Of a stretch of DNA of 64,000 nucleotides, positions 1 through 64,000 are shown piece by piece (within the stretch, counting starts at the first letter, position 1; each line of letters opens with the position of its first letter). The notes below the pieces were generated by a model that did not search any database, was not told the origin of the DNA, and saw only the letters and a program-made list of their open reading frames with translations. Location of the stretch: the IMG/VR virus record IMGVR_UViG_3300029117_000001, positions 3,829 through 67,828 of that record. One strand, given 5' to 3'. The position numbers were made by a program, and so were the translations under genes. This DNA is from a virus.

Positions 1-7
1 CTGGGGC

Positions 8-394
8 ATGAGCACAGACCTAAAAGCAGCTTTTGAGAAAGTACTTGATATTGCTGAGAAGAATAACGTTTCACAGGAAGAAATGCCGAAAGCTATAGTT
101 GTTATCTCTGATATGGAGATTGATTATAGCGGAAATAAGGACTGGTCTTTCTATGACAAAATGGAAAAGAAATTCCGAAAAGCCGGATATGTTATTCCGA
201 ATATAATTTTCTGGAATGTCGACAGCAGACATGATGTATTTCATGCAGATGCTACAAGAAAAGGTGTGCAGCTTGCAAGTGGCCAGTCGGTAACAGTATT
301 CAAACATGTATTACAGAATCTTGGATATAATCCAATTGAAGCCATGGAAAACACAATCAATTCAGAAAGATACGATTGTATTACGATTGAATAA
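8..394 (+). CDS. hypothetical protein, C-terminal portion; ORF stays open to the window edge, so it is probably 5'-truncated by the window
   Basis: Open frame from nt 2; no recognisable catalytic motif; possibly an alpha/beta (vWA-like) fold judging from the IIFWNV and VVISDMEID segments. Inference only. Confidence 0.35.
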   Translation: MSTDLKAAFEKVLDIAEKNNVSQEEMPKAIVVISDMEIDYSGNKDWSFYDKMEKKFRKAGYVIPNIIFWNVDSRHDVFHADATRKGVQLASGQSVTVFKHVLQNLGYNPIEAMENTINSERYDCITIE

Positions 395-447
395 AATAAA
401 GTGAAACTCAACTCAGTTTTGCATAAAACTGACCGTGACAGGCGGCA

Positions 448-516
448 CGGAATGTAGCTCAGGTGGAAGAGTGCGCTACAAATGCGAGGTCACAGGTTCG
501 AATCCTGCCATTCCGA
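448..516 (+). tRNA. tRNA-like element, irregular (69 nt)
   Basis: 7-bp acceptor stem CGGAATG/CATTCCG, D-arm TAGCTCAGGTGGAAGAGT close to consensus, T-arm ACAGG-TTCGAAT-CCTGC and a discriminator A. Only 18 nt are left for the anticodon arm plus variable loop (a 3-bp stem CGC/GCG around loop TACAAAT), so the element is too short for a canonical tRNA and the anticodon is ambiguous. Confidence 0.4.
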
Positions 517-781
517 TTCCAATGAACTGCAATCATTGGAAAAATTTCTTTTTCTTTTACCTTGTTTCGGTTTCCAGTACTCCACGTTGGGTGGCAAGTT
601 ACGGTTCGAGTCCGTGTACTGGAATTTTTGTTTTGATGAGAGAATATGGAAAGAAAAGATTATTGTTGCACATGCAAATGGTACGAACTGGAAGAAGGTG
701 TCTGCTGTAATGGCGACAGTGAACATTGTGCAGGTTTTAGATGTCTTGATGACAGTTGCGAATGTTGGGAGGGCGTAGGAA

Positions 782-1147
782 ATGGGAAAACGGAAGATTA
801 TTTATATAGCAGTCGATCATAAAGATGCAGATTATTTTCTAATAAAATTATTTAATAAAATACATAACAAAACACCGATAGTGCAGCTCAATAGGAAAAC
901 GTTTATTTTGGAAACGGAAACATGTATTGTAGGGACTTTCATTATTAATTCACCTCATAGAACAAAAACACTTCGTGGCGCTGCTAGTTATTTCTTACAA
1001 AGTGACAAACCGTTTGAAATGCGGATAAGTAGAATTAATGAACTATATAATTCTTTACAATATAAAAATTTATGGCTTGAAATCAATGCGAAGGAAATTA
1101 CAGAAGAACAGCTTATTAAACTACTGATATACGGAGATGTGGAATGA
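782..1147 (+). CDS. hypothetical early protein
   Basis: ORF with upstream GGAGGG; no recognisable motifs. Confidence 0.4.
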   Translation: MGKRKIIYIAVDHKDADYFLIKLFNKIHNKTPIVQLNRKTFILETETCIVGTFIINSPHRTKTLRGAASYFLQSDKPFEMRISRINELYNSLQYKNLWLEINAKEITEEQLIKLLIYGDVE

Positions 1148-1308
1148 AAGTATTCGGCAAAGAAATCAAAGACGAATGTTCCAGATGCGGAAATATCCTT
1201 GAGTGTGAATTGTTCCGTCAGGGACATGGAATAAAGCAGGAACGTGAGAATATAGCAAAGATGATCGAGTGCCAGATGAATCACAGGAAAGGTAGGGAAA
1301 AATAAATT

Positions 1309-1593
1309 ATGGAAAATGATTTATTGTTACGATACAAACGTAAATGTCCACTTTGTGGAGGAACGGTAATCAATACAGGAGTGGATATCTTTGGCGGTGA
1401 CGTAGATGCTGCAGGTTTGAGAACTGATGCAGAATGGATTTGTACAAACTGCAAAACTGAATTTAATAGTGAATTTTATCTCGAATCTGATAGGATTAAG
1501 ACAATTTATAACGCAAAGGCCACATTACTTGATAAAAAAGATTGTCAGCCTAACGTTCTTGGAGAATTAAACACTAATAGAGGAATATGGTGA
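1309..1593 (+). CDS. small zinc-ribbon protein (CPLCGG ... CTNCK)
   Basis: Two CxxC pairs; RBS AAAGGTAGGGA upstream. Confidence 0.45.
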   Translation: MENDLLLRYKRKCPLCGGTVINTGVDIFGGDVDAAGLRTDAEWICTNCKTEFNSEFYLESDRIKTIYNAKATLLDKKDCQPNVLGELNTNRGIW

Positions 1594-1599
1594 TATAAA

Positions 1600-1809
1600 A
1601 TGATTAAAATTTTAGTTCCTGGAACATTAAAAAGAATAAATTGCGGAAAATGCGGAGCAGTGTTGCAGTACGATGAAAAAGAAGATGTTAAAGAAGAATG
1701 CATAGAAAAAATGTTTTCTACAAATATGCCATCTGGACGTGGACGTAAGCAGAAATATATCATATGCCCACAGTGCAAGAATAAAATAGTTACGTGGTCT
1801 ACAAGATAG
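1600..1809 (+). CDS. small zinc-ribbon protein (CGKCG ... CPQCKNK)
   Basis: Two CxxC pairs; RBS GGTGA upstream. Confidence 0.45.
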   Translation: MIKILVPGTLKRINCGKCGAVLQYDEKEDVKEECIEKMFSTNMPSGRGRKQKYIICPQCKNKIVTWSTR

Positions 1810-1822
1810 AGGGAGTGTTGTC

Positions 1823-2164
1823 ATGAGAATTGAAGATTTGAAGAGCTGGACAGTAGATCAGTTGAAAGAAGAGATTGTTCGTCTGGCTGATGAGAGAGAA
1901 TCAAAGCAACATGAGATTTTAGACAAGGATAATAAAATCAACGAGCTTCAGGCTGAACTGGATAAAATGTGCGCTTATAATAACGAGTTAAAAAGACAGG
2001 TGGACGAAAAGGCAGATGCACCATTTTACGACGAATCTGTAGAAATCGCAAAATATCACAGACAGCATCAGGACGATTGCATTACGATTAATCAGTTACA
2101 TACAACACTTGACGTTCTGATTGACCGATATGCGAATCTGAGAAAGATTCATGGGGTGAGTTGA
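1823..2164 (+). CDS. hypothetical coiled-coil protein
   Basis: RBS AGGGAG 7 nt upstream; heptad-like E/K/L-rich sequence. Confidence 0.45.
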   Translation: MRIEDLKSWTVDQLKEEIVRLADERESKQHEILDKDNKINELQAELDKMCAYNNELKRQVDEKADAPFYDESVEIAKYHRQHQDDCITINQLHTTLDVLIDRYANLRKIHGVS

Positions 2165-2168
2165 TGTT

Positions 2169-2450
2169 ATGGATAATCAAATTACTGTTAGCAAATTATT
2201 AAATATACTTGATGGCCTTTTACAGAGTGGCTTTGGAGATGCACCTGTGTTCTTAGGCGAAAATTATCCGCTGTTAGAAGATTCAATAAGCGTTAATCTG
2301 TGTGAAAACAAGCTACACATTAGGAATACATATTATGATGAAAAAATGGCAGAAGCAATGAGAAAAGCTATTAATGGTATGGAAGATGTACATAGAACAT
2401 ATATAGCAGATTGTTACAAAGCTGGAAGAGGAATAGACATAAAGGAGTGA
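2169..2450 (+). CDS. hypothetical protein
   Basis: ORF with RBS GGGGTGAG. Confidence 0.4.
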   Translation: MDNQITVSKLLNILDGLLQSGFGDAPVFLGENYPLLEDSISVNLCENKLHIRNTYYDEKMAEAMRKAINGMEDVHRTYIADCYKAGRGIDIKE

Positions 2451-2456
2451 GAAAGC

Positions 2457-2747
2457 ATGAAAGATAATGCATATTTACTTAGTAGCCCTTGGATAGAAGC
2501 CGTTCAAAGCATATATCTTTCTTCAGGAGCGTTTAAAACATGCATTGCTTCGTATAAAAACAATTATCTTAAAATGCATGGAAAACGCAAAATAAGACAG
2601 ATTGCCGGAAGAAAGAGAAAGAGGAAGTTTCACAATCAATTCAGCGATAATGTAAGAAGCAAAATGAGAATTTATCTTAAACGGAAACGTAAAGGCATTA
2701 AGCATAAAAAGAATAGGAGAAATAATGAGTATCAAATCAGCATTTGA
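2457..2747 (+). CDS. highly basic (K/R-rich) small protein
   Basis: Strong RBS AAGGAGTGA; the C-terminal half is about 40% Lys/Arg; overlaps the next gene by 23 nt. Confidence 0.35.
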   Translation: MKDNAYLLSSPWIEAVQSIYLSSGAFKTCIASYKNNYLKMHGKRKIRQIAGRKRKRKFHNQFSDNVRSKMRIYLKRKRKGIKHKKNRRNNEYQISI

Positions 2748-2958
2748 ATCTGAGGGGATAGATTTCTCTCAGGTAATGAATCCACCAGAGCCGTGGGACG
2801 GACGGGCATTAATAAAGAATATCAATGGCAAACTGTGGTATTGCTGTCCCTTTTGCGAGAAGAAAGCACTTCTGATTAGCCCAGAGACAAAAATTCGGCA
2901 TCTTAAATTGAAGTGCAAGGGAAGTAACTGCAAGAAAGAGTTTGAGGTGAATGTATGA
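2725..2958 (+). CDS. zinc-finger protein (CCPFCEKK ... CKGSNCKK)
   Basis: RBS AGGAGAAATA upstream; Cys4 pattern. Confidence 0.4.
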   Translation: MSIKSAFESEGIDFSQVMNPPEPWDGRALIKNINGKLWYCCPFCEKKALLISPETKIRHLKLKCKGSNCKKEFEVNV

Positions 2959-3536
2959 GAATTGTGGTTAAAAGGATTCCGATTGAGATCATCGAACTTG
3001 GAATAGAAACATATGCGCAGATTGATATCGAGGAAATTCTTCTTATATCTTATCCGCCAATTACAAAGACCGTTTTAAAATTTTATACTGAGTACATTGC
3101 GTTTGAATTCCAAAAGGAATATTCAGTAAAAATAAAAAATGATGATGCAGTGATAAAATGTTATAGGGGAAACACTTTGAACACTTTCATTCAGAAAGAC
3201 GCAGGTGAAAGAACTGTTGCTGAATGGCGCAAGGTTATATCGCATTCAGAAAACACTCCGTACATTGTTAAAGCTATTGATTCTATAAAAGTGCCTGATA
3301 AAGATGTTATTAAAACAGTTGCCAGCAATGCGGAAGAACTTCAAAAGACTAAACCTGTGGAAGCGGACGAACTTTCGGAAGAAACCAAGTTTAGAATTTA
3401 TAAATTAATTGTAAATGAAATTGGAAAGCATTTTTACAATTGCGAGATGCGTATGTCATATAAAGACTTTATACTTGTTGAGGATTGCATCAGAAAAGTT
3501 TTGCAAGGAGAACAAGATGAACGCAAAACGGATTAA
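2955..3536 (+). CDS. hypothetical protein
   Basis: RBS GAGGTGA; ends with TAA immediately followed, in the same frame, by the ATG of the SPFH gene. Confidence 0.4.
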   Translation: MRIVVKRIPIEIIELGIETYAQIDIEEILLISYPPITKTVLKFYTEYIAFEFQKEYSVKIKNDDAVIKCYRGNTLNTFIQKDAGERTVAEWRKVISHSENTPYIVKAIDSIKVPDKDVIKTVASNAEELQKTKPVEADELSEETKFRIYKLIVNEIGKHFYNCEMRMSYKDFILVEDCIRKVLQGEQDERKTD

Positions 3537-4298
3537 ATGTCCGTTGGAATCGAGCAGTCTTATCTTACATCTGAGGATAAGGGCGATTCTCCAAAAGATG
3601 AAAGTTTCAAGACACCAACGGCAGATGGAAAATCGCTTCAAGTCGACCTTGAATTTTCTTATAAATTCGATCAGAGCAGAGTAACTGATGTATTTACTCA
3701 GTTCAAAGGTCAATCCGGGGAATCTGTGAAAAATACTTTTATTAAGCCTAAGATGAAAGCATGGACGCAGGAAGTAACTGCGAAGTATCCAGTAACAGAT
3801 GTTTTCGGTGATAAACGCCAGGAACTGAATGAAGCACTTGACGAATATCTTAAGCAGAAGTTTGAGCCATACGGAATTATTATTGATACAGTAAACTTTA
3901 CTTCCATTTCCACTGATGATGAAACACAGGCTGCAATCCAAAAGAAGGTAAATGCACAGCAAGAATTAGAACTTGCTAACATTGAAGCTAAAACAGCCAA
4001 AGTACAAGCTGATAAAGATAAAGAAGTTGCACTGATTGCTGCTGAAAAGGAAAAGGAGAAAGCATCTATCCAAGCGGAACAGGCCAAAATTGATGCAGAA
4101 GGTAAAGCTGAAGCTATTAAGATTAAAGCAGAAGCTGAAGCAGAAGCAAATAGAAAAATCGCAGAATCTCTTACTCCCGAACTGATTGAAAAACAGAAAA
4201 TTGATAAATGGAATGGTGAAGTACCAAAAATTCAAGGAAGTAACACTTCTACTATCGTAGATACAAGAGATATGACAGCTGATGAGAATGCTGAATAA
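3537..4298 (+). CDS. SPFH/band-7 (prohibitin/flotillin/YqiK-like) domain protein; appears to lack the N-terminal membrane anchor
   Basis: The segment TADGKSLQVDLEFSYKFDQSRVTDVF resembles the conserved SPFH core (TKDNLxVxVDAVVxYRI); a long Ala/Glu/Lys-rich coiled coil (AEKEKEKASIQAEQAKIDAEGKAEAIKIKAEAEAEA) is typical of this family. Weak RBS. Confidence 0.55.
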   Translation: MSVGIEQSYLTSEDKGDSPKDESFKTPTADGKSLQVDLEFSYKFDQSRVTDVFTQFKGQSGESVKNTFIKPKMKAWTQEVTAKYPVTDVFGDKRQELNEALDEYLKQKFEPYGIIIDTVNFTSISTDDETQAAIQKKVNAQQELELANIEAKTAKVQADKDKEVALIAAEKEKEKASIQAEQAKIDAEGKAEAIKIKAEAEAEANRKIAESLTPELIEKQKIDKWNGEVPKIQGSNTSTIVDTRDMTADENAE

Positions 4299-4327
4299 TA
4301 AGTAAAACAGTCAAGAGAGCCACACGA

Positions 4328-4373
4328 GAGCCAGACTAAATCCTAAAAAGAAAGGAGGTCTGGCTCTATTTTT
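4328..4373 (+). terminator. terminator-like hairpin immediately upstream of terL, with the terL RBS inside the loop
   Basis: Perfect 9-bp stem GAGCCAGAC/GTCTGGCTC with a 21-nt loop containing AAAGGAGG, followed by TATTTTT and then the terL ATG. Confidence 0.45.
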
Positions 4374-6068
4374 ATGGGAAAAATTACAGAAGGCTCGCTT
4401 GAATGGTATCGGGCAGTGCTGAATCAGATTATCAGTAGTGACATGACAATCTATCAAAATCAAAAAGATTGCCTTGATTTGCTCTTAAATATGAATATTG
4501 ACCTTCCTTTCAACAAGAACCAAGAATCACGGAAAATGGCTATGAAAGTAAGTCAATACTCACATAACATAGCAGAGAAGTGTGCCGCATTAACTGGAAG
4601 TGGTAATTTTGACGATATCTATTGGCAGTATTTGCTACTGGAAGCACCACATTTATTTGAAAGTTACTTGCTTTATATGGAAAAAAATAGACCGGACAGC
4701 AAGAAATTTTATATTCCACGAAAAAAAACACTGCATGTGGTAGCCAAAGACCTACAAGATTTGGAAGAAAGAAAGATAGAGTTTTACGGCTTATCACTTC
4801 CAAGCCGTGTTGGAAAATCCACTATGTGTATTTTCTTTATGTCATGGATAATGGGAAAAAGACCGAATAGTCATAGCGCCATGGGTGGTCATTCTGGAAA
4901 ACTGGCAAAAGGATTTTACGGAGAACTTCTTAACCTCATTAATACACAGGAATACAACTACAGTGAAATTTTTCCGCAATCGAAACTTCAAAAACAGAGT
5001 GCTGATGATTTTGAAATAAACCTGGACAAACCAGACCGATTTGCAACAATGACTTGCCGTGGTATTGAAGGTACTTGGACAGGTGCCGTTGATATTTCTT
5101 CTGATGGGTATTTGTACGTGGATGACCTTGTAAGAGATAGGCAACATTCATTAAGCCCTACCCGATTGGAAAATACATATCAAGAATATCTGAACAAGAT
5201 GGTTGACCGTAAGATTGATGGTGCAAGAGAACTTATGGTTGGAACCAGATGGAATTTATATGACCCTCTTGGAAAAATCGAGAAGCTAAATCGGGATAAT
5301 CCAATGTATCGGTTTAGAAAAATTCCAGCTTTGAACGATGATGGTGAATCCAATTTCGATTATGAGTATGGCGTTGGATTTTCAACAAAATATTATGTTG
5401 ATATGAAAGCTAGGCTAGACGCTAACGAATGGGAAGCTAAATATCAGCAAAAGCCCTTCTTGCGTGAAGGAATTGTGTTTGCAGCTGATGAATTGAGATA
5501 TTATAACGGCGTTCTTCCAGAAGGTGGATTTGTTAAAAATGTTTCTGCTTGCGATGTTGCGTGGGGTGGTGGCGATAGCTTATCAATGCCAGTGGGTGCA
5601 GAATACGAAAATGGAGATGTATATATTTATGATTGGATTTTTAGCACAGCACCAAAAGAAGGAACATTGCCATTAGTTGTTGGAAGAATCATGGGAAATA
5701 ATATTCAATCCATTAATTTTGAAGCAAATAATGGTGGAGATATGTATGCCTATTATGTAAACGAACGCTTGAAAGAACATAAATACGCTTGCAGCACGAC
5801 AAGTACAAAAGCACCTTCAAAACAAGCAAAAAAAGAAAAAATAAATCAATATTCCGGGGATGTTAAGCAAAATTTTATATTTTTGGCTCCGAAATATCAA
5901 GATAAACAGTATCAAAAGGCTATGGATGAATTAACTACATTCGTCTATATTGGTGATAATGAACATGATGACGCTGCCGATGGAGTTACGCAGCTTGCAA
6001 TAACGCTTGCCGGCAAAAGATTTGCAGAAGTAAAAGCAACCAAAAATTTTATGTGGGGAAGGAGATAG
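4374..6068 (+). CDS. terL: terminase large subunit
   Basis: 564 aa; Walker A-like P-loop GLSLPSRVGKST; C-terminal acidic nuclease-type residues (VGDNEHDDAADGV); lies upstream of the portal gene. Confidence 0.85.
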   Translation: MGKITEGSLEWYRAVLNQIISSDMTIYQNQKDCLDLLLNMNIDLPFNKNQESRKMAMKVSQYSHNIAEKCAALTGSGNFDDIYWQYLLLEAPHLFESYLLYMEKNRPDSKKFYIPRKKTLHVVAKDLQDLEERKIEFYGLSLPSRVGKSTMCIFFMSWIMGKRPNSHSAMGGHSGKLAKGFYGELLNLINTQEYNYSEIFPQSKLQKQSADDFEINLDKPDRFATMTCRGIEGTWTGAVDISSDGYLYVDDLVRDRQHSLSPTRLENTYQEYLNKMVDRKIDGARELMVGTRWNLYDPLGKIEKLNRDNPMYRFRKIPALNDDGESNFDYEYGVGFSTKYYVDMKARLDANEWEAKYQQKPFLREGIVFAADELRYYNGVLPEGGFVKNVSACDVAWGGGDSLSMPVGAEYENGDVYIYDWIFSTAPKEGTLPLVVGRIMGNNIQSINFEANNGGDMYAYYVNERLKEHKYACSTTSTKAPSKQAKKEKINQYSGDVKQNFIFLAPKYQDKQYQKAMDELTTFVYIGDNEHDDAADGVTQLAITLAGKRFAEVKATKNFMWGRR

Positions 6069-6071
6069 AAT

Positions 6072-6494
6072 ATGATGACTGCAACTCAATATTTACGCCA
6101 GATTGAAAATTATGATAACAGAATCAAAAACAAGCTTATCGAAGAAGAACAGCTCATTTCTCTTTCCACAAGTGTATCTGCAATTCCTGTTGGAGAAAAG
6201 GTACAAACTTCTGTAAAACGTGATCCGATGGGAGACATGATTGCGAAGATATTTGATCTGCGAGAAGAGATTTCAGAAATGATATCTGAATTTTTACAAA
6301 AAAGACAAGAAATAGTCCGAACTATAGAACAGGTTGAAGATCCATTACTATATGACATATTATTTAAGCACTATGTTGAGTACAAATCTTTGGTTCGCAT
6401 TGCAGATGAGATGGGTTATTCAGAGATTCACATTAAAAAAAAGCATTTAAAAGCCATAGCAGAAATAAAAAAGATAAAAGGTTTCGAAAGATGA
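6072..6494 (+). CDS. ArpU/RinA-like (sigma-70 region 4-like HTH) putative late transcriptional activator
   Basis: 140 aa; the C-terminus YDILFKHYVEYKSLVRIADEMGYSEIHIKKKHLKAIAEI has the sigma region 4 HTH pattern; size matches the ArpU/RinA family. Placement after terL is atypical. Confidence 0.4.
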   Translation: MMTATQYLRQIENYDNRIKNKLIEEEQLISLSTSVSAIPVGEKVQTSVKRDPMGDMIAKIFDLREEISEMISEFLQKRQEIVRTIEQVEDPLLYDILFKHYVEYKSLVRIADEMGYSEIHIKKKHLKAIAEIKKIKGFER

Positions 6495-6517
6495 TACCGA
6501 AGTATACTGAAAAATAC
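6493..6517 (+). promoter_or_regulatory. copy A of a 25-nt recurring motif GATACC-N-GTATACTGAA-N-ATAC
   Basis: GATACCGAAGTATACTGAAAAATAC; near-identical copies at 18247 and 31787, all at gene boundaries and all followed by a hairpin-T structure. Confidence 0.4.
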
Positions 6518-6545
6518 TTTTAATATGTGTAGAATATAAAGTAGA

Positions 6546-6579
6546 GCATTGGATTAAAATATCCAGTGCTTTTTATTTT
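6546..6579 (+). terminator. intrinsic terminator-like hairpin upstream of the portal gene
   Basis: GCATTGGAT/ATCCAGTGC stem (one G-U pair) followed by TTTTTATTTT. Confidence 0.5.
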
Positions 6580-6588
6580 GCAGAAAGG

Positions 6589-8085
6589 ATGGTTCGGCTC
6601 GTGAGAAATACAATGAATTTTGTAGATTTATGCCGAGGTGATTTCGGGCGAAAAGTAGCCTACACAGGCGTTGACCGAATCACTCCACAAAATGTAGTAA
6701 AAGTAGTATCAGATACAATTGGCATACATAATAAAAATCGAACATTGATTGATTACTTGTATCGGTACATGAAAGGCGATCAGCCAATATTGTACCGAAA
6801 TAAAATAGTCCGTCCAGAAGTTAATAACAGAGTGGTTGAAAATCACGCATTTGAAACCGTGAAGTTTAAAGCTGGACAGATTTGCGGGGAACCAATCCAA
6901 TATGTATGTAAAAAGAAAAATGCAGATAAAAAAATAAATGAGCAAGTTGATTTGCTGAATGATTATCTTGATGAAGCCAATGCAGATGCAAGAAACATCC
7001 AGAGAGCAATATACCAAAGTGCAACAGGAACTTCTTATAAGGCTATTCTGAAAGAAGAGGACTGGACAGAAAACGGAGATTTACCGCCGTTTAGAATCTT
7101 TATTCCGTATCCTGGTGATTGTTACATTGTATATTCGCAGAGGAACGGAAAACCAATGCTGTCCGTTCAGATTTTGAAGGATGAAGATGAGCAACAATAC
7201 TACTTATGTTATTCAAAGAACCAGTTTTTCAAAATCACGAATGGAAAAGTAACCGAATATGGAATCAACGGTTTTGGTGGGATTCCTATTGTTGAATGCC
7301 CGAATAATCATGACAGACTTTCGGACGTTGAAATTGCAATCACATTATTTGATGCAATCAACAAATACCAGTCTGATAGATTAAATGGCGTTGAACAGTT
7401 TGTGCAAGCCTTTATGAAGTTCAAGAACTGCGAGGTAGATGAAAACGAGTTTTTGAAAATGGTAAAACTTGGTGCCATCTCTGTAAAAGATACTGGAAAT
7501 GGCTGTCAGTCGGATGTTGAACTGATGACCGCTGAATTGAATCAATCAGAGAGCCAGGTTGCAAAGGATGATATCTACAATAACATGCTGATTGTGGAAG
7601 CAATGCCAAACCGCCAAAGCAATAGCGGAGGGGATACAGGAAATGCTGTATACCTTCGTAATGGATGGGACTTCGCAGAAAGAGATGCAAAATTGGTAGA
7701 AGCATTTACCAAGGAAGCTGAAAAGGAATCTGCTAGAATTATTCTGAATATTATCCGTGGTACATCAAATGATGTTAATATCTCAACCCGAGATTTTGAT
7801 GTAAAGATAACCAGAAACCCAACAGACAATATGCTTGTAAAAGCACAGGCACTTGATTATCTGTTTAAAAATAAAATTCATCCGCTTATTGCACTGATTA
7901 CTTGCGGTTTATTTAGTGATCCGCAGAAAGTCTACGAAATGAGTTTACCGTATCTGGGAACTATTTACCCGGAACTGGCAGACCCGGAAGCGGAAATGCA
8001 GAAAGCACAGCAATTACTTGACGGAAAGTTTCAAAATCCGTCCAAAACAGAACCAATGGCAAATTCTCCATCTAACGAAGAATGA
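6589..8085 (+). CDS. portal protein (SPP1 gp6-like family)
   Basis: 498 aa; gene order terL-portal-scaffold-capsid; the N-terminal region resembles SPP1-type portals. The exact start is uncertain (GTG at 6601 is an alternative). Confidence 0.8.
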   Translation: MVRLVRNTMNFVDLCRGDFGRKVAYTGVDRITPQNVVKVVSDTIGIHNKNRTLIDYLYRYMKGDQPILYRNKIVRPEVNNRVVENHAFETVKFKAGQICGEPIQYVCKKKNADKKINEQVDLLNDYLDEANADARNIQRAIYQSATGTSYKAILKEEDWTENGDLPPFRIFIPYPGDCYIVYSQRNGKPMLSVQILKDEDEQQYYLCYSKNQFFKITNGKVTEYGINGFGGIPIVECPNNHDRLSDVEIAITLFDAINKYQSDRLNGVEQFVQAFMKFKNCEVDENEFLKMVKLGAISVKDTGNGCQSDVELMTAELNQSESQVAKDDIYNNMLIVEAMPNRQSNSGGDTGNAVYLRNGWDFAERDAKLVEAFTKEAEKESARIILNIIRGTSNDVNISTRDFDVKITRNPTDNMLVKAQALDYLFKNKIHPLIALITCGLFSDPQKVYEMSLPYLGTIYPELADPEAEMQKAQQLLDGKFQNPSKTEPMANSPSNEE

Positions 8086-8250
8086 ACCAAATTTCGATTA
8101 TTTAAGGAGTTTTAGAGAAATCTAAGGCTTCTTTTTTAATACCCAAAATCAAATAAATTGCAACAGCCCGTGAGCGTAAATCGGGTACAGACCATGTGCG
8201 GAGCGAACCGTGTTGAAAAAGCGTATTGGACTGGAAGAAAGGAGATTTCA

Positions 8251-8898
8251 ATGACAAGAGAACAGGCAAAACAGGCACTTATCGGTATGGGAGTTGCAGA
8301 ACCTTCCGAGGAACAGGTTTCTAAGCTTCTTGATTCTATTTCTGCTGAAACTAAGAAAGAGAAAGACAAAAATGTTTCTCTGAAGGAAAAAGCTGAAAAA
8401 GCAGATTCCCTGGAAAAAGAGTTGGAAGATTTGAAAAAGCAGAACATGACCGAAGCAGAACGGCTAGAAGCTGAACGCAAGAAAGAAAAGGAAGCAGTGG
8501 ATAAGGAGTTAGCTGATTTGAAAGCTGCGCTTGCAGAATCCAACAAAAAAGCCCTTACCAGTGAAATTACTTCTATGTTCGCAAATGCAGGACTTTCAAC
8601 CGAAACATACGCGAGTGCTATTAAAGCATACGCATCTGCACCGTATGAGAAACCAGAAGATGCAATGAAAGAAGTCGAAACTTTTGTTAAGGGAGTTTCC
8701 GAAGCAAATAAAACAGCACTTGATACCGCAAAAGCAGCTTGGGAGAAAGAAGCATTGGAAAATACTCCTAATCCAGGAGGCGGTAGCGGTGGCAAACAGG
8801 AAAAAACTAGTAAAGCGTCTGAGTACGCTAAACAGTATTCGGCACGCATGAACCCAGATGCAAAACCGGCTGATGATAATGCACCAGCTAATTTCTAA
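8251..8898 (+). CDS. head scaffolding protein
   Basis: Strong RBS GAAAGGAG 7 nt upstream of ATG 8251; Glu/Lys/Ala-rich coiled coil throughout; sits between the portal and capsid genes. Confidence 0.6.
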   Translation: MTREQAKQALIGMGVAEPSEEQVSKLLDSISAETKKEKDKNVSLKEKAEKADSLEKELEDLKKQNMTEAERLEAERKKEKEAVDKELADLKAALAESNKKALTSEITSMFANAGLSTETYASAIKAYASAPYEKPEDAMKEVETFVKGVSEANKTALDTAKAAWEKEALENTPNPGGGSGGKQEKTSKASEYAKQYSARMNPDAKPADDNAPANF

Positions 8899-8917
8899 GA
8901 AAAGGAGATTTTAAAAC

Positions 8918-9262
8918 ATGGCTTTCATGAAAATTAAGCAGTACGAATCTACCCCGAATATCCTTGAATCTGAGGTAGGACTTGTACTCAAAACTTACAC
9001 AGCAGATCAGACAAATGCAGTTGCAGTTAATGACAGAAAAATTATTAAGGCAGGTTCCGTATACCCAACAAACGCAACCGGCGCAAAAGGTCTTGTGTTT
9101 GAAGATGTGGATATGACAGACGATGAGAAGCGTCCAATTTCCGTTATTGTTGCCGGACGTGTCCTAGAAGACCGACTTCCCGCAACTGTTGACACAACTG
9201 CAAAAACTGAATTACAGGCACTTGGAATTGTGTTTGTAGAAGAAACCGAAGTTGTATTTTAA
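8918..9262 (+). CDS. head decoration protein (lambda gpD-like, ~114 aa)
   Basis: Size and position immediately upstream of a lambda gpE-like major capsid gene mirror the lambda D-E gene pair. Inference from synteny. Confidence 0.45.
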   Translation: MAFMKIKQYESTPNILESEVGLVLKTYTADQTNAVAVNDRKIIKAGSVYPTNATGAKGLVFEDVDMTDDEKRPISVIVAGRVLEDRLPATVDTTAKTELQALGIVFVEETEVVF

Positions 9263-9277
9263 GGAGGATAATAAGCA

Positions 9278-10312
9278 ATGGCATACAATGTATTAGAAGC
9301 AATCAGCGAGGAAGAAAGACTTAATTTCTCCCAGAATTTCTCTGTTAAAAGACCTGGAATCCTTGATACCATTTTCCCGGATGTAAAAACAGATTACTGG
9401 AAGGCTGAATACTACAGACTTATGAGCGGACAGCGGCTTCCGGAAATCGCATTTGTACATGCCCTTGACACCGAAGCAGAAATCGGTTCCAGACCTGGTT
9501 TTGAAAAGGTGTTGACCGAGAAACTTCTCATTAAAAGGAAGCTCAATCAGTCCGAGAGCTTACAACAGGCTATCGAGAACGGTGTACCAGATAATGAGGA
9601 ACTTACAGACTTTGTATTCGATGACGCGACAAACCTTTTTGAGGCCGTCCTTGCCAGAACCAAAGTTATGAAAGGCCAGGCACTGTCTACTGGAAAACTT
9701 GTTATCAAAGAAAACAAAGTGGACATGACTATTGATTTTGGAGTTCCGTCTGAATTAAAAATTACCATTACAGACTGGTCTAAACCAGATTCTGATATTA
9801 TGGGTGATATTCAGAAAATGGTTCAGCTTGCAGAAGATGGCGGATATGTTGTCAATAAGGCAATTACCTCTCTTAAAATGATTAACAACATGAGAAACAA
9901 CACCGGAATGCAGACCGCAGTTCTTGGAGCTGCAAATAAACGTCTTCTGACGAAACAGGAGCTTGCGAACCTTCTCATGCAGGAGTACGGAATTACAATT
10001 GATCGCTGTGACGAAAAGTTCCGTTACAGAAGCAAAGGCATTGTTAAAACAGGTAGATATTTCAAAGAAGATGTATTTACCCTGTATGAATCTAACCAGG
10101 ATGGTTCTTTTGGTACTGGACTTTGGGGCGCAACACCAGAGGAAAAAGAGTACCGTCAGTTCATTCAGCAGCAAAACCGTTCCTTTATTACCATGTCCAT
10201 GTGGGCTACGCCAGATCCAGTTGCAGTATGGACGAAAGCTTCTGGAATGTTCATCCCGGTTGTACCGAAAGCAAACGGCGGTATCGTGATCGGTACCAAG
10301 GCGGGGGAATAA
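9278..10312 (+). CDS. major capsid protein (lambda gpE-like family)
   Basis: 344 aa, which matches lambda gpE (341 aa); lies downstream of the scaffold and decoration genes; strong RBS AAGGAGGA. Confidence 0.75.
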   Translation: MAYNVLEAISEEERLNFSQNFSVKRPGILDTIFPDVKTDYWKAEYYRLMSGQRLPEIAFVHALDTEAEIGSRPGFEKVLTEKLLIKRKLNQSESLQQAIENGVPDNEELTDFVFDDATNLFEAVLARTKVMKGQALSTGKLVIKENKVDMTIDFGVPSELKITITDWSKPDSDIMGDIQKMVQLAEDGGYVVNKAITSLKMINNMRNNTGMQTAVLGAANKRLLTKQELANLLMQEYGITIDRCDEKFRYRSKGIVKTGRYFKEDVFTLYESNQDGSFGTGLWGATPEEKEYRQFIQQQNRSFITMSMWATPDPVAVWTKASGMFIPVVPKANGGIVIGTKAGE

Positions 10313-10520
10313 ACGGGCATAGTCTCGATGAAAGCAGCCAGTCACCATCTGTAGCAAGTGCTTACAATGAATCAATACATAAGTATACAGAAAGCGAGTT
10401 GTCTAATATGACTGTATCTCAGTTAAGACAACTCGCAAGTGATAACGGCTATGCCCTGACAGCAACTAATAAGGCTGGAATAATATCAGAGATTTTATCT
10501 CAGCAAAGGTAGGTGATTAA

Positions 10521-10841
10521 ATGGACGAACAGCTTATAGAGGACTTGACAAATTATCTTGAAGATGATGAAGAAACTGCGAGGATGATTCCTCTTTCAGC
10601 AAAGAGGGCTATTCGTTCATTTAAGAAGAAAAGGAATTATCCTTCATCTTACAGTGATGAGAAAATAAATTCCGATATGGAAAACTGCTATGATTGCATT
10701 TTTGATTTGGCTCTTTTCTTTCTGGTGAAACAGGGAGCTGAATTTCAAGGATCACATTCCGAATCTTCTGTAAACAGAAATTGGACTTCTGAAACTGAAA
10801 TATATGTAAATCATGGTGTTTTTCCATTTATCGGATTCTAA
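10521..10841 (+). CDS. head-tail connector protein (gp6-like)
   Basis: 106 aa; the acidic N-terminus MDEQLIEDLTNYLEDDEETARMIPLSAKRAI fits the Phage_connect_1 pattern; position just after the capsid gene. Confidence 0.5.
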   Translation: MDEQLIEDLTNYLEDDEETARMIPLSAKRAIRSFKKKRNYPSSYSDEKINSDMENCYDCIFDLALFFLVKQGAEFQGSHSESSVNRNWTSETEIYVNHGVFPFIGF

Positions 10842-10948
10842 GATGGTGTGTGCGTGATACGTCAATCCTCCCACGTATCGCAGGGGTGCTTCAAATTAGG
10901 TGGGTAGAAGCAATATCTAAAAAATGGGAGTGATGGAAAGGAATAGCG

Positions 10949-11260
10949 ATGGGATGTGAACACGAGTGTATCAACGAACACCGCTTGGAAGAATTGGAAA
11001 ATGCCGTCCGTGAGATGAAAGAAAAGCATTCCAAAAGGGATGAAGGCTTTTTTAATCGTATCAATGCGCTAGAACAGAAAATTGCTTTATACAACAACGA
11101 TCTGGGACACATCAAAGATACAGTTGACGAAATGAACGACAATTTAAAAGCACTCATGGAAAAACCAGGAAAATTACAGGACAAAATTATTGCTTATGTC
11201 ATAACTGGCATAATCGGTATTATTTTAGGCTTTGCCCTTAAAGGCATTTTCCCGGTGTAA
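10949..11260 (+). CDS. XhlA-like protein (coiled-coil N-terminus plus C-terminal transmembrane helix)
   Basis: Leucine-zipper-like N-terminus, then AYVITGIIGIILGFALKGIFPV as a single C-terminal TM helix. The architecture matches haemolysin XhlA-type lysis-associated proteins. Confidence 0.45.
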   Translation: MGCEHECINEHRLEELENAVREMKEKHSKRDEGFFNRINALEQKIALYNNDLGHIKDTVDEMNDNLKALMEKPGKLQDKIIAYVITGIIGIILGFALKGIFPV

Positions 11261-11291
11261 TATTGATTCCACTAACAGGGAGGACGGTGGA

Positions 11292-11531
11292 ATGGATAAT
11301 TATAAAGACTTTTCGGAAGATGAAAGAATCTTCTATTTGCGTGAAGCTGGATTTGATTCCAGAGAAAAAGAGTTATTCCGATTGCGTGTTTACGAAGAAA
11401 AAACACTTGCAGAAGCTTCAGAAATCATGGGTTACAGCACAAGAACAGTAGACCGCATAAACAGAAAATTAAAGAAGAAAATTATGAAAGTCGCCCCGAT
11501 GTATTGTCGGGGCTTTTCTTTGTATTCATAA
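11292..11531 (+). CDS. sigma-70 region 4-like HTH protein (candidate late regulator)
   Basis: RBS AGGGAGGACGGTGGA; LAEASEIMGYSTRTVDRINRKLKKKI is a classic sigma region 4 / LuxR-type HTH. Confidence 0.5.
   Translation: MDNYKDFSEDERIFYLREAGFDSREKELFRLRVYEEKTLAEASEIMGYSTRTVDRINRKLKKKIMKVAPMYCRGFSLYS
11492..11522 (+). terminator. rho-independent terminator
   Basis: GCCCCGA-GTATT-TCGGGGC hairpin followed by TTTTCTTT; overlaps the 3' end of the preceding CDS. Confidence 0.6.
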
Positions 11532-11621
11532 AATGTGGCGTATTTATGGCGTTATCATGGCGTGTTAATCAACCTCTTATTATTGTAAAATATAGTTATA
11601 AAAACAAGGGAGGTTTGAGAT

Positions 11622-12119
11622 ATGCAGTATGGTAATCCGTATTTTGCGCAACCATTTCAACAAATACAGCCGTATCAAGATAGATTAGCACAATTACAGA
11701 ATAGTTATCAGCAGGCAATGCCATACGGACAGGCACAGATTCAGCAACCAATACAACAAATGCCACAAGTGCCACAAATCCCCATGTTGCAAGGGCAGAT
11801 GGTTGATGGCATTGATACCGTAAAGGCAAAAGACGTAGATATGTCTGGAAACCCTGTCTATTATCCAAAAACAGATGGAACAGAAATATATAGAAAACAA
11901 TTACAGGCAGATGGAAGAAGTAGAATTTTTGTTTATCGACTTATAAATCCGGAAGAACAACAGCAACCAAAGGTAGAAGAAAAACAGATTGACATAGAAG
12001 CTATGTTTAATCAACTTCGGAACGATGTTTGTTCTGAGATTTCCGAAATAAAGAGTATGTTCCCGACCCAAATGTCGGGAACATCGGAACCAAGGCAGAA
12101 TGGAGGTAAACAGAGATGA
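11622..12119 (+). CDS. Gln/Pro-rich low-complexity protein
   Basis: RBS AGGGAGG; the N-terminus is dominated by Q/P/Y repeats (QPFQQIQPYQ, QIQQPIQQMPQVPQIPMLQGQ). Confidence 0.45.
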   Translation: MQYGNPYFAQPFQQIQPYQDRLAQLQNSYQQAMPYGQAQIQQPIQQMPQVPQIPMLQGQMVDGIDTVKAKDVDMSGNPVYYPKTDGTEIYRKQLQADGRSRIFVYRLINPEEQQQPKVEEKQIDIEAMFNQLRNDVCSEISEIKSMFPTQMSGTSEPRQNGGKQR

Positions 12120-12361
12120 ATTTTAGTCCAAACGCCATGATGAAAAAGCAATTTGAGAAAATGATTACTCAGAGGTTCGGAAGTGTTGATAACATGATGA
12201 ACGATATGAGCAAATTTGCAGGAAATAATCCAACATTAAAAAATGCGTTGGATTTATATAAAAAAGGTGACGCAAGTCAATTGCATCAAATCCAACAGAA
12301 TGTTTTTGAAGAAAAGCATTTATCTCCAGATGGAATTATACAGAAATTCCTTGGATTATAA
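12116..12361 (+). CDS. hypothetical small protein
   Basis: ORF whose start overlaps the upstream stop (ATGA overlap). Confidence 0.35.
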   Translation: MNFSPNAMMKKQFEKMITQRFGSVDNMMNDMSKFAGNNPTLKNALDLYKKGDASQLHQIQQNVFEEKHLSPDGIIQKFLGL

Positions 12362-12457
12362 CACTTCCCCATAATTGGGTGATTAAGAATCGCTACAATT
12401 TGGGACGACAGCCGCGGATGTCTCCTATTGTAAATAAAATTTAAGGAGACTAAAAAC

Positions 12458-13264
12458 ATGATGAATGGTTCAAATTACAGCCTTAGCGACATTGCAGCTG
12501 CTACAGGCTCTAATAACCGTGCAAATGACATGTGGGGCGGCGATGGTTTTTCCCTTATCTGGCTTGTCCTTATTTTCGCAATCTTCGGCTGGGGCGGTTT
12601 CGGCGGCTTTGGCGGCTGGGGTGGCAATGGTGGAAACGGTACAAATGGTGCAGGTTTCCAAGGATGGGCTACCCGTTCAGATATTAATGAGGAATTCGCC
12701 CTTAATGATATTCAGAATGGTATCAGAGGTATTCAGCAGGGTATCTGTGACAGCACATATTCTCTTAACAATACCATGCAGAGTGGCTTTAATGGTATGA
12801 ATGTTGGAATGCTTCAGGGCTTCAACGGCGTTCAGCAGGCAATCAATGCTGATACTGTAGCCGGTATGCAGAATACCAACGCATTACAGTCTCAGTTAGC
12901 AAACTGTTGCTGTGAAACAAGAGAAGCAATCCAGGGCATCAATTATAACCTTGCTACCAACACTTGTGCTCTCCAGAACACAATGAACAACAATACCAGA
13001 GATCTTCTGGAAAACCAGAACAGCAACACAAGAGCAATCCTTGACTTCTTGACTAACGATAAGATTGCAACATTACAGGCAGAGAACTCTGATCTGAAAC
13101 GTGCTGCATCCCAGGATCGCCAGTCTGCATTGCTTACAACAGAGATGTATGCACAGGCTCAGAGATTAATCAATGCAATCAACCCGGCTCCGATTCCTGC
13201 ATTCCAGGTTCCAGCTCCATATGCATACGCAGGATGTAATACATATGGTAACGGTTGTTGCTAA
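12458..13264 (+). CDS. Gly/Asn/Gln-rich membrane-anchored low-complexity protein with a C-terminal Cys cluster
   Basis: RBS AAGGAGA; one TM helix (LIWLVLIFAIFGW) followed by GGFGGFGGWGGNGGNGTNG (YjcZ-like glycine run); N/Q-rich repeats; CCC and a C-terminal GCC; its own terminator downstream. Confidence 0.5.
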   Translation: MMNGSNYSLSDIAAATGSNNRANDMWGGDGFSLIWLVLIFAIFGWGGFGGFGGWGGNGGNGTNGAGFQGWATRSDINEEFALNDIQNGIRGIQQGICDSTYSLNNTMQSGFNGMNVGMLQGFNGVQQAINADTVAGMQNTNALQSQLANCCCETREAIQGINYNLATNTCALQNTMNNNTRDLLENQNSNTRAILDFLTNDKIATLQAENSDLKRAASQDRQSALLTTEMYAQAQRLINAINPAPIPAFQVPAPYAYAGCNTYGNGCC

Positions 13265-13296
13265 GTAACTCACCCTTAGAGGTTGACTAAATTCTA

Positions 13297-13330
13297 AGAG
13301 GTGGGTTGCGGCTCACCTCTTATTTTGATT
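13297..13330 (+). terminator. rho-independent terminator
   Basis: AGAGGTG-10 nt-CACCTCT hairpin followed by TATTTTGATT. Confidence 0.6.
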
Positions 13331-13343
13331 GAGAGGTAGAAAT

Positions 13344-13769
13344 ATGAGTTGTAAAAATGTTTGTAAGCTCTGCAACCGTCTTGTAATAAGCCAAGCTGTT
13401 GCGTTTACAGGAGGTAATCTTGTAATCACACTCCCAGCAGGCAGTTACAACAATGGAGAGAAATATTGTATTGTTGTTGCACAAAGTATACCAGAAGCCA
13501 CTACAATTACTGCTCCGGTAATGATTCAGATAGGAACAGGAACAACTTTGTATCCGCTAGAAAATCGTTGCTGTGCACAGATTACGGCTTGTGGAATAAG
13601 AACCAGAACGAAGTACGCAACCAGAGTAGCTACAAGTGCAACTGGCGGAGTATTCAAGATGTTAGGAAATCCGGCTTGTAGTCCGAGCAACAATTTGAAA
13701 GCAATTAATGGTACAGCCCCAACGACAGAAGCACCTGTTACGCAGGCTGTTAGAAAGGGGGCACTGTAA
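13344..13769 (+). CDS. Cys-containing Thr/Ala-rich hypothetical protein
   Basis: RBS GAGAGGTAGAA; 11 Cys including CKNVCKLC and CCAQITAC. Confidence 0.45.
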   Translation: MSCKNVCKLCNRLVISQAVAFTGGNLVITLPAGSYNNGEKYCIVVAQSIPEATTITAPVMIQIGTGTTLYPLENRCCAQITACGIRTRTKYATRVATSATGGVFKMLGNPACSPSNNLKAINGTAPTTEAPVTQAVRKGAL

Positions 13770-14401
13770 TGCATAAAGTTGCAATGGAAATGGGAAAATG
13801 GGCTATGGAAAAAGCCAAAACACATGGCTTTGATAATCTCAGTGCTCAAGACTGGGACGATCTGAAAGACTGCATGGAAGTAGTAAAATGTGCGATTTGC
13901 GCTGATAAGGATTACAGAATCGTAGAAGCTATGGACGAATGCGAACAGGAAGAAAAGTATCTTGGACGCATGGGATATGACCGTTACCGCTATTCAAATG
14001 GGCGTTTCGCTCCAAAAGGTAGGGGAACCAGAAAAGGATATAGACCGTATCTGTATATGCAGGATGATGACTGGATGGATGAGTATTTAAACAATCCAGA
14101 GTTTGAGCGCAATATGTACCGCATGGGATATCATCCAGATCGTAGTGATATGGAAAATGATGGTATGAATATGAATTGGAAGAAATCCAGATATGGCGAA
14201 TCCTATGATAGATACGATGAGAATCGTAGGCACTATCATGATTCCAAAGATACGGAATCCAAAAGAAAAATGGATGATTCCATGAAGGAGTATACGTCTG
14301 ACATTATCCGTAATCTCACGGAAATGTGGTCAGATGCAGATGCAACGCTCAGACAGTCAATGAAAACTGACCTGACCAGACTTGTACAGCAGATGAACTA
14401 G
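13769..14401 (+). CDS. Arg/Tyr/Asp/Met-rich charged hypothetical protein
   Basis: Start overlaps the upstream stop; unusual composition (RYRYSNGR, RKGYRPYLYMQDDDWMDEY); followed by a terminator. Confidence 0.45.
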   Translation: MHKVAMEMGKWAMEKAKTHGFDNLSAQDWDDLKDCMEVVKCAICADKDYRIVEAMDECEQEEKYLGRMGYDRYRYSNGRFAPKGRGTRKGYRPYLYMQDDDWMDEYLNNPEFERNMYRMGYHPDRSDMENDGMNMNWKKSRYGESYDRYDENRRHYHDSKDTESKRKMDDSMKEYTSDIIRNLTEMWSDADATLRQSMKTDLTRLVQQMN

Positions 14402-14420
14402 AGCAATAAATGAATTAAGT

Positions 14421-14456
14421 CCTTGTCGCAAATTAATGCGGCAGGGGCTTTTTTCG
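14421..14456 (+). terminator. terminator-like hairpin
   Basis: CCTTGTCGC ... GCGGCAGGGG imperfect stem followed by CTTTTTTCG. Confidence 0.5.
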
Positions 14457-14477
14457 TAGAAAGGATGGTAATAAACC

Positions 14478-14864
14478 ATGCTACGAAAATTTTACATGAA
14501 TGGGGATTTATGGAGAGTGCAGTTTGTTCCATCACAAGATGATGTTTTAATTGACCGTACAGGAAACAGAACACTTGGAGTATCGGATTATTCCACCCAT
14601 ATTATTTCGATTGCGAATAACCTACATGGAGAACTTTTGAACCGTGTATTTATCCATGAGTTAGGACATTGTGTAATGTTCAGCTATGGATTACTGCCAG
14701 AGCTTCACCGCATGACCAAGAAACGATATTGGGTGGATGCAGAGGAATTTGTATGCAATATTCTGGCAGACTACGGACAGTTTGTTATTAGAACAACAAG
14801 AGATATTTTGGGAAACAAATTTACATACGTTTCGCCTGTTGGAATGGAAAGGATGACTGCATGA
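14478..14864 (+). CDS. small HEXXH zinc-metallopeptidase-like protein
   Basis: HELGHC motif (HExxH); 128 aa; RBS AAAGGATGG. Confidence 0.5.
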   Translation: MLRKFYMNGDLWRVQFVPSQDDVLIDRTGNRTLGVSDYSTHIISIANNLHGELLNRVFIHELGHCVMFSYGLLPELHRMTKKRYWVDAEEFVCNILADYGQFVIRTTRDILGNKFTYVSPVGMERMTA

Positions 14865-15178
14865 GAGTATTAAGATTTATTGTAAATAATCAAAGAATTT
14901 ATCCAGATCCGAAGTGTGATTTCTCTGGACTGGTAAAGGGCACGACTGGATATCTTAAAGCATTGTTTATCTTTTCTCCAGAGTGGAACGGATGTAAAAC
15001 AGCTGCTTCATTTTGGAGAATGGAAAAAGAATACCCAGTAATACTGAAAAACAATCAATGTGAAATTCCGCCAGAAGCCCTTACTTGGGATTATTTTTCT
15101 GTATCTGTCACCGGAGTGAAAGATAACGGAAAATACATTATAACTACTGGTAAAACCAAAGTATCACAGAGGGGGTAG
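14861..15178 (+). CDS. hypothetical protein
   Basis: ORF overlapping the upstream stop by 4 nt (translational coupling). Confidence 0.4.
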   Translation: MRVLRFIVNNQRIYPDPKCDFSGLVKGTTGYLKALFIFSPEWNGCKTAASFWRMEKEYPVILKNNQCEIPPEALTWDYFSVSVTGVKDNGKYIITTGKTKVSQRG

Positions 15179-15181
15179 AAC

Positions 15182-17293
15182 ATGGCAACAGCACTTGATT
15201 TACTTATGAGCGCAAAAGAAGATGTTAATTTTCTTTCTGAAGAATCCGATATATGCACAATTGACGATAAGACAAGGGCTATTTTCGTGCCCTCTACAAT
15301 CGTAGTTTGTGGGGTGCAATCTGACAAGAATGCAGAACGTATTAAATTTTCATGTCCCAAAATTGTAGGAGATAATCTTGATTTATCCAAATTTTCAGTC
15401 AGAATTAACTTCGAAAACGTAAGCAGTGTGGATTTTAATGTTTCTATCAAAGACCAATACATTTGTGATGATGTAGCTGTAGATGGCGAAAATGTAACTT
15501 TTTCTTGGTTGATTGGAAGAAATGCAGCAAGGTATATGGGAACGGTACGTTTTATTGTTTGCGCTGTTAAAACGGATTCCGATTCAAATATTAGTGTTGA
15601 ATGGAATACCACAATAGCGGAAGTACCAGTGCTAGAGGGTATCGAGATTGATCAACCACAGATAGGAAAGGAAGAAAAAGATGTTATAAATCAGCTTTTG
15701 GAGCTTACTAAAAACACATCTTCGGAAGCTGTTCAAAATGTAAATTCCGCAAAAGAACAAGCTATTAAGGACATCCAGAGTGTATCACAGCCAGACACTA
15801 CATTGACTATAGAAGGTGGGCTTGCAGAAGCAAAAGCAACGGGAGAAGCTATTGGTTCGCTAAGGGAAGATATAGAGTATTTTAAAGATGATGTTACCAA
15901 AGCATTTAACGTGACTGAAAATCTATATAACCCACATTCATTTACAAATACAAAGGGTGTAGCATTAACTATTGCTGATGGTACAGAGTACGCAGATTCT
16001 ACAACAGTAAATGCAATTACAACTGGATATTTTGACACAAATGAGGGGGATGTATGGAGGTTTTATAGATGGAATACAGCCAAGGATAATATATATGAGC
16101 TGGAAGTAATAGTGCATTGGTTTGATGAAAATGGAAAGTATATAAGCGGTGCAATTATAACTGGTGATGTAACAGCACCTATAAACGCTAGACGTTTACG
16201 TTTTACAGAAAAATTCACATTACTATATCCGACGTTAGATGTAATGGTTACTAAAAATTATTCGTTTGGTGTAAATGGTTATGTCCCGTATGGTATTACG
16301 CAGTTAAAAGAAACATTCTTGCCAAGAGAAAAAGTATATGAACAAGTGCATAGAAACGGAACACTTCATAGCGGTGATTCATGGGTATTGGAAAATAATA
16401 ATATTATGGCAAGAAAGGTGTTTGTTTTAAGTGGAATTGTAAACTCATTTTCAACACTTGAAATGGGGCATGGTACTAAAACAAATTCTCCGTCAAGTTG
16501 GATGGTTGTGGATAATGAAAATATTACAGTATACTCAACACCTACCAACAAAGTAACACTTGCACACGGATTAACTATTAAAAACACAATTCAGATTATA
16601 ATTGAAGTGGGCGCAAACTATAAGGCAAAAATTACATTATTATCTAATGGAGAAAAATACAATACAGAGCAAGATTGGGACGGAAACATTGGAAATATTT
16701 TTGTAAATAGTGTTAATACAGAATTAGTAAATTGCGCCGTATCTTGGACTTGCAAAAATTATTCTTCAACAATATGGGCATATGGAGATAGCTATTTCGG
16801 TATGACAAATAAGGCACGTTGGATTGCTCAGTTGTTAAGTAATGGATATGGTACAGATATGCTAATTGACGGTTATCCCGGTAGAGGTTCTGATGACGCG
16901 TATAATTCATTACAAACTGCATTAAAACATGGCAAACCAAAATATATATTATGGGCTATGGGTATGAATAAACCCGATAATGAATCATCTGTTAATGAGA
17001 ACTGGAATAATAGATTTAATGATGTAAAGAAGCTGTGTAAAGAAAATGATATAACACTTATCGGGTGCACAATTCCGAATACACCAACACAGTTTAATAG
17101 CTACAAAAATAACGTTGTTAGAAATGCAGGAATTAAATATATAGATTTCGCAAAATCAGTGGGTGCTGAACACAAGGGAGATTCGTGGTATGACGGTATG
17201 CTGTCGGGTGATAATGTACACCCTACGGAAAAAGGTGCTATAACATTATATTTACAAGCATTAGCAGATTTTCCAGAATTGGCGAACACTTAA
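15182..17293 (+). CDS. 703-aa virion-associated protein with a C-terminal SGNH/GDSL hydrolase (esterase) domain; candidate neck-passage or whisker protein
   Basis: C-terminal block I GDSY (IWAYGDSYFG), a Gly block, and block V DNVHP (DxxH) define an SGNH hydrolase. The N-terminal ~480 aa are unknown and likely beta-rich. Sits between the head and tail genes. Confidence 0.65.
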   Translation: MATALDLLMSAKEDVNFLSEESDICTIDDKTRAIFVPSTIVVCGVQSDKNAERIKFSCPKIVGDNLDLSKFSVRINFENVSSVDFNVSIKDQYICDDVAVDGENVTFSWLIGRNAARYMGTVRFIVCAVKTDSDSNISVEWNTTIAEVPVLEGIEIDQPQIGKEEKDVINQLLELTKNTSSEAVQNVNSAKEQAIKDIQSVSQPDTTLTIEGGLAEAKATGEAIGSLREDIEYFKDDVTKAFNVTENLYNPHSFTNTKGVALTIADGTEYADSTTVNAITTGYFDTNEGDVWRFYRWNTAKDNIYELEVIVHWFDENGKYISGAIITGDVTAPINARRLRFTEKFTLLYPTLDVMVTKNYSFGVNGYVPYGITQLKETFLPREKVYEQVHRNGTLHSGDSWVLENNNIMARKVFVLSGIVNSFSTLEMGHGTKTNSPSSWMVVDNENITVYSTPTNKVTLAHGLTIKNTIQIIIEVGANYKAKITLLSNGEKYNTEQDWDGNIGNIFVNSVNTELVNCAVSWTCKNYSSTIWAYGDSYFGMTNKARWIAQLLSNGYGTDMLIDGYPGRGSDDAYNSLQTALKHGKPKYILWAMGMNKPDNESSVNENWNNRFNDVKKLCKENDITLIGCTIPNTPTQFNSYKNNVVRNAGIKYIDFAKSVGAEHKGDSWYDGMLSGDNVHPTEKGAITLYLQALADFPELANT

Positions 17294-17341
17294 CTAAAGA
17301 GGGCTTTAGTTAAGCAACCAAATTTAAGAAAGAGAGGAAAT

Positions 17342-17734
17342 ATGAGAGGATTAGTCCGTCAAAAGCAAAAAGTATATTGGTCACGAATTACTGAAAAAAC
17401 AAAAGGATTAGACCGTATTAAAGTTTATGAGAAACCAGTTCTATACTCTTTTTCTGTATCATCTACAGCCGGAACACCAGAAGAAATTGCAGCCGGAATA
17501 GTGCCAGATTATGACAGGTATATTACAAGCTTTAATCGAAATTTTCATCCACAGGAAGCGGACATATTTTGGATAGATAGAATTCCACAAATAAGCGAGG
17601 ACGGAAGCCTTATTTTGAGCAAAGATGGAGAACCCACAGTATTGCCAGATTACACGCTAAAGAAGATTTTAGACACACAAAAAGGCAATATTGCCAGATA
17701 CGGAATTTCTAAAAGAGGAAACGAAAATGGGTAA
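17342..17734 (+). CDS. hypothetical protein (possible head-tail joining protein)
   Basis: RBS AGAGAGGAAA; size and position fit a head-closure or adaptor protein. Synteny only. Confidence 0.35.
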   Translation: MRGLVRQKQKVYWSRITEKTKGLDRIKVYEKPVLYSFSVSSTAGTPEEIAAGIVPDYDRYITSFNRNFHPQEADIFWIDRIPQISEDGSLILSKDGEPTVLPDYTLKKILDTQKGNIARYGISKRGNENG

Positions 17735-18242
17735 GACAATAAAGTGTACCTTATCACAGAAATCAATCCAAAAAGCTATTGATGAAATAAAAAATTATCA
17801 AAAATCTTTAAGGAACAAAAATGAAATTTTCATAAAAAGATTATGTGAATTAGGGATTCCAGTTATTGACCAAAATATTTTGGCAGCACAAGGCGATTCC
17901 GATAAGAACCACAATACTTACATCAAAATTAACAGTTTTGGGGACTATGCAGAAGCCCACTTAATATGTGAAGGAATAGACCTTTTGTTTATAGAGTTCG
18001 GTGCAGGTATTCACTACAATGGTGCATCCGGTTCTAGTCCGCACCCAAAAGGAGAAGAATTTGGTTATACAATTGGTTCTTACGGACAAGGAAAAGGAAA
18101 AAACGATTCCTGGGTATATATTTCTGATTCCGGCGAATGGGTACGTTCTTACGGTACAGAAGCTACAATGCCAATGTATAAGGCAAGCGTAGAAATCATT
18201 CAGAATATCCGCAAAATTGCCAAAGAGGTATTCTATTCCTAA
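17727..18242 (+). CDS. hypothetical protein (possible neck protein)
   Basis: ATG 17727 overlaps the upstream gene; synteny only. Confidence 0.35.
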   Translation: MGKTIKCTLSQKSIQKAIDEIKNYQKSLRNKNEIFIKRLCELGIPVIDQNILAAQGDSDKNHNTYIKINSFGDYAEAHLICEGIDLLFIEFGAGIHYNGASGSSPHPKGEEFGYTIGSYGQGKGKNDSWVYISDSGEWVRSYGTEATMPMYKASVEIIQNIRKIAKEVFYS

Positions 18243-18246
18243 AGAA

Positions 18247-18272
18247 GATACCATAATATACTGAATGATACC
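18247..18272 (+). promoter_or_regulatory. copy B of the 25-nt recurring motif
   Basis: GATACCATAATATACTGAATGATACC, followed by the inverted copy GGTATCATT, which forms a hairpin. Confidence 0.4.
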
Positions 18273-18317
18273 AATTAATTATGGTATCATTACAGTGTTA
18301 AATTGTAGCATAAAATG

Positions 18318-18353
18318 CAATGCGTTCACTATGAAGGTGGGCGCATTTTTTAT
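18318..18353 (+). terminator. terminator-like hairpin upstream of gene 18369
   Basis: AATGCG-17 nt-CGCATT followed by TTTTTAT. Confidence 0.35.
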
Positions 18354-18368
18354 TGTGAGGTGACAGAT

Positions 18369-18770
18369 ATGCCAGACACAATAGAATCTCCTGTATTAGA
18401 AGTTTTTTCAAGATGGGGAGCGGCTGTTTCTAAGATTACCGGCGCAGACAATTATTCCATGGACGGAAGCGAAACAAATGCTTCTGGCAAAAAAGCATAT
18501 GCACAGCTTTATATGCTCGGAAATCCAATTACGAGAGGTGACCTCGAAGGAGATGAATGCGCAACAATGCCATCATTTCAAGTAAACTGCTTCACGTCTG
18601 GGAGCAAAGCACTAACCAGAGTGTATGAATTGGACAAGATAAGTCACAAAACTATGGTGAGCATGGGATTCCGCCGCACATACGGACCGGAACCCATGTT
18701 TTTTGGTGACAGTGGAATCAAAAAGCTTGTTAGTCGATACAGCCGGATATATACAGGAAAATTACTTTGA
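18369..18770 (+). CDS. hypothetical protein (possible tail-completion protein)
   Basis: RBS GGTGACAGATATG; synteny only. Confidence 0.35.
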   Translation: MPDTIESPVLEVFSRWGAAVSKITGADNYSMDGSETNASGKKAYAQLYMLGNPITRGDLEGDECATMPSFQVNCFTSGSKALTRVYELDKISHKTMVSMGFRRTYGPEPMFFGDSGIKKLVSRYSRIYTGKLL

Positions 18771-18828
18771 AACCAATGAACGCATAGACGTTCTTTTTTT
18801 ATGCTTAAAACGAAAGCGAGGTGAGATT

Positions 18829-19122
18829 ATGGATCAGATTTTAAGCTATGTAAAGCCAGAATTACTTGTTGTCGTTGTATTTCTTTATTTCATCGGAGAA
18901 ATTATTAAAAAGTCAGAGAATATTTCTGACAAATTTATTCCAATGATTTTAGGAATTCTTGGTGTATTAATTTGCGGTCTTTATGTTTTTGCAACATCTA
19001 CGATTTCCGGTTCACAGGAAGTTGCAATGGCGCTGTTTACTGCAATTACACAAGGAATTATCGTTGCTGGATTAAGTACTTATGTAAATCAGCTTATTAA
19101 GCAGTCTGGAAAAGAAGAGTAG
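18829..19122 (+). CDS. holin-like small membrane protein (two TM helices)
   Basis: RBS GCGAGGTGAG; 97 aa with two hydrophobic helices (LLVVVVFLYFIGEII; ILGILGVLICGLYVFA) and a charged C-terminus. Confidence 0.45.
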   Translation: MDQILSYVKPELLVVVVFLYFIGEIIKKSENISDKFIPMILGILGVLICGLYVFATSTISGSQEVAMALFTAITQGIIVAGLSTYVNQLIKQSGKEE

Positions 19123-19197
19123 AAAGGCGGTGATCCGCTATCTCCCGGCACTGGGTTACGTGCATAAAACTTGAATTAAAGAAAGGAGCCTATCAAA

Positions 19198-19728
19198 ATG
19201 GCAGATTTAACAACACTTGGCGTAACTTTTCATTACGGTGTTGAAACCGCTAAAGGAACAAAGCCAACTGCATTCACATGGTTAAAAAGATGTAGTTCCA
19301 TCGGTGGAATTTCTCTTGATACAGAACAGATTGACGTATCAGCTCTTGAAGACTTCATTACACAGTATGCGTCCGGTAGACAGGATACTGGCGGTACTTG
19401 GGATGTAACCTTCAACCTTAACGCTGATGTTATCACAGCATTAAAGAAGCTTATGACTGATGCGGCAACAGGAAAGCCAAAAGGATTTAGAGTTTGGTTT
19501 GAAGTTGTATTTCCAGACCTCGCTGATGCATTTTTTGTTATCGCAGACCCCGGAAAAAACATTCCATTGTCTGATATTGGACAGAATGAAGCAGCAACAA
19601 TTCCGCTATCTCTTATTATCCAAGAATATAAAGGCCTTGATACAAAAGTTGTTTCCGAAGAACTTGCACAGGCTTTAGACATCGCAAAAGCAGTAGCAGA
19701 TTCCACAGGTGCAATGGCACTCAGCTAA
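19198..19728 (+). CDS. major tail protein
   Basis: 176 aa; strong RBS AAAGGAGCC; directly upstream of the chaperone pair and TMP (conserved siphovirus order). Confidence 0.6.
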   Translation: MADLTTLGVTFHYGVETAKGTKPTAFTWLKRCSSIGGISLDTEQIDVSALEDFITQYASGRQDTGGTWDVTFNLNADVITALKKLMTDAATGKPKGFRVWFEVVFPDLADAFFVIADPGKNIPLSDIGQNEAATIPLSLIIQEYKGLDTKVVSEELAQALDIAKAVADSTGAMALS

Positions 19729-19753
19729 TAAAATATATCGGGAGGATTATAAA

Positions 19754-20182
19754 ATGGTAACTTTTAATGTACATGGAAAAGAATATAAGGTTGTATTTGG
19801 ATACGGACTTCTTACAAAAACAGATGTGCTGGACAAGGTACAGGGAATTACAGATGGAAAAGAGAGAAGCCTTCAGAAGATGATTTCTCTTCTCCCGGAA
19901 CTGCTTCTTGCCGGACTTCAAAAGAAGCACAAGGAAGAGTTTGGGTATGAAAGTGATTCTGAAAAAGAAGCTGTTCTTAATAAAGTCTGTGACCTTTTGG
20001 ATGATTACGAAGATGAAGGAACTGAGGAAAATCCGAAAAGCGGATTTGATTTATACCAACTTCTCGACAAAGAATTGGAGAAAAATGGTTTTTTATCCGG
20101 TCTGCTGAATGCAGTAGCAGAAGCACAGGCAGTGGAGAAGAACGCAACGAAGATTTCACAGGATCACAAAAAGAAAAATTAA
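19754..20182 (+). CDS. tail assembly chaperone (gpG-like)
   Basis: RBS GGGAGGATTATAAAATG; acidic C-terminal region; position between the major tail protein and TMP. Confidence 0.5.
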   Translation: MVTFNVHGKEYKVVFGYGLLTKTDVLDKVQGITDGKERSLQKMISLLPELLLAGLQKKHKEEFGYESDSEKEAVLNKVCDLLDDYEDEGTEENPKSGFDLYQLLDKELEKNGFLSGLLNAVAEAQAVEKNATKISQDHKKKN

Positions 20183-20253
20183 CATTTCGAGAAGTTGTTT
20201 ACCAAGAGATTCTTCCTTTATACCTCTCTATTGGCGTATCTAAAGAAGAATTT

Positions 20254-20577
20254 ATGGATTCTACACCAGCTGAATTAAAACCTTATCTCGAAGCTGAAAA
20301 GATACGTCAAAAGAGAAGAGACGCTGAGCTTTGGCAAGCGGGCATTTATGAAACATCAGCCACATTCACAGCTGTTGCAAATGCTTTAATGGGAAAAAAA
20401 TCCAAGGCAGAGTATTTGAAAAAACCTTTACTGGAATCAGCAGAGGAAGAAAAGCGTAAACAGGAAGGTATACTTTCCGAAGAAGAAAAGAAAAAACAGA
20501 GAAATGCACTTTTGGCAAGCTTGCAACTCATGCAGGCGAACTTTGAGCTTAACCATGAAAAGGGCAGGCAGGATTAA
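20254..20577 (+). CDS. second tail-chaperone-region protein (gpT-like position)
   Basis: Lys/Glu-rich; lies between gpG-like gene and TMP. No obvious slippery-site fusion to the upstream ORF. Confidence 0.4.
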   Translation: MDSTPAELKPYLEAEKIRQKRRDAELWQAGIYETSATFTAVANALMGKKSKAEYLKKPLLESAEEEKRKQEGILSEEEKKKQRNALLASLQLMQANFELNHEKGRQD

Positions 20578-20603
20578 CACTCTTGTCTGCCCTTTATTTT
20601 TTT
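20562..20603 (+). terminator. terminator-like hairpin immediately upstream of the TMP start
   Basis: GGGCAG-19 nt-CTGCCC followed by TTTATTTTTTT; the stop codon of the preceding CDS lies in the loop. Confidence 0.5.
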
Positions 20604-20626
20604 GTAAAAAAGGAGGGACAAATAAA

Positions 20627-23600
20627 ATGGCTGACAATACCATTGATACCCTTGATATACAAATTAGCAGTAGTACAGAAAAAGCAGTACGTGCGCTGAC
20701 TAATCTTTCAAACAAACTCACAGAAGTTAATTCCGCATTAAGCGGAGTTAATACAAACGGATTACGTAGTTGTGTAAGGGAGCTTGGAAAACTAAAAGAA
20801 CTTGATATAGGGAAAATGACAAGCATTGCTGATGGAATTGGAAAATTCTCAAATTCCATAAAGACAATGGGCGGAGTAGATTATAAAGGCTCTGGTCTGA
20901 ATGCAGTTATAAACTCAATAAACAGACTTAGCCAGGTTGATGTTAGTGGATTTGATTCTGGGAAACTCGGAGAAATAATCCATAAATTATCAGGCTTATC
21001 GGAAATACCAGATGTATCTACCAGTGTTAATCGCTTTGTCAATTCAATGGCTAGATTAGCCAATTCCGGTGAATATATTGCGAATGTATCAGCTGAATTG
21101 CCTGGGCTTGGAAGAAATCTTAAATCAATTGTAGAGAGTTTTACGAGCGTTGGCGATATATCTGAACCTGTAAATAGGTTAGTTCAGTCTATTGCACAAT
21201 TGGCAAGCTCTGGAAATAAAATCGGACAAACGTCAAGCCAACTTGGAACCCTAGCAAAGGAAGTATTATCTTTCTTTGACGTGATGAAAACTGCACCTAA
21301 AATCAGTGATAACACAATCCGAATGACGGAAGCACTGGCAAAGTTGGCTAATGCAGGGGGAAAGGTAAATTCCGCTACAAATTCTATATCCAGTGCGTTT
21401 TCTAAATTATCATCTGCAACATCTAGCCTTGGTAATATTGTTAGTAAAACTTCTTCTATAATTGGAACCGGGGTAAAAGGCATTATTGGATGGTTTCAAC
21501 GTCTCGGGAATAGTAGTTCTGGAATTAAAACCGCTTCTTTTAATCTCGGAAATTTGCTTAAAACTGCTATCGGTTTTAAGGCTATTCGTGGTCTGGCAAA
21601 TTTAGGAAAAAGTGCAATTGGTTTTGGCTCTGCTATTACAGAAATCGAAAATGTTGTAGATGTTTCCTTTGGAAGCATGGCAGATGAAGCCTACAAATTT
21701 GCTTCTACGGCCAAAGAACAATTTGGATTATCAGAATTGGCAGCAAAGCAATATTCTGGAACCATGATGGCAATGATGAAATCATCTGGTGTTGCGCAAG
21801 ATGCAGCTTCTAAAATGTCAATTTCTCTTGCTGGATTAGCCGGGGATATTGCATCATTTTACAACATTGATACAGATACTGCTTTTCAGAAAATACGCTC
21901 TGGAATTTCCGGGGAAATTGAGCCTTTAAGACAATTGGGTATTAATTTATCCGTTGCAAATATGGAGGCTTATGCTCTTTCAAGGGGAATTACAACATCT
22001 TATAATGCAATGTCTCAAGCTGAAAAAGTTGCTCTTCGATACAACTATTTAATGTCAGTTACAGGAGATGTGCAAGGAGATTTCGCAAGGACATCTGGCA
22101 CCTGGGCGAACCAGGTTCGTTTGCTCACTCTTAACTTCCAGTCACTTTCCGCAGTAATTGGGCAAGGATTGATTGCCGGCATTCTTCCTGCTATTCAAGC
22201 TCTTAATGCACTTATGTCAAAACTTATGCAAGCTGCGAATGTGTTCCGTAACTTCATGTATGTATTGATGGGAAAGAAACTAAAAGGCTCGCAGAGTGGA
22301 GTTAGTGATATCGTATCTAATTTAGGTGGTATAGAAACAGCTGGTGATGACGCATCTTCTGGGCTTGATGACGCTACATCATCTGCTAAGAAACTGAAAA
22401 AGGCACTTTCCGTATTGCCATTCGACCAATTGAATCAGCTTACCGATAATTCCGATAATTCTGGAACTGCATCTAAAAGTCTTGGTTCTGGACTTGGAGA
22501 TTTGGCAGATAGTTTTTCTGGAATACAAGATTCACTGGATGAAGTTTTGACTGTTGATGAAACACCAATTAATAAATGGGCTTCTAAAATTAGAAAGGCA
22601 TTTATCAATAAAGACTGGCAGGGGCTAGGCTTTACTATTGCAGATATGATAAATGTTGGAATGGAGAAAATATACGAAGTTATTAATTGGAATAATGTTG
22701 GCCCGAAAATAACTGAATTTGTAAATGCTTTTACAACAGCATTTAATTCCATGGTTAGCGGAATTGATTTCGACTTAATGGGAAGAATGCTTGGAGCTGG
22801 AATTAACACGGCAGTAAATACCCTAAACCTGTTGCTCGGAGAGGGAGGAATAGATTTTTCCGGAATAGGGGCAAAACTGTCTCAACTTTTAAAAGGTGCT
22901 ATAAAGGAAATTGACTGGACAGGTCTTGGAAACTTAATTGGGAACAGTTTTATGGCATCTTGGAAAATGCTTTCTGGCTTTGTAAAGGATATGTCTAAAA
23001 AGGATGGTGCTGGAATTACTGGATGGGGTAAGCTTGGCACTGCTATTGGAAAAGCCTTAAATGGTGCAATAAAAAAGATAGACATGAACACAATTGCAGA
23101 TGCACTTTCTGGTTTATTAAACGGAGCGTTCGAAAGCTTAAAATCATTTACAGAAACATTTAATTGGGATGATCTCGCAACCAAGATAAGAGATGGAATC
23201 GCTAAATTCATCAAAGAAACAAACTGGAAAGAAAATGGACAGGCTCTTGGAGATTTTATATCTCACCTGTGTACCGCATTAAAAGATTCTCTCACTACAG
23301 ACACATTCTATGAGTTCGGACAAGGAGTTGGAACATTCCTTGGTGAATTGCCATGGGGTGAAATCCTTAGTACAGCAGCTGATCTGCTATTAACTGGCCT
23401 TACCAGTGCATTAAACGGATTATTCGATGGATTAGAGGAAAAGCACCCGATAGCCGGACATATTGCAGAATGGCTTACAAAAGCATTTATTGCAGTAAAA
23501 ATAGCAAATATCACAGGTATCAGTACTCTTGTTGGTTCACTTGTGGGACATATTGCGAGTAAAATAGCTGAAAAGAAAAACGCTGAAATGATTGCTGAAA

Positions 23601-25303
23601 AATTAGCAGATGTACTTGGAGATGGCACAAGTGGAGCAAAAGAAGCAATAAAAGATTTAGGGGATGCGGCAGGTTCTTCAAGCAGTAAATTTGGCTCTCT
23701 TGCTAAAGCACTTGGCCCTCTTGTAGGTGAAGCTGGACTTATCGTGGCAGTAGGAGTAGCTGCAGCTGGCGCAACCTCTCAATTGGCTGGTCTTGTTGAA
23801 ACCATGCAAGGCGGTAATGGTGTTGGAACCACATTTGGCAATACCATGAATAACTTCATTCAAACTTTACAGAGAAGAGGTGATATTCTTTCTGGATCAG
23901 CAGAGGAAATTTGGCAGTTAAAAGAAAGCCTTGAGCAAGAAGGGATGACCGCCGAGGATAAGGCAAAAGCAACACAACAATTGATTGACAAGTTGGGAGA
24001 AATGGGGGTTACATCCGACCAGGCAGAGCAAGCATTTTCTCAATTAAACCAGAAAGGTCTTATTACGGACGACATGTTTAAAATATTGTCTGATTCTATT
24101 AAAACATTGGATGATAAAACAACAAATATGTCTGGAAGTATTGACCTTAGTAAACAGTCGATTGATGATTTGTATGACACTGTTCTTCCACAATTGCAAA
24201 CACAGTTAGGACTTAGCGCAGATGAAATGGTTTCTCTTGATACAGCATTAATGGAAGCTGAAAATTCTGGTGGCACTGCACAGGATGCATTTGATAATAT
24301 CATGGCGCGCGCCAAGGAACTCGGAATCAATACAGAATCTGTAGCAAAGATTTTTGCACAAGTATTCCCAGATTCCGTGAAAGAGATGGAAACTAAGACG
24401 AAAACCTCTATCAGCAGTACAAATACTTTTGTAAAAACTGGAATGGGAAGCATATCCAAAGCTACAGGAACTGCAATGTCTGGAATTCAAACAGCAACTG
24501 AGAAAGCTATGTCTGCCGCACAGACAAAAGTAAAAACTTCCACAGAAAATATTAGTTCTGATTCTAAAACAAACTGGGGAAATTCCGCAAGTGCTGTATC
24601 GACAGCTCTCGGAACCATGGACACCGATACAAAAGATGTAATGGGTAAGGTTATGACAACCATTCAAAGTTATTGGTCTTCTGTTCTAATCAATACAAAC
24701 CAGATTTGGGAAAAGGCTTCTGGTAAAGTTGACACGGAAACTGGGAAAATGAAATCTTATACAGAAACCAATTTGTCTGGGATTTCGGATAAAATTAAAA
24801 GGCTATTTAATGTTAATCTTACATCAATTGGTCGGGAAACTGCTCAATCATTCGCTGATGGCATGAAACAAGTACATTTACCAACTCTGACTTATTATAT
24901 TTCAGAGTGGAGAAAACATGATCTTGGCGGTGGAAGAACCAGTTCTACACCAGTTTACAAGCCTAATTGGTATGCCAAAGGTGGTCTTTTCAATGGCGCA
25001 CAGGTAATTGGTATCGGTGAAGCCGGTTCCGAAGCCGTTCTTCCACTGGAAAATCCACGAACCATGAAGAAGATCGCAGACAGCATTGTTTCCAGTTCGG
25101 ACGGAAGCATGGGACTTACAAAAGAAGAAATGACAAAAGCAGTAGCCCAGGGAGTCGCAATGGCAATGAGCATGAACAGCGGAACCAAAAATCCGCAATA
25201 CATTATGAACAGCATTATTCTGGACGGAAACGAGATTGCAAAGGCTGTGACCAAAGCCCAGAATGATACGGATAGCCGTTTCAAACCATCCCCGGCATAT
25301 TGA
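20627..25303 (+). CDS. tail tape measure protein (1559 aa)
   Basis: RBS AAAAAGGAGGGAC; very long Ala/Gly/Ser-rich alpha-helical protein; conserved C-terminal motif AKGGLFNGAQVIGIGEAGSEAVLPLEN. Confidence 0.85.
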   Translation: MADNTIDTLDIQISSSTEKAVRALTNLSNKLTEVNSALSGVNTNGLRSCVRELGKLKELDIGKMTSIADGIGKFSNSIKTMGGVDYKGSGLNAVINSINRLSQVDVSGFDSGKLGEIIHKLSGLSEIPDVSTSVNRFVNSMARLANSGEYIANVSAELPGLGRNLKSIVESFTSVGDISEPVNRLVQSIAQLASSGNKIGQTSSQLGTLAKEVLSFFDVMKTAPKISDNTIRMTEALAKLANAGGKVNSATNSISSAFSKLSSATSSLGNIVSKTSSIIGTGVKGIIGWFQRLGNSSSGIKTASFNLGNLLKTAIGFKAIRGLANLGKSAIGFGSAITEIENVVDVSFGSMADEAYKFASTAKEQFGLSELAAKQYSGTMMAMMKSSGVAQDAASKMSISLAGLAGDIASFYNIDTDTAFQKIRSGISGEIEPLRQLGINLSVANMEAYALSRGITTSYNAMSQAEKVALRYNYLMSVTGDVQGDFARTSGTWANQVRLLTLNFQSLSAVIGQGLIAGILPAIQALNALMSKLMQAANVFRNFMYVLMGKKLKGSQSGVSDIVSNLGGIETAGDDASSGLDDATSSAKKLKKALSVLPFDQLNQLTDNSDNSGTASKSLGSGLGDLADSFSGIQDSLDEVLTVDETPINKWASKIRKAFINKDWQGLGFTIADMINVGMEKIYEVINWNNVGPKITEFVNAFTTAFNSMVSGIDFDLMGRMLGAGINTAVNTLNLLLGEGGIDFSGIGAKLSQLLKGAIKEIDWTGLGNLIGNSFMASWKMLSGFVKDMSKKDGAGITGWGKLGTAIGKALNGAIKKIDMNTIADALSGLLNGAFESLKSFTETFNWDDLATKIRDGIAKFIKETNWKENGQALGDFISHLCTALKDSLTTDTFYEFGQGVGTFLGELPWGEILSTAADLLLTGLTSALNGLFDGLEEKHPIAGHIAEWLTKAFIAVKIANITGISTLVGSLVGHIASKIAEKKNAEMIAEKLADVLGDGTSGAKEAIKDLGDAAGSSSSKFGSLAKALGPLVGEAGLIVAVGVAAAGATSQLAGLVETMQGGNGVGTTFGNTMNNFIQTLQRRGDILSGSAEEIWQLKESLEQEGMTAEDKAKATQQLIDKLGEMGVTSDQAEQAFSQLNQKGLITDDMFKILSDSIKTLDDKTTNMSGSIDLSKQSIDDLYDTVLPQLQTQLGLSADEMVSLDTALMEAENSGGTAQDAFDNIMARAKELGINTESVAKIFAQVFPDSVKEMETKTKTSISSTNTFVKTGMGSISKATGTAMSGIQTATEKAMSAAQTKVKTSTENISSDSKTNWGNSASAVSTALGTMDTDTKDVMGKVMTTIQSYWSSVLINTNQIWEKASGKVDTETGKMKSYTETNLSGISDKIKRLFNVNLTSIGRETAQSFADGMKQVHLPTLTYYISEWRKHDLGGGRTSSTPVYKPNWYAKGGLFNGAQVIGIGEAGSEAVLPLENPRTMKKIADSIVSSSDGSMGLTKEEMTKAVAQGVAMAMSMNSGTKNPQYIMNSIILDGNEIAKAVTKAQNDTDSRFKPSPAY

Positions 25304-25328
25304 TTTTTGACTGATTGTGTGGTATAAT
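25300..25328 (+). promoter_or_regulatory. sigma-70-type promoter with extended -10
   Basis: -35 TTGATT (25300-25305), 17-nt spacer, TGgTATAAT (25320-25328). Confidence 0.45.
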
Positions 25329-25364
25329 TTCTTCAATGAAGAAGTACACACGGTCTTGATTTTT

Positions 25365-25440
25365 GAGCCGCTAAGAAGAAATTAATATTTCTCAATTTTG
25401 AGAAATTTTTTGTCTTACTTGGCGGCTCTTTTTTATTTTA
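25365..25440 (+). terminator. long hairpin plus T-run between TMP and the HNH-fusion gene
   Basis: GAGCCGC ... GCGGCTC stem enclosing the inner palindrome GAAATTAATATTTC, followed by TTTTTTATTTT. Confidence 0.4.
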
Positions 25441-25565
25441 ACCGTTAATTTTGGTAAAACCAACAGGCTAGACCGATCATCGAAAAGCGGAAATGCCTTG
25501 CCGCCTGCCTGTTGATTTACATACAGTTCAAGGCACTCTTTTATACGAAAGGCAGGTATCAATCT

Positions 25566-26783
25566 ATGGCAAGAAAACCACTTAGCAAGAAAATCAGATT
25601 TGAAGTATTCAAAAGAGACAAATTCACATGTCAATACTGTGGAAGAATGTCACCAGACGTAATTTTGGAAGTAGACCATATTGAGCCAGTAGCAGAGGGC
25701 GGGGATAATGAGATTACAAATTTAATTACTTCGTGCCGCGACTGCAATAGAGGGAAGGGCAAAACTAGAATTTTAGATTCCAAAGCAATATCGTTTCAAC
25801 AGGAAGCATTAAAAGATCTTGCAGAGAAAAAAGAACAGTTGGAAATGATTGCTGAATGGAAGAAAGAGCTACTTGATTATGATAATATGGCAGTAAACAT
25901 GCTAACGGAATATTTTGAACAATTGACAGGGTGTGATGTAAACGATAACGGACGTAAGGAAATAGGAATATGGTTAAAAAGATTTTCAGCAGATAAAATT
26001 ATGGAAGCAATGGAAAAATCTGTAAAATCATATTGTAAAGAATTTTCGTACGATGAAATTGTAATGGCATTTTCAAAAATACCAGGAGTGTGTATTAATC
26101 ACTCAAAGGGGGATAATAAGTCAAAGTATTATTTTAATTATATAAAAAAAGTTTTAACATCACGAGGAATAGAGTTCAATCCGAAACTTTTAAAATATTA
26201 TGTTGAAACATATTTGATTACAGAAGAAGATTTTGCAGCGGAAAAGAAAAGTAAACGGTATTTAAAAATATTTGTTTCATATCTACACCCCAGATTTGAT
26301 AAAGATAAATTTGCTCAAAACTATATGATGGATAAATGCTTTGTTGGGATCGCTGATATTGACGGAGAAAAGAGCATAGAAAATCTTAAATATGGGCTTG
26401 ATTTAGAAAACAAAGGTTATTTCTTTTCAGATAGATACTCTCCGAAAAATAGAGTTAGTTTGATTCCTTATCTCAATGGCTTTACAGAACTGTTAAGAGA
26501 ATATTATAGAGAATATTATCAAACATATAATGAGCCTCATCCTGTTTTAACTACCGAACAGGGATTAAGGCTTTTAAATCATTATGCGTCAAATAAATAT
26601 TGGGCGAACTGTGTTACAAAAGAAGACTATTGTAATATGTTTTCAATGCTTAAATTGAGTAAAGAATATGGTTGGAAGGAGCAAATGCCAGAAGCTATGT
26701 TTACAAGTGGTGGTACTATTTGTGACGAGAAAATTGCAGAATATGAAAGCGAGGAAAGAAAAAAGCATGATTTTCGACCTTAA
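25566..26783 (+). CDS. HNH endonuclease domain fused to a ~330-aa uncharacterised C-terminal domain
   Basis: N-terminus FEVFKRDKFTCQYCG ... EVDHIEPVAEGGDNEITNLITSCRDCNRGKG is a canonical HNH (H-N-H with a Cys4 zinc site); the remaining ~330 aa have no recognisable motif. Confidence 0.6.
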   Translation: MARKPLSKKIRFEVFKRDKFTCQYCGRMSPDVILEVDHIEPVAEGGDNEITNLITSCRDCNRGKGKTRILDSKAISFQQEALKDLAEKKEQLEMIAEWKKELLDYDNMAVNMLTEYFEQLTGCDVNDNGRKEIGIWLKRFSADKIMEAMEKSVKSYCKEFSYDEIVMAFSKIPGVCINHSKGDNKSKYYFNYIKKVLTSRGIEFNPKLLKYYVETYLITEEDFAAEKKSKRYLKIFVSYLHPRFDKDKFAQNYMMDKCFVGIADIDGEKSIENLKYGLDLENKGYFFSDRYSPKNRVSLIPYLNGFTELLREYYREYYQTYNEPHPVLTTEQGLRLLNHYASNKYWANCVTKEDYCNMFSMLKLSKEYGWKEQMPEAMFTSGGTICDEKIAEYESEERKKHDFRP

Positions 26784-26799
26784 TGTTTTGCTGTGTAAA

Positions 26800-26900
26800 A
26801 ACTGTAACATTACAGTAACGTTACAGTAACGGTATAGAATAAGAAATAGAAATAGAATTAGATTAAGATATAGATTTAGATTAAGAAAAAGAGAAAGAAT
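26800..26900. repeat. tandem/low-complexity repeat block
   Basis: TTACAGTAACG tandem duplication containing the 10-bp palindrome GTAACGTTAC, followed by AGAATAAGAAATAGAAATAGAATTAGATTAAGATATAGATTTAGATTAAGAAAAAGAGAAAGAA. Confidence 0.5.
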
Positions 26901-26975
26901 TATATTTTGAATAATATCTAACGATATTATTATGTCAGATAAATCTGACGCAGAATGGGACAGGGAGGACACACT

Positions 26976-27419
26976 ATGATATTTTGGCTATCAGTAATCA
27001 TTTTTGCGGTTGGCGTTGTTATTCTGATTGGAAATAGAATAGGCGAATCTTTAAGCTACGAATATGAGTATTCAAGTGTGAGTGGATTTATATTGTCTTT
27101 TGGCGTGGTAATTTCTTTCATCAGTGTAGTATGGTTCCTGGTAGCCGGATTGATTTTATTTCTCACCAAAACCAATGTTACCGCCACCAGACAGGCAAAT
27201 GCCGAGAAATACAAAGCATTGACTTACAAACTGGAAAGTGAAGCTTGCCGAGATCAATTCGGACTTCTAAACAAAGAAATTATTGACGAGGTACAGAGAT
27301 GGAATGTAAAAGTAACTTACTACAAAGCAATGGAGGATAACTTCTGGATTGGAATTTATTATCCAGATGTGTACGGTGATCTTGGAACGATTGATTATGA
27401 GACATATGAGGGTAATTAA
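26976..27419 (+). CDS. integral membrane protein (2-3 TM helices)
   Basis: RBS CAGGGAGGA 6 nt upstream of ATG 26976; hydrophobic helices IFWLSVIIFAVGVVILI and ILSFGVVISFISVVWFLVAGLILFL. Confidence 0.45.
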   Translation: MIFWLSVIIFAVGVVILIGNRIGESLSYEYEYSSVSGFILSFGVVISFISVVWFLVAGLILFLTKTNVTATRQANAEKYKALTYKLESEACRDQFGLLNKEIIDEVQRWNVKVTYYKAMEDNFWIGIYYPDVYGDLGTIDYETYEGN

Positions 27420-27538
27420 TTGACATGATAAAATAATCAAATTCGTTTCAAAACCTCTCGCCCGATAAAATATAGGCACAAGCCAAGAAAATTGATTTTT
27501 TAGAAAAGAAATTAATTAATTGTGGAGAATTAAAACAT

Positions 27539-27697
27539 ATGAGCAAAATAGGAACAGAACTTCCAACAGAATATTCAGACCGTTTTGATAAATTGCGCCA
27601 AAATCGGGCTGAGATGAGTTTTTACAAATATGGCACAGCAAAGGATAATTTCGGGGAGAAAGTGCCGGAGTTGCCGGAACACCAATTAATCAGCTGA
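27539..27697 (+). CDS. small hypothetical protein (52 aa)
   Basis: Short ORF with a weak RBS; below the ORF-track cutoff. Confidence 0.2.
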   Translation: MSKIGTELPTEYSDRFDKLRQNRAEMSFYKYGTAKDNFGEKVPELPEHQLIS

Positions 27698-27713
27698 AGG
27701 AGAAGTGGTATTG

Positions 27714-27929
27714 ATGGATTTCAAGCAGACTTACTTTTCCATCTGGCAGGAAATATGGAACCTCCACAAGAAGTATGCCTTTATCTCAAAGGACGATATT
27801 GCTAAGTGGGAAAATCTCACCATGGAAGCAAGCCGGATTCACGATAAATACGCTGATTCTTTCGGTGCGAAATTTGCCGAAGCACTTTTGTTTGCCGTAA
27901 CTGCGGAAATTGATAGAAAAGCGAAATAG
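27714..27929 (+). CDS. hypothetical small protein
   Basis: RBS GAAGGAGAAG; a GTG at 27705 is an alternative start. Confidence 0.35.
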   Translation: MDFKQTYFSIWQEIWNLHKKYAFISKDDIAKWENLTMEASRIHDKYADSFGAKFAEALLFAVTAEIDRKAK

Positions 27930-27992
27930 TGCTTTCGGAATGCGTCCCAAAGTGGTACAATGTGGGTATCAAATATTGGGAGGTACGTATGT

Positions 27993-28919
27993 ATGAAGAA
28001 AGTAAAAAGAGTTATTGCTGCTGCAACCGTGATGGCGAGTTTGGTGACTGTGACACCTGTCATGGCGTTTAAGTGGGAAATCGGACAAAAGGAAGAAACT
28101 AAAGAAACAACACAAATAGAACCAGCAACAGAAGAAGAAACAGAAGCGGTATTTTCTGTATGCAAGGATTTGTGGGAAGACTTGGAATTGAAAACTTATA
28201 AAATGAGCCATTCAGAGATATTTGGAGATTCTGATGATTCTGCGGATACAGAAATCCACTACGAAGATGTAATCAAAAAAATATATTCAGAAAAAATTAA
28301 TGATTATCCAGACTTTTCAATGGGAGACAAGGTAAAAATAAATGGATATGTGTTACAGACCATAGAGCTTCCGACAGAACAAGAATGGCAAGCAAATAGT
28401 GTTAATAAGGCTGGCGCATATCGTGTTGAAATTTCAATTGATAATTCTATAACATATACAGGATATGATGAATTTGCAATGTTCGTAAGAAGCAATAACT
28501 CAAATGTATTAAAACTACAGGTGGGAGATTACGTTACTGTTGAGGGAATATTTTTAAAACCAGATTCAATTTCTGCGCAAGATTATATATATGATTGCAC
28601 TATCTCAAAATGCGAAGATACACCACAAGTACCGCTTGGAAAGAAAAATGCGCTGAAAGAAGCTATAGATTATTTAGATATAAATTCGTTTTCTTATAAT
28701 GGAATAATTCAGCAACTGAAATTTTCACAATATACAGATGAAGAAGCTAAATATGCAGCAGACTTTTGTGGAGCAAGTTGGAATAGACAAGCTGAAAAAT
28801 CTGCTAAAAGTTATTTGGATATTACAAGTTTTTCAAGAGATGGGCTGATTCAGCAATTGGAATTTGATGGATTTACTTCTGAACAGGCAGAGTATGGGGT
28901 CACTCAAGTAGGGTATTAA
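27993..28919 (+). CDS. secreted Ltp-repeat protein (superinfection-exclusion lipoprotein Ltp family of S. thermophilus phage TP-J34)
   Basis: Signal peptide MKKVKRVIAAATVMASLVTVTPVMA; two C-terminal repeats (AIDYLDINSFSYNGIIQQLKFSQYTDEEAKYAADF / SYLDITSFSRDGLIQQLEFDGFTSEQAEYGV) match the Ltp repeat signature. No lipobox Cys is present. Confidence 0.6.
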   Translation: MKKVKRVIAAATVMASLVTVTPVMAFKWEIGQKEETKETTQIEPATEEETEAVFSVCKDLWEDLELKTYKMSHSEIFGDSDDSADTEIHYEDVIKKIYSEKINDYPDFSMGDKVKINGYVLQTIELPTEQEWQANSVNKAGAYRVEISIDNSITYTGYDEFAMFVRSNNSNVLKLQVGDYVTVEGIFLKPDSISAQDYIYDCTISKCEDTPQVPLGKKNALKEAIDYLDINSFSYNGIIQQLKFSQYTDEEAKYAADFCGASWNRQAEKSAKSYLDITSFSRDGLIQQLEFDGFTSEQAEYGVTQVGY

Positions 28920-28926
28920 AATGATT

Positions 28927-28958
28927 AGGCTAGGGATTTCTCCCTAGCCTTTATTTTA
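28927..28958. terminator. bidirectional terminator between convergent genes
   Basis: Perfect AGGCTAGGGA/TCCCTAGCCT hairpin followed by TTATTTTAG. Confidence 0.55.
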
Positions 28959-29852
28959 GTTCATCCAATTATATGTGTAAGAATCATTAACATATACTTC
29001 AAATTTATCTGGCGTTATTGTATCGTAATTCCTATCATGAGGGAATCTAAATTCAAGATAAGCAGTTGAACCAGGATTTTCAACGTGAGCAAATTGATAA
29101 TCATATCCAACTATTCTTCCATCTTTGTAAAATACGACTGCAATAGTTGTGTAAGAGTTTCTTTTTCCATTATTAGTTACTTTTACCATAACATTTCCAG
29201 CTCCAAAATTAGCTGAATAGTGTATTCCGGAATTGTTCAAAATAAGGCTTGAAGAAGCCTTTTCAATTTTTAAATTAACTTTGAAAGAATCCCAGGTCTT
29301 GTCAGCGTTCCAACCTTGAAGCGCACATTTTGAATGTGGAGCAAAAGCGTATATACTATCAGAATCTGTTCCAATCATAGAACCATTCAAAAAATAAACA
29401 AACTCAACTCTAACACGTACTGCATAATCATAATGATTTTCAAGAATTGCCACCGCTCCATACGGTGTAGATTCTGCATGATATGTAACAATATTCTTCT
29501 TACCGCTACTGTTAGTGCTAGGATTTCCTCCAAAACCACCATTGCCGTTAGAAACCTTTTTCACGGTAACTTTACAAGTGTATTTCTTTTTGCCGACCTT
29601 TGCAGTAATCGTTGCGGATCCTTTTTTCTTAGCTTTTACTCGTCCTTTAGAAGATACCGTTGCAACAGACTTCTTGCTACTTGTCCATTTTACTTTTCTT
29701 TTTGTTCCAGTCACTTTTAATTGTAATGTTTGCCCGACTTTTAAAGTGGCTTTTTTCTTGTTGATTTTGCCAGCCGCCGATACTGGAACTGCCATACAGA
29801 CAATCAGTAACATTATGGTCAAAACTGCCAGTAACTTTTTGGATTTTTTCAT
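28956..29852 (-). CDS. secreted Big_2 (bacterial Ig-like group 2) domain protein
   Basis: Minus strand; RBS GGGAGGAAAACGC; signal peptide MKKSKKLLAVLTIMLLIVCMAVPVSA; KATLKVGQTLQLKVTGTKRKVKWTSSKKSVATVSSKGRVKAKKKGSATITAKVGKKKYTCKVTV is a Big_2 fold signature. Confidence 0.6.
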   Translation of the reverse strand: MKKSKKLLAVLTIMLLIVCMAVPVSAAGKINKKKATLKVGQTLQLKVTGTKRKVKWTSSKKSVATVSSKGRVKAKKKGSATITAKVGKKKYTCKVTVKKVSNGNGGFGGNPSTNSSGKKNIVTYHAESTPYGAVAILENHYDYAVRVRVEFVYFLNGSMIGTDSDSIYAFAPHSKCALQGWNADKTWDSFKVNLKIEKASSSLILNNSGIHYSANFGAGNVMVKVTNNGKRNSYTTIAVVFYKDGRIVGYDYQFAHVENPGSTAYLEFRFPHDRNYDTITPDKFEVYVNDSYTYNWMN

Positions 29853-29934
29853 ATGCGTTTTCCTCCCTAAATCAGTATGATATACATATTTTACCACTCC
29901 AAAATGAATAGTGGAATAGGAAATTTGAAAAAAA

Positions 29935-29962
29935 TAACGATTCATCAAAATGACGAATCGTC
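29935..29962. other. 11-bp-stem palindrome; terminator-like for minus-strand transcripts
   Basis: ACGATTCATCA-AAA-TGACGAATCGT (one mismatch); on the minus strand it is followed by a T-run. Confidence 0.35.
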
Positions 29963-30053
29963 AGTAAAAAAAACTGTCGTGAATTTCAAGACGGTTAATA
30001 GCTGTTCCACAAATTTATGGAGCTGTTTTTTCACAAAAAAATGAAAAATACTC

Positions 30054-30103
30054 TTGACATTGTACGTACAAACTGATATATTAAAGATGTACAAAATGTA
30101 CAC
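30054..30103 (+). promoter_or_regulatory. promoter with TGTACA-type operator repeats
   Basis: -35 TTGACA, palindrome TGTACGTACA in the spacer, -10 TATATT, then the direct repeats TGTACAAAATGTACA. Confidence 0.5.
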
Positions 30104-30125
30104 ACAATCTGAAAGGAGTGATAAA

Positions 30126-30302
30126 ATGTCTCCCAAAATGGGGCAAAAGTTGAAGGACAATCCTAGAAACGTAAGATTGGAAGTCAGACTTACACAGGAA
30201 GAAAATGCACTATTGGAAGAATGTGCAAAAAGACTTCAAGTCACAAAGACAAAAGTTATCACAAAGGGAATCGAATTAGTAGATAAAGATTCTCGCAACT
30301 GA
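30126..30302 (+). CDS. small ribbon-helix-helix-like regulator
   Basis: RBS AAAGGAGTGATAAAATG; 58 aa; NVRLEVRLTQEENALLEECAKRL fits an RHH (CopG/Arc-like) beta-alpha-alpha fold. Confidence 0.4.
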   Translation: MSPKMGQKLKDNPRNVRLEVRLTQEENALLEECAKRLQVTKTKVITKGIELVDKDSRN

Positions 30303-30426
30303 AAAACAGCCGTAGCACCGACCAAAGCACAAACGACTGTTTAAGCAACCAGAAGTCTCACATCTGGTAATCAATATCTTATCATTTGTGAGACTTCTTT
30401 TCAAGAGAAAAGGAGTATTTTTTTAT

Positions 30427-31188
30427 ATGAACGAAATCACAATTAACACAGCAAACCGGACACCTATCGAAATCGCACTTGGAATTGATGAAGAGGGCAT
30501 GACTACTGCCAGAAAGTTATATGCCTTTTTAGAATTGGATTCTAGCAATTATTCAAGATGGTGCAAGAGCAACATTACAGGAAATGAATTTGCAGAGGAA
30601 AACGTTGATTATTGGGCATTCGTCATTAATGACGAGACGCCGACAGGTGGTGTTATTCAGAGAGAAGATTACAAGCTTTCTGCCAGCTTTGCAAAGAAAC
30701 TTTCTATGCAGTCAAAGAGTGCCAAAGGTGAACAAGCCAGACAATATTTTCTCAAAGTAGAGGACAAATTAAAAGAAACAGTTCGCCACCCAGTACCAAT
30801 GACCATCCCCGAACAGATTCAGCTTCTAGCACAGGGAAACGTAGAACTGAATAAGCGGATTGACGATATTCAGACAGAGTTTGAGACTTTGAAAATGGAT
30901 TTGCCGATTCTCCCGATTGAAGCGGAGAAAATCACGGAAGCCGTAAAGAGAAAAGGAACGCTGGTACTTGGTGGCAAGGAATCCAATGCTTACAATAGCC
31001 GTTCCATTCGCCAGAAGGTTTACAGTAACATTCATTCCAATCTGCGCTACCAGTTCCAGGTCAAAAGCTACAAGGCAATTAAGAGAAGCCAGGTAGAACA
31101 GGCAGTCAAGATTATTGGAGAATACAAACCGCCAGTTTTCTTGAAGAATGAGATTGATACAGAAAATGCACAGCAGAGATTCTTTTAA
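30427..31188 (+). CDS. phage antirepressor (AntA-like N-terminal domain plus ORF6C C-terminal domain)
   Basis: RBS AAAGGAG; domain pattern typical of AntA/AntB antirepressors with a C-terminal ORF6C-type region. Confidence 0.55.
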   Translation: MNEITINTANRTPIEIALGIDEEGMTTARKLYAFLELDSSNYSRWCKSNITGNEFAEENVDYWAFVINDETPTGGVIQREDYKLSASFAKKLSMQSKSAKGEQARQYFLKVEDKLKETVRHPVPMTIPEQIQLLAQGNVELNKRIDDIQTEFETLKMDLPILPIEAEKITEAVKRKGTLVLGGKESNAYNSRSIRQKVYSNIHSNLRYQFQVKSYKAIKRSQVEQAVKIIGEYKPPVFLKNEIDTENAQQRFF

Positions 31189-31224
31189 TTAGATTTTTAC
31201 AGGGATACACAGGAGGAAAATAAA

Positions 31225-31476
31225 ATGACAGAAAATATGGATAGAGAAGACGCAATGTTCGAAGTAGAGGACACTATTGATAAAATCAAGTTTCTTTTGG
31301 ACGATTTCATGGAACAGTATGGATTTAATAGCACAGAAAAAATGGACGAACTGAAAAAATGGCAGTTTGCATATAACAAGCAATTTATGACAATGAAATT
31401 GTTGATTTTATGCGATTATGCCAATAAAGCAAGACAGAAATTTAAGGCTCTTGAATCTATGGAGCAGAAAGCGTGA
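31225..31476 (+). CDS. hypothetical protein
   Basis: RBS ACAGGAGGAAAATAAAATG. Confidence 0.4.
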   Translation: MTENMDREDAMFEVEDTIDKIKFLLDDFMEQYGFNSTEKMDELKKWQFAYNKQFMTMKLLILCDYANKARQKFKALESMEQKA

Positions 31477-31480
31477 TCGT

Positions 31481-31777
31481 ATGGCAAATAGAATCCAGTT
31501 CAATGACTTTCAGAAAAAGAGTGTGTACGCCAAGTGCAACGGAAAATGTGCGATATGCGGTAAGCCTGTCAAATTCAAGAAAATGACAATCGACCACATT
31601 ATGCCGTTGTCTCGTGGCGGCACAAATGATATTAAGAATCTGCAACTGGCGTGTAAGCGTTGCAACAGCATGAAGAGTAACATGACAATGGATGATATGA
31701 TGGGGCAGATTTCCGAGATTTTGAAGTATAACCGCAAACAGAAGTTGATTAGAGTGTTGGGAGGAATTATAGAATGA
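31481..31777 (+). CDS. HNH endonuclease
   Basis: CNGKCAICGKP ... DHIMPLSRGGTNDIKNLQLACKRCNSMK: HNH with a Cys4 site. Confidence 0.65.
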   Translation: MANRIQFNDFQKKSVYAKCNGKCAICGKPVKFKKMTIDHIMPLSRGGTNDIKNLQLACKRCNSMKSNMTMDDMMGQISEILKYNRKQKLIRVLGGIIE

Positions 31778-31786
31778 TACCATAGT

Positions 31787-31811
31787 ATACTGAATGATAC
31801 TTTCAACGTAT
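31787..31811 (+). promoter_or_regulatory. copy C of the 25-nt recurring motif, followed by an extended -10
   Basis: GATACCATAGTATACTGAATGATAC, then TGtTATAAT at about 31817-31825, then a hairpin plus T-run before the Rha gene. Confidence 0.4.
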
Positions 31812-31913
31812 GTTATAATATAAAATCATAATAAGCAAATTTTAAAGCGTTTACCTTTTGGGGTAGGCGCTTTTTTGTTGCCAAAAAATAAATCATAAAG
31901 GAGATATGAATTT

Positions 31914-32573
31914 ATGCTGGTAGAAATCGTTGGAAAAAGATACGAAGAGAAACTTATTACAACAAGTCTGAAAGTTGCAGAGGTTTTTGAGAAAGAACAT
32001 AAGAATGTTCTACAATCAATTGAAAATCTCGTGGCTGATAATTCAGCTGCCAAATTTTTTCAACTTACAACATATAAGAACCGTGGAAAAGAATATCCAA
32101 TGTACGAAATGGATAGAGATGGTTTTTCCTTGCTCGTAATGGGCTTTACTGGTGAAAAAGCCTTACAATGGAAAATTAAGTATATTGAAGCCTTCAACAA
32201 GATGGAAAGCGAGTTAAAACGCTTATATACAGAACGCCAGCAATGGCAAATTGAACGTGACAAGGGTGTTGTTATTCGGCATATCCTCACAGATACAATT
32301 AAGATGAAAATAACAGAAAGCCCAAATAAGAGATTTGCTTATCCAAATTATACAAATCTGATTTATCGCAATTTGTTCGGAAAGACAGCAAAAGAGCTTG
32401 AAAGTGATTATGGAGTAAAAGCAAAAGAGAATCTTAGAGATTTCTTCACAGGTGATGACTTGGCGAAAGTTCAGAGTATGGAAATGCTTGTAAGTAGCCT
32501 TATTAATTGCGGATGGGGATATCAGCAAATTAAAGAATTTATCCGAAGCGAAGCAACAAAAATGATTGCATGA
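31914..32573 (+). CDS. phage regulatory protein Rha
   Basis: N-terminus TTSLKVAEVFEKEHKNVLQSIENL is the Rha family signature; RBS AAAGGAGATATG. Confidence 0.7.
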   Translation: MLVEIVGKRYEEKLITTSLKVAEVFEKEHKNVLQSIENLVADNSAAKFFQLTTYKNRGKEYPMYEMDRDGFSLLVMGFTGEKALQWKIKYIEAFNKMESELKRLYTERQQWQIERDKGVVIRHILTDTIKMKITESPNKRFAYPNYTNLIYRNLFGKTAKELESDYGVKAKENLRDFFTGDDLAKVQSMEMLVSSLINCGWGYQQIKEFIRSEATKMIA

Positions 32574-32583
32574 GGGTTTGCAT

Positions 32584-32949
32584 ATGGCAGAAGTATTTCT
32601 TAAAGTGGATGGGGTAGCATTGCCCTGTCCTTCTTCTTTTACATGGGGATTACAGGATATATCGGCATCAGAATCCGGCAGAACAGACGATACGACCATG
32701 CATAAAAATAGAGTTGGACAGAAACGAAAGCTGTCTGTAGGTTGGAATGGTCCAGACTGGGACACTGCTTGCAAAATTATACAGGCAGTAAATCCAGAGT
32801 ACATACAGGTCACATATCCAGACTTGCTATCTGCAAATAAGCACGAAACCAGAACATTTTATGTTGGTGACAGGGAATCACCATTTAAGTGCTGGTGGGT
32901 TGGAAATGAGCGCATGGAAGGACTTAGTTTTGACTTTATCGAGAGGTAA
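32584..32949 (+). CDS. tail component (distal tail protein-like position; 122 aa)
   Basis: Immediately precedes the large tail-fibre gene with a 3-nt gap; function assigned by synteny only. Confidence 0.35.
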   Translation: MAEVFLKVDGVALPCPSSFTWGLQDISASESGRTDDTTMHKNRVGQKRKLSVGWNGPDWDTACKIIQAVNPEYIQVTYPDLLSANKHETRTFYVGDRESPFKCWWVGNERMEGLSFDFIER

Positions 32950-32952
32950 GAT

Positions 32953-35900
32953 ATGCGAAATTTATCAACGGAATTTAAAGAACAACAGAATAGTGGGAAC
33001 CGTAACTATCTGAAATATGCAGATTTTACCTTTACGGACGGAAGTACATTATCCATTACCGACAAAGACTTATGGTCTAACGGCTTCAAGTTTGAGGATG
33101 CAGTATCACAAAATGGTTCCTTTGATATTGGCGCAGCTATTATAAATAAGCTGACACTGCAGATCAACAACTTTTCTGGCAAGTACACAGATTACATCTG
33201 GGATGGAGCAAGGGTTGTTTGCCATATTGGGCTTGAATTATCTACTGGTATTGAAAAAATCCGTATCTGTACTATGACGGTAACAGATGCTCCATATCAA
33301 AGCACTGCAATTATCAGCCTAACTTGCGAAGATTCAATGCGATTATTTGATCGCGATTATTCAGAAAGTAAACTGACTTATCCGGCAACAAGATTACAAA
33401 TCATCCAGGATGCTTGCGAGGTGTGCGGAGTAACACTTCAATCTACAAGGTTTGATAATGATGATTTTGTGATTCAGAATCGACCAGACGATAGTAGCAT
33501 TACTTTCCGACAGGTAATTGCATGGGTAGCGCAGATGGGCTGCCAGTGGGCGAAATGTGACGAATATGGTCGCTTATGCTTTGGATGGTATGAACGTGAA
33601 GTCCCGGATAATTTTTATGATTTGGTGGAAACTCCATGGAAAGATATTGAAGGGAAAGACATCTTAGATACTACCGGCGCACAGATTATCACTGTTATGC
33701 AAAAGGGTATTACAGCCATAGATACAAATGGATTCACACCATGGCTGTACGATGCTGAAATAACAGGTGTAAAAGTTACAGAATACGTTGAAAATTCTTC
33801 TAAAAATGAAGCAAAAACATATCAGTCGGGGAAATCTGGCTATGTTATCGAAATCAGTGATAATAAGCTAATCCAAGAGGGCTCCGGGGAGAAAATCTGC
33901 CAGATTATCGCAGACAGGTGCGTGGGGCTAAAATTCAGACCATTTACCACAGGAGCATTGACTAATATAGCATGGGAAGCTGGTGACACCATTGCAATTT
34001 CTGATAGAAATGGAAAACAGTACAAGAGCTTCCTAACTTCTGTTACTTTGAATCCAGGCGCATTTGAGCAACTTGAGTGCAGTGCTAAAAGCGTATCTAG
34101 GAATAAGCAAAAGCAGTATACACTAAGCCAACAGGTGCAAGCCGAAAGTAAAAAAAACTTAAAAGATGAACGCACCGCAAGAGAAAAGGCAATTGAAGAA
34201 TTGTCTCAAAGATTGTCTGAATCTTCCGGTACATATACTACTGTGGAAACACAGCCGGACGGAAGCAACATCTATTATCTTCATAATAAGCCGCAGTTAT
34301 CCGATTCTGACATTATATGGAAAATGACTGCGGAAGCGTGGGCTGTGTCTACAGATGGTGGACAACATTGGAATGGTGGTATGACGGTTGATGGTGATGT
34401 AATTGCCAGAATCCTTACTGCCACAGGCGTTAATGCTGACTGGATTAATACAGGAACTATTAAAGCAATTGACAAAGACGGAAATACAACTTTCCTGGTT
34501 GATGTAACAACAGGAAGGGTTGTTATTAATGCAGACTCAGTACAAATCAAGGGAAAAGATGTTAATGCAATTGCAAAGGAAAAAGCAGAAACAGAAGTAA
34601 ATAATTTTATAAGCAATACATACACAACTGATATCAATAATTTACAGTCTCAAATCGACGGACAGATTGAGACTTTTTTTTATGACTATGAGCCAACCTT
34701 ACAGAATATTCCGGCTTCTGGATGGACTACAAATGAAGAACGAAAGAAACACGAGGGCGACTTATTTTACTGGAAATCCAAGGGATATGCGTACCGTTTT
34801 ATGCAAGATGGGGCAACTTGGAAATGGCAATTAGTACAAGATACCGATATCACGTTAGCACTTGCTGCCGCAGAAAAAGCACAGGACACAGCAGATCATA
34901 AGCGTAGAGTATTCGTCGTTCAGCCAGAGCCACCTTATGACATTGGAGACTTATGGACACAAGGCTCTAATGGTGATTTGATGAGATGTAAAGTTGCCAG
35001 AGCAAGCGGTTCTTATTCAGAGGATGATTGGGAAAAAGCTTCAAAGTATACAGACGACTCTACTTTTAATGCTTTCTTGGATGGTGTTTTCAAAGATACA
35101 ATAAACAGTCTTAAAACACAGATTGATGGGAAAATTGAAACCTGGTATCAGCCAAACGACCCTTCTATTAAATGGAAAAAAACAGAGGAATATCCGTGGT
35201 GTGATATTGATGGAAACAAGATTCTGGATGAATCCGGGAATGAAATTGTCTTGGTGTGGGAATCAGAGAAAGTAGAACATGAAGGCGACCTTTGGCACAA
35301 TACCTCTGATAACACACAATGGATTTTTAAATCTGGTATTTGGCAACCACAATCCATACCAAATGAGCTGTTAGACAAGATAGATGGGAAGTCATCTGTC
35401 TATATGGTCCAGCCAAAACCGCCATATTACAAAGGTGACATGTGGGTAACCACGAACAATGAAGGGAAGGCTTCTCTCAAAACATCAACAGTAAATCGGG
35501 TTAGTGGAGCGTTTGATGCTTCTGATTGGATTGATTTCAAGTATGCAGACAAAGACGATATCAAAAATGCAATTGACAATTACGATACCAGTCTTGGGCA
35601 AGACGAAGTATTTAATAAGCTCACAAAAGGCGGCACTGAACAGGGAATCTATATCGAAGATGGAAAAGTATACATCAATGCAAAATATATTCTGGCTGGA
35701 TTGCTTGCCGGTGAGAGAATTAACGGTAGAGGATTAAAAGTCATTGATGATAACAAGGACGTAACCTTAGAAATCGACAGCAAAGGAAATGTCATTCTAG
35801 CTCCAAAAACTTTTTCCTTACAAGGCAAAACAGTAAAGGAAATTGCAGATTCTTCTGCCAGCACCGCAGTTTCTGGACAGACACAAGCCGATATTTTCAA

Positions 35901-37578
35901 CAAACTTACCAATGGCGGCAAGGCACAGGGGATTTACTTGGATGAAAATGGAAATGTCTATGTAAATGGTGAATACGTGCAAGCCAAAGGAATTAGGGTT
36001 GTTGATGGAAATGGAAAAACCACTTTTTCCATTGACAAAACCACTGGTGCAGTAACAATAGCAGCTTCACAGTTTACATTAGGAGATAAAAGCGTTACTG
36101 ATATAGCACAGGAAGAAGTCGTAAAACAAGTCCAAGATATTACATCGGACAATATTATTAAAGGCTATTATCTAACAGAACAAAATGTTAAAGATTATTG
36201 GTCTACACAGAGTGCATATACATATGAGTATGGAGTTCAGGATGTAGATGGCGGTAAAAATGCAATCAAAATAAACGGAACTGGAGCACAATTTGGAACG
36301 AAAAATTATAAGCCAATAAAAGTTACTGGAAATTATACTTTTTCGTTTTGGATAAAAACTAGTGTTGCAACAAAAGTATATGTGTATCTTGGAAGTAAAA
36401 CAATATTAAATGCTAAAACTACAACTGAATGGAAAAGACTGCAAGTAACAACAACTTTATCTAGCTTACCAAATGATAGTTTAAACAGTTTGAGAATCTT
36501 GACATCATCAGTTGGGTCTAGCGTAAAATTTGATACCTATATTTACATGCCAAAGCTTGAATATGCTTACACAAATGAACAAGTGTTCAATATGCTTACA
36601 AACAACGGTGCAATAAAGGGCATGTACATGGAAAATGGAGAATTGTATTTTTCATTCACCTATGCACATGGAGGTACATTGAAACTTGGCGGTTCAAATA
36701 ACGGGAACGGATTACTTTCCATTCTGAATGCAAGTGGCACACAGGTTGGATATATTGACAATACAGGTGTTCATTTTAACCAAGGTGAATTTTCTGGAAA
36801 TTTGAAGTCTAATACTGGTGAAATTGGAAGCTGGATAATTGATAAGACCAACGGTATTCTAAAATCGAAAGATGGAGGAATTATACTGGATGCAAATAAC
36901 AGTAAAATTTATGCCGTTGTACCGACTGGACATACTGGGACTGAGATATCAAAAGAAAAAATTGTTTCTGGAGATGCGAACTTTTCCAGTGCAACCATTG
37001 GGGAAGGAATCATAGGAGAAAATGTTGGTTCTTGGTTTAAAACAGGAAATTCGTTTAATGGCGATAATAGTGCAGAACTAAATATCGAACAATATTTTCA
37101 CGTTACAAGTAGATCATTTGAATTACCGGCATTAGACAAAGTTTCATCTGGCGGTCACTTGGTATTTAAATCAGACGGATTGACAGTGGCTTGTACACTT
37201 TCCTCTTCTAAAAGATACAAAGTTCTTGGAAATAAGATAACAGAGAATGATATAGAGAACCTTTACAATATTAATCCTGTTTGGGCGAAATATAAGAATG
37301 AGTTAATAGCAAAAGATGATGAACGGTACGACACATATATGCCAATGTTCATTGCAGAAGATGTAGAAAAATGGTTTCCAATAGCAACAGACCACAGAAA
37401 CGGGATGGCAGAAGACTGGAACCAAAAAATTATGATTCCATCCATGTTCGCCATGATAAAATTTAATCATGAGAAGATAAAGGAGCTTAAATCTGAAAAT
37501 GAAGAATTGAAATCTGAATTAAAAAGCATTAAAGAAGAGCTTGAGGAAATCAAAAAATTGTTAAACAAATCAATATAA
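32953..37578 (+). CDS. tail fibre / host-specificity protein (1541 aa)
   Basis: The N-terminal ~400 aa resemble siphovirus tail-associated proteins; long beta-rich middle with repeated segments (KLTxGGxxQGIYxxxxGxVYxN occurs twice); C-terminal coiled coil IKELKSENEELKSELKSIKEELEEIKKLL; terminator follows. Confidence 0.7.
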   Translation: MRNLSTEFKEQQNSGNRNYLKYADFTFTDGSTLSITDKDLWSNGFKFEDAVSQNGSFDIGAAIINKLTLQINNFSGKYTDYIWDGARVVCHIGLELSTGIEKIRICTMTVTDAPYQSTAIISLTCEDSMRLFDRDYSESKLTYPATRLQIIQDACEVCGVTLQSTRFDNDDFVIQNRPDDSSITFRQVIAWVAQMGCQWAKCDEYGRLCFGWYEREVPDNFYDLVETPWKDIEGKDILDTTGAQIITVMQKGITAIDTNGFTPWLYDAEITGVKVTEYVENSSKNEAKTYQSGKSGYVIEISDNKLIQEGSGEKICQIIADRCVGLKFRPFTTGALTNIAWEAGDTIAISDRNGKQYKSFLTSVTLNPGAFEQLECSAKSVSRNKQKQYTLSQQVQAESKKNLKDERTAREKAIEELSQRLSESSGTYTTVETQPDGSNIYYLHNKPQLSDSDIIWKMTAEAWAVSTDGGQHWNGGMTVDGDVIARILTATGVNADWINTGTIKAIDKDGNTTFLVDVTTGRVVINADSVQIKGKDVNAIAKEKAETEVNNFISNTYTTDINNLQSQIDGQIETFFYDYEPTLQNIPASGWTTNEERKKHEGDLFYWKSKGYAYRFMQDGATWKWQLVQDTDITLALAAAEKAQDTADHKRRVFVVQPEPPYDIGDLWTQGSNGDLMRCKVARASGSYSEDDWEKASKYTDDSTFNAFLDGVFKDTINSLKTQIDGKIETWYQPNDPSIKWKKTEEYPWCDIDGNKILDESGNEIVLVWESEKVEHEGDLWHNTSDNTQWIFKSGIWQPQSIPNELLDKIDGKSSVYMVQPKPPYYKGDMWVTTNNEGKASLKTSTVNRVSGAFDASDWIDFKYADKDDIKNAIDNYDTSLGQDEVFNKLTKGGTEQGIYIEDGKVYINAKYILAGLLAGERINGRGLKVIDDNKDVTLEIDSKGNVILAPKTFSLQGKTVKEIADSSASTAVSGQTQADIFNKLTNGGKAQGIYLDENGNVYVNGEYVQAKGIRVVDGNGKTTFSIDKTTGAVTIAASQFTLGDKSVTDIAQEEVVKQVQDITSDNIIKGYYLTEQNVKDYWSTQSAYTYEYGVQDVDGGKNAIKINGTGAQFGTKNYKPIKVTGNYTFSFWIKTSVATKVYVYLGSKTILNAKTTTEWKRLQVTTTLSSLPNDSLNSLRILTSSVGSSVKFDTYIYMPKLEYAYTNEQVFNMLTNNGAIKGMYMENGELYFSFTYAHGGTLKLGGSNNGNGLLSILNASGTQVGYIDNTGVHFNQGEFSGNLKSNTGEIGSWIIDKTNGILKSKDGGIILDANNSKIYAVVPTGHTGTEISKEKIVSGDANFSSATIGEGIIGENVGSWFKTGNSFNGDNSAELNIEQYFHVTSRSFELPALDKVSSGGHLVFKSDGLTVACTLSSSKRYKVLGNKITENDIENLYNINPVWAKYKNELIAKDDERYDTYMPMFIAEDVEKWFPIATDHRNGMAEDWNQKIMIPSMFAMIKFNHEKIKELKSENEELKSELKSIKEELEEIKKLLNKSI

Positions 37579-37606
37579 AGAGGGTGAGAAATCATCCTCT
37601 TTTTTA
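37579..37606 (+). terminator. rho-independent terminator
   Basis: AGAGG-12 nt-CCTCT followed by TTTTTT. Confidence 0.55.
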
Positions 37607-37652
37607 TGAATCAAATATTAAAACAAACCTATAATTAAAGGAGGGCAACAAC

Positions 37653-38102
37653 ATGCCAAAATGGACAGAATACACATCAAAAGATACATTAGCGGATAAT
37701 GACGAAGTAATGCTGTATGACGCAACTGCGAGAGCAAACAAGCGCGGACTGATGAGCAAATTTTGGGATTATGTCGTGGATAAAATGTCAACGGCTGTTA
37801 TCAGTAAATTGGAAACGGAAAACAAGACAATTATTGGGGCACTTAACACATTAAATAGTGAAAGCTCAATAAGTCTTTGTAAGGTGATCTCTGGTGAAAA
37901 TACGTTTTCTTCGGAATTAAAAGGAAAATCATACAAAGCTATTATTGGATTCTTTTATGAACCATCCGACAATCCTTTTTCTTTTGGAAGTGGGTATTTT
38001 ATTGCTTTTCAAGCAACATATCTACAAGAAGCCAGCAGTTTTGTTATTATTGGGGCTAGCCTCACTGGAATAATTGAAAATAAATTTGTTAAGTTAAAAT
38101 GA
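37653..38102 (+). CDS. hypothetical protein
   Basis: RBS AAAGGAGGGCAACAACATG. Confidence 0.4.
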   Translation: MPKWTEYTSKDTLADNDEVMLYDATARANKRGLMSKFWDYVVDKMSTAVISKLETENKTIIGALNTLNSESSISLCKVISGENTFSSELKGKSYKAIIGFFYEPSDNPFSFGSGYFIAFQATYLQEASSFVIIGASLTGIIENKFVKLK

Positions 38103-38337
38103 TGAATGTCATAAAATCACATGATCTTTATCCCAATCTTTTTCATATCGAGCAACGGAGGAATTCTTTGGCTGGATTATTAACTCAAATAATTGCTACA
38201 AGGTTATTTAAAAGTACTAATAAAAATAGGATTGGAATATATATCGCATTCAAAAATTAGTGAAAAGTATCACCGCTGCTCGATATGAAAAAAGGTGTAT
38301 GGACTAAAATTGTGTAATAGTGAAGCTCGAATGTTTA

Positions 38338-38598
38338 AAGTAATGTTTTCCAGTCACTCCATGTACCATTTGTGGTATCCATTCTGACACCAATTTTCCC
38401 ATTATATGTCGAATAAAATTGGACGCTTCTATTTAAGGAACATTTAATAGTGACAATTGTTGAATATCCTAATGGATATCCGTAGGAATTAGAATCATTT
38501 GCGCACATGGAAATGCCAATTGGATAATCTATTGGTAGAGTATCTGCCGTGTATTCTTTGATTTTTAGTATTTTGTTCGAAAACTGGCAATCACTATT
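38338..38598 (-). pseudogene. start-less C-terminal remnant of a receptor-binding/tail-fibre-like protein
   Basis: An 87-codon stop-free frame on the minus strand in AT-rich DNA with no start codon (the only internal ATG lies deep inside). Translation ends ...GKIGVRMDTTNGTWSDWKTLL. Confidence 0.3.
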
Positions 38599-38798
38599 TT
38601 ATGTGTTAGAGAGCTGCGGAAATTATAGCCTCCTTATCACGGTACAGCTATACTTGTGGTAAGGAGGTGATGTCATTATGACAGAGAATTTAATCATGGT
38701 AGGTATATTGTATAAAAAGTTTATGTTAAAGAGCATCCCATTTGGGGTGCTTTTTATTATGCACTTTTTTAACCTCAACAATGAAAGGAGAACATACA

Positions 38799-39604
38799 TG
38801 AATATCAATACCTCATTAATCAGCAACAACAACAGCTACGCCGGACAGACACCTCTGTATATTGTCATCCACAATACGGATAATACCGCCAAGACAGCAG
38901 ATGCCAAGGCACACGCCACCGCACAGCATAACGGCAATTTTCATGGCTATTCAGCCCACGTATTCGTTGATGATAAATCAGCATACCAAGCTTTGCCGTA
39001 TAATCGTGGAGCATGGCACGTTGGCGTAAATTACGGCAGTAAGCTTTTTGGAACTATAAACAATCACAACTCTATCGGGATTGAAATGTGCATGAATGCC
39101 GGTTACAACTACGAAAAGGCATTCCAAAATACAGTTGATGTATGTAAGAAGCTTATGAAAAAATACGGCATTCCGGCAAGCCGAGTTGTTCAGCACTACG
39201 ATGTTTGCGCTAAGAATTGTCCTTCCGTTATCCGTGGAAAGGGTGACTGGAATAGATTTAAGAAGCTTATTTCCAGTGAAACCGTGACAGTTCCAACCAC
39301 AAAGCCGACAGTAAAGATTGACAAGTATTACCGTGTCCGCAAGACCTGGAAGGATTCCAAGAGCCAGATCGGGGCGTACAAGTCACTCAAAAATGCAAAG
39401 AAAGCTTGCAAAGCCGGTTATTCTGTTTTTGATTGGAATGGAAAAGCTGTGTATTCCGTGACTGCAAAGAAAAGTGTAGCCAAGGTAGCAAAAGAGGTAA
39501 TTAACGGCGAGTGGGGGAACGGACAAGATAGACGAGACCGCCTGGAAGCTGCCGGCTACAACTACGCAGAAGTGCAGAAAAAAGTCAATGAATTACTGAA
39601 ATAA
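38799..39604 (+). CDS. endolysin: N-acetylmuramoyl-L-alanine amidase (Amidase_2/PGRP fold) with a C-terminal cell-wall-binding region
   Basis: PLYIVIHNTDNTA ... GYSAHVFVDD ... HYDVCAKNCP are amidase_2 zinc and catalytic motifs; C-terminal INGEWGNGQDRRDRLEAAGYNYAEVQKKVNELL is the lysin C-terminal motif. Strong RBS GAAAGGAG. An in-frame alternative start at 38678 adds a 40-aa hydrophobic extension. Confidence 0.8.
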
Positions 39605-39609
39605 TAATA

Positions 39610-39631
39610 CTCCCGGGGCTTTCCCCGGGAG
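39610..39631. terminator. bidirectional terminator hairpin between convergent genes
   Basis: CTCCCGGGG-cttt-CCCCGGGAG perfect stem. Confidence 0.5.
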
Positions 39632-40333
39632 TTACTTAAATGTCGTATATTCTTCAAATTCGTTTCTTATTTTTGCAAAGTCTTTTCTTCTGATAGGCAC
39701 AGTATTTCCAGAAAACATAAGGAACGAAGTGTTTATTTCTTTTACCTCGTCCATGTTTATTATGTAGCTCTGGTGACACCTCAAGAATCTGGAATCCAGT
39801 AATTCTTCAATATCGGATAGTTTACATCGTTCCGTATAAACTATACCGCAAGTGCAGTGGATAATGATGTATTTGTTTCGGCTCTCAATATATTCGATAT
39901 TTTGAAACTCCACCCGATGAATAAAGTCTTTTCCTTTTATCATAAGAGTGCTTTTGCTGATATGTTCCAGAGCATGATTGAAAGCACTATACATTCTGCC
40001 GTTTTCAGAACCTTTTATGATATAGTGTACCGGGAGTATATCAAGAGCTTCAAAAACATACTCTTTGTGGGCTGTCCAGAAAATAATATTTCCATTATAG
40101 CCATTTAATCTCAATTCCTTTGCGACTTCAATTCCATTTTCTTCTTTCAAAACGATATCCAAAACCACAATATCATACCACTCGCCATCTGCCACATCAT
40201 CAATAAGCGGCTGCCCTTTATCATACGGAGTAATCAATGCTTTTATATCACCATTTCGTTTGAGAAAATTATTAATCCGATGCATAAATATATCAATCTG
40301 GATTTCGCTATCATCACATATTGCAATTCTCAT
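39632..40333 (-). CDS. LytTR-family response regulator (receiver plus LytTR DNA-binding domain), orphan
   Basis: Receiver motifs MRIAICDDS and IVVLDIVL (acidic pocket) with K at the FWTAHKEY position; C-terminal LytTR domain (FIHRVEFQNIEYIESRNKYIIIHC ... LRCHQSYIINMDEV). No adjacent histidine kinase. Confidence 0.8.
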   Translation of the reverse strand: MRIAICDDSEIQIDIFMHRINNFLKRNGDIKALITPYDKGQPLIDDVADGEWYDIVVLDIVLKEENGIEVAKELRLNGYNGNIIFWTAHKEYVFEALDILPVHYIIKGSENGRMYSAFNHALEHISKSTLMIKGKDFIHRVEFQNIEYIESRNKYIIIHCTCGIVYTERCKLSDIEELLDSRFLRCHQSYIINMDEVKEINTSFLMFSGNTVPIRRKDFAKIRNEFEEYTTFK

Positions 40334-40356
40334 TCAAATCATCTCTTTTCACGTAA

Positions 40357-40386
40357 AATTCGCCACCAGAGGTGCTAATTTCGCCA
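40357..40386. promoter_or_regulatory. LytTR box: imperfect 9-bp direct repeats with a 12-bp spacer
   Basis: AATTCGCCA-ccagaggtgcta-ATTTCGCCA between the divergent response-regulator gene and gene 40464. Confidence 0.5.
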
Positions 40387-40463
40387 TTTCCTGTGTGATT
40401 GTATATTTTTTGATACAATGTTATTGTAATACATTAAGATGATAGTGTAAAGGGGGTGGATTC

Positions 40464-40820
40464 ATGGAGAAACATAAAAAAATCATAATTGTGTTTATAC
40501 TGATATTCGTGCAGGCGTTCTTGATTCAATACGTTTACTTCCGCCCGGAGCGTAGTATTATCTTTGGGAGGGGTAAAACTATCGCAATTGCAAAAGCAGA
40601 GGTAAAACAGGTTGTCCATGAGCGCTATAAATCCCTCGCTGACAAGCATCCAGCCCCTTTATTTCTATCTACATATATAACGAATGAAAAGTACCAAAAT
40701 CACAATATCTATACTGAAAAAATCATAATTTGCAATAATATCGAGGAAAAGCAACTTGCCAGAAAGGATTTAAGCGGAGATGATTCCATTCCAGTATATA
40801 GTTATGAAAACATGATATAA
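40464..40820 (+). CDS. small secreted/membrane-anchored protein
   Basis: RBS AAAGGGGGTGGATTCATG; N-terminal hydrophobic segment IIIVFILIFVQAFLIQYVYF. Confidence 0.45.
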   Translation: MEKHKKIIIVFILIFVQAFLIQYVYFRPERSIIFGRGKTIAIAKAEVKQVVHERYKSLADKHPAPLFLSTYITNEKYQNHNIYTEKIIICNNIEEKQLARKDLSGDDSIPVYSYENMI

Positions 40821-40971
40821 TTTAATAAGCAGGAACAAATGTTTGGAATATTGGGAGGGATTTACGTGGATTACAAGAAAGAAATTATTGAGATTATTGA
40901 AAAAATGCACAACATAACTTTTATTGCGATGATTCATGCGTTTGCGAAAAAATTATATCAAAAGGAAAAAG

Positions 40972-41006
40972 GGCAGGAGAGTTAATCTCCTGCCTCATTT
41001 TATTTT
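40972..41006. terminator. terminator
   Basis: GGCAGGAG-agttaat-CTCCTGCC followed by TCATTTTATTTT. Confidence 0.5.
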
Positions 41007-41350
41007 ACAAAACGTTCCATAAATTTCCAAAAAAGTTCTTTATCCTCTCTGGAAAGCTGATAATATTTCATTATTGCCTCTTTCGCTTTTATATCGTCAG
41101 TAGATATAGAAGCGCATATATTACTGAATTCTATATCTTCTTTTTTTTGCGGATCTCCTTCACCAGTACGAAGCCATTTTTCATCAACCCCATATTTTTG
41201 ACAAATAAGTGCGATTACTCCATCTGATGGAGTACGCCTGCCAGCTTCATAACTTGATACGTTAGAAAATGGTATTCCTAAATCATCCGAAAAATCCTTT
41301 TGAGTTTTAAAACCTAATATTTTTCGTAATTCTTTTAAACGTTCTTTCAA
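41000..41350 (-). CDS. XRE-family HTH transcriptional repressor (prophage repressor candidate)
   Basis: LKELRKILGFKTQKDFSDDLGIPFSNVSSYEAGRRTP is a canonical XRE/Cro-cI HTH; divergent from the early rightward promoter. Confidence 0.7.
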   Translation of the reverse strand: MKERLKELRKILGFKTQKDFSDDLGIPFSNVSSYEAGRRTPSDGVIALICQKYGVDEKWLRTGEGDPQKKEDIEFSNICASISTDDIKAKEAIMKYYQLSREDKELFWKFMERFVK

Positions 41351-41380
41351 TTAGAATCACCTCCTTTTCACATCCTTATT

Positions 41381-41486
41381 GTACACCAAAAGAAAGTTAA
41401 AATCAATATAAAAATGTACAAAGTACAAATTTATGCTTGACATAGAATGCACTTAGTGATATATTATGATTGTACAAAGTACAAAA
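41381..41486. promoter_or_regulatory. lysogeny switch region: divergent promoters with repeated TGTACAAAGTACAA operators
   Basis: TGTACAAAGTACAA at 41415 and 41471, TTGTACACC at 41381; -35 TTGACA (41437) and -10 TATATTAT (about 41461). Confidence 0.55.
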
Positions 41487-41504
41487 AGAAAGGAAGTGAA
41501 TATA

Positions 41505-41659
41505 TGAAAATGTTTGAAAGAAACGATGTAGAGGATGGAAAGCGTATTGCTGATATTTTTGCTACATTATCAGAAGAAAACAAGAACATGGCAATCGTTT
41601 ATCTGTCAGCATTGCGAGATAAGGAAATTGCTGATTCAAGTAAAAGAGAGAGTTCTTAA
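41505..41659 (+). CDS. small early protein (51 aa)
   Basis: RBS AAAGGAAGTGAATATATG; first gene of the rightward early transcript. Confidence 0.35.
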
Positions 41660-41670
41660 TGGAGGGACGA

Positions 41671-41942
41671 TGAAAACATCAAAAGTTGAAATCAGACAGG
41701 TAGAAGGAGAAAAAGGAATTTATACCGAAATTCTGATTGACGGTCATAAGCTTGAGGGAGTAAGAAGTTTTGAATTAAAACAGGGAATTGGTGATTGCGT
41801 TCCTATTCTTTCCATTGATCTGAATGCTTTAAATTTATCCACGGACTTGCAGATGTTGCAGGTGAACCAGAAAGGTATCGGGGAAATTGAGGGAATCAAG
41901 TTTAAAAGCTCACCAAGGATGCTGAAATTTCAAGCAGAATAG
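41671..41942 (+). CDS. hypothetical protein
   Basis: RBS TAATGGAGGGACGATG; a hairpin GGCTCTC ... GAGAGCC follows. Confidence 0.4.
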
Positions 41943-42267
41943 GCTCTCATATTTCAGAGAGCCAAACAGAATTATTTTGAAGCTTTTAAAATGGAACATT
42001 GTTTCGGATTTGAACAACATCCAGTTTTGCTTGCATAATTACACTTAATTCGACCTATTGTGTAATTAGGCGTCAAATCATCCAATGATCCAGTATTAAT
42101 GAGAGAAGCTTCAATGGAATAATTTTTGTTCTGCTTATCGCAGAAACCATTAAATACCAATAATCATCACCTCCCTTCTTATAGGGAGTATAACACAAGA
42201 AAGGAGGAAAATCATAGACGATTTAGTTTATCTTCAGAATGAAGAAGCTGTCTGTGATAGTTTACAG

Positions 42268-42891
42268 GTGGCTGAGAAATTTGGGAAAAGACATGACAAA
42301 CTCATTTCCGAAATTGAAAGAATGTATTCTGATTTGATTGGAAAAGGGTGTGCTCAAAATGGTGGAGACCCCTTATTTATTAAAAGCAGTTATGTACATC
42401 CTCAAAATAAACAGACTTATCCATTTTATATAATGAATAGGGATGGATTTTCTTTACTAGTAATGGGATTTACAGGGAAAGAAGCCCTTGAATGGAAATT
42501 GCAATACATAAAAGCTTTTAACCAGATGGAGAATTTCATTCGTGAGAAATCAACCCAGGTTTGGATTGAAACCAGAAAAGCCGGGAAACTTACCAGAAAG
42601 GCAGAAACCGATACTATTCAGAAACTTGTTGAATACGCCAAAGTACAGGGAAGCAGTCATGCAGAAATGCTTTACATGACATATTCCAAATTAGCAAACA
42701 AGATGGCTGGAATCAATAAGAGAGATGAAGCTACGGTAATGCAACTCAACAATCTGTCCTTGATGGAAAATATTATCTTACATGAAATTGATCTCGGAAT
42801 CATGCAAGAAAAACATTATAAGGAAATCTACAAAGATTGCAAGAAGAGATTGGAGACAGTTAAAGATTTGGCTTATCTGGAAGCGGTTTGA
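42268..42891 (+). CDS. phage regulatory protein Rha (second paralog); start ambiguous
   Basis: VAEKFGKRHDKLISEIERM ... DGFSLLVMGFTGKEALEWKLQYIKAFNQME parallels the Rha at 31914. The conserved Rha N-terminus continues in-frame upstream (IDDLVYLQNEEAVCDSLQ) back to an ATA codon 6 nt after GGAGG, with no ATG. Confidence 0.55.
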   Translation: MAEKFGKRHDKLISEIERMYSDLIGKGCAQNGGDPLFIKSSYVHPQNKQTYPFYIMNRDGFSLLVMGFTGKEALEWKLQYIKAFNQMENFIREKSTQVWIETRKAGKLTRKAETDTIQKLVEYAKVQGSSHAEMLYMTYSKLANKMAGINKRDEATVMQLNNLSLMENIILHEIDLGIMQEKHYKEIYKDCKKRLETVKDLAYLEAV

Positions 42892-43474
42892 GAGGAAAAT
42901 TCATAAGGAGGTGGGAAGATTACAATTATCAAATTTAAAAATGGGGAAACAATCGAAATTCCGTGCGTGTTCCCGGATGATATTGTGAAACCAGATATTA
43001 GAGATCAACTGATGCGCTTAGAATGGGATGATGGGGGAAAACAATATTGCTTGAAGTTTAACCCAGTAGATGTGCTCTATGTAAAAGAGATTACATAAAG
43101 CACACCAGATAATTATCTAACTGATGGGTATTCTGTTGCAGTTGCTTTTCCAACTTTGACAGGTTCTTTGCTTAAAAAGGTAAGAAATTCATCGTTGTAT
43201 GCGTGGTACAATTTAAGAATTTCTTTTGAACCAGAACCTCCTTTAAGGAGATTATAACATAAGAATTACTATAAGAAAATTTGTGAGAGGTTGAACAGAT
43301 AATGAAAAAGAAAATCGGAAATAGTATGCGTATTCCAAAAAGTTTCCGTGGACAAATAGTGGATGTGAAACCATACCATGAAGAAGGAAGGACTGTATGG
43401 ACGTTTTGGCTGTTTGGTGAAAAATGGATAGCTTTTGAAAATTGGATTTTTGATGAAAATTGGAAAGGAGACTA

Positions 43475-44248
43475 ATGAACGAATTACAGATTTTTAATTC
43501 TCCAGAGTTCGGAGATATTCGAACAGTAATGGTTGAAAACGAACCAATGTTTTGTTTATCTGATGTTTGCAGAGCGTTGGAGATAACAAATGTTGGAAAT
43601 GTAAAACAACGGTTATCCGAAAAGGGTATCCGTACTATGGATACCCTTACAAAAGGTGGAAACCAGAAACTTCTGTACATCAATGAAGCTAATTTGTACA
43701 AAACAATATTCCAAAGCCGAAAAGAATCAGCACAACGTTTTACAGATTGGGTGACAGATGAAGTCCTACCATCCATCCGAAAGAACGGTGGTTACATTTT
43801 AGGACAAGAAACTCTTTCTGATGAAGAATTGATGACGAAAGCAATTCTGGTAGCGCAGAAGAAAATCGCAGAGAGAGACAAGATTATCGAAAAGCAAAGA
43901 CTAAAAATTGAAGCAGACAAGCCGAAAACGATCTTTGCCGATGCAGTATCAACCAGCCACACTTCAATCCTTATTGGAGACCTCGCAAAGTTAATTTGTC
44001 AGAACGGTATCCAGACAGGACAGAAGAGATTATTCCAGTGGATGCGAGAAAATGGATATCTGATGAAGTTTGGTGCAAGTTACAATATGCCAATGCAGAG
44101 ATACATTGAACAAGGGCTATTTGAAGTTAAGGAATCCAGTGTTCAGAATCCAGACGGAAGTGTTCGAGTAACGAGAACCACAAAAGCTACTGGAAAAGGG
44201 CAACTGTATTTTATCAATAAGTTTCTTGGAAATGAAATGGCAAGTTAA
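43475..44248 (+). CDS. antirepressor with a BRO-N domain and a KilA-C-type C-terminal domain
   Basis: N-terminus LQIFNSPEFGDIRTVMVENEPMFCLSDVCRALEI is a BRO-N signature; the C-terminal region matches KilAC-type antirepressors. Confidence 0.65.
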   Translation: MNELQIFNSPEFGDIRTVMVENEPMFCLSDVCRALEITNVGNVKQRLSEKGIRTMDTLTKGGNQKLLYINEANLYKTIFQSRKESAQRFTDWVTDEVLPSIRKNGGYILGQETLSDEELMTKAILVAQKKIAERDKIIEKQRLKIEADKPKTIFADAVSTSHTSILIGDLAKLICQNGIQTGQKRLFQWMRENGYLMKFGASYNMPMQRYIEQGLFEVKESSVQNPDGSVRVTRTTKATGKGQLYFINKFLGNEMAS

Positions 44249-44322
44249 AAGAAAAAGAAATTCTTCCAGTCATTGAGATGTTGGAAGAAACAGCATAAAT
44301 AAAAACAAGGAGGAAAAATAGC

Positions 44323-44604
44323 ATGATTAAATTCGAAAACGGTTTAGTTAACATTTCTGGTAAAGGGATTGATATTCTTTCAGAGTATGCAGTTATTACC
44401 CATGAAATTAAAGAGATGTTCGTAAAGGATGGTGGAGAAGAGGAAGAAGTAAAAGAGCAGCTTAGACATTCGTTCGAGCATGGCCTTATGAACGAGGAAG
44501 AACTTGACAAGCGGTTTATTGAAGCTATGAAAGATCCTGGTTTAGTAGGAATGTTAATTGGAGCAGCTGGGCTTTCGTTATTATTCGGTCAGAAGGACAA
44601 GTAG
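44323..44604 (+). CDS. hypothetical protein whose 3' end abuts or overlaps the left end of the IS
   Basis: RBS AAGGAGGAAAAATAGCATG. Confidence 0.4.
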   Translation: MIKFENGLVNISGKGIDILSEYAVITHEIKEMFVKDGGEEEEVKEQLRHSFEHGLMNEEELDKRFIEAMKDPGLVGMLIGAAGLSLLFGQKDK

Positions 44605-44605
44605 A

Positions 44606-45760
44606 TTGCTGAAGAGTTTCAAGACAGAGATCGACCCTACCAAAGAGCAGAAGACCAAAATACATAAGACAATCGGCACATGCAGATATATTTATAATTT
44701 TTACCTGTTTCATAATAAAGAACGTTATGATGCCGGCAAAAGATTTATGAGTGGCAAGGCGTTCAGTGTATGGCTGAATAATGAGTATCTTCCGAATCAT
44801 CCAGAATATTCATGGATCAGAAAGGTCAGTTCCAAATCAGTAAAGAATGCGATCGAAAATGCATGCACAGCGTTTTTAAGATTTTTTCATCATCAGAGCG
44901 GTTTTCCAAGATATAAGAAAAAAGGAAGATCTGATGTGAAAATGTATTTTGTAAGGAATAATCCAAAAGACTGTTTTTGCGAAAGGCACAGGATCAAGAT
45001 TCCTACACTTGGATGGGTAAGGCTGAAAGAAAAAGGGTATCTCCCGACATCTAAGGATGGATATGTGATCCGAAGTGGAGCAGTTTCTATGAAAGCAGGA
45101 AGATATTATGTTTCTGCGCTTATCGAAGTACCAGCACCGGAAGTGGGTAAAAATTTCAGTGATGGGATCGGGATCGATCTGGGGATTAAGGATCTGGCTA
45201 TTGTGTCGAATGGAACTATATACAGAAATATCAATAAAACCGCACAGATCAGAAAACTTGAGAAACAATTAAGACGGGGACAGCGAAAGCTTTCCAGCAA
45301 ATCTGAAAATTTAAAGAAAGGAGAGTTCACTCAAAGAGCAAATATACGAAAACAAAAGCTCAAGGTACAGAAACTTTATCACCGGATGGAAAATATCCGT
45401 ACAGATCATATAAATAAGGCAATATCTGAGATTGTGAAAACCAAGCCGTCTCACATAACGATTGAGGATCTGAACGTATCCGGGATGATGAAGAACCGGA
45501 ATCTCTCAAAAGCAGTTGCGTCACAAAAATTCTATGAATTCCGGATGAAACTGAAAGCAAAATGTGCAGAATATGGAATCGAACTGAGGGTAGTTGATAG
45601 GTGGTATCCATCTTCAAAGATCTGTCATTGTTGTGGATGTATCAAAAAAGATCTGAAACTTTCGGACAGGATCTACAGATGTGTATGCGGTTATACTGAA
45701 GACAGAGATTTCAATGCAGCACTGAATCTGAGGGATGCTAAGACTTACGAAATTGCATGA
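44606..45760 (+). CDS. tnpB: TnpB (RuvC-like RNA-guided nuclease of IS200/IS605 family)
   Basis: LLKSFKTEIDPTKEQ N-terminus typical of TnpB; RuvC-I GIDLGIKDLA, RuvC-II ITIEDLNVSGM, zinc finger CHCCGC ... CVCGY, RuvC-III DRDFNAALN. TTG start at 44606 inferred; an in-frame ATG at 44558 is the alternative. Confidence 0.8.
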   Translation: MLKSFKTEIDPTKEQKTKIHKTIGTCRYIYNFYLFHNKERYDAGKRFMSGKAFSVWLNNEYLPNHPEYSWIRKVSSKSVKNAIENACTAFLRFFHHQSGFPRYKKKGRSDVKMYFVRNNPKDCFCERHRIKIPTLGWVRLKEKGYLPTSKDGYVIRSGAVSMKAGRYYVSALIEVPAPEVGKNFSDGIGIDLGIKDLAIVSNGTIYRNINKTAQIRKLEKQLRRGQRKLSSKSENLKKGEFTQRANIRKQKLKVQKLYHRMENIRTDHINKAISEIVKTKPSHITIEDLNVSGMMKNRNLSKAVASQKFYEFRMKLKAKCAEYGIELRVVDRWYPSSKICHCCGCIKKDLKLSDRIYRCVCGYTEDRDFNAALNLRDAKTYEIA

Positions 45761-45935
45761 TCTCGCAAGCGTAAGTATGTACCGAAGGCTATTTCGGGAA
45801 TTAACGACTGTGGAGTGTACTTAGGATCTGTGAGTAGAGATAACTTCGGTTACTTAAAAACATACACGAAGAAACAGTAAGCGGTATTCGTGAGAATCCG
45901 CATTATCTCGATGTGAGTATGTTTGATCACATTTT
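45650..45935 (+). ncRNA. candidate TnpB omega-RNA (right-end RNA)
   Basis: Inferred from position (3' end of tnpB plus downstream stem-loops CCGAAGGCTATTTCGGG and GCGGTATTC ... GAATCCGC). Confidence 0.3.
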
Positions 45936-45937
45936 GA

Positions 45938-46135
45938 GTGGCAGGACTAAGCATGGGAGAAACTAAGAGTACAGATTATATTCCAGAGAACGTCAATGAA
46001 GAATATGCACTTCTGGTTGGAAGATTAAAGGCATTTGAAGCTTGGGCGAATAATGTGAGAGATTATGATTTCACAAAGGACATGGCATTCAGAATGCTTG
46101 GGCTTGATGTAGAAAAACAAACAAAAGCAGATTAA
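45938..46135 (+). CDS. hypothetical small protein immediately right of the IS
   Basis: GTG or ATG (45953) start; a hairpin GTGTCC ... GGACAC follows. Confidence 0.3.
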   Translation: MAGLSMGETKSTDYIPENVNEEYALLVGRLKAFEAWANNVRDYDFTKDMAFRMLGLDVEKQTKAD

Positions 46136-46581
46136 GTGTCCTGGAAGGTGCGGACACACCAACCAGGACGGTATCTAACTAAGAATGAGTTAGTTAAATA
46201 CAGGATTATTATAACACAACCTCCTGTATTTGACAAACAAAAATATAACAGGAGGACTTTTTATGCAAAAAAATGGCGAAAATCAGCCACTTTCCAGCGA
46301 AATCATTGCTGATCTGGAAGAAAAGCTGATGGCAAGAAATGTAATTATCGCTATTCTGGCAGCTGCACTTGCAGTAACCACATCCAGAAGAAAGTGAGGA
46401 CAAAATGAAAGAGGTGGTAAATGCAATAGGAGAAATATTTGTAGGAATAGGGATGTTTGCAGTGATATTCTTCATCGCATGGATTCTTACATCATTTGAT
46501 GTTATCGGGGTGTTCTTCGTATCAACAGTCTTATTCTTAATGGTGTTTCTTCCTATTATATTAGAAATGGAGGAAAAGTAA

Positions 46582-47199
46582 ATGCAAAGATTAAATAAAG
46601 TAAGATTATCCGGCAGAGCCGGGGAAATAGTATTTAGCCACGAACATTACGGAAGATACTATTACAAATTCATGCTGACAGTTATTCGTAAAAGCGGTGC
46701 AGTAGATATGTTTCCAATCGTTATAGAAGATTCCGTTGTGCGTGATAATGATTACAACGGAAAAGAAGTTGTGGTAACAGGAGCAATCAGAAGCATGGAC
46801 ACTTCTAAAAATCCAAATAAGCACCACAATGTTAGTTATATCGCAGCTGATGAAGTAGAAATCCTGGATGAACAGGTTCCAGATGGCGATATAAACAAAG
46901 TAGAGTTTATTGCCAGAAGTTGCACGAAAGAGCCATATGCAAAACTTACATCAGTAACGCACAGAAAAGTTTCAAATCTTTTTGTAGCAATTCCAAGAGA
47001 GTATTCAGAAAGAGCGGATTTTATTCGCTGTACTTTATGGGGAAAAGGTGCTGATCTGGCGGTAGAGGTTAAAAGAAATGATTACATTAAAGTAACTGGC
47101 AGGTTAATGAGCCGTGATGTTTATGTTAATGGGGAAGAAACGGAAAGTGTATATGAGATTTCCGTAAAAGAAATGGAGAAATTGGAGGATGAAGAATAA
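46582..47199 (+). CDS. SSB-like protein with two OB folds (paralog 1)
   Basis: N-terminus NKVRLSGRAGEIV ... and C-terminal ADFIRCTLWGKGADLAVEVKRNDYIKVTGRLMSRDVY ... ESVYEISV parallel the E. coli SSB segment [37 protein letters not shown] ... TEVVV. Two such units are present per polypeptide. Confidence 0.5.
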   Translation: MQRLNKVRLSGRAGEIVFSHEHYGRYYYKFMLTVIRKSGAVDMFPIVIEDSVVRDNDYNGKEVVVTGAIRSMDTSKNPNKHHNVSYIAADEVEILDEQVPDGDINKVEFIARSCTKEPYAKLTSVTHRKVSNLFVAIPREYSERADFIRCTLWGKGADLAVEVKRNDYIKVTGRLMSRDVYVNGEETESVYEISVKEMEKLEDEE

Positions 47200-47851
47200 T
47201 AAGAATAAAGTTCAGATGTATGGCGTAATAATGGATATTCAGCCAGGAACGTTTTTCAAGGACGGAGAAAAATTCGTAAGATTCTATATTGGTGCAAAGC
47301 GTACCAGTGGGAACGTAGATTTGCTTCCAGTAATTGTTGAAGAAAAGCAGACGGAAGGCTTAAAGATTGGAAAACACGTCTATGTTGAAGGAAGATACAG
47401 TTCTTCAAACAAACATGAAAGTGGAAAGTCACATTTGATTCTTAAAATCAAAGCGGAAACAATCTGGTGTGGAGATGGTGATGGGAGTGCAGAAGGTGAA
47501 AACAAAATCATTCTGGAAGGTTATCTTTGCAAGCCTCCTATTTACCGCAGAACACCAAGAGGAAAAGAAATCTGTGATTTGATGATTGCTTGCAATGAAT
47601 ATGACTTGCGAAGAACAGATTATATCCCATGTATAGCATGGTGGAAAGAAGCCAGAGAAGCTGCTGATTTCAAGGTTGGAGATTTCGTAAAAATAATCGG
47701 AAGAATCCAGAGCCGGATTTATCATAAAAAATTATCTGGTGATGAAGTAGAGCTTAGAACTGCATATGAGGTATCAATAGGGAGGATAATCGAGCATGAA
47801 GGTGGAAGTAAAAAAGATTTCGTTGGAGAATTACAAGAAGTTTCCGAGTAA
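47189..47851 (+). CDS. SSB-like protein with two OB folds (paralog 2)
   Basis: TDYIPCIAWWKEAREAADFKVGDFVKIIGRIQSRIYHKK ... AYEVSI is the same pattern; overlaps its neighbours on both sides. Confidence 0.5.
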   Translation: MKNNKNKVQMYGVIMDIQPGTFFKDGEKFVRFYIGAKRTSGNVDLLPVIVEEKQTEGLKIGKHVYVEGRYSSSNKHESGKSHLILKIKAETIWCGDGDGSAEGENKIILEGYLCKPPIYRRTPRGKEICDLMIACNEYDLRRTDYIPCIAWWKEAREAADFKVGDFVKIIGRIQSRIYHKKLSGDEVELRTAYEVSIGRIIEHEGGSKKDFVGELQEVSE

Positions 47852-49823
47852 GTCTGTAGATTTGTTTCCAAGAACAGAGATTTCTGGCAGAAACAGAGAA
47901 GGAAAATCCACATTGCAGGACGCATATTTGGACGTTCTGACAGGAAAGATGGCAAATGGTACAGAACCGACTTCTATTAGAAGAAAAGAAAATGGCTTGG
48001 AAGTGCCAAAAGTTGATGTTATAAGAGAGCTTACGCTTGCGATTGATGGAAAAGAAAAAGTGATCCGCAAAATCACAAAACAGAAGTGGAGAAAACCGAG
48101 GGGACAATCCGAAGAGGTGTTCGATGGAAATGAAACTTCTTATGAAATTGACGGATTCCCGGCTAAATCAAAGGATTATACCGAGTTCATCCAGTCAATA
48201 GCAGAACCTTCAACGCTTCTGATGTGCAGTAACCCAAAACCATTTCTGGACACATTGCAGAAGTCAACAGCAGAATCCAGAAAGGTACTGGAAAAGATGT
48301 CTGGTTTTGATATTGCACAGTTTATGGAAGAAAATCCACAGTACGCTCATGTGGAAGAAATCACAAAAGGGCATTCCGTAGAGGATACCTTGAAGAAGCT
48401 CCGAAAGGAACTGAATGCACAGAAGAAAAAGGTGGATGCCAAAAACACGGAGATTGCATATGAAACCAATCGAAGCATTGAAGCAGAAGATACTTCCTCC
48501 CTAGAATCCAAAAAACAGGAGCTTAATGCGGAGCTTTCCAAACTGGAAGAACAGGAAAAGATTCTTGAAGATTCAGCAAAAGGCTATGACAGCCTTACAT
48601 ATGAAATCCGAGGGCTGAAATCTTCCAGGGATGGACTTGTTAGCAAGGCAGATAATGAGCTGAAAGACAAGAAAGCAGCCATTATGAATGTGTATTATGA
48701 CCTTGCAAAAAATAAAATTGAAAAAGAATCAGCTATCCGAATGTTGGGAATGGAACTGGACAACCACATAAGAGCTGGGCAACAGGCGAAAGCTGACTTG
48801 GATAGAGCCAGACAGGACTATCCGAGAATCAAAGAAATGGAGTGGGATGATTCTGAACTGAAAGCTATTGAAGCTGAAACATTCAATGATTCTGATACTA
48901 TTTGCCCTACCTGTGGACAAGAGCTGCCAGAAGAACAAGTTTCCGAATTGAGAGCTTCCTTTGAAGAAAAGAAGAAGTTTAGAATTGAAAATGAATTAAC
49001 CAAAAAGCAAAACTGGGAATCAGCAAAACAGAACCAGTTGAAAGGAACTTGTGATCTTGGAAATTCTGCTGCTGCAAAATTAAAGAAAACTAACGAGGAA
49101 ATCAACAAATTACAGTCGGAAATCGGCGCAGCACAGGATGAAGTTGATGAACTTACTAAGCAGATTGAGGAAGAACAGTCCAAATTTACGGAGCTTCCAG
49201 AATCTGTAGATATGACAAATGATGAAGAATATCTTGCAGTTACAGTGAGAATTGCAGAACTTGAAGAGAAACTGAAATCATTTGATGATGTTACTGGAAA
49301 GAAACAGGAATTAAGAATGCAGATCAGCAATGTTATGAAACAGATTTCCAATGTGGATGCAGACATTAAGATTGCACAGGCAGCAGTCACAGAGAAAGAA
49401 AAGCGAGTAGCCGAACTGAATGAGGAACTGAAAAGCCTTGGACAGGTACAAGCTGATATTGAAAAGAACATTGATACCGTTCTTAACTTCTCAATCCAGA
49501 AGAATAAGGCACTGGCAGAGAAAATCAATCCATTTTTCCATCATTTTCAGTTCAGTTTCCTTGATTACACGATTGAGGGAAATCCAGTGGAGACTTGCAA
49601 GATGATCTGCAATGGAATTGATTACAACAGCGGATTGAATCATTCAGATAAGATTCTGTGTGAGGTCGATTTACTGAATGGATTACAGGAAATGAATGGG
49701 CTGAATATGCCGATTTGGATTGATGATTCGGAGAGCATTGATAAAAGCAGAATCCCTGTATTAGACAGGCAAATGATCGTACTAAGAGTGACGGACGATG
49801 ATTTGAGAGTGAGAAAAATTTAA
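47796..49823 (+). CDS. SbcC/Rad50/SMC-like ATPase (recombination/repair)
   Basis: Walker A GRNREGKST at the N-terminus; about 400 aa of coiled coil; a central Cys-x2-Cys zinc-hook-like motif (ICPTCGQELPEEQ); C-terminal signature and Walker B/D-loop region (LNMPIWIDDSESID). Confidence 0.65.
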   Translation: MKVEVKKISLENYKKFPSKSVDLFPRTEISGRNREGKSTLQDAYLDVLTGKMANGTEPTSIRRKENGLEVPKVDVIRELTLAIDGKEKVIRKITKQKWRKPRGQSEEVFDGNETSYEIDGFPAKSKDYTEFIQSIAEPSTLLMCSNPKPFLDTLQKSTAESRKVLEKMSGFDIAQFMEENPQYAHVEEITKGHSVEDTLKKLRKELNAQKKKVDAKNTEIAYETNRSIEAEDTSSLESKKQELNAELSKLEEQEKILEDSAKGYDSLTYEIRGLKSSRDGLVSKADNELKDKKAAIMNVYYDLAKNKIEKESAIRMLGMELDNHIRAGQQAKADLDRARQDYPRIKEMEWDDSELKAIEAETFNDSDTICPTCGQELPEEQVSELRASFEEKKKFRIENELTKKQNWESAKQNQLKGTCDLGNSAAAKLKKTNEEINKLQSEIGAAQDEVDELTKQIEEEQSKFTELPESVDMTNDEEYLAVTVRIAELEEKLKSFDDVTGKKQELRMQISNVMKQISNVDADIKIAQAAVTEKEKRVAELNEELKSLGQVQADIEKNIDTVLNFSIQKNKALAEKINPFFHHFQFSFLDYTIEGNPVETCKMICNGIDYNSGLNHSDKILCEVDLLNGLQEMNGLNMPIWIDDSESIDKSRIPVLDRQMIVLRVTDDDLRVRKI

Positions 49824-50005
49824 ATAAAAAGTCAAAAAGCATAGGTGCCGTTGTATGGCAATGAAAGTTGCCACTATACCAAAATATATGATTGTAAAGA
49901 ACGAAAAATCAAAGAACATCTAAATACAAAAAATCAACGAATAACACAGTATAGAACAATTCTCATTGCTATACACAGGCACCTATGCAGAAACAGGAGG
50001 GGAAA

Positions 50006-50452
50006 ATGCTAACAGCAACATGGGGAAAACATTTTTTCAAAGCGGATGCTACAAAATGTGCTTCTGAAATCATGGAAATTTGCGATCAGATGGAATCTGC
50101 TACACCACAGCAGATTCTTGAAAAAGCAAGGGATGAAAGCACAGAATTACATAAATGCTTCACATGGGATGATTCCATAGCAGCTGAAAAATACAGAATC
50201 CACGAAGCCAGACAGATTATTTGTCAGTTAAAAATCGTGGAACAGGATATTGATGATAAGCCAAAGCCGACAGCAATTCGAGTGTTTTACAAGACAGATG
50301 GGAAAAGCGGATACAAGCCAACACAGCTTATTTTAAAACAGCCAGATGAATACGAAGCACTTTTAGAGCGTTGCCGGAATGAACTTCTGTCAGTGAAGCA
50401 GAAATACCAGAATATTTCCGAATACGAAGAAGTTTGGGAATTGATTAATTAA
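50006..50452 (+). CDS. hypothetical protein
   Basis: RBS AAACAGGAGGGGAAAATG. Confidence 0.4.
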   Translation: MLTATWGKHFFKADATKCASEIMEICDQMESATPQQILEKARDESTELHKCFTWDDSIAAEKYRIHEARQIICQLKIVEQDIDDKPKPTAIRVFYKTDGKSGYKPTQLILKQPDEYEALLERCRNELLSVKQKYQNISEYEEVWELIN

Positions 50453-51478
50453 ATATTGAGGCCGCTACTGTGCTGATATGCCTACAGGAGTAGGAAGAAA
50501 TCAAACTATATTATGGCACATTATATTGCTAAATAGGACAATACATAATATCACAGAGCACAGCAAAACACCTTATTCTTGTAGGGACATGAGTGCAGTA
50601 GCGGCGAAATTCCTACGTTGATATGCCTGTAAAACAGGCAAGTAAAGTACAGGAAAAAACAGAACGCCACAAGACAACACAGGATAGTTCGAAACAGAAT
50701 ATTCGCTTGATTTTACAGGTTTATGAGCGTAGGAAACCACAGCATTTATCAGTCTGCATAAGCGGAACAAAACTTCACGAAAGTATAACACAGTAAAAAA
50801 GACAAAAGAATAGCATATGACATTGCAGAATACTTTCACTGTTTATGCAGAGCGACAAGTGTTGTGACACTTAATAAAAAATAGCATATGAAACTATAGG
50901 AAATAAAACGGAAGAACAACAGATTACACACAGCACTTACCGGATGGGCTGTTTTGTAGGCGGTATAAATCGTCAAGACAGAACACTACAGTACAACACA
51001 ATACAAAACACAACATATGACTTTTATATCGTCTATAAAGCAGCCCTCTAAAATCTGAATATTGGGTAGGTGACATGAGATGTCACAGCAAAGAACAGGA
51101 TAGCACATTATATTACAAAACAAGACATTACAGAACACTTCATGTTACCTACCGAGTATTCAACACCAAGTGTATTTAGTTGGCAGTAGAAACTGTCATA
51201 ATAGGAAACCATAAAATCTTATATGTGAGAACAAAATAATACAGTAAACAATAGCACAACACAAGACAAGCTTTCTACTGCTTGCTAAGTGCATTTGGAG
51301 TTTGCACAAAGATTTAAGCGGATTATTTCGCAGAACAGAAAATTGTAGCACAGTTAAGAATAGTACAATATAGAACAAGATAGCACAAAACATTAATTGT
51401 ATATTGTAAATAATCCGTTTAAGTGTTTGTACAAACAAAAACTATAAATAAAATCATTTGTTTTAGGAGGAAAACAAC
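50453..51478. repeat. ~1 kb ORF-poor, A+C-rich non-coding region with many iteron-like repeats (candidate origin or regulatory hub)
   Basis: Recurrent (A/G)ATAG(N)ACAA motifs (AGGATAGCACA, GAATAGTACAATATAGAACAAGATAGCACAAAAC, ATAGCATATGA twice), perfect palindrome GTGACATGAGATGTCAC, flanking inverted repeat GGCCGCTACTGTGC/GCAGTAGCGGC; G-poor on the + strand. Confidence 0.55.
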
Positions 51479-52156
51479 ATGGCAAAAAACATCACAATCG
51501 AACCTTTAAAGGAAACTACATTAAGAGTTGAGTTAATCGGGGACACAGACCTCATTCTTCACAAGAGAAGCCGCTACTACGAACAGGCTGAATGCTTCAA
51601 GCAGTCCAAAGACAAGGGCTTCAAAATGCCAGCTATTTACAATCAGCCCAAGAATGTTTGGGAGGGATTAATCACTGGTATTCACTGGGAGAAACCGATT
51701 AATTTCCATGATGAAGATATTTCCCTTTACACAGAGGAAGAGTGGAAAGATTACATGGCAAACAACAGACCTTGCATTCTTACTCAGGCATTCAAGAAGT
51801 CATTCACAGAAACATTTATTACTTTCTTCAAGGATTCTACAGGAAAGAAAGGAACAGATATTAAGCGTTCTCTTTCAATCGAAGGCTCTATTTGCCCGGT
51901 AAACTTTGAATCTGTTGAGGTAGTAAATAAGATCGTTCCGACCTCTGGAATCAGTGCAAGCCCGGTTCTTTGTAGCAGCAATGTGTTCCATAATTGGCGA
52001 ACCACCATTGAGGTATCTTGCCCGGACATTGTATTTCCATATGAGACAGTATTACAGCTGATTGAAACCAGCGGAAAGTACATCGGAATCGGAACACAGA
52101 GAGCAAATGGAAACGGAAGATATCACATCAACCCGGACAATGTAACAATCATTTAA
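51479..52156 (+). CDS. hypothetical protein (225 aa)
   Basis: Strong RBS AGGAGGAAAACAACATG; no recognisable motif. Confidence 0.45.
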   Translation: MAKNITIEPLKETTLRVELIGDTDLILHKRSRYYEQAECFKQSKDKGFKMPAIYNQPKNVWEGLITGIHWEKPINFHDEDISLYTEEEWKDYMANNRPCILTQAFKKSFTETFITFFKDSTGKKGTDIKRSLSIEGSICPVNFESVEVVNKIVPTSGISASPVLCSSNVFHNWRTTIEVSCPDIVFPYETVLQLIETSGKYIGIGTQRANGNGRYHINPDNVTII

Positions 52157-52458
52157 TTAGGTAACTATCGGTGGTATATGAATCCGAATAAAGTCGGAAA
52201 ACAACAAACCGAACTAATCGAAAGAACAGGATAGAACAATACAGTACATAAAAAACATTTATCCTGTTTCATATGTCACTGAGCATAACTCTTGGGTGCA
52301 TTCACGGTGGATTAAATTCTTATCAGAATAGGACACTATAACAAACGAGACAATATTAGAGAATAGAACAAAATATAGCAAAACATATCACAAACTGATT
52401 TTGACCCACTTTGTATGCACCTAAGAGAAAAATATAAAAAAGAAAAAGGAGAATTAAA

Positions 52459-53406
52459 ATGGCAGGAAAAACACAGTTAGCAACAACAGGAGAACAACAG
52501 GCGGCAATTGTAATTAACAACTCATTCATTGATGGATTGGTTAAGCAGCTTGAAAAAAAATGCGAATATGGTCTTTCGTTCCCAAAAGACTACAACCTAA
52601 GCAATGCGCTCATGGGGGCGTATCTGATTCTGAAAGAAACAAAAGACAGAAATAATAAGCCAATTCTGGAATCTTGCACATCCACAAGCATTGCAAACAG
52701 TCTTATGAACATGGCAACACTTGGTCTTTCAGTGCAGAAAAAGCAAGGATATTTTATTTCTTACGGAAATCAGTGTCAGTTCCAGAGGTCTTACTTCGGA
52801 AACATTACAATAGCCAGAAGATACGGAATGAAAGATATTCACGCCGAGATCATCTACCAAGGAGATAAGTTCAAATACCACATTGAAGATGGAAACAAGG
52901 TACTTGATTCCCACGAACAGGACTTTATGAATATTGATAATGATAAAATTCTTGGCGCATATGCAGTAGTGCTGATGGAAGATGGAACAAAGCATTTGGA
53001 AGTAATGAACATGAAGCAGATCAAACAATCTTGGTTACAGGGCTATGGGTACAAAGAAAACGGCAATGGAACGCATCAGAAATTCACTGACCAGATGGCA
53101 AAGAAAACAGTTATCAATCGTGCATTAAAGCAGATTATCAACAGCCACGGTGATGTTTTTGTACAGGAAGCTGACGAGAATACAGAGGATATTCCAAAAC
53201 AGGATATTATTGAACAAGACGTTGCTTATGAAATTAGTGAGAACGCAAACACAGAAGAATTCATTCCACAACCAGAAGTAATCGAAGAAAAGCCAAAGCA
53301 GCCAACCGTAGCCGAAACCGTAAAAACAACAGAGAAAGAACCAGTTCCGGCAGCAGAGCCAGTGGAAACAGAAATTCCGTCATTTATGAGCCAGGAGGAA
53401 ATGTAG
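52459..53406 (+). CDS. recT: RecT-family single-strand annealing recombinase
   Basis: Central region ILGAYAVV ... QMAKKTVINRALK characteristic of RecT/Red-beta; acidic C-terminal tail; strong RBS AAAAGGAGAATTAAAATG. Confidence 0.7.
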   Translation: MAGKTQLATTGEQQAAIVINNSFIDGLVKQLEKKCEYGLSFPKDYNLSNALMGAYLILKETKDRNNKPILESCTSTSIANSLMNMATLGLSVQKKQGYFISYGNQCQFQRSYFGNITIARRYGMKDIHAEIIYQGDKFKYHIEDGNKVLDSHEQDFMNIDNDKILGAYAVVLMEDGTKHLEVMNMKQIKQSWLQGYGYKENGNGTHQKFTDQMAKKTVINRALKQIINSHGDVFVQEADENTEDIPKQDIIEQDVAYEISENANTEEFIPQPEVIEEKPKQPTVAETVKTTEKEPVPAAEPVETEIPSFMSQEEM

Positions 53407-53582
53407 GATGGAAACTTCCACAATTGTGCTTATTATTTTGCTTTCAATAGCACTTTTGGGATGGATAGTAACTTTTATTCGAAAAAATGAATACAATCGA
53501 ACCAATTTAATTATTCTTTTAAATGTTATTACATATGTGGTACTCATTATAATCCGACTTACAATGTAAAAGGAGAGTCAAA

Positions 53583-53858
53583 ATGAAGCATAAATGTATT
53601 AAGACAGCAGTATTAGTCACAGGGGCTATAGCAATCATAATGTTTAGTGGTTGTTCTTCCTGTAGCAGATCATTAAAATCACTATCCAGTGATATTGACG
53701 GCGGTCTGAACCGTACCGTAACTGTTTACGATTACAACGGCGGTAAAATTAAGTCCTGGTCTGGAAAGTTTGATGTTTCCGAATCAGAGAATGAAGTTTA
53801 CTTTGATGATTCTGACGGAAAAAGAGTTATTATCCATGGCGGTATTGTAGTGAATTAG
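53583..53858 (+). CDS. small lipoprotein
   Basis: Signal peptide with lipobox MFSG-C (LVTGAIAIIMFSGCSS); strong RBS. Confidence 0.45.
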   Translation: MKHKCIKTAVLVTGAIAIIMFSGCSSCSRSLKSLSSDIDGGLNRTVTVYDYNGGKIKSWSGKFDVSESENEVYFDDSDGKRVIIHGGIVVN

Positions 53859-53881
53859 GAAAACTAGGAGGGATAATAGTT

Positions 53882-54481
53882 ATGAATGAAATTTTAAAGA
53901 AAGCAAAAGAACGGGTTGAACTTTTAGAGAAGCAGGAGAAAAGTGGGAAAATCAAATTATCAGAGTTGAACCCTGGTGATGTATTCCAAACTACAGGTAA
54001 AAGAAAATACAAAGTGTTGGAACAGTATGAAAATACCACCAAGATAGTTTCTTTTGACCTTGTAAAAGAAAATGTAAAATTCGGGGATAATGCAGATTAT
54101 TTAGAGTCTGAATTAAAAGAACTTTGTGACACGGAAATTTTAGCGAATTTTGAAGAGGAATTTGGTGCGGAGAATATTGAAACACATGAAGCAGATCTTA
54201 TTACGGTCGACGGTCAGAATACAGGCGTTTCGGTGAAATGTAAAATCAGACCTCTTACATTTGATGAAGCAAGAAAATATACGGAATTAACTCCGAACAA
54301 AAAACTTAATGACTGGTATTGGACATGTACATCTTGGTCAACAAAAGAACGCGGATGGAGTAGCGTTGCCGTTGTTTCCTCCTCGGGTAGCGTCAGCTAC
54401 TTTAACCGCATCAGTGACATCGGTGTTCGCCCAGTTTGTATCTTAAAATCTAATCTCTTTGTATCTAAAGTGGAGGAATAA
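53882..54481 (+). CDS. DGR target protein 1 (DUF1566 / C-type-lectin-fold variable protein) carrying VR1
   Basis: C-terminus ...WYWTCTSWST ... SVAVVSSSGSVSYFNRISDIGVRPVCI; the DNA at 54368-54442 is homologous to the TR with differences mostly at TR adenines. Confidence 0.7.
   Translation: MNEILKKAKERVELLEKQEKSGKIKLSELNPGDVFQTTGKRKYKVLEQYENTTKIVSFDLVKENVKFGDNADYLESELKELCDTEILANFEEEFGAENIETHEADLITVDGQNTGVSVKCKIRPLTFDEARKYTELTPNKKLNDWYWTCTSWSTKERGWSSVAVVSSSGSVSYFNRISDIGVRPVCILKSNLFVSKVEE
54368..54442 (+). repeat. DGR variable repeat 1 (VR1)
   Basis: 75-bp homolog of the TR; about 9 differences, 8 of them at TR adenines and one T-to-C, plus a 3' IMH-like divergence. Confidence 0.7.
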
Positions 54482-54483
54482 AA

Positions 54484-55080
54484 ATGAAAAAAGATTTGAA
54501 ATATTTTGAGACAGAAATAAAAAGAATTACAGAGGAATTCGAGGATTACAAAAAGAAACACATGGGCACTCCGAAACCCGGGGAAGTGGTTGAAATTTCC
54601 GGTATGGAATGGATAATACTGGACAAGCTTCCGGATGGATATTTTGCAATTTTAAATAGTTTTTATGGTAAAACAAGAATGTTTGATTCAGATTCCAGCA
54701 ATTGGAAAGAAAGTTCTTTAAGAGAAGAATTAAACACATCATTTTTAGAAAAAATTAATACGCCTTTCGATGGAAATGCAGTTGTTGAATTTGACCGTAA
54801 CCTGTTGGCATTGGACGGGCAGACTGAATATGGAACTTGTAGAGATAAGATTTCACTCTTAACCGTGGATGAATACAGAAAATACAGGAAATATTTGCCA
54901 AATATGGATAAATGGTGGTGGCTTATTACACCATGGAGTACACCTTACAATGATTATTTTAAGAGCGTAGCCGTTGTTTCCTCCTCGGGTTACGTCGACT
55001 ACGGTAACTGCTACGATGTCTGCGGTGTTCGCCCAGTTTGTATCTTTTCCTCTTCAATCTTTGAATCAGACGAGGATTAA
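54484..55080 (+). CDS. DGR target protein 2 (DUF1566 / C-type-lectin-fold variable protein) carrying VR2
   Basis: Paralog of target 1; C-terminus KWWWLITPWST ... SVAVVSSSGYVDYGNCYDVCGVRPVCIF; VR2 at 54970-55044. Confidence 0.75.
   Translation: MKKDLKYFETEIKRITEEFEDYKKKHMGTPKPGEVVEISGMEWIILDKLPDGYFAILNSFYGKTRMFDSDSSNWKESSLREELNTSFLEKINTPFDGNAVVEFDRNLLALDGQTEYGTCRDKISLLTVDEYRKYRKYLPNMDKWWWLITPWSTPYNDYFKSVAVVSSSGYVDYGNCYDVCGVRPVCIFSSSIFESDED
54970..55044 (+). repeat. DGR variable repeat 2 (VR2)
   Basis: Every VR2/TR difference in the body of the repeat (about 11) maps to a TR adenine (A to T or G); the 3'-terminal CAACCTG/CAGTTTG difference looks like IMH versus IMH*. Confidence 0.8.
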
Positions 55081-55082
55081 TA

Positions 55083-55454
55083 ATGGCAAATGAAGATTTA
55101 CAGGTGATAATAAAAGCCAAGCAGTTAGCAAAGCACACGCTTATAGTAACCAGTAACGCGAGGAGATATCCTAAGAAATTCAGATTTTCTTTAGTTGATA
55201 AAATGAAGAACAAATCGCTCGAAATACACGCTAAGCTCTTTGAAGCCAATCGAACAAATTTGAAAGATTATAAGAGAGAAAGGCTAGAATTACAGACAAA
55301 AGCAATTACATATTGTGATGAACTTCTCTTTTATATAGAGCTTTCATACGAGCTTAATATCATTAATTCGGGAAGTATGGAGACATGGTCGAAAATGGTT
55401 ACAGATATTAAGCATATGGCGATTGCTTGGAGAACAAAAGACAGAAACAGATGA
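55083..55454 (+). CDS. avd: DGR accessory variability determinant (Avd-like small basic helical protein)
   Basis: 123 aa, basic, predicted helical; located between the VR gene and the TR exactly as in Bordetella phage BPP-1 (mtd-avd-TR-brt). Confidence 0.6.
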   Translation: MANEDLQVIIKAKQLAKHTLIVTSNARRYPKKFRFSLVDKMKNKSLEIHAKLFEANRTNLKDYKRERLELQTKAITYCDELLFYIELSYELNIINSGSMETWSKMVTDIKHMAIAWRTKDRNR

Positions 55455-55478
55455 TTTTTATAGGTTATGCGTTGTAGA

Positions 55479-55553
55479 GCCGTTGTTTCCTCCTCGGGTA
55501 ACGTCAACAACAATAACTGCAACAATGACAACGGTGTTCGCCCAACCTGTATC
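55479..55553 (+). repeat. DGR template repeat (TR)
   Basis: Adenine-rich (AACGTCAACAACAATAACTGCAACAATGACAAC) non-coding copy of the VRs, 24 nt after avd and 95 nt before the RT gene. Confidence 0.8.
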
Positions 55554-55648
55554 ACAGGCAGACAGAGTAAGCAGAAAGCTGAAATCCGAATAGATACAAG
55601 CAAATGCATAACCTTTCCGCAATGGATAAATATAAAGGAACAAAATAA

Positions 55649-56695
55649 ATGGATAAAGAAATTGTGGCAAATTTTGAAAACTTGTATTCATCTTACAAAC
55701 GAGTTAAGGCAGATAAGAAATTCAATTCCGGCACTGCCAGGTTTTCTATTATGGCGTTGGAAGGAATCCAAACATTGAAGGAACAATTGGAAAATCAAAC
55801 GTATTCCATAGCACCGTATAATAAATTCAAAATATATGAGCCGAAAGAACGCATCATAGAATCGTGTTCTTTCAAAGACAAGACGGTACAGAGATGCTTT
55901 TCAGACTACATTCTTACGCCGAAATTAAATAATATTTTTATAAAATGGAACACAGCAGGACAAATCGGAAAAGGTCATTATATGGCAATGGATGGTCTGC
56001 GAGATCATATGTTGGAATTTTACAGTAAAAATGGTTTAAATGGCTGGATTGTAAAATGCGATATTCGTAAATATTTTTACAGCATAGATCATGAAATCAT
56101 GAAAGACGTGGTGGATTACTATTTTGATGATGAATTTACAGTATGGTTAAATCATCTATTTATTGACAGCGCCGAAAATCCAGGACTTCCACTTGGAAAT
56201 CAAGTTAATCAGAAATACGCTTTACTGTTACTGCATTCGTTGGATCAAATGATAACAATTGAATACGGAATACAGCATTACGGAAGGTATAATGATGATT
56301 TCTATGTGATTTGTAAAAGTAAAGAAGAAGCCAGAGAAATACTTGAAGCTATCCGGATTATGACCGAAAGCCTTAAAATACAATTGAATACTAAATCACA
56401 GATTGTGCCATTTAGAATGGGATTGTGCTATCTTGGCTTTCACCATTATGTAACCTCCGATGGGAAATATATTAGAAAACTTCGAGGAGATAAAAAAAGA
56501 AAAACACACAGGAAGATTCGAAATTGGATTAGAGCTGTGAATAATGGCGAAATGACAGAAGAAAAATTTCAAGAAAAATATAATGCGTGTAAAAACAATA
56601 TGCTGCATGGGAATTGTATTAAATTATGCCACAGCATGGATTTGGATGTTAAGAAAAGAATGAAAAGAGGTGATGAAAAATGTTCATGCGAGTAG
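55649..56695 (+). CDS. DGR reverse transcriptase
   Basis: Motif-by-motif parallel to BPP-1 bRT: FKIYEPKERIIESCSFKDKTVQRC (compare FLVYEPKPRLISALEFKDRLVQHA), KCDIRKYFYSIDHE (KSDFSKFFPSIDRA), GLPLGNQVNQ (GIPIGSLTSQ, the DGR-specific replacement of QGxxxSP), RYNDDFYV (RYMDDIVV, YxDD), MGLCYLGFHHY (RGINFLGYRIW). Confidence 0.85.
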   Translation: MDKEIVANFENLYSSYKRVKADKKFNSGTARFSIMALEGIQTLKEQLENQTYSIAPYNKFKIYEPKERIIESCSFKDKTVQRCFSDYILTPKLNNIFIKWNTAGQIGKGHYMAMDGLRDHMLEFYSKNGLNGWIVKCDIRKYFYSIDHEIMKDVVDYYFDDEFTVWLNHLFIDSAENPGLPLGNQVNQKYALLLLHSLDQMITIEYGIQHYGRYNDDFYVICKSKEEAREILEAIRIMTESLKIQLNTKSQIVPFRMGLCYLGFHHYVTSDGKYIRKLRGDKKRKTHRKIRNWIRAVNNGEMTEEKFQEKYNACKNNMLHGNCIKLCHSMDLDVKKRMKRGDEKCSCE

Positions 56696-57447
56696 TAAAC
56701 ACAGGAAGTACCCATGGAAACTGCTATGTTCTGAAATCAAACACAGGAGAAATACTTCTTCTGGACTGCGGATGCAGATACAAAGACATTCTAAGAGCTA
56801 TTGATTACAGAACAAGTGATGTTTCTGGCGTATTGCTTAGTCATGAGCATGGAGATCACATCAAATCATTTCGGGAACTGATGAACGCCGGCATTCAGAT
56901 TTACACCAATGATGAAACCGTGGAACATCTGCAAATCATCACTGGTGAGCTGATGAAAGGTGTTCCAGAGAAAAGACCATTTCGGGTTGGCTCGTTTACA
57001 GTAATACCGTTCTATTTGCCACATACTACAAGGGACAAGGATACAGGGCAACTTATTCCGTGTTTCAATTATGGGTATATCGTGGAACATAAAGAGATGG
57101 GAAAGCTGTTGTATATGACAGACTTTGAGTTTTGCCGATACAATTTCAAGGCAATGCGACTGAACCACTTGGTTATTGAGTGCAACTATTGTGGAGAATT
57201 GGTTGACAAAACAGCCGAAAATTACACGCACAGGCTTAAAGGGCATTGTTCATTAGATACTTGCAAAAGCTTAGTAAATACGAACCATACGGCAGCATTA
57301 CGGACAGTAACATTGGTGCATTTGAGTAATGAAGCAGCTGACCCGGAACAGATTTTGAGGGAGATACAAGAAACGTCTGGTGCTGATGCACTCGTCCATA
57401 TCGCAACACCCGGGTTAGAAGTTAATTTGGACTTATGTCCATTTTGA
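56680..57447 (+). CDS. metallo-beta-lactamase-fold hydrolase (possible phage recombination or processing nuclease)
   Basis: HxHxDH motif LSHEHGDHIK plus downstream His/Asp residues; overlaps the RT stop by 16 nt (translational coupling). Confidence 0.65.
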   Translation: MFMRVVNTGSTHGNCYVLKSNTGEILLLDCGCRYKDILRAIDYRTSDVSGVLLSHEHGDHIKSFRELMNAGIQIYTNDETVEHLQIITGELMKGVPEKRPFRVGSFTVIPFYLPHTTRDKDTGQLIPCFNYGYIVEHKEMGKLLYMTDFEFCRYNFKAMRLNHLVIECNYCGELVDKTAENYTHRLKGHCSLDTCKSLVNTNHTAALRTVTLVHLSNEAADPEQILREIQETSGADALVHIATPGLEVNLDLCPF

Positions 57448-57459
57448 AAGGAGAAATAG

Positions 57460-57735
57460 ATGGTATCAATTGACTTAAAAGATTGGAAAGAAGTAACAAA
57501 AGGAATTTATGTAAATCCAATTTCTGCAAACGCAGCTTATGAAATCCATATTAAATACTGGGATATGAAAACAGATATTCTTTCCGCAAATGCAGAACTT
57601 TATATTGTAGGAGATTGGCACGAAAAAGATGGAAGAAACATCAGAGAAAGGGAAATACTGCTTGATTCTGCATCTGTTATGGCTTGCCTTGGAAAAGCGA
57701 TTGAAGATGATAAGGAAAACAATTCGACTGAATGA
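57460..57735 (+). CDS. hypothetical protein
   Basis: RBS AAAGGAGAAATAGATG. Confidence 0.35.
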   Translation: MVSIDLKDWKEVTKGIYVNPISANAAYEIHIKYWDMKTDILSANAELYIVGDWHEKDGRNIREREILLDSASVMACLGKAIEDDKENNSTE

Positions 57736-58088
57736 TTGAAAGGAGAAATTTGATGAAACTGTATTTTTACATTCTGGACACGGACAGAAAAACAGATAAA
57801 TGGAATATTTGTCTTGAAGAATGTGAAGTAATAGAAAAACCGAAGACATACAAACCAGTAACTAAATTCCCTGACGGAATCTACTGTTCGTATATAAAAA
57901 AAGAATCAATAGGCAATTTCATTAGCGAATACAGCAAAGTGGTTGTACTAGATGCACCTGATTATCAAAAAGCAAAAGAAGTATTTTTAAAAAAATACGA
58001 TAATGAATTAAACACGCTAAGAGAAAGAATTAATTTCTATGAGGAACTTAAATCAGCGGTTGAAGCAGGAGAGGAGAACTGTAAATGA
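57732..58088 (+). CDS. hypothetical protein
   Basis: Coupled ORF; RBS AAAGGAGAAATTTGATG. Confidence 0.35.
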   Translation: MIERRNLMKLYFYILDTDRKTDKWNICLEECEVIEKPKTYKPVTKFPDGIYCSYIKKESIGNFISEYSKVVVLDAPDYQKAKEVFLKKYDNELNTLRERINFYEELKSAVEAGEENCK

Positions 58089-58408
58089 GCGTATTCAGCG
58101 TACCAGTAACGATTGGTATTAATGAGGAAGAAATTGCAAAGGAAATCCGTAAAAATGTTGAGGACAGGGTAGTTGAAAAAATTACCAAGGAGATTAAAGA
58201 GGTTATTTACGAAAAATCCACATACGGAAGTATGGATACCAATGAGCCGTTGAAAAGAATGGTTCGTATGCAGATTGGAGAAATCTTAGAAAAGAACGAA
58301 AACGTGATCGTACAGGAAGCGGCAAAAGCCTTAGCAGATAAGATGATTAAAACCAAGGCTGTGAAAGAAGCGATAAAAGAAACTATTGAAAAGGTCAAGG
58401 AGGATTAA
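58085..58408 (+). CDS. hypothetical Glu/Lys-rich protein
   Basis: Coupled ORF overlapping the upstream stop. Confidence 0.35.
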   Translation: MSVFSVPVTIGINEEEIAKEIRKNVEDRVVEKITKEIKEVIYEKSTYGSMDTNEPLKRMVRMQIGEILEKNENVIVQEAAKALADKMIKTKAVKEAIKETIEKVKED

Positions 58409-58411
58409 CAC

Positions 58412-58768
58412 ATGAAAATCTTCTTAAAAACACTTGATAAACTGAAAAAGCCAGAACCTTCCGAACAGGAATGTAAGTACGATAAAGGCTGGAATGATGC
58501 AATCAAGAAAGTTGAAGAACTGATTTGTTCCTACAGCTCTGCGGATATGTGGATTCCAACAGATGTGAAGTTACCACCGGAACCAGACAAAGGAGAAAAT
58601 CCGGGAGATTGGAAAGAATATGCAGTTACAATTAATGGAGCTGTTCTTCCGACAAGTCTTACATATTTAGGGGACAGTAAATGGGGAAGTGTAGAAGCAT
58701 ATGGTTTTGCGTATTATCCAGTCATTGCATGGCAACCAATGCCACCAGCTTACAAACCAGGGAGGTAA
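58412..58768 (+). CDS. hypothetical protein
   Basis: RBS AAGGAGGATTAACACATG. Confidence 0.35.
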   Translation: MKIFLKTLDKLKKPEPSEQECKYDKGWNDAIKKVEELICSYSSADMWIPTDVKLPPEPDKGENPGDWKEYAVTINGAVLPTSLTYLGDSKWGSVEAYGFAYYPVIAWQPMPPAYKPGR

Positions 58769-58968
58769 CACCATTGGAAATAACAATCGGAATTGGCACA
58801 GATGAAATTAAAGAAATCATCATGGAGCATATAAAAACAAAAGGATTCAACGTAACGGAAGATGATATTTCCTTTGTTATCGGGAAAGAAGAAATCGTAA
58901 CAGGGAATACAAAGAAAATCAAACACGCACTTATCAGGTGCGACATTCAGATTGAGAGGTGATAAATT

Positions 58969-59394
58969 GTGAATATTGTTATTCTTTCTGGAAGATTAAC
59001 TGCTGATCCAGATATCAGAATGGGAACGAATGACACAAAAATTGCAAGATATATTTTGGCTGTAGAGAGAAGAGTAAAAAAGAACACGGAAAGAAAATCT
59101 GACTTTATCACTTGCGTATGTCTTGGGAAAAATGCAGAATTCGCAGAGAAATATCTTAAAAAAGGCACGAAAGTAAATGTGCGTGGAGAATGGCAGACTG
59201 GAAACTATACAAATAAAAATGGTGAAAAAGTCTACTCAAATGATTGCCTTGTTGCAGAACATGAATTTGCAGAAAGAAAAAGCCAGTCACCACAGACACA
59301 GGAAACAGATACACGACCAGTACCACCGCCAGAACCTAGTTTCATGGATGTGCCGGATTTAGGCGGTATGGAAGATGAATTTCCGTTTAGTTAG
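58969..59394 (+). CDS. ssb: single-stranded DNA-binding protein
   Basis: MNIVILSGRLTADPDIR ... DFITCVCLGKNAEFAEKYLKKGTKVNVRGEWQTGNY is the canonical SSB OB fold; acidic C-terminal tip MEDEFPFS (DDIPF-like); GTG start. Confidence 0.8.
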   Translation: MNIVILSGRLTADPDIRMGTNDTKIARYILAVERRVKKNTERKSDFITCVCLGKNAEFAEKYLKKGTKVNVRGEWQTGNYTNKNGEKVYSNDCLVAEHEFAERKSQSPQTQETDTRPVPPPEPSFMDVPDLGGMEDEFPFS

Positions 59395-59403
59395 GAGAAA
59401 ACT

Positions 59404-60030
59404 ATGGTAGAAGTTGCTGTTTATGATGCGCTTAGAAAAATGGTTAATTCCGAAATTGAAGAATGGCAGCCTTTACTTACATTAAAAAGCAGTAAAGACG
59501 CAAAGACATATGCCAATGGGAAGAACAAAAATTTCAGAATGAAGGAATACTGTATTAATTGGTATATGGCGTTGAATTTTAATCCATGGAGCATAAGAAC
59601 CGACAAAGCAAAAGCTTATTACTGGTTTCATGAAAATGGAAAATATATTCTTCAATTATGGCTGAAAGATACATACAAAACTATTTCTAATGCAATTAGC
59701 AATAGCAATTCATTTGACGACTTATTTAATAGCTATTTAGGATGGTTCAATCAAAAAAGAATGGAAACGAGGAAGAAAATGGAAAATCAGTTAAAAGAAA
59801 CTACCAATAGTAAACTCGCTGAAATGAAAATCCCTCATTCTCATGGTGGAGTTGCAAATCTTCTTAAAGTTTTAACAAATACTATGAAAATGCAGGGAGC
59901 GGATATCCGTAGCATTGCAAAAGTACAATATGCTATTTGTAAGCAAGCTGGAATCTATATCCCGGATGAATTCATTGAAGATGTTGCAGTTGCTATGGAA
60001 TGCGAAAATCCAGATGTTTTAGATAATTAG
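59404..60030 (+). CDS. hypothetical protein
   Basis: RBS AGGAGAAAACTATG. Confidence 0.4.
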   Translation: MVEVAVYDALRKMVNSEIEEWQPLLTLKSSKDAKTYANGKNKNFRMKEYCINWYMALNFNPWSIRTDKAKAYYWFHENGKYILQLWLKDTYKTISNAISNSNSFDDLFNSYLGWFNQKRMETRKKMENQLKETTNSKLAEMKIPHSHGGVANLLKVLTNTMKMQGADIRSIAKVQYAICKQAGIYIPDEFIEDVAVAMECENPDVLDN

Positions 60031-60038
60031 AGGTATAC

Positions 60039-61412
60039 ATGAAAGATTTAATTATAGATTGCTTTGCCGGGGGCGGCGGCGCATCCGTAGGCATTGAAAT
60101 GGCCCTTGGTAGACCTGTAGACATAGCAATTAACCATGATCCAGATGCAATTCTAATGCATAAGACTAATCATCCCGGAACACTGCATCTGACAGAAGAC
60201 ATTTTCAAAGTAGATTTGCAGAAATATGTCGGAAACCAGCACGTAGCGTTGATGTGGGCTTCACCAGATTGTACAAGCCATTCAAAAGCAAAAGGCGGTC
60301 AGCCAAGGAAACAGGGGCTTCGCATTCTTCCGTGGTCTGTATATAAGCACGCAAAAGCAATTCTCCCAGATGTAATTATTATGGAGAACGTGGAAGAAAT
60401 ACAACAATGGGGGCCATTGGACGAGAAAGGACATCCGATTAAGGAAAGAGCTGGCGAAGATTATCGAAAATTCATTTCAGCAATGGAAAATATTGGTTAT
60501 GAATTTGACAGCCGAGAACTGGTAGCTGCTGATTACGGAGCACCAACTACAAGAAAACGTTGGTATGCGGTGTTTCGCAGGGATGGAAAGCAGATAATAT
60601 GGCCAAAGCCTACTCATAATCGTTTTGGCGAAGATGGATTGAAGCCATATGAACAGTGCGGAGACTACATTGATTGGTCGGACTTAGGAAAAAGTATATT
60701 TGAACGCCCTAAACCATTGGCAGAAGCAACGCAGAAACGTATCGCAAATGGAATCAAGAAATATATCGTTGATAATCCAGATCCTTACATTGTGCAGAGT
60801 AAAGATGCACTGGCGTTTATCATTCAGTATCATGGGGAAACCAGGAAAGGCGATTCCAGAGGGCAGTTGTTAACCGAACCAATTAAGACTATTGATACCT
60901 CAAATAGGTATGGACTTGTGACAGCTTTTATCACGAAATATTACAAGACTGGAATCGGTCAAGGCTGTGATGAGCCATTGCATACAATAACCACATCGCC
61001 CGATCACTTCGGGGTAATATCTGCATTTCTGGTCAAGTATTATGGGACAGGATGCGGACAGGTGCTTAATGAGCCACTCGGAACTATCACCACAAAAGAC
61101 AGATTCGGTCTAGTAAACGTTCTGGTTGATATCCATGGAGAGAAATACATTATTTCAGATATCTTTCTCAGAATGCTAAAGCCAGAAGAACTGAAGGTGA
61201 TGCAGGGATTCCCGAAAGATTACATTATTGATCGGGATTACAAGTGGAGAGATTACCCGATTGCGAAACAAGTAGCAAGAATCGGAAATAGTGTGGTTCC
61301 GGTTATGGCAGAAGCACTTGTGAAAGCAAATTGTCCGTATCTGAAAATTGGAGAACGCAAAGTTGCACCGATGATTTATATGCAGAATAATGGACAGGTA
61401 GCGTTTGGATAA
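60039..61412 (+). CDS. DNA (cytosine-5)-methyltransferase-like protein with a non-canonical motif IV
   Basis: Motif I DCFAGGGG, motif VI ENV (IIMENVEE), motif X GNSV (GNSVVPVMAEAL), Q..GFP motif; the expected PCQ catalytic motif is replaced by ASPDCTSHS. Confidence 0.65.
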   Translation: MKDLIIDCFAGGGGASVGIEMALGRPVDIAINHDPDAILMHKTNHPGTLHLTEDIFKVDLQKYVGNQHVALMWASPDCTSHSKAKGGQPRKQGLRILPWSVYKHAKAILPDVIIMENVEEIQQWGPLDEKGHPIKERAGEDYRKFISAMENIGYEFDSRELVAADYGAPTTRKRWYAVFRRDGKQIIWPKPTHNRFGEDGLKPYEQCGDYIDWSDLGKSIFERPKPLAEATQKRIANGIKKYIVDNPDPYIVQSKDALAFIIQYHGETRKGDSRGQLLTEPIKTIDTSNRYGLVTAFITKYYKTGIGQGCDEPLHTITTSPDHFGVISAFLVKYYGTGCGQVLNEPLGTITTKDRFGLVNVLVDIHGEKYIISDIFLRMLKPEELKVMQGFPKDYIIDRDYKWRDYPIAKQVARIGNSVVPVMAEALVKANCPYLKIGERKVAPMIYMQNNGQVAFG

Positions 61413-61425
61413 AAGGAGTGATTAA

Positions 61426-61845
61426 ATGGTACAAACAGGACAGATTATTTATTTTAGCAATCAGAAAATGATGTGCTTTGATGTTGAATCCATTGAGGAT
61501 ATTACTGAACCGCCAGAACAAATAGAAACTACATCGGTTTATGGCGAGACAAGAACGTATGCGCCGGCAATAATGAATCCAACAACTCTTTACGTTACTG
61601 GAAAGGAAATTGTAAAACTTGATCCAACAACCATGAAACGCATTGCCAGATATAATCTTGAAGAAGAGAATAAATCTCTTTTAGAAGAAATCGCAGAAAG
61701 AAAAAAGGTTATTGATGATCTTGAACAGAAAGAACAGGTTTTGCGTGACAGGTTCAAAAAAGCAATATCTACTTTCAAAGAAATTATGGAACATGGTTAC
61801 AGTGAAGATGATGACGAAGATGAGTATGAGAGTGAATGGGAGTGA
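61426..61845 (+). CDS. hypothetical protein with a strongly acidic C-terminus
   Basis: RBS AAAGGAGTGATTAAATG; C-terminus SEDDDEDEYESEWE. Confidence 0.4.
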   Translation: MVQTGQIIYFSNQKMMCFDVESIEDITEPPEQIETTSVYGETRTYAPAIMNPTTLYVTGKEIVKLDPTTMKRIARYNLEEENKSLLEEIAERKKVIDDLEQKEQVLRDRFKKAISTFKEIMEHGYSEDDDEDEYESEWE

Positions 61846-61851
61846 TACCGG

Positions 61852-62442
61852 GTGAATTATAAAAAACTTAGGCAGGCAAAAGCTATTGAAACAACGAACC
61901 GAAAAAGACTTCTGAAAATTAATCCGAAGCTTGATGATGGGAGCGGAATATATTTTCTAACCAGAACTGATGAAAATGGAATCCCATACTTTTATATAGG
62001 CCAGGCAGTACATATAATTCAGAGGATGTGTTCCCACCTTACTGGGTATCAACACATAGACCTCTCAATCAAGAAAAGAGGGTTTTACAGTGAAGAGAAT
62101 CCTTTTGGGTGGAAAATAAATTTTATCCATTATCCAGTAGAACAGCTTGATAAAATGGAACAATACTGGATATTAGAGTATACCAAAAAAGGATATCAAT
62201 GCAGATATAACAAAACCTCTGGGAGCCAAGGGGAAGGGAAAGAAAAAATCAATGAATTTCGGCCGGCAAAAGGATATAGAGATGGAATCCAACAGGGGAA
62301 AATAACCCTTGCAAGAGAACTAAAACACATCATTGATACTCACTTAAATGTATCAATCAGACCAGAAAAAGCAAATAATAAAGTATCTATTAAGGCGTTG
62401 GAAAAATTCAACGACTTACTCAATGAAGAAAATTATCACTGA
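61852..62442 (+). CDS. GIY-YIG nuclease domain protein
   Basis: GIYFLTRTDENGIPYFYIGQA (GIY-11 aa-YIG) followed by conserved R (RMCSH) and E (WILEY). Confidence 0.6.
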   Translation: MNYKKLRQAKAIETTNRKRLLKINPKLDDGSGIYFLTRTDENGIPYFYIGQAVHIIQRMCSHLTGYQHIDLSIKKRGFYSEENPFGWKINFIHYPVEQLDKMEQYWILEYTKKGYQCRYNKTSGSQGEGKEKINEFRPAKGYRDGIQQGKITLARELKHIIDTHLNVSIRPEKANNKVSIKALEKFNDLLNEENYH

Positions 62443-62544
62443 TTCTAACACACCAGTAGTTCTACTGGCTAAATTCCAAAGATAAAAAATAAAAAAATGA
62501 AAGGAGCTTGCCTTCAGCTGACGTAAGGGTGCACCGGGCTTCTT

Positions 62545-63687
62545 TTGAAAATGAAATTAAAGTGTGAAATATATCGTGATTCTATGCAGAACTATAAAAA
62601 ATACGCAATTCCAAGAGCGCAACTCGTAATTGCTGACGTACCATATTGCATAGGCAGCAATTTCTATGGTAGTAGATGTGATTGGTATATTAATGGAGAC
62701 AACAAGAACGGTGAAAGCAAATTAGCCGGGAAAGCAGCATTTAACTCTGACTTCAATTTCAACCTGTATGAATACTTCCATTTCTGCTCGAAAATGTTGA
62801 AGAAGGAGCCTAAAAAGGCAGGAGCAAGAGGAAGAAGTTCAGATGCACCATGCATGATAGTGTTCTGTTCATTTGAACAAATTCAAACTCTGATCAATGC
62901 AGCTGCGAAACATGGCTTTGTTCACTATATACCACTTGTGTTTATCAAAAACTACAGCCCACAGGTGCTTAAAGCAAATATGCGTGTAGTAGGTGCTACG
63001 GAATATGCACTTGTATTCTACAGAGATAAACTTCCAAAATTTAGAAATGGATCACAGACGGATGAAAACGGCAACCGTCTTACAATGTGGAATCTTATTC
63101 CAAGAAAACTAATGCCACCTACCAGAATTGTTCGGTATTGCTGTTCAGAACTGAAAGAAGGTGGGAATCCTAACAGAATGATTGCAACAGGCGTTAGATG
63201 GTCTGAAAGTAGCAAGAGAAGTAATAGAAGCCCATTTGAAGTATTAGGACAGACAGCAAGCAAAAGTATCGGCGTTTCTGATGAGAAAATGCTTATAACC
63301 GATAATGATTGTACTAGAAGATTATTTGAAAATTGCCAGATGAAAGCAAAGACAGTAGTTAATCCAATTATTGACTGGATAGATCAAAATATCTGGCAGT
63401 TCATTGGTGAAAAAGATATTCAGGTATGTGAGCTGTACCAATGCGGATATAATAGGTTAGGTTGCTTAGGCTGTCCGCTTGCATCGAAGAAGCAGAGGGA
63501 AAAGGAAATGTATGATTTCCCAAAATACAAGCAAGCCTATATACGTGCTTTTGACAGAATGATTGAGGAACGCAAGCGGCGCGGAAAAGATGTGAAGTGG
63601 AGCTGTGGTGAAGAAGTTTATCTATGGTGGATGCAAGATAACAACGTAGTTGGTCAGATGGAATTATCTGATTTTATTGAGTATTAA
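62545..63687 (+). CDS. hypothetical protein with an N-terminal DVPY (DPPY-like) motif and a C-terminal Cys cluster; possible DNA-modification enzyme
   Basis: LVIADVPYCIGS resembles amino-methyltransferase motif IV; C-terminus CELYQCGYNRLGCLGCP. No PP-loop SGGKDS seen. Confidence 0.4.
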   Translation: MKMKLKCEIYRDSMQNYKKYAIPRAQLVIADVPYCIGSNFYGSRCDWYINGDNKNGESKLAGKAAFNSDFNFNLYEYFHFCSKMLKKEPKKAGARGRSSDAPCMIVFCSFEQIQTLINAAAKHGFVHYIPLVFIKNYSPQVLKANMRVVGATEYALVFYRDKLPKFRNGSQTDENGNRLTMWNLIPRKLMPPTRIVRYCCSELKEGGNPNRMIATGVRWSESSKRSNRSPFEVLGQTASKSIGVSDEKMLITDNDCTRRLFENCQMKAKTVVNPIIDWIDQNIWQFIGEKDIQVCELYQCGYNRLGCLGCPLASKKQREKEMYDFPKYKQAYIRAFDRMIEERKRRGKDVKWSCGEEVYLWWMQDNNVVGQMELSDFIEY

Positions 63688-63756
63688 AATCATGTACCAA
63701 CTGCACAATAGCATGTCAGTTACTTACATGGGGAAAGTGAGGATGATAAGAGGATG

Positions 63757-64000
63757 GTAATAGGAAAATTAAACCCGATAAATAAAGATGATTTAAAAGT
63801 CGGAGATGTGGTTGGAATTGCAAGAGAAGTACGGTGCGGATGGGGAGCAAGTTTTAGACACGTCATGGTGTATCCGGCAAAAATTATTCGCATAACTCCT
63901 AAACGAACCAAAATCGTAACCGACAAGTTCGGAGAGCACGATAAATATGAGACATTTTACAAATACGATTCCGAAGCTATAAAAGAAAGCAAAATGGCAA
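63757..64000 (+). CDS. partial ORF running off the window end
   Basis: MVIGKLNPINKDDLKVGDVVGIARE ... open to nt 64000; RBS AGGATGG. Confidence 0.3.

What the first reader, a model, noticed from the sequence alone, without database searches (positions are those of the whole stretch)
25300..32573. A ~7 kb regulatory and moron island splits the tail module between the TMP and distal-tail genes
Siphovirus TMP genes are normally followed directly by the distal tail and tail-associated lysin genes. Here TMP ends at 25303 and the distal tail and fibre genes resume at 32584. In between lie a promoter and terminator-like leader, an HNH-fusion protein, repeat DNA, a membrane protein, an Ltp-type superinfection-exclusion protein, a convergent secreted Big_2 protein, an operator-controlled RHH gene, an AntA/ORF6C antirepressor, a second HNH nuclease and Rha. 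The content looks like an immunity or superinfection-exclusion region of a different phage, or a satellite-like element, recombined into the structural operon.
Basis: partly seen in the sequence, partly recalled or inferred. Interest (0 to 1): 0.6.

Follow-up and report, generated by a model that had tools for sequence, protein, structure and literature searches.

The report
Hypervariable accessory-gene hotspot splitting tail operon
About 7 kb of optional genes (homing nucleases, secreted "keep-out" proteins, small antirepressor switches) sits between two tail genes of an abundant uncultured gut phage, and about 65 relatives show it is an old mix-and-match recombination hotspot, not a one-off foreign insertion.

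Summary
The tape-measure gene ends at 25303. A Dit-like tail-tube-fold gene starts at 32584.

TMP and the Dit-like gene are contiguous in three divergent relatives, so the DNA is accessory. But it is not a single acquired immunity region or a satellite. All 56 close relatives with both flanks carry an island at this junction (5.3-9.5 kb), and so do 9 of 12 distant relatives. Gene order differs in 55 of 57 islands, which draw on about 50 recurrent gene families arranged in ordered slots. The slots are separated by short linkers conserved in 54-56 of 56 genomes.

Base and codon composition match the rest of the phage. There are no junction repeats and no integrase.

My reading: this is a lineage-wide array of self-contained accessory cassettes ("morons") lying between the terminator of one late transcription unit and the promoter-like element of the next. 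It is reshuffled by homologous recombination at the linkers, probably helped by the resident homing endonucleases. The closest known analogue is the sieA-mnt-arc-ant region of phage P22. This is a new variant of a known kind.

The parts
20504..25303 (+). Tape measure protein gene (left flank). Its 3' end, from about 24968, is part of the conserved left anchor.
   Evidence: phrog_1535 E 3e-92. Positions 24968-25439 are present in 54-56 of 56 relatives.
25300..25439 (+). Conserved non-coding left anchor. It holds a sigma-70-like promoter (TTGATT-17-TGgTATAAT, 25300-25328) and a long hairpin with a T-run (25365-25439). Probably the terminator of the TMP transcription unit, or a short leader or sRNA.
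   Evidence: -36.9 kcal/mol, z -6.2. Nearly invariant across relatives: nucleotide diversity 0.014-0.06, no higher than the adjacent TMP coding sequence. Sequences diverge immediately after the T-run.
25461..25533 (+). int-alpA-type structured RNA motif, forming the 5' leader of the first cassette.
   Evidence: Rfam RF02996, 45.4 bits against a gathering score of 35.8. The same motif, with compensatory changes, precedes four different endonuclease genes in relatives. My own covariance model finds it only inside islands.
25566..26783 (+). Free-standing HNH endonuclease with a roughly 300-aa C-terminal extension (slot A cassette).
   Evidence: Pfam HNH E 3e-14; phrog_16986 and phrog_14314. Present in only 12 of 56 relatives, where it is replaced by other nucleases or by Rha.
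26804..26900 (.). Repeat DNA: GTAACGTTACA x2.5 (palindromic) and an 18-nt unit x3. Function unknown.
26955..27419 (+). Small membrane protein (two hydrophobic segments by eye).
   Evidence: Translation; weak phrog_944 'membrane protein' match. Present in 40 of 57 islands.
27539..27697 (+). Truncated copy (52 aa) of a gene that is 110 aa in relatives.
   Evidence: Relative to L004 the window lacks about 150 nt here.
27705..27929 (+). 74-aa helical ORF. It is the only island gene present in all close relatives, and acts as an internal anchor.
   Evidence: Present in 56 of 56 relatives by blastn. No Pfam, PHROG or PADLOC match.
27993..28919 (+). Secreted protein with a C-terminal double Ltp repeat (superinfection-exclusion type). 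Slot D cassette.
   Evidence: Pfam Lipoprotein_Ltp E 1e-24; phrog_4980. Aligns to PDB 4EQQ with E 1.7e-9. The signal-peptide coding part is shared with alternative alleles.
28927..28950 (.). Bidirectional intrinsic terminator between the two convergent secreted-protein genes.
   Evidence: 10 bp stem, 6 GC pairs, T-runs on both strands.
28956..29852 (-). Convergent secreted Big_2-domain protein (slot E cassette).
   Evidence: Pfam Big_2 E 6e-12. Signal peptide MKKSKKLLAVLTIMLLIVCMAVPVSA.
30054..30104 (+). Promoter-like site (TTGACA-17-TATATT) overlapped by TGTAC palindromes. Putative operators.
   Evidence: (11 of 12 consensus positions, with TG).
30126..30302 (+). 58-aa RHH-like repressor directly upstream of the antirepressor gene.
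   Evidence: phrog_876 E 4e-14; weak Pfam NikA-like and MobC_2 matches. A profile of the family hits CopG with E about 0.02.
30427..31188 (+). AntA + ORF6C antirepressor-type protein (slot F cassette).
   Evidence: Pfam ORF6C E 9e-32 and AntA E 1e-12. Relatives carry P22_AR_N-ORF6C, Bro-N-ORF6C or AntA-only alleles at this position.
31225..31476 (+). 83-aa ORF of unknown function that travels with the following HNH gene.
   Evidence: Homologues sit next to the HNH gene in distant relatives L083 and L085.
31418..31777 (+). Small free-standing HNH endonuclease.
   Evidence: Pfam HNH and HNH_5, E about 5e-17. Present in 45 of 57 islands.
31773..31887 (+). Conserved right-hand module. It holds a 25-nt motif (GATACC..TATACTGAA..ATAC, 31776-31800), an extended -10 (TGTTATAAT) and the terminator hairpin 31844-31873. 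Putative late promoter and leader that restarts tail-gene transcription.
   Evidence: Present in 56 of 56 relatives. The motif occurs three times in the window, all on the plus strand upstream of structural genes (6493, 18247, 31776), with 0 expected by chance. It occurs exactly once in each of 80 relative loci, upstream of the Dit-like gene.
31914..32573 (+). Rha-family regulator (slot I cassette). Optional.
   Evidence: Pfam Phage_pRha E 3e-30. Present, absent or replaced in relatives.
32584..32949 (+). Minimal Dit-like tail-tube-fold protein (DUF6711). The right flank begins at about 32569 with its ribosome-binding site.
32953..37578 (+). Large tail-tip or fibre protein (right flank).
   Evidence: phrog_6616 E 3e-201. 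418 relatives in IMG/VR.

Best explanation
The 7.1 kb between the tape-measure terminator (25439) and the ribosome-binding site of the Dit-like gene (32569) is a lineage-wide hyperplastic accessory region. It lies in the break between two late transcription units of a roughly 80-kb, probably temperate siphophage of Lachnospiraceae (Blautia-like hosts).

**Organisation.** The region is an ordered array of about nine slots. Each slot holds one of several alternative self-contained cassettes ('morons'):
- free-standing homing-type endonucleases (HNH, HNH_3, T5orf172, GIY-YIG-like), often behind an int-alpA-type RNA leader;
- membrane, lipoprotein or secreted proteins, including an Ltp-domain superinfection-exclusion-type protein and Big_2 proteins;
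- RHH-repressor-plus-antirepressor pairs (AntA, P22_AR_N, Bro-N or ORF6N fused to ORF6C);
- Rha regulators.

**Shown here.** The position is conserved while the content varies. Short conserved linkers bound the slots. Linkage holds only between neighbouring slots. The composition is native to the phage.

**Inferred.**
(i) Cassettes are exchanged among co-infecting or resident relatives by homologous recombination at the linkers.
(ii) Double-strand breaks made by the resident endonucleases stimulate this exchange and drag neighbouring cassettes along (co-conversion).
(iii) The cassettes are expressed from their own promoters, independently of late transcription. From a prophage, the secreted and membrane proteins would block DNA entry of competing phages. 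The RHH-controlled antirepressors and Rha proteins would act on repressors of resident or incoming relatives.
(iv) Tail-tip genes are transcribed from the conserved promoter-like module at 31776-31873. This is what makes the site tolerant of insertions.
For: **Position conserved, content variable**
- 56 of 56 close relatives with both flanks have an island of 5.3-9.5 kb.
- There are 55 different gene orders among 57 islands, and 72 protein clusters, about 50 of them recurrent.
- Distant relatives (tail protein 41-50% identical, Dit-like protein 49-81%) also carry islands at this junction, drawing on the same families: L083, L085, L086, L087; L172, L173-175, L176.
- L001, L082 and L171 have TMP directly followed by the Dit-like gene.

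**Linkers**
- Positions 24968-25439, 27428-27527, 27714-27971, 31773-31887 and 32571 onward are present in 54-56 of 56 relatives. The DNA between them is present in only 5-51.
- The left junction diverges exactly after the terminator T-run.
- The right junction is at CATGAGGG, 15 nt before the Dit-like ATG.

**Recent exchange**
- Single cassettes are 98-99% identical next to a backbone that is 91% identical.
- Adjacent slots are linked (p<0.001). Most non-adjacent slot pairs are at equilibrium (p 0.15-0.9).

**Moron architecture**
- Terminator-like sites number 15 against 4.7 +/- 2.5 expected. They include a bidirectional terminator between the convergent genes and terminators after the HNH and RHH genes.
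- Promoter-like sites precede the RHH gene and lie at the left anchor.

**Native composition:**. **No att-like repeats:**

**Late-promoter-like motif:** three copies upstream of structural genes, with 0 expected by chance. One copy per relative, always upstream of the Dit-like gene.

**Temperate, Lachnospiraceae host**
- A 589-aa large serine recombinase lies in the closest relative's contig, about 7 kb past the window end.
- Relatives sit in Blautia and Lachnospiraceae MAG contigs of up to 229 kb.

**Precedent:** P22 carries sieA, mnt, arc and ant between ejection gene 16 and tailspike gene 9.
Against: - There are no expression or activity data. Promoters and terminators are consensus matches, and promoter-like sites are not enriched overall (32 against 28.8 expected).
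- Endonuclease activity, target sites and any role in exchange are untested. Homologous recombination alone could explain the mosaic.
- The Ltp-domain protein lacks the lipobox of the prototype and has an unrelated roughly 210-aa N-terminal part, so an exclusion function is only an inference.
- No island protein matches a known defence system beyond generic HNH similarity.
- The slots were derived from greedy ORF calls and 35%-identity clusters. Some minus-strand 'genes' (clusters 12, 14, 21, 24, 33) look like antisense artefacts.
- Most relatives come from one IMG/VR data set (3300045988). The 10-kb flank limit hides islands longer than about 9.6 kb.
- The conserved promoter-then-terminator modules could have another role, such as an sRNA or an antitermination-controlled leader.
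- Slot A and slot I, which are not adjacent, are significantly associated (p<0.001). This is the one exception to distance-dependent linkage.
Confidence: 0.72

Rival explanations
1. One-off acquisition. A foreign immunity or superinfection-exclusion region, or a satellite-like element, recombined as a block into the structural operon of this particular phage.
For: TMP and the Dit-like gene are contiguous in L001, L082 and L171. The gene content is typical of lysogeny-control regions.
Against: - An island is present at the same junction in 56 of 56 close relatives and 9 of 12 distant relatives.
- There are 55 gene orders in 57 islands, with internal conserved linkers.
- GC and codon usage are native.
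- There are no junction repeats.
- The island has no integrase. In the window, the only hint of a replication or packaging gene is a sub-threshold DnaB_2 match in the HNH protein.
Confidence: 0.04
2. Selfish-DNA sink. The junction is simply a permissive gap where homing endonuclease genes and their hitch-hikers accumulate. The cargo has no adaptive role for phage or lysogen, and the diversity reflects nuclease turnover alone.
For: - At least five nuclease families compete for slot A, and a second HNH gene sits near the right end.
- One gene is truncated in the window.
- A further GIY-YIG/NUMOD3 gene sits just upstream of TMP in L172.
Against: - The cargo families (RHH+Ant, Zn-ribbon membrane protein, Rha, HNH) persist at this junction across phages whose tail proteins are only 41-50% identical. 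This argues for retention by selection.
- The cargo ORFs are intact, have signal peptides and carry their own regulatory signals.
- Some islands have cargo but no recognisable nuclease (L173-L176).
Confidence: 0.14
3. A dedicated secondary-immunity (immI-like) control region. The functional core is the RHH-Ant pair that governs prophage induction or anti-immunity. The remaining genes are incidental neighbours.
For: - An RHH gene directly precedes an Ant-type gene in the window and in most relatives.
- The same core (RHH-Ant-HNH) is the whole island in L172.
- The P22 immI region has the same layout and a comparable position.
Against: - Five of 57 islands lack any Ant-type gene, as do L176 and possibly L175.
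- The window has another Rha gene and a Bro-N/KilAC antirepressor elsewhere (42268-42891 and 43460-44248).
- There is no Mnt-like second repressor.
- There is no sequence similarity to P22 Ant or Arc.
Confidence: 0.1

Closest known systems
Phage P22 sieA-mnt-arc-ant (immI) region, between ejection gene 16 and tailspike gene 9
   Same: - Accessory DNA inside the late structural region, immediately upstream of a tail gene.
- A superinfection-exclusion gene on the opposite strand.
- A small RHH repressor directly upstream of, and co-oriented with, an antirepressor gene.
- Operators overlapping the promoter, and a terminator before the tail gene.
- Some relatives carry a P22_AR_N-domain allele.
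   Different: - The host phage is a siphophage, not a podophage, and the gap lies between TMP and Dit.
- The island is 7 kb against 2.9 kb in P22.
- Content is combinatorially variable, in multiple slots.
- It carries homing endonucleases and a structured RNA leader.
- No Mnt or sar counterpart was found.
- There is no pairwise similarity to P22 Ant or Arc.
Morons of lambdoid phages (HK97/HK022 morons; lambda lom and bor). Concept of Juhala, Hendrix and colleagues, 2000 (own knowledge).
   Same: Optional genes with their own promoter and terminator, inserted between genes of the late operon. They are absent from some relatives and often encode membrane or surface proteins expressed from the prophage.
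   Different: Here there is not a single gene but an ordered array of about nine exchangeable slots with conserved linkers. Every close relative carries it.
Hyperplastic regions of T4-type phages, with PeSL-flanked cassettes and mutually exclusive homing endonuclease genes such as mobE/hef and segH (own knowledge: Comeau 2007, Arbiol 2010, Sandegren 2005)
   Same: Fixed genomic positions where small cassettes, bounded by conserved promoter and stem-loop sequences, are swapped among relatives. Different free-standing nucleases replace each other at the same site.
   Different: - This phage is probably temperate and infects a Firmicutes host.
- The cargo is exclusion and antirepressor genes rather than early host-takeover genes.
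- The site splits the tail operon.
Defence or accessory hotspots of P2-like phages and P4-like satellites (Rousset et al. 2022, own knowledge)
   Same: Conserved flanks with highly variable cargo between them. The cargo is presumed to act in inter-virus competition.
   Different: No recognised defence system was detected (PADLOC). The cargo is dominated by regulators, surface proteins and nucleases.
Ltp of Streptococcus thermophilus phage TP-J34
   Same: The C-terminal double helix-turn-helix repeat domain is homologous (Pfam E 1e-24; PDB 4EQQ E 1.7e-9).
   Different: TP-J34 Ltp is a 142-aa lipoprotein encoded in the lysogeny module, and there TMP is directly followed by the next tail gene (PMC3952083). 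The protein here is 308 aa, has a signal peptide without a lipobox cysteine and an unrelated N-terminal half, and lies in the tail operon.

Membership tests
Moron / accessory cassette | Absent from some otherwise syntenic relatives | tested here: met
   L001, L082 and L171 have TMP directly followed by the Dit-like gene. Individual cassettes are present in 5-51 of 56 close relatives.
Moron / accessory cassette | Own promoter and terminator flanking the gene(s) | tested here: inconclusive
   Terminator-like sites are enriched (15 against 4.7 +/- 2.5) and lie at cassette ends. Promoter-like sites precede the RHH gene and lie at the left anchor, but promoter matches are not enriched overall. There are no transcript data.
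Moron / accessory cassette | Expressed from the prophage independently of late genes | not testable with these tools
   Needs RNA-seq of a lysogen.
P22 immI-type antirepressor module | Antirepressor gene (Ant-type domains) | tested here: met
   AntA E 1e-12 and ORF6C E 9e-32. Alleles with P22_AR_N or Bro-N occur in relatives.
P22 immI-type antirepressor module | Arc-like RHH repressor immediately upstream and co-transcribed, with operators overlapping the promoter | tested here: inconclusive
   phrog_876 'transcriptional repressor' E 4e-14. A family profile hits CopG with E about 0.02. TGTAC palindromes overlap the promoter-like site. Binding was not tested.
P22 immI-type antirepressor module | Second, divergent repressor (Mnt) and antisense sar RNA | tested here: not met
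   The divergent neighbour is a secreted Big_2 protein. Rfam finds no antisense RNA there.
P22 immI-type antirepressor module | Sequence homology to P22 Ant and Arc | tested here: not met
   BLASTP E 0.08 and 0.04, over short segments only.
Ltp-type superinfection exclusion protein | Tandem Ltp (HTH) repeat domain | tested here: met
   Pfam PF07553, two stretches, E 1e-24. Aligns to both repeats of 4EQQ.
Ltp-type superinfection exclusion protein | Lipoprotein signal peptide with lipobox cysteine | tested here: not met
   The signal peptide MKKVKRVIAAATVMASLVTVTPVMA|FKW has no cysteine.
Ltp-type superinfection exclusion protein | Blocks DNA injection of incoming phage | not testable with these tools
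   Needs expression in a host and a phage challenge.
Phage satellite / PICI-like or integrative element | Integrase or other recombinase, and flanking att repeats | tested here: not met
   No recombinase domain in any island ORF. The longest junction repeat is 10 nt; shuffles give a mean of 9.3 and a maximum of 13.
Phage satellite / PICI-like or integrative element | Own replication and packaging-redirection genes; foreign composition | tested here: not met
   None detected apart from a sub-threshold DnaB_2 match in the HNH protein. GC and codon usage are native.
Free-standing homing endonuclease gene | Nuclease catalytic domain of a homing family (HNH or GIY-YIG) | tested here: met
   HNH, HNH_5 and HNH_4 in both window genes. 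HNH_3, T5orf172/MUG113 and HNH in alternative alleles.
Free-standing homing endonuclease gene | Presence/absence or replacement polymorphism at a fixed site among close relatives | tested here: met
   Slot A holds cluster 17 (12 islands), 29 (7), 27 (7), 40 (2), 35 (1), or non-nuclease genes.
Free-standing homing endonuclease gene | Cleaves the nuclease-free allele near the insertion site | not testable with these tools
   Needs in vitro cleavage assays or co-infection crosses.
Distal tail protein (Dit) | Tail-tube-like beta-sandwich fold | tested here: met
Distal tail protein (Dit) | Encoded directly after TMP and before the tail hub or fibre gene | tested here: met
   In the island-free relatives L001, L082 and L171. 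Always followed by the large tail protein.
Distal tail protein (Dit) | Forms the hexameric ring that caps the tube | not testable with these tools
   Needs a virion structure. The fold alone does not separate Dit from a tube-initiator paralogue.
int-alpA RNA (Rfam RF02996) | Score above the curated gathering threshold | tested here: met
   45.4-49 bits against 35.8, in the window and in six relatives.
int-alpA RNA (Rfam RF02996) | Base pairs supported by compensatory changes | tested here: met
   Between the two variants there are three double changes in P1 and one in P3, with the helices maintained. Only three distinct sequences were compared, so support is modest.
Known anti-phage defence systems (PADLOC) | Match to a system-specific protein model, with its partner genes present | tested here: not met
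   Only generic HNH-motif hits (PtuB, Cas9 HNH, REase_II) without partners, plus a candidate-family hit for Rha (PDC-S22).

The most novel reading that the evidence does not exclude
The junction is not merely tolerant of insertions. It is an organised, integrase-free 'cassette exchanger'. Homing endonucleases, held in check by an int-alpA-type leader RNA, cut nuclease-free alleles in co-resident relatives. Repair across the conserved linkers then drives rapid, slot-by-slot reassortment of exclusion and antirepressor genes. In effect this would be a diversity-generating system for inter-phage warfare, embedded in the tail operon of a widespread gut phage clade. A corollary is that the int-alpA RNA family, whose function is unknown, would be a cis-regulator of mobile nuclease and DNA-binding cassettes.
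Probability: 0.2. Interest if true: 0.72.

Novelty: new variant of a known kind. Interest (0 to 1): 0.5.

Why it matters
The phage belongs to a large, uncultured lineage common in human gut metagenomes. The tail protein alone has 418 relatives in IMG/VR.

The comparison shows that such phages keep a fixed site inside the tail operon where exclusion proteins, antirepressor switches and homing nucleases are reshuffled. Almost every genome sampled carries a different set. That identifies where to look for the genes that decide competition between related prophages of Lachnospiraceae. It also yields a ready-made catalogue of about 50 candidate families for testing.

It gives a natural system for asking whether homing endonucleases drive the exchange of neighbouring cargo. 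It adds a possible genomic context for the orphan int-alpA RNA motif.

For annotation pipelines it is a caution: a split tail module with regulatory genes in it does not imply a chimeric assembly or a satellite.

Tried and rejected
- **Named relatives.** Megablast of 20 kb against GenBank phages found only two short unannotated fragments. tblastn with TerL found no cultured relative above about 50% identity.
- **Foreign composition.** Rejected.
- **att-like junction repeats.** None above chance.
- **Internal repeats as cassette boundaries (PeSL-like).** The repeat finder found no recurring boundary sequence within the window's island. The boundaries are conserved between genomes, not repeated within one.
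- **Known defence systems.** Rejected.
- **Sequence-level PDB matches** for the Dit-like protein, the tail protein N-terminus and the RHH protein: none.
- **Is the HNH protein's C-terminal extension a fusion with the c10/c20 gene that follows nucleases in relatives?** Only a 29-aa local match to cluster 20 (E 0.003) and nothing to cluster 10. Not established.
- **Is the int-alpA motif exclusive to nuclease genes?** No. In L087 it precedes an 87-aa Zn-finger ORF plus a c10-like gene.
- **Does the Ltp allele co-vary with the TMP C-terminal allele?** By inspection, Ltp occurs with TMP 3' ends of 67-98% identity. No obvious link, and not tested formally.
- **Literature searches** for a described TMP-Dit hotspot found nothing specific.

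Full report
**1. What is in the window**

The window is most of a roughly 80-kb phage genome. It encodes a large terminase (4374-6068), a portal (6589-8085), a major head protein (9278-10312) and a tape-measure protein (20504-25303). Further on are an amidase endolysin (38678-39604), RecT, an SbcC-like protein, SSBs, methyltransferases and a reverse transcriptase. Nearly all genes are on the plus strand.

The tape-measure gene ends at 25303. The next gene with a structural signature starts at 32584. It is 121 aa and matches Pfam DUF6711 and phrog_1194. A 1541-aa 'tail protein' follows (phrog_6616, E 3e-201).

**2.

Pfam and PHROG scans confirm the following:
- an HNH nuclease with a long C-terminal extension;
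- a small membrane protein;
- a protein with two Ltp repeats, which aligns to the TP-J34 Ltp structure 4EQQ with E 1.7e-9;
- a convergent Big_2 protein with a signal peptide;
- a small RHH-like gene;
- an AntA+ORF6C antirepressor;
- a second HNH nuclease;
- Rha.

The non-coding features are also there. A promoter-like site directly overlaps the TMP stop codon, and a strong hairpin with a T-run follows it. Tandem and palindromic repeats lie at 26804-26900. TGTAC palindromes overlap a near-consensus promoter in front of the RHH gene.

Terminator-like sites are three times more frequent than in shuffled sequence.

Reading the sequence moves several start codons downstream: HNH to 25566, Ltp-domain protein to 27993, Big_2 to 29852, RHH to 30126 and Ant to 30427.

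**3. Relatives change the interpretation**

The tail protein has 418 relatives in IMG/VR. I kept the 80 best (92-97% identical), from contigs mostly 42-86 kb long, the longest about 77-86 kb.

In all 56 loci that reach back to the TMP 3' end, the gap between TMP and the Dit-like gene is 5.3-9.5 kb. The upper bound is set by the 10-kb flank. The island is therefore a property of the lineage.

Its content is not fixed:
- ORF clustering gives 72 families. Only the 74-aa ORF at 27705-27929 is universal.
- There are 55 different gene orders among 57 islands.
- The families fall into ordered slots, each with alternative occupants.

After TMP comes an HNH, HNH_3, T5orf172 or GIY-YIG-like nuclease, or a Rha gene. 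Next are DNA-binding proteins of 340-390 aa, then small membrane or lipoprotein genes (DUF5052, DUF1653). The universal ORF follows. After it sits a secreted or membrane protein (Ltp-domain, Zn-ribbon membrane protein, Big_2, others) facing a convergent secreted protein. Then comes an RHH gene followed by an AntA-, P22_AR_N- or Bro-N-ORF6C protein. The small HNH gene follows, and then Rha or nothing.

**4. The slots are bounded by conserved linkers**

A blastn coverage profile shows five stretches present in 54-56 of 56 relatives:
- 24968-25439: the TMP end, promoter-like site and terminator hairpin;
- 27428-27527;
- 27714-27971;
- 31773-31887;
- 32571 onward.

The DNA in between is shared by only 5-51 genomes.

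At the left junction all sequences are nearly identical up to the T-run. They then split into at least four unrelated classes. At the right junction the common sequence resumes at CATGAGGG, 15 nt before the Dit-like ATG.

The signal-peptide coding segments of the two secreted-protein slots are also shared between different mature domains.

Single cassettes can be 98-99% identical between two genomes whose backbone is 91% identical. Allele associations are strong between neighbouring slots. They vanish for most non-neighbours (p 0.15-0.9), although slots A and I are an exception. This is the signature of frequent homologous recombination, not of one insertion.

**5. The hotspot is old**

I looked at phages whose tail protein is 41-50% identical, or whose Dit-like protein is 49-81% identical. 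Many come from Blautia or Lachnospiraceae MAGs, one on a 229-kb contig.

Nine loci carry an island at the same junction: L083, L085, L086, L087, L172, L173-175 and L176. These islands are 1.9-9.2 kb and are built from the same families: a Zn-ribbon membrane protein, RHH, Ant-type genes, the small HNH with its companion ORF, a GIY-YIG-like nuclease, c10-like proteins and Rha.

Three contigs that encode an identical Dit-like protein still differ in island content.

Three loci (L001, L082, L171) have TMP followed by the Dit-like gene after 0 to about 70 nt, or at most about 270 nt in L082. The DNA is therefore dispensable for the virion, but the site has been occupied repeatedly or continuously across a broad clade.

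**6. Tests of the foreign-block or satellite idea**

All of these tests are negative:
- Island GC is 35.5% against 37.6% for the window. Codon usage is as close to the backbone as random backbone gene sets are to each other.
- The longest direct repeat shared by the two junction regions is 10 nt. Shuffles give a mean of 9.3 and a maximum of 13.
- No integrase or packaging gene is present. The only replication-gene hint is a sub-threshold DnaB_2 match in the HNH protein.
- PADLOC reports only generic HNH similarity.

**7. Why this site?**

The right-hand linker carries a 25-nt motif, GATACC-NN-AR-TATACTGAA-NN-ATAC. It occurs three times in the window, always on the plus strand in intergenic DNA upstream of structural genes: 6493 before the portal gene, 18247 within the tail module, and 31776. 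None are expected by chance. It occurs exactly once in each of 80 relative loci, always upstream of the Dit-like gene.

In copies 1 and 3 the motif is followed by a -10-like element, a short leader and a hairpin with a T-run.

I read these as late-promoter modules. That would make the late region several transcription units. The island would lie in the gap between the terminator of the TMP unit (25365-25439) and the promoter of the tail-tip unit. Insertions there do not break an operon. This step is inference. The promoter-then-terminator layout could also indicate antitermination control or short RNAs.

**8. Probable function**

A 589-aa large serine recombinase lies about 7 kb beyond the window end in the closest relative. 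Relatives sit in large bacterial contigs. The lineage is therefore probably temperate.

In TP-J34, Ltp is made from the prophage and blocks DNA injection (PMC3952083). From my own knowledge (Bebeacua et al. 2013), its target is the incoming phage's tape-measure protein.

By analogy, the secreted and membrane cassettes are candidates for superinfection exclusion. The RHH-Ant pairs and Rha genes are candidates for interfering with repressors of related prophages.

The layout parallels P22, where sieA, mnt, arc and ant lie between ejection gene 16 and tailspike gene 9. There is no sequence similarity to P22 Ant or Arc, and no Mnt or sar counterpart.

The nucleases show the replacement polymorphism typical of free-standing homing endonuclease genes. 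They may promote exchange of neighbouring cassettes, but that is untested.

**9. A structured RNA**

Rfam's int-alpA motif scores above threshold at 25461-25533. It forms the 5' leader of the HNH gene.

In relatives the same motif precedes HNH_3, GIY-YIG-like and another HNH gene. In two of these genomes it sits deep inside the island, so it travels with the gene. A diverged variant keeps the helices through four double substitutions.

A covariance model built from these copies finds further copies only inside the islands of two Blautia-MAG relatives. It finds none in 45 loci covering the replication region. One of the new copies precedes a Zn-finger ORF rather than a nuclease.

**10. Verdict**

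The feature is a conserved, combinatorially variable accessory-gene hotspot in the tail operon of a prevalent gut phage clade.

Morons, the P22 immI region and hyperplastic regions with homing nucleases are established concepts. What is new is the location between TMP and Dit, the ordered multi-slot structure with conserved linkers, the near-saturating diversity, and the association with an int-alpA-type RNA. I score it as a new variant of a known kind, with interest 0.5.

Noticed in passing
window 53882-56695: A diversity-generating retroelement. The reverse transcriptase is at 55649-56695 (phrog_1423 E 1e-81). An adenine-rich template repeat lies at 55479-55553. Two variable repeats (81-84% identical to the template repeat) lie at 54368-54442 and 54970-55044, at the 3' ends of two adjacent roughly 200-aa genes (53882-54481 and 54484-55080). 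The first of these has a weak DUF6273 match.
   Followed up: partly
window 44558-45880: A TnpB-like 'transposase' (phrog_506 E 1e-109) is followed immediately by a RAGATH-18 RNA (RF03064, 57.7 bits, 45807-45880). This looks like an IS605-family TnpB with its guide-RNA region, sitting inside the phage early region.
   Followed up: no
window 6493-6517, 18247-18271, 31776-31800: A 25-nt motif, GATACCNNARTATACTGAANNATAC, occurs three times. All copies are on the plus strand and intergenic, upstream of structural genes, with 0 expected by chance. It is probably a late-promoter or activator site. Copies 1 and 3 are followed by a hairpin and a T-run before the gene.
   Followed up: partly
window 25461-25533; L029:1840-1907, L068:2029-2096, L085:7094-7148, L087:7770-7823: An int-alpA-type RNA motif (Rfam RF02996, function unknown) serves as the leader of free-standing endonuclease or DNA-binding cassettes. 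It shows compensatory changes and was not found elsewhere in these genomes.
   Followed up: partly
window 39632-40333 (-): A phage-encoded response regulator with receiver and LytTR DNA-binding domains, on the minus strand just after the endolysin gene. It could link the lysis-lysogeny decision to a host or phage signal.
   Followed up: no
window 42268-42891 and 43460-44248: A second Rha gene and a Bro-N/KilAC antirepressor lie outside the island. The two Rha genes share a 113-nt stretch at 74% identity (32094-32206 and 42418-42530).
   Followed up: no
window 23672-24563: The tape-measure gene is itself mosaic. This internal segment does not align between the window and several close relatives whose flanking TMP sequence is 92-98% identical. 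TMP C-terminal identity among relatives ranges from 67% to 99%.
   Followed up: no
window 27539-27697: A 52-aa remnant of a gene that is 110 aa in relatives. The window lacks about 150 nt relative to L004.
   Followed up: partly
window 56680-57447: A metallo-beta-lactamase-fold protein next to the reverse transcriptase, with a sub-threshold match to the anti-Pycsar nuclease Apyc1 (E 5e-4, 19.9 bits against a cut-off of 50). It is a possible anti-defence gene.
   Followed up: no
window 448-516: A tRNA called as Cys with the unusual anticodon ACA (ARAGORN; Rfam tRNA 42.3 bits), near the start of the window.
   Followed up: no
L068:19497-19684, L053:19066-19253, L026:19820-20006 (minus strand): FuFi-1 RNA (RF02986, 133-140 bits) is present about 9.5 kb downstream of the tail gene start in some close relatives. 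It is absent from the window at the gathering threshold, which suggests another variable locus.
   Followed up: no
window 15182-17293 and 3537-4298: A 703-aa protein in the head-tail region has a weak GDSL-lipase-like C-terminal domain. An SPFH/Band-7 protein is encoded just upstream of the terminase.
   Followed up: no
L093:17925-19694: A large serine recombinase (Resolvase + Recombinase + Zn_ribbon_recom, 589 aa) lies in the closest relative's contig, about 7 kb beyond the window end. This is the basis for calling the lineage probably temperate.
   Followed up: partly

Follow-up and report, generated by a model that had tools for sequence, protein, structure and literature searches.

A kinase-less AgrA-like regulator and its agr-type promoter beside the repressor gene of Blautia phages: a putative sensory input module

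What would a phage do with a response regulator that has no partner kinase? The window that we analysed (64,000 nucleotides of a virus, positions 3,829 to 67,828 of IMG/VR record IMGVR_UViG_3300029117_000001) encodes such a regulator, and across a short intergenic region the regulator faces a small operon that ends beside a repressor gene. Our best reading, to which we assign a probability of roughly 55%, is that this locus gives a temperate Blautia phage a module for sensory input, in which an AgrA-like regulator that lacks a kinase is paired with an agr-type promoter of its own. The phage probably adjusts its lifestyle according to a host signalling pathway.

The features of the locus, in window coordinates, are:

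39609–39632, no strand: G+C-rich hairpin terminator at the boundary of the convergent endolysin and regulator genes (terminator scan)
39632–40333, minus: orphan response regulator of 233 amino acids, receiver plus LytTR domain (Pfam, PHROG, alignments)
40357–40365, plus: distal half-site AATTCGCCA (pattern and two-site scans; invariant in phage clade A)
40378–40386, plus: proximal half-site ATTTCGCCA (same 9-mer in chromosomal agr-type promoters)
40411–40419, plus: extended -10 TGATACAAT of the putative box-dependent promoter (sequence; conserved spacing)
40423–40451, minus: the regulator's sigma-70-type promoter, with TTTACA at 40451–40446, 17 nt, and TACAAT at 40428–40423 (promoter scan, 10/12)
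40464–40820, plus: first operon gene, a 118-amino-acid protein with an N-terminal signal-anchor helix (ORF list)
40853–40859, plus: ribosome binding site GGGAGGG of the small ORF (present in every variant, 6–8 nt ahead of the start codon)
40866–40985, plus: conserved small ORF, 39 amino acids here and 32–43 elsewhere (alignments, codon pattern, gene calls)
40971–40995, no strand: bidirectional terminator shared by the box-driven operon and the repressor gene that converges on it (terminator scan, both strands)
41000–41350, minus: CI-like repressor with an XRE helix-turn-helix and a C-terminus that is short and helical (Pfam, PHROG)

An orphan regulator and its direct-repeat box

Both domains place the regulator in the REC-LytTR type (AgrA/ComE/LytR/AlgR). 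A Pfam scan identified Response_reg (1.3e-10) and LytTR (PF04397, residues 138–224; 6.4e-18); phrog_8810 matches over the full length (3.6e-40), and the solved LytTR domain 3d6w matches as well (1.7e-6). In alignments, the receiver residues D7, D8, D59, T87, and K107 are canonical. All eight sampled regulators, from phage clades A, B, and C, retain these residues although the sequences as a whole diverge by 43–65%, which points to selection for phosphotransfer. Two distant homologs (P0045 and P0089) have glutamate in place of the phospho-acceptor, so phosphorylation is perhaps not universal in the family.

Among the 37 ORFs of at least 116 amino acids in the window, Pfam detected neither a histidine kinase nor a gene of the AgrB or AgrD type, and a local AgrC HMM found no AgrC-type kinase in any of the six frames. 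(This HMM had no proper positive control beyond its own training set; the absence of a kinase rests mainly on Pfam.) In the roughly 20 kb of a sibling genome that lie outside the window, there was again no kinase, AgrB, or AgrD, with no match to PF04647 and none to the AgrC HMM. Nor did a kinase adjoin the regulator at any of over 250 phage loci. The regulator is thus an orphan at the level of the whole genome, as the earlier note had suspected from the window, while still being a REC-LytTR protein. Its orphan state and its position in the lysogeny module are seen in all clades. The gene is monocistronic; the hairpin at 39609–39632 has a 10-bp stem with 8 G-C pairs and a T-run on the minus strand.

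The regulator gene and gene 40464 diverge from an intergenic region of 130 bp (40334–40463). The regulator, this gap, and a pair of 9-bp direct repeats with a 12-bp spacer (period 21 bp) all lie where the earlier note had placed them. In a sibling locus (L389), the distal half-site is a perfect ATTTCGCCA. The note had called this a canonical LytTR box: the 9-12-9 geometry is canonical, but the sequence does not fit the AgrA/ComE/PlnC consensus.

On its own statistics, the repeat is suggestive. By chance, a window would contain an exact TTCGCCA pair 0.01 times (1 of 100 shuffles), and the AATTCGCCA/ATTTCGCCA pair is the only match in the window that reaches at least 17/18 in a two-site model (null 0–0.35). 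If we ask a priori for any pair of G+C-containing 9-mers with at least 8/9 matches at period 21 within 130 bp, such pairs occur in 0.4% of shuffles and in 2.2% of real 130-bp tiles of the window. The latter figure is the case for a chance feature of AT-rich intergenic DNA. Against it stand the conservation of the box, its concerted change between clades, its constant geometry, its recurrence as a second copy in clade C, and its identity with chromosomal agr-type boxes (all described below), so that chance is effectively refuted. It is this comparative evidence, beyond the repeat statistics, that makes the assignment solid: as judged from the aligned loci, the box is a genuine LytTR-type operator pointing to gene 40464.

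The box serves two overlapping promoters that stand back to back. Rightward, TGATACAAT lies 27 nt past the box, with a poor -35 and a predicted start near 40426. The earlier note had proposed TGTATAT as the -10; this heptamer is present (40400–40406), but the conserved element is the extended -10 at 40411–40419. The pattern TGnTAnnAT occurs 26–28 nt after the box, on the strand opposite the regulator, in every variant of the phage box, and a spacing of 26–28 nt from box to hexamer is conserved in all phage clades and in the host loci. Leftward, the regulator's transcript is predicted to start near 40416, and an equivalent TTTACA-17-TAnAnT is visible by eye in clades B and C. Relative to the predicted starts, the whole box spans about -69 to -40 on the rightward side and about +30 to +59 in the transcript of the regulator (about -48 to -40 and about +30 to +38 for the proximal half-site). 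In other words, the box is in the regulator's own 5' leader, 3' of its sigma-70 promoter, which the earlier note missed. This placement makes self-limitation likely, and we give about even odds to negative autoregulation. The rightward promoter, with its extended -10, might fire without an activator.

We also considered whether the inverted repeat ATTGTAT-N8-ATACAAT, which is unique in the window, might be an operator common to this locus and the immunity switch. The motifs of the switch are instead of the TTGTACAA type, and the arms of the inverted repeat coincide with -10 hexamers, so we do not claim a link.

Covariation among phages, and the same box in chromosomal agr loci

Relatives of the regulator are encoded on 168 + 260 + 85 stretches of viral contigs. 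IMG/VR has over 500 matching stretches, and the variant from Blautia obeum is on over 800 contigs; among GenBank phages, there were just two weak, unannotated matches to the locus. The first 80 viral loci were 96–100% alike and hence uninformative, and divergent clades were added for comparison. In clades A and C alike, the box is at an offset of -52 to -57 from the regulator's start codon (clade C regulators are 43–50% identical). The sequence of the box shifts in concert, from TGGCGAAAT/TGGCGAATT in clade A to TGTCAAAAT/TGACAAAAT in clade C. Clade B (Blautia obeum prophages) has one clear half-site only.

The regulator changes along with the box. The residues that align to H169, N201, and R233 of AgrA are I/Q/R in clades A and B and in most of the chromosomal regulators with the same box, versus C/Q/K in clade C. 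(The numbering of these three residues in the AgrA sequence passed a check; their role in contacting bases is established.) In these alignments, then, the residues at the base-contact positions covary with the box. Furthermore, the sole promoter-like instance of the host-type box in IMG/VR adjoins another copy of the phage regulator. We consider it very probable that the regulator binds the box.

Clade C also links the box to the operon. In 47 clade C loci, a moron cassette lies between the regulator and the operon that encodes the membrane protein and the small ORF. Directly 5' of the detached operon is a second box with a 21-bp period, 28 nt before TGCTATAAT; no other class of site has more than 4 occurrences in these 47 loci. 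The detached operon has kept a box of its own, which identifies the operon as the predicted target. Behind the clade C promoter that remains next to the regulator we found no ORF (small ORFs there are not conserved), and there is no Rfam match in this ORF-less divergent transcript region. A potential second box upstream of the operon in another locus (L090; TTTTTTACA...GTTTTTACC, with a period of about 20 bp) was rejected as too degenerate. Moron genes gather at this site, including genes for a Big_2 protein, an 82-amino-acid membrane protein, and a 266-amino-acid secreted protein. The cis evidence (orientation, spacing, and the second box of clade C) makes it likely that the regulator activates the rightward promoter.

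The same box, with the same geometry, is found in bacterial chromosomes: before agrB (L381), before an ORF for a 50-amino-acid AgrD-like peptide (L337), and before other genes. These loci adjoin genes for pairs of a REC-LytTR regulator and an AgrC-like HATPase_c_5 kinase, in Lachnospiraceae. At all four agr-adjacent loci, there is a -10 hexamer at 27–28 nt with TG just upstream, as compared to 3 of 107 chance matches in other taxa. More divergent orthologs (L379, L380, and L381) have the same geometry from box to -10. Most hits in the genome-wide pattern scan were chance matches (about 70 expected by its own estimate), and the box of L269 was dismissed as chance because it lies within repetitive sequence. 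The chromosomal loci with identical boxes come from MAGs assigned to Lachnospiraceae or Eubacteriales, and we found no member annotated as Blautia among homologs of the chromosomal AgrA-like regulator.

At the level of DNA, these loci bear out the earlier note's guess of an agr connection: the same box, 27–28 nt from an extended -10, drives agrB or an AgrD-like ORF in Lachnospiraceae. The agr loci (L291, L325, L337, L346, L379, and L381) share with the phage the ATTTCGCCA half-site, the 12-bp spacer, the 27–28 nt to the extended -10, and the I/Q/R contact residues. However, the phage lacks AgrB, AgrD, and AgrC, its LytTR domain is only 20–26% identical to theirs, and its promoter is followed not by agrBD but by the membrane-protein gene and the small ORF, next to a phage repressor. 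The receivers are as divergent: the phage receiver is 21–26% identical to those of the same-box chromosomal regulators. The nearest chromosomal homologs by sequence (32–35%) are encoded beside a hybrid kinase and Hpt, or beside an AgrC-like kinase. We would say that the phage module, with its predicted binding, works like the output stage of agr and is not an agr system. For the bacteria themselves, the comparison yields a previously undescribed agr-type operator of Lachnospiraceae, ATTTCGCCA-N12-ATTTCGCCR followed after 27–28 nt by TGnTAnnAT.

The operon and the adjacent repressor

The first gene of the operon encodes a protein whose family is confined to these phages, with one member in an isolate of Blautia faecis. 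AlphaFold2 gave a mean pLDDT of 51 and was confident only for a helix at residues 2–26, and there is no match in Pfam, PHROG, or PADLOC. Past the N-terminal anchor, the membrane proteins of different clades appear by eye to be non-homologous (118 versus 144 or 108 amino acids). None of the three products (regulator, membrane protein, and small-ORF peptide) matched a defence system in PADLOC.

The second gene is the conserved one. The earlier note had mentioned a 41-amino-acid ORF after gene 40464, which is indeed there and is conserved; from the start that it shares with its homologs, GTG 40866, it encodes 39 amino acids (ATG 40839 would give 48). Variable sites are distributed 3/1/11 across codon positions 1/2/3, and the ORF is called as a gene in independent assemblies. 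This pattern and the conserved ribosome binding site mark it as a real gene under purifying selection. The N-terminus (MDYKKEIIEMI) is invariant, and the mosaic C-terminus matches the repressor allele: small-ORF type and repressor type correspond one-to-one in about 12 allele pairs, and the pairs recur with regulators of clades B and C. Such coupling could arise from mere adjacency, as the stop codons are 14 bp apart.

The repressor, which is co-oriented with the regulator, matches HTH_19, HTH_3, and Phage_CI_repr in Pfam and repressor families in PHROG, and it has no peptidase domain. We considered mimicry of the SinI/SinR type, and rejected it: the profiles of the small ORF and of the repressor's C-terminus gave a probability of 8% in hhalign, and there is no match to SinI in Pfam. 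We found no homolog of known function for the small ORF. The earlier note had suggested that the module regulates either a secreted effector or the decision between lysis and lysogeny. The former does not fit, as the conserved output is the small ORF of about 39 amino acids, allele-matched to the repressor; the latter is plausible because the module always adjoins a CI-like repressor. Going by the allele matching, we tentatively suggest that the small ORF's product may act on the repressor.

Proposed role, alternatives, and related systems

We propose that the regulator would be expressed constitutively, from its sigma-70 promoter within the lysogeny module, that a host histidine kinase would phosphorylate D59, and that a dimer would then bind both half-sites (40357–40386). 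The likeliest kinase would be an AgrC-like peptide sensor, since the regulator shares the DNA specificity of regulators that are controlled by such kinases. From about -69 to -40, the dimer would activate the divergent extended -10 promoter and thereby production of the 118-amino-acid protein and the 39-amino-acid product of the small ORF. The same binding event may also throttle synthesis of the regulator, because the box is at about +30 to +59 of its transcript and the promoters overlap back to back. The small ORF would be the conserved output and would most likely act on the adjacent CI-like repressor, since its variable half is allele-matched to that protein. A host signal of cell density or envelope state would thereby be coupled to the lysis-lysogeny switch. 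We lean towards a host kinase as the source of the input; that this kinase is AgrC-like is possible, and we hold it with less conviction.

The evidence could be read in other ways. The membrane protein might protect the lysogen or alter its surface, as in a cassette for lysogenic conversion or superinfection exclusion, with the small ORF as an accessory that has no part in the switch. The first gene product is anchored at its N-terminus, the operon has the classical position of exclusion genes (lysis or integrase genes on one side, the repressor on the other), and moron genes accumulate at the locus. Yet it is the membrane protein that, by eye, is apparently non-homologous between clades past its anchor, while the small ORF has an invariant N-terminus and a C-terminus that tracks the repressor allele; together with the lack of PADLOC or PHROG matches, this leaves the cassette unlikely, if the foremost of the alternatives. 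A host AgrA-like regulator might instead be the true activator, and the phage regulator a competitor, decoy, or damper on the box, or a titrator of the kinase. The phage box equals chromosomal agr-type promoters in sequence and geometry, a host regulator with I/Q/R residues should recognise it, and the receiver of the phage protein has diverged far from those of the host. But among phages the box is found only alongside the phage regulator, the box and the contact residues of clade C changed together, and all of the catalytic receiver residues are kept, which a pure decoy at the level of DNA would not need. We rate this explanation as rather improbable.

Two further explanations seem to us less probable still, and about equally so. 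If the box were only a self-operator, then the regulator would repress its own gene, its true targets would be agr-type boxes of the host, and the rightward operon would be constitutive. This would suit the finding that every clade has its box 3' of the sigma-70 promoter for the regulator, the clade C box that stays next to the regulator with no ORF facing it, and a rightward extended -10 that looks independent of an activator; the specificity shared with chromosomal agr promoters would open up host targets. It would not account for the orientation of the box and its 26–28 nt to the opposite-strand -10, which are conserved as in the activated chromosomal promoters, or for the box of the detached clade C operon. 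Alternatively, the regulator might be a constitutive factor that works without phosphorylation or a host kinase, its level alone setting the output. The phage genome has no kinase, two distant homologs have a phosphomimetic-like glutamate at the acceptor position, and, according to one study, constitutive expression of ComE can suffice to activate promoters when its kinase is absent (PMC12323615). Here the conservation of D7, D8, D59, T87, and K107 in the eight sampled sequences of clades A, B, and C speaks for phosphorylation.

A sensory module that reads a host pathway, which is the reading we prefer, has parallels in several known systems. In Staphylococcus aureus, AgrA acts on the divergent promoters P2 and P3, which have 9-bp direct repeats 12 bp apart and a weak -35. 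The phage shares the REC-LytTR regulator, the 9-12-9 repeats, the weak -35, and the divergent promoter pair. It differs in that its half-site departs from the AgrA consensus, one box serves two overlapping promoters, and there is no kinase in cis. Also, negative autoregulation is expected for the phage, because the box is downstream of the regulator's own promoter, whereas that of S. aureus AgrA is positive.

VqmAPhi of vibriophage VP882 shares its DNA specificity with a host quorum-sensing regulator, as our regulator is predicted to do. VqmAPhi-Qtip belongs to the phage TF-smORF modules, in which a divergently placed small ORF is switched on by a transcription factor (TF) and in turn inactivates cI (PMC10432266; Silpe et al., Nature 2023). 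As in those modules, a sensory TF is found here beside a cI-like repressor, with a small ORF that is divergent and lacks homologs, and our locus has the same layout of TF, divergent small ORF, and adjacent convergent repressor. But those modules have one-component TFs and are from Gram-negative hosts and mostly from linear plasmid-like phages, whereas here we have a response regulator in phages of Firmicutes, one that would need a kinase in trans. Also, a membrane protein precedes the small ORF here, and the action of the small ORF on the repressor is our proposal. By this analogy, the module is best read as a two-component counterpart to the lysis-lysogeny modules in which phages combine a sensor TF with a small ORF; here, we infer both the input from a kinase and the action of the small ORF.

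The temperate phage phiCDHM1 of Clostridioides difficile carries agrB, agrD, and agrC but no agrA (PMC4124054, PMC7790227). Our phage is the exact complement: of an agr system, it carries just the AgrA-like regulator, together with a promoter of the AgrA type. Another orphan LytTR regulator, RgaR of C. difficile, depends on critical G residues at -51 and -72 and drives agrB1D1 and an sRNA (PMC10602386). Like RgaR and VirR of C. perfringens, our regulator is an orphan REC-LytTR protein whose kinase would be encoded elsewhere, and RgaR also resembles it in having direct-repeat critical bases 21 bp apart and in targeting agrBD and small genes or RNAs (PMC10602386). However, RgaR is chromosomal and acts on VirR-type boxes, which have another sequence, while our module is carried by a phage and linked to its immunity region. 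We rejected a LytTR regulatory system of the HdrRM/BrsRM type, in which a receiver-less LytTR regulator is co-transcribed with a membrane protein that inhibits it (PMC6193735): our regulator has a full receiver, and the membrane protein is divergent and not co-transcribed with it.

Many phages of gut Firmicutes have short repressors without a RecA-cleavable domain, and to our knowledge the triggers for induction of gut prophages are largely unknown. The module is a candidate for an SOS-independent input, in which a host two-component or quorum-sensing signal is read by a response regulator that the phage encodes. In its fullest form, our proposal is speculative and, on balance, doubtful: the phages would have captured only the output stage of agr, with a regulator that mimics the DNA specificity of the host's AgrA-like regulators, and a host AgrC-like peptide sensor would phosphorylate it in trans, so that it turns on a 39-amino-acid antirepressor matched to the phage's non-cleavable CI-like repressor. 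If so, then peptide quorum sensing by the host would trigger prophage induction independently of SOS, and, given the shared specificity, regulation could run both ways, from the phage regulator to agr-controlled genes of the host and from the host regulator to the phage promoter. The module would also extend the logic of a TF plus a small ORF from the one-component systems of Gram-negative plasmid-like phages to the two-component signalling of Firmicutes, as the first Gram-positive and two-component counterpart to VqmAPhi-Qtip. The module is common in Blautia phages of the human gut, and it combines a cis-element of compact size with a promoter that is defined and a candidate effector of 39 amino acids.

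A LytTR regulator at the late–immunity junction

The window covers most of a temperate, siphovirus-like human-gut phage of ~80 kb. The plus strand carries almost all of its genes: portal, capsid, tail fibre (1541 aa) and amidase endolysin, followed by the early genes. (A 1599-aa ORF is the probable tape measure, but only on account of its size and position.) The regulator and its box lie at the junction of the late genes and the immunity region, and the same gene order at this junction is found again in independent assemblies:

38678-39604, plus strand, endolysin
39632-40333, minus strand, regulator, followed by the 130-bp intergenic region
40464-40820, plus strand, 118-aa ORF
40866-40985, plus strand, small ORF (39 aa)
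40971-40995, bidirectional terminator
41000-41350, minus strand, CI-like repressor
past the repressor, rightward early genes: Rha, Bro-N/KilAC antirepressor-like proteins, a TnpB

One annotated member of the 118-aa family is from a Blautia faecis isolate, and Blautia obeum prophages encode a 63%-identical regulator at the very prophage end, adjoining the integrase and host genes, so the hosts are Blautia or close relatives.

The genome also carries a complete diversity-generating retroelement (53882-56695), with a reverse transcriptase (RVT_1; 55649-56695) and an adenine-rich template repeat (~55479-55553). Its variable repeats, 54368-54442 and 54970-55044, lie at the 3' ends of tandem DUF6273 genes; they are 81–84% identical to one another and to the template, with differences mostly at template adenines (by eye). 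An accessory island within the tail-gene block (27960-32573) encodes an Ltp-type surface lipoprotein (a superinfection-exclusion family), a minus-strand Big_2 protein, an AntA/ORF6C antirepressor-like protein, and a Rha regulator. Other features are an HNH endonuclease (25512-26783), a TnpB/IS605 OrfB gene with a Cas12f-like TNB domain among the early genes (44558-45760), and a single tRNA-Cys call with an unusual ACA anticodon (448-516). Some siblings have a tyrosine integrase between tail fibre and endolysin, and the window has none; outside the stretch covered here, a sibling genome encodes a protein with a Tad2-like (Thoeris anti-defence 2) domain (L484, 7983-8564), and a large serine recombinase is found at L402, 18269-20038.

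The regulator has receiver and LytTR domains, with five of five receiver signature residues, and matches a PHROG of unassigned function over its full length. Its gene is monocistronic, with a hairpin terminator at one end and the divergent region at the other. The earlier note called it an orphan, and we agree: Pfam scans of 37 window ORFs of at least 116 aa found no kinase, AgrB or Hpt, and a local HMM of AgrC-like kinases had no match in six-frame translations of the window. Nor did a kinase or AgrBD turn up just outside, in two loci of one sibling contig that jointly cover ~20 kb beyond the window: the HMM had no match in six frames, and among the larger ORFs Pfam identified a serine recombinase, a replisome organiser, DUF4317, GIY-YIG and the Tad2-like protein. 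Unlike the phage regulator, its nearest chromosomal homologs (32–35% identity) do pair with kinases, either a PAS-HisKA-HATPase-REC hybrid plus Hpt or a HATPase_c_5 kinase.

Among the regulator's homologs, P0014 (locus L081; 78% identical) is a mosaic, with a receiver that is 89% identical and a LytTR domain that is 64% identical, which implies recombination inside the regulator gene; its intergenic region and box are the same as in the window. In two other homologs, P0045 and P0089, Glu replaces the phospho-acceptor Asp, and these may be constitutively active variants.

The box and its two promoters

The direct-repeat pair that had been reported in the divergent intergenic region is present: AATTCGCCA (40357-65) and ATTTCGCCA (40378-86) are 21 bp apart. 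An exact pair of the 7-mer core is expected 0.01 times per window, and in a two-site model no other window site is within one mismatch of the repeat pair. Under a fair a-priori null, such a pair arises in 130 bp with a chance of 0.4–2%, so the case depends on comparison and not on the repeat alone.

We compared about 250 related loci in three clades, defined by regulator identity: A (96–100%, plus a 78% mosaic form), B (62–64%; ~45-kb Blautia obeum prophages), and C (43–50%; ~78-kb phages). The box is invariant in clade A although the flanks differ; clade-A variants are TGGCAAAAT-N12-TGGCGAAAT (L072) and a perfect ATTTCGCCA pair (L389). In clade C, the box is TGTCAAAAT-N12-TGACAAAAT, with its offset from the start codon unchanged relative to clade A, and 21 bp is the sole recurrent period. 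In clade B, only the proximal half-site, AAATGGCGAAAA, is clear. Both half-sites thus changed in concert between clades, as expected of a dimer-binding site that co-evolves with its protein.

A good sigma-70 promoter is predicted for the regulator (TTTACA, 17 nt, TACAAT; 40451-40423, minus strand; from a promoter scan) upstream of the box. Counted from the predicted start, the box thus occupies about +30 to +59 of the transcript of the regulator itself and ends 23 nt ahead of the start codon. Clades B and C have equivalent TTTACA-17-TAnAnT promoters ahead of the box. Because the box lies downstream of this promoter, upstream activation of the regulator gene from this site is ruled out. On the opposite strand, an extended -10 is found 26–28 nt past every box variant:

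Extended -10 elements of the rightward promoter
Window: TGATACAAT, 40411-19, plus strand
Clade-A variant L072: TGCTATAAT
Clade C: TGGTATTAT, TGATAGTAT or TGATACAAT
Clade B: TGTTATAGT, after the single half-site (read from the sequence)

The rightward promoter has a poor -35 position (CTGTGT), as LytTR promoters that depend on an activator usually do. Lying back to back, the two promoters have overlapping predicted starts (~40426 rightward, ~40416 leftward). A dimer bound to the box would be expected to draw polymerase rightward and to hinder transcription of the regulator itself. ATTGTA/TACAAT also occurs three times at 40398-40428; the copies make up two palindromes that overlap, ATTGTAT-N8-ATACAAT plus TACAAT-GTT-ATTGTA, and that fall on the -10 elements of both promoters; clade C has a covarying inverted repeat at this position.

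The same operator in chromosomal agr-type loci

A scan for TGGCGAAWT-N12-TGGCGAAWT across 185,579 species genomes found at least 120 loci, mostly from unrelated phyla, which is about the chance level (our own estimate is ~70). In five of these loci, a REC-LytTR regulator is encoded no more than ~2 kb from the box; one, L269, was discounted as chance. In two Lachnospiraceae MAGs (L291 and L346) and a member of the Eubacteriales (L325), the regulator forms an operon with a HATPase_c_5 membrane kinase, and the box is directly past this operon, pointing into the next gene. In L337, the box is between an AgrB-regulator-kinase operon and a divergent unit, with TATAAT 28 nt past the box, then an RBS and a 50-aa ORF (…ANVTCPVITYQPKV…). 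This ORF (MQKKTIRDHVNKAVKGIAMKTASHYANVTCPVITYQPKVSDAIKQLRKHS; ~2060-2210, minus strand) is predicted to be box-driven and is followed by a VWA/lipase secreted protein; in the light of clostridial AgrD sequences, it looks like an AgrD propeptide. (The L337 contig is labelled Muribaculum yet looks Firmicutes-like, so it is possibly misbinned.) More distant orthologs of the L291 regulator retain the element: L379 and L380 (69% identity) have ATTTCGCCA-N12-ATTTCGCCG, 28 nt, and TGATATATT ahead of a SUKH-like gene, and L381 (55%) has the box, 27 nt, and TGATATTAT ahead of agrB.

As a control, we asked how often a -10 hexamer with TG just upstream is found 26–29 nt from the box: this holds for 4/4 agr-adjacent loci versus 3/107 loci from other taxa. 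Given the shared box, spacing and -10 geometry, the phage promoter cannot, at the level of sequence, be told apart from a conserved class of agr-type promoters in Lachnospiraceae. We found no account of this operator in the literature that we searched. DUF6273, the target domain of the phage's retroelement, is also found immediately upstream of chromosomal agr-type regulator-kinase pairs that use the box (L291, 27-1568; L379 and L380, 2995-3999), and one of these proteins is fused to a TIR domain.

Three lines of evidence suggest that the phage regulator itself reads the box. In IMG/VR, the host-type box has a promoter-like context only beside this regulator; the other nine matches are apparently in repetitive or coding sequence. 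The columns aligned to AgrA H169, N201 and R233, which contact bases in the published AgrA-DNA structure, are I/Q/R in clades A and B and in the chromosomal regulators that use the same box (except V/Q/R in L346 and I/K/K in L337), and C/Q/K in clade C, whose box differs. (The AgrA sequence used for the alignment has the expected residues at positions 59, 169, 201, and 233.) The contact columns agree even though phage and chromosomal LytTR domains are only 20–26% identical. Finally, in clade C a two-gene moron cassette and a bidirectional terminator separate the regulator from the operon, and an unbiased paired-half-site scan of all clade-C loci gave just two recurrent classes (every other class had at most 4 members): the regulator-adjacent box (82 loci) and a second box (47 loci), TTTTTGCAG-N12-ATTTTGCAC, 28 nt, TGCTATAAT. 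The second box immediately precedes the detached operon and, in most of the 47 loci, is ~1.4 kb away from the regulator. Even where the operon is no longer linked to the regulator gene, it thus retains a LytTR-type promoter of the sort typical of its clade.

In clade C (for instance, L196, ~3750-3950), the box beside the regulator and its extended -10 face no ORF, but ~170 nt that run to the bidirectional terminator and contain conserved blocks (GGTTTCTG...GGGAGGATGTGTG...GCCTG-N9-CAGGC). An Rfam search of this stretch gave no match; a small RNA is one possibility, and plain promoter interference is another.

Output of the operon and the proposed mechanism

No terminator separates gene 40464 from the small ORF (the next is at 40971-40995), so the transcription unit comprises both. 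In the AlphaFold2 model of the 118-aa protein (mean pLDDT 51 overall), an N-terminal helix (residues 2–26) is confident and nothing recognisable follows it; Pfam, PHROG and PADLOC gave no match. The proteins in its place in clades B and C (144 and 108 aa) either have just the N-terminal anchor MEKxxxxIxVxILIF in common with it or are unrelated (by eye). The small ORF, by comparison across loci, is the conserved element of the output: it has 32–43 codons, an invariant MDYKKEIIEMI start, and a GGGAGG RBS 6–8 nt upstream, and variable sites in its first 12 codons are distributed 3/1/11 over codon positions 1/2/3.

The C-terminal half of the small ORF is mosaic, with about 12 types. Each type is matched by a single type of the CI-like repressor, which is adjacent and convergent. 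These pairs also occur with regulators of clades B and C, so the left boundary of the exchangeable immunity cassette runs through the small ORF. This coupling of alleles could reflect mere adjacency, and a search for SinI/SinR-like mimicry between the small ORF and the repressor failed. The extracted repressors are short, at about 101–156 aa (their starts are uncertain), and that of the window has no peptidase domain, so some form of non-proteolytic inactivation is expected. We therefore favour a model in which the small protein would act on the repressor, much as happens in the TF-smORF modules that Silpe et al. described (PMC10432266).

Pseudomonas phages with LytTR homologs are listed in reviews, as are agrB, agrD, and agrC without agrA in phiCDHM1 (PMC4124054, PMC7790227). 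In the literature that we searched, there was no functional or comparative account of phage REC-LytTR regulators, their operator, or a link to small ORFs. The observation in the earlier note is confirmed; its interpretation finds partial support and is sharpened. The mechanism has good support at the cis-regulatory level; at its two ends, a kinase would provide the input and the small ORF the output. We consider the integrated model as a whole slightly better than an even bet (probability of about 0.55). The phage module is laid out in the same way as a TF-smORF module, but it has a two-component regulator and an extra membrane protein, and it is from Firmicutes. A chromosomal precedent for the orphan-regulator logic is RgaR of C. 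difficile, for which agrB1D1 and a small RNA are driven from direct repeats whose critical bases are 21 bp apart (PMC10602386). As for the suggestion of an agr-like piece, AgrB, AgrD, and AgrC are absent, so the module is not an agr system; but its promoter matches agr-type promoters, and the module would work as the output stage of such a system.

Follow-up and report, generated by a model that had tools for sequence, protein, structure and literature searches.

The three repeat-bearing intergenic regions of the 64-kb stretch of viral DNA analyzed here (the window) come from a gut phage of roughly 80 kb and form, with a probability that we put at about 85%, a VIPR-type locus for the RNA-guided recognition of DNA. 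The repeat blocks would be arrays of 10–11 predicted guide RNAs of about 105–150 nt each, and these would represent a new, adenine-based variant of VIPR. The evidence comprises RNA-type structure and covariation, a pentamer code, a RAMP-fold protein, target matches with a 1-nt skip in codon phase, and the lack of self-matches.

VIPR (Viral Interference Programmable Repeat), known for example from Escherichia phage SUSP1, combines the proteins Vipr and Vap with vrRNAs of roughly 100 nt. Its description dates from 2026 and presents it as a minimal RNA-guided DNA binder that needs no PAM, can be reprogrammed, and may be an ancestor of CRISPR; seven types and about 670 Vipr proteins have been published (bioRxiv 10.64898/2026.04.26.720920 and 10.64898/2026.04.26.720927, 2026). 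Its vrRNAs carry 9–16 pentamers, each with three conserved bases followed by two variable ones (NN), and read double-stranded DNA with a 1-nt skip; the targets are rival phages, and the skip falls at the wobble position (bioRxiv 10.64898/2026.04.26.720920 and 10.64898/2026.04.26.720927).

Organization of the Locus

The repeats occupy positions 49824–50005 (block 1), 50453–51478 (block 2), and 52157–52458 (block 3). All three regions share an A/C-rich motif framed by inverted repeats on a G-poor + strand, as the original prediction had stated, and matches of a long-hairpin scan across the window cluster in the same places. The inverted repeats, first described as 8–11 bp long, proved to be imperfect stems of about 25–32 bp that are formed by the 5′ and 3′ flanks of each unit and are unit-specific. 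Block 2, which had been read as a single bracketed unit with about 800 bp of scattered copies behind it, is instead made up of seven back-to-back hairpin units and an extra periodic tract (50871–50930), and block 3 contains two units, 3a and 3b. The features of the locus are as follows.

49839–49988, + strand: block 1, vrRNA-like unit; stem 49839–49870/49957–49988, loop tract 49871–49960 with 18 A-Y-A-N-N pentamers; inverted repeat I1; fold −48.2 kcal/mol, z −9.07
50006–50452, + strand: p148, candidate accessory (Vap-like) protein, always directly upstream of the large array
50461–50605, + strand: unit A, stem and 17-pentamer tract 50493–50577; z −7.31; covarying helices 1–2
50610–50735, + strand: unit B, stem and tract 50634–50713 of about 14–16 pentamers; z −6.77; covarying helix 3
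50738–50866, + strand: unit C, stem and tract 50760–50844 of about 15 pentamers; z −6.00; covarying helix 4
50857–50938, + strand: C′ (tentative), 12-pentamer tract 50871–50930 from the phase scan
About 50946–51046, + strand: unit D, stem and tract 50968–51022 of 9–11 pentamers; z −8.31; helix 6
51056–51162, + strand: unit E, stem and tract with a core of 11 pentamers at 51085–51139; z −6.73; helix 7
51166–51298, + strand: unit F, stem and tract 51191–51275; z −6.06; helix 8
51300–51436, + strand: unit G, stem and tract 51330–51394 of about 13 pentamers; z −6.21; helix 9
51479–52156, + strand: p225, RAMP-fold, Vipr-like candidate effector
52168–52283, + strand: unit 3a, outer stem, small inner hairpin, and tract 52216–52260 of 7–9 pentamers; z −5.69
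52291–52425, + strand: unit 3b, stem and tract 52318–52397 of 14–16 pentamers; z −4.37

The palindrome GTGACATGAGATGTCAC and the duplicated GATATGCCT, which had been singled out as separate elements, are present in block 2 but are parts of the stems of units E, A, and B. Units A and B have the stem motif GATATGCC/GGTTTATGAG in common; a repeat finder detected no repeat common to the units, and each stem is different. The tentative unit C′ has a possible 10-bp closing stem (50857–50866/50929–50938), which was read by eye and overlaps the 3′ arm of unit C; RNAalifold preferred a small local hairpin at this place (helix 5).

The arrangement is conserved. Six to eight hairpins were found in all 55 distinct regions orthologous to block 2, and the order p148–array–p225, with guide units on both outer sides, was kept in 61 of 61 related loci for which positions could be assigned to the two genes. 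The same gene–array–gene order also occurs in more distant phages, in which p225 is 62–65% identical. The blocks lie among genes for a single-stranded DNA-binding protein (SSB), an SbcC-like protein, and RecT in a co-directional operon, and no Rep, initiator, or Par gene was found among the neighboring genes. Apart from a lone RAMP protein, the locus lacks Cas-like proteins: cas1, cas2, other cas genes, and a CRISPR repeat–spacer array are absent from it. Rfam searches of the repeat region at gathering and permissive thresholds returned nothing except a chance match to a miRNA precursor, with no CRISPR entries, and a tRNA search of the same region found none. No match to cultured phages was obtained by blastn. 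Promoters and terminators were not enriched inside the arrays, where 4 promoter-like sites were found against 9.6 expected.

Pentamer Code in the Loops

The repeats in the loops have a strict period of 5 nt. The autocorrelation of C was 2.0-fold at lags of 5, 10, 15, and 20 and 0.3-fold at lags of 1, 4, 6, and 9. Each pentamer has the consensus A-Y-A and then two free, hypervariable positions (A-Y-A-N-N, or A-N-N-A-Y in the published VIPR register), and the 11-nt iteron (A/G)ATAG-N-ACAA that had been proposed amounts to two adjacent pentamers of this period. Loops consist of 51% A and 13.5% G, in keeping with the G-poor strand noticed earlier. Tracts comprise 9–18 pentamers in a single phase, and this register is kept over 213 distinct loops, while the loop sequences are hypervariable between near-identical phages. 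When an in-phase run was defined as at least five of eight A-Y-A-N-N pentamers in 40 nt, ten places in the 64-kb window qualified, and 10 of 10 fell inside these intergenic regions. Together with the period-5 signal, this places the motif frequency above expectation, which had been named beforehand as the check that could overturn the original prediction.

Folding and Covariation of the Stems

Ten units were folded and compared with shuffled sequences; z-scores ranged from −4.4 to −9.1, and none of 200 shuffles folded equally well. In the aligned stems, 98.9% of the cells were paired, compared with only 38–47% when the partner was slid by 1–3 columns as a control. Compensatory pairs numbered 33, against 21.1 ± 2.2 in shuffles, and this count was reached in 0 of 500 shuffles. 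The stem cells contained 972 G-U pairs and 61 A-C pairs (16:1), and therefore the sense strand is the strand that folds. The suggestion of stem-loop-flanked regulatory RNAs in the original prediction pointed in the right direction.

Candidate Proteins p225 and p148

The predicted product p225 has a RAMP fold with an RRM core, a glycine-rich loop, and a thumb, and its gene does not lie in a CRISPR-cas locus. Among solved structures, the type III subunits Cmr6, Csm3, Cmr4, and Cas7-11 have the closest folds. Alignment of the p225 family with the experimentally characterized SUSP1 Vipr (ALH47069) by hhalign gave a weak match (probability 75.7%; E value, 2.4e-5) over 96 columns in the C-terminal half, including the glycine loop; a tblastn search of p225 against cultured phages returned nothing significant. 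On this remote sequence similarity, p225 is probably a minimal RAMP protein related to Vipr. In the alignment, T206 and Q207 of p225 are placed opposite D177 and W178 of SUSP1 Vipr, glycine-loop residues that are said to contact guanines (bioRxiv 10.64898/2026.04.26.720920 and 10.64898/2026.04.26.720927). This replacement fits with p225 reading an A-Y-A handle. The original prediction had named the product of 51479–52156 as a possible repeat-binding protein; the RAMP fold and the resemblance to SUSP1 Vipr make such binding very likely, but the predicted ligand is RNA, not DNA. The second protein, p148, shows no resemblance to the described Vap proteins and is unrelated to Vap1; by position only, it is a candidate accessory partner of p225.

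Matches between Predicted Guides and Putative Targets

The concatenated NN dinucleotides of each guide were compared with targets of the form NN-x-NN-x, that is, with a 1-nt skip. Matches of at least 0.90 were obtained for seven guides with a skip of 1 and for none with a skip of 0 or 2, compared with 0–1 for shuffled guides. At a score of at least 17, 26 of 267 (then 272) extended guides matched sibling DNA, whereas shuffled guides gave 0, 0, and 0 (then 1, 1, and 1) matches. Against seven Heliusvirales genomes, 20 guides reached a score of at least 16, versus 0 and 0 shuffled guides. Nearly all matches lie in codon phase 0 of long ORFs, with the skipped base at the wobble position, and all matches found are on the coding strand, in the same sense as the mRNA. 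Single matches usually include one or two mismatched dinucleotides.

In sibling phages, the targets are the C-terminus of the SbcC-like gene, RecT and other annealases, and even alleles of the vipr gene itself. The NN string of block 1 matched the 3′ codons of the SbcC-like allele in loci L054, L128, and L217, with 10 of the first 12 dinucleotides perfect and 22 of 24 bases matched. Against the window's own SbcC-like allele, the same guide did no better than the null level, with 18 of 26 bases matched. This allele is in turn matched by guides of sibling phages at the following site.

49707–49745, + strand: target site in the window's own SbcC-like gene

A sibling guide found in six loci (L014:1070-1134) matched this site at 11 of 12 dinucleotides in codon phase 0, and a further one (L016:2446-2510) matches it likewise. 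The guide of unit 3b matched N-terminal codons of the RecT alleles in loci L024 and L026, with 11 of 13 dinucleotides perfect; the alleles in L033, L127, L135, and L141 reached the same score with nine perfect and two half-matched dinucleotides. The window's own RecT was matched at about 17 of 26 bases by hand count. No window guide had a match above the null level in its own window.

The targets in Candidatus (Ca.) Heliusvirales, which are unrelated phages of Lachnospiraceae, are family-A DNA polymerase (PolA) and a gp2.5-like SSB. The 15-dinucleotide guide of unit F (TA GG CC AA TT TG GA AA AT GT CA GC AC AG AG) matched the polymerase codons for YGPK[FL]VENIVQATSR at 26–28 of 30 bases in six bacterial genomes and at 26–27 of 30 bases in Ca. 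Heliusvirales gut phages, and its sibling version (L038) matched 13 consecutive dinucleotides in Agathobacter phage NatCom_6238. In metagenomic copies of the polymerase target, the skipped base varies freely and positions 1 and 2 of the codon are kept. A wobble-blind code of this kind explains how one guide can cover many synonymous variants of a conserved protein motif.

The searches yielded no target for seven of the eleven window guides; tiling of the entire sibling pan-genome (5.8 Mb) and of the seven Heliusvirales genomes revealed none for units A–E, G, C′, and 3a. Exact scans of IMG/VR with 11 dinucleotides of unit E and 10 of unit F revealed no target, and neither did a scan of GTDB genomes with 10 exact dinucleotides of unit A, whose guide is identical in 14 loci. 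An 8-dinucleotide seed of unit A gave 17 matches in IMG/VR, none of which could be extended.

Alternative Explanations

The original prediction had considered a replication origin, a partition site, or a centromere. At such a site, double-stranded iterons would be bound by an initiator or a ParB-like protein, and the inverted repeats would help to unwind the DNA or extrude cruciforms. The position of the blocks among the SSB, SbcC-like, and RecT genes and their repeated non-coding motifs would suit this reading. However, a 5-nt period with two of five positions free is not a helical repeat, and the compensatory stem changes and the strand-specific 16:1 excess of G-U over A-C would be meaningless for duplex DNA. 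The loops are hypervariable between near-identical phages, unlike binding sites of a conserved protein; the neighboring gene encodes a RAMP protein rather than an initiator or Par protein; and the in-phase codon matches, which follow a 5-to-3 code (pentamer to codon), would be left unexplained. We consider this proposal extremely improbable. A protein-titrating or structural RNA is also highly unlikely, even though the loops are unstructured, closed by stems, and built from ACA triplets with 2-nt spacers, as expected if they wrapped an ACA-binding oligomer such as a TRAP-like ring or served as a decoy for an ACA-cutting MazF toxin. The spacers would then be uninformative, but they match coding sequences with a 1-nt skip, in codon phase and far above shuffled guides, and the adjacent protein has a RAMP fold rather than that of TRAP, Hfq, or an antitoxin. 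The informative dinucleotides also led us to drop an Hfq/CsrA-type sponge, primase or single-strand initiation sites (CTG/CTA) on the minus strand, and a link to the downstream DGR. DGR mutagenesis randomizes adenines, which are the constant positions here.

Stems of 25–30 bp between genes of one co-directional operon, where internal promoters and terminators are not enriched, could be ordinary intercistronic processing or stability hairpins, such as the RNase III sites of the T7 early region, and slippage would then account for the drift of their low-complexity loops. This is very unlikely because seven consecutive hairpins occupy 1 kb without an intervening gene, the single-phase pentamer register is strict over 213 distinct loops, guide–target matches exist, and the link to the RAMP gene is kept across divergent phages; processing at the stems may well occur, in which case it would be a part of guide maturation. 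An RNA-guided system of the same general kind could also act on RNA, as type III CRISPR RAMPs do, and the closest solved folds of p225 are indeed type III subunits. All matches are mRNA-sense, however, and therefore the guide cannot pair with the target mRNA but only with the template DNA strand or an antisense RNA; in addition, the characterized VIPR binds double-stranded DNA. RNA targeting thus appears to be a slight possibility. A CRISPR-Cas array was rejected, as the units have no identical direct repeats between them, Rfam gave no CRISPR match, and there are no cas genes besides the lone RAMP.

Proposed Mechanism and Significance

For the VIPR-type locus favored here, we infer transcription, processing, RNP assembly, DNA binding, and the outcome for the target as follows. 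The arrays would be transcribed on the + strand with the surrounding early genes, and each unit would fold so that a conserved stem of about 25–30 bp closes a single-stranded loop of 9–18 A-Y-A-N-N pentamers. One p225 protomer may bind each pentamer, sequestering A-Y-A and leaving its variable dinucleotide exposed. Taken in succession, these dinucleotides would pair with one target DNA strand with a 1-nt skip, reading codon positions 1 and 2 and ignoring the wobble position. The presumed effect on the rival phage, whether co-infecting or resident, is that its target gene is silenced or damaged once bound. Guides beside a gene would be aimed at alternative alleles of that gene in sibling phages, and guides of the large array at replication genes of the unrelated Lachnospiraceae phages (Ca. 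Heliusvirales).

It is an even bet, in our judgment, that this locus represents a distinct, undescribed VIPR type in which the RAMP protein reads A-Y-A instead of GGY, the guides are unit-specific and closed by stems, and each guide is physically coupled to an allele that it leaves alone and directed against the alternative alleles of the same gene in siblings, in the manner of a “poison–antidote”-like allele exclusion. If true, allele exclusion could be the force behind the extreme diversity of recombination-gene alleles that marks this phage family. A guanine-free handle would mean that the pocket with which Vipr recognizes its handle can evolve, and the A-Y-A handle with its protein would give engineers a second, orthogonal pair. 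The stem-closed format hints that guides mature by another route. In the human gut, an abundant family of roughly 80-kb phages would carry up to eleven guides per phage, some directed against conserved polymerase motifs in Lachnospiraceae prophages of the Heliusvirales and others against alternative alleles of neighboring genes in siblings. With this target pattern, it becomes testable whether the mosaicism and allele turnover of phage modules for replication and recombination are driven by RNA-guided interference.

Comparison with Known Systems

Iteron-type origins and partition sites likewise have short repeats that cluster in non-coding stretches close to replication or recombination genes. 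The present locus differs from them in its 5-nt period, strand-specific RNA-type covariation, hypervariable content, and lack of an initiator or Par protein. The backbones of class 1 CRISPR-Cas systems (Cas7, Csm3, or Cmr4 on crRNA) have the RAMP fold with its glycine loop in common with p225, and in both cases an oligomer is thought to bind the guide RNA at a fixed nucleotide period, with pairing interrupted periodically. However, the period is 5 with two of five bases pairing here, whereas it is 6 with five of six pairing in CRISPR. The locus is phage-borne, has neither a repeat–spacer array nor cas1/cas2, and provides each guide with its own flanking stem.

The closest likeness is to VIPR. 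Both are phage-borne two-gene loci with a small RAMP protein and long flanking intergenic regions that hold several RNAs of roughly 100 nt, which are predicted in the present case. Both have pentamer tracts (9–16 pentamers in VIPR and 9–18 here) with three conserved and two hypervariable positions, and in both, the targets that the dinucleotides match are mostly coding sequences, with a 1-nt skip that falls on the wobble position, here by computational matching. Self-targets are lacking in both, the targets are rival phages and include other VIPR genes, and the glycine-loop region of p225 aligns with that of SUSP1 Vipr. The SUSP1 locus and its GGYNN tracts were located for direct comparison, and the SUSP1 locus folded without enclosing stems. 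Published vrRNA consensuses all keep G (YNNGG, NNNGG, YNNNG, and NNNNG) (bioRxiv 10.64898/2026.04.26.720920 and 10.64898/2026.04.26.720927). Whereas the published triplet is G-G-Y and all variants retain at least the last G, the conserved triplet here is A-Y-A, with no conserved G. The vrRNAs of the SUSP1 clade have a common 3′ tail with a pseudoknot, in contrast to the long, unit-specific closing stems found here. The gene order also differs, with the accessory gene followed by an array of 7–8 guides and then the RAMP gene, as does the accessory protein, since p148 is unrelated to Vap1. All matches found here fall on the coding strand, in contrast to the two strands reported in the preprint, and many guides of this phage family target allelic variants of neighboring genes in sibling phages.

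Genomic context of the intergenic blocks

The window covers most of a phage genome of approximately 80 kb with 37% G + C, and nearly all genes lie on the + strand; its relatives are human-gut IMG/VR contigs of 75–85 kb. The three intergenic regions analyzed (block 1, 49824–50005; block 2, 50453–51478; block 3, 52157–52458) alternate with the following genes.

47796–49823, SbcC/Rad50-like ATPase gene, bordering block 1
50006–50452, unnamed 148-aa gene (p148), between blocks 1 and 2
51479–52156, unnamed 225-aa gene (p225), between blocks 2 and 3
52459–53406, RecT gene, after block 3

Directly upstream of the SbcC-like ATPase, 46582–47851 encodes two SSB paralogues in tandem, of 205 and 220 aa, each extended at the N-terminus by about 100 aa (phrog_26861). 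Three structured RNAs matched Rfam at gathering level.

448–516, tRNA (ARAGORN: Cys, anticodon 'aca')
25461–25533, int-alpA RNA (45.4 bits), just ahead of an ORF of 423 aa (25512–26783)
45807–45880, RAGATH-18 RNA (57.7 bits)

RAGATH RNAs are associated with ribozyme-linked genes.

Tandem hairpin units and sense-strand folding

The repeat blocks in the three regions are real and highly non-random. The repeat search advised in the original prediction returned more than short inverted repeats, as imperfect arms of 24–32 nt, 76–86 nt apart, were found in series across all three regions: block 1 has a single pair, block 2 (1026 nt) is filled by seven pairs placed back to back, and block 3 has two units. 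Inverted repeats are therefore present as predicted, but they are the long arms of tandem hairpin units instead of short bracketing repeats. A long-range hairpin scan of the whole window gave hits clustered in these regions, with 38139–38292 as the sole unrelated exception. This lone hairpin (22-nt arms, 110-nt loop, not A/C-rich) sits in a 575-nt gap preceding the gene at 38678, in the one stretch of the window where strand usage is mixed. Every unit folded far better than its shuffled versions (z −4.4 to −9.1; 0/200 shuffles as good).

Sixty-three related loci were retrieved with p225. Their p148–p225 spacers (794–1237 nt) always folded into 6–8 tandem hairpins; the block-1 hairpin occurs in some siblings, and in others the spacer there is about 20 nt. 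In a 47-sequence alignment, the stems were nearly invariant, whereas the loops differed even among phages with 100% identical p225, periodic adenines alone being conserved. The RNAalifold consensus of 155 pairs was paired in 98.9% of cells, and 33 pairs had changed on both sides compared with 21.1 ± 2.2 in column shuffles (0/500 reached 33). When partners were slid by 1–3 columns as a control, pairing fell to 38–47% and 4–11 both-side-changed pairs were left. More distant phages, one of them a temperate phage of about 40 kb, retain the module with entirely different stem sequences and p225 at 62–65% identity. Stem cells included 972 G-U and 61 A-C combinations, and the + strand folded more stably than the − strand (−299 vs. 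−245 kcal/mol); therefore, the folding molecule is the sense strand. Most simply, it is an RNA co-transcribed with the neighbouring genes; a scan for promoters and terminators inside the arrays revealed no enrichment.

The pentamer code of the loops

Loops collected from 55 distinct orthologous regions (213 distinct loops; 51% A, 13.5% G) showed a sharp 5-nt period, with C autocorrelation at 2.0 times expectation at lags 5, 10, 15, and 20 and 0.3 times at lags 1, 4, 6, and 9. The repeated unit is A-Y-A-N-N: an A follows the pyrimidine in 77–84% of cases and precedes it in 67–73%, and the two positions that follow are almost unconstrained. Every loop consists of 9–18 pentamers in one unbroken phase. 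In-phase runs are confined to ten places in the 64-kb window, all of them hairpin loops within the three blocks, and a weaker eleventh tract lies at 50871–50930. The proposed iteron, (A/G)ATAG-N-ACAA, proved to be two neighbouring pentamers of this period. An origin or partition site, which the original prediction had also offered, is not supported, since a pentamer code and sense-strand folding were found instead. Its other option, stem-loop-flanked RNAs, was a good guess in view of the covarying stems and the folding of the sense strand.

A complete diversity-generating retroelement occupies 53882–56695, 1.5 kb downstream of the guide region.

53882–54481 and 54484–55080, two target genes (DUF6273)
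54363–54433 and 54965–55035, variable repeats
55083–55454, Avd-sized ORF
about 55474–55545, template repeat
55649–56695, reverse transcriptase

Its variable repeats depart from the template mostly at template adenines. The element was ruled out as the source of guide variability because adenines are the constant positions of the guides. A gene at 56680–57447 encodes a metallo-beta-lactamase-fold hydrolase with a weak, sub-threshold Pfam match to anti-Pycsar Apyc1 (E 5e-4; 19.9 bits vs. a cutoff of 50), possibly an anti-defence nuclease.

Guide matches in sibling phages

The NN strings of all tracts were searched as extended guides with local scoring against sibling-phage DNA, allowing a 1-nt skip so that the target reads NNx. 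At a score of at least 17, 26 of 267 real guides matched compared with 0, 0, and 0 in three shuffled sets; at 15 or more, the counts were 35/267 and 1, 3, and 5. With the database enlarged to 5.8 Mb (272 guides), 26 still scored at least 17, vs. 1, 1, and 1 shuffled. The matches are non-collinear, 5-nt guide units falling on 3-nt target units, and therefore cannot have arisen by ordinary homology or duplication. With few exceptions, they occupy the coding strand of long ORFs in phase 0, and the skipped base is thus the wobble base.

In L003-type phages (16 loci), a guide located downstream of p225 matches an alternative annealase gene, of 277 aa, in L005-type phages (11/12 NN, 23/24 bases), and L005-type phages hold a guide matching RecT; targeting would thus be reciprocal. 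For guides at the block-1 position, the match is to the final codons of SbcC-like alleles (up to 12/12 NN), and one guide family (15 loci) matches a vipr-like gene of another clade. At L103:8045 and L076:10391, two large-array sibling guides match 471- and 481-aa ORFs without a homologue in the window, which appear to be accessory genes of only some siblings; one of these matches falls at the Walker-A motif GDAGTGKTTV.

Candidate targets of the window's own guides

Natural targets were identifiable for 3 of the 11 window guides. The block 1 guide (49871–49960) matches the SbcC-like allele of three siblings (L054, L128, and L217) at 22/24 bases over the first 12 NN, but its own allele (49707–49745) at only 18/26, which is the null level. 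That own site is itself matched by guides of six sibling loci (11/12 NN). Unit 3b in block 3 (52318–52397) matches the RecT alleles of L024 and L026 (11/13 NN) and, in other siblings such as L033, 9 NN perfectly with two half-matched; its match to the window's own RecT is poor. No self-match above null was found in the window. Units A–E, G, and the tentative C′ of block 2 and unit 3a of block 3 had no target in the 5.8-Mb sibling pan-genome or seven Heliusvirales genomes.

In a seed scan of GTDB genomes with unit F of block 2, 6 of 11 seed matches extended to 26–28/30 bases, all six in a family-A DNA polymerase (PF00476, E 8e-21) at the codons of YGPK[FL]VENIVQATSR, just before motif C. Across eleven metagenome contigs, codon positions 1–2 of this site are the same and wobble bases vary freely. 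Neither the window nor its siblings encode a polymerase of this type. Among cultured phages, its nearest carriers are temperate members of Ca. Heliusvirales that infect Blautia, Faecalimonas, Agathobacter, Coprococcus, and Dorea. Against seven such genomes, 20/272 guides scored at least 16 vs. none in either of two shuffled sets. Several guides cluster at three polymerase sites, and the L038 version of unit F has 13 consecutive NN matched. Guides of more distant phages match the gp2.5-like SSB/annealase, and one matches a more upstream gene of that module. The large central array looks directed at other phage families sharing Lachnospiraceae hosts, which suggests the host range of the window phage itself. 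In all seven genomes (L390–L396), a 'MazF-like growth inhibitor' is also annotated within the replication module, close to the genes for polymerase and helicase. ACA is a classic MazF cleavage motif, and the guide loops are single-stranded and ACA-rich; a putative counter-measure role is conceivable.

Allele diversity

Among siblings with 100% identical p225 (L001–L063, compared at positions about 300–2500 and 4950–6200), SbcC-like alleles are 29–92% identical, and the RecT slot after the guide units is filled by RecT itself (about 315 aa), by a 277-aa annealase with 31% identity to RecT, or by a 273-aa annealase, so that at least three types occur there. From these sequences we infer that guides may adjoin the allele they spare and aim at siblings' alternative alleles in the same position. 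Such a pattern would be expected were RNA-guided interference among co-infecting siblings to favour the replacement of alleles, a guide being passed on together with the allele that resists it.

Comparison with VIPR

VIPR, described in two 2026 preprints, combines a minimal RAMP encoded by the phage (Vipr, about 20 kDa) with an accessory gene, vap, and is flanked by intergenic regions coding for vrRNAs of about 100 nt, each built of 9–16 pentamers with conserved GGY and hypervariable NN; hammerhead-interspersed vrRNA arrays are also mentioned (bioRxiv 10.64898/2026.04.26.720920, 10.64898/2026.04.26.720927). Each Vipr protomer takes one pentamer and flips out its GGY, exposing NN for pairing with DNA reading NNx (a 1-nt skip). 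In nature, rival phages, satellites, and prophages are targeted, and most sites lie in coding DNA and place the skipped base at wobble; self-targets were not found, and the repeat variants reported are NNNGG, YNNNG, and NNNNG (bioRxiv 10.64898/2026.04.26.720920, 10.64898/2026.04.26.720927). Published Vipr proteins form seven clades. We placed the SUSP1 locus at KT454805.2, 27500–29510, minus strand, with four (GGYNN)14–17 tracts.

Annotation gave p225 no Pfam domain and no informative name. Its confident AlphaFold model (pLDDT 90, pTM 0.82) predicts a RAMP protein, and profile comparison with SUSP1 Vipr gave a weak match (75.7% probability, E 2.4e-5) that spans the 96 C-terminal columns and takes in the glycine loop. 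The suggestion that this product binds the repeats was a good one, although as a predicted RAMP binder of the guides. p148 is unrelated to SUSP1 Vap1.

By analogy with VIPR and from the in-silico code test, guides would be transcribed, processed at the stems, and assembled into RNPs that bind DNA. Because every match has the mRNA sense, a guide could pair with the template DNA strand and not with mRNA, which argues for DNA recognition, as in SUSP1. We estimate a probability of about 0.85 that the locus is a VIPR-type system. Unlike published VIPR, its handle is the G-free A-Y-A, and the guanine-contacting D177/W178 of SUSP1 Vipr correspond to T206/Q207 in p225, as far as the weak alignment indicates. 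A unit-specific closing stem also replaces the common 3′ tail. Because the G-containing handle and the common 3′ tail are both defining features of VIPR as published, the locus is best regarded as a putative new adenine-handle variant of VIPR rather than as one of the types already described.
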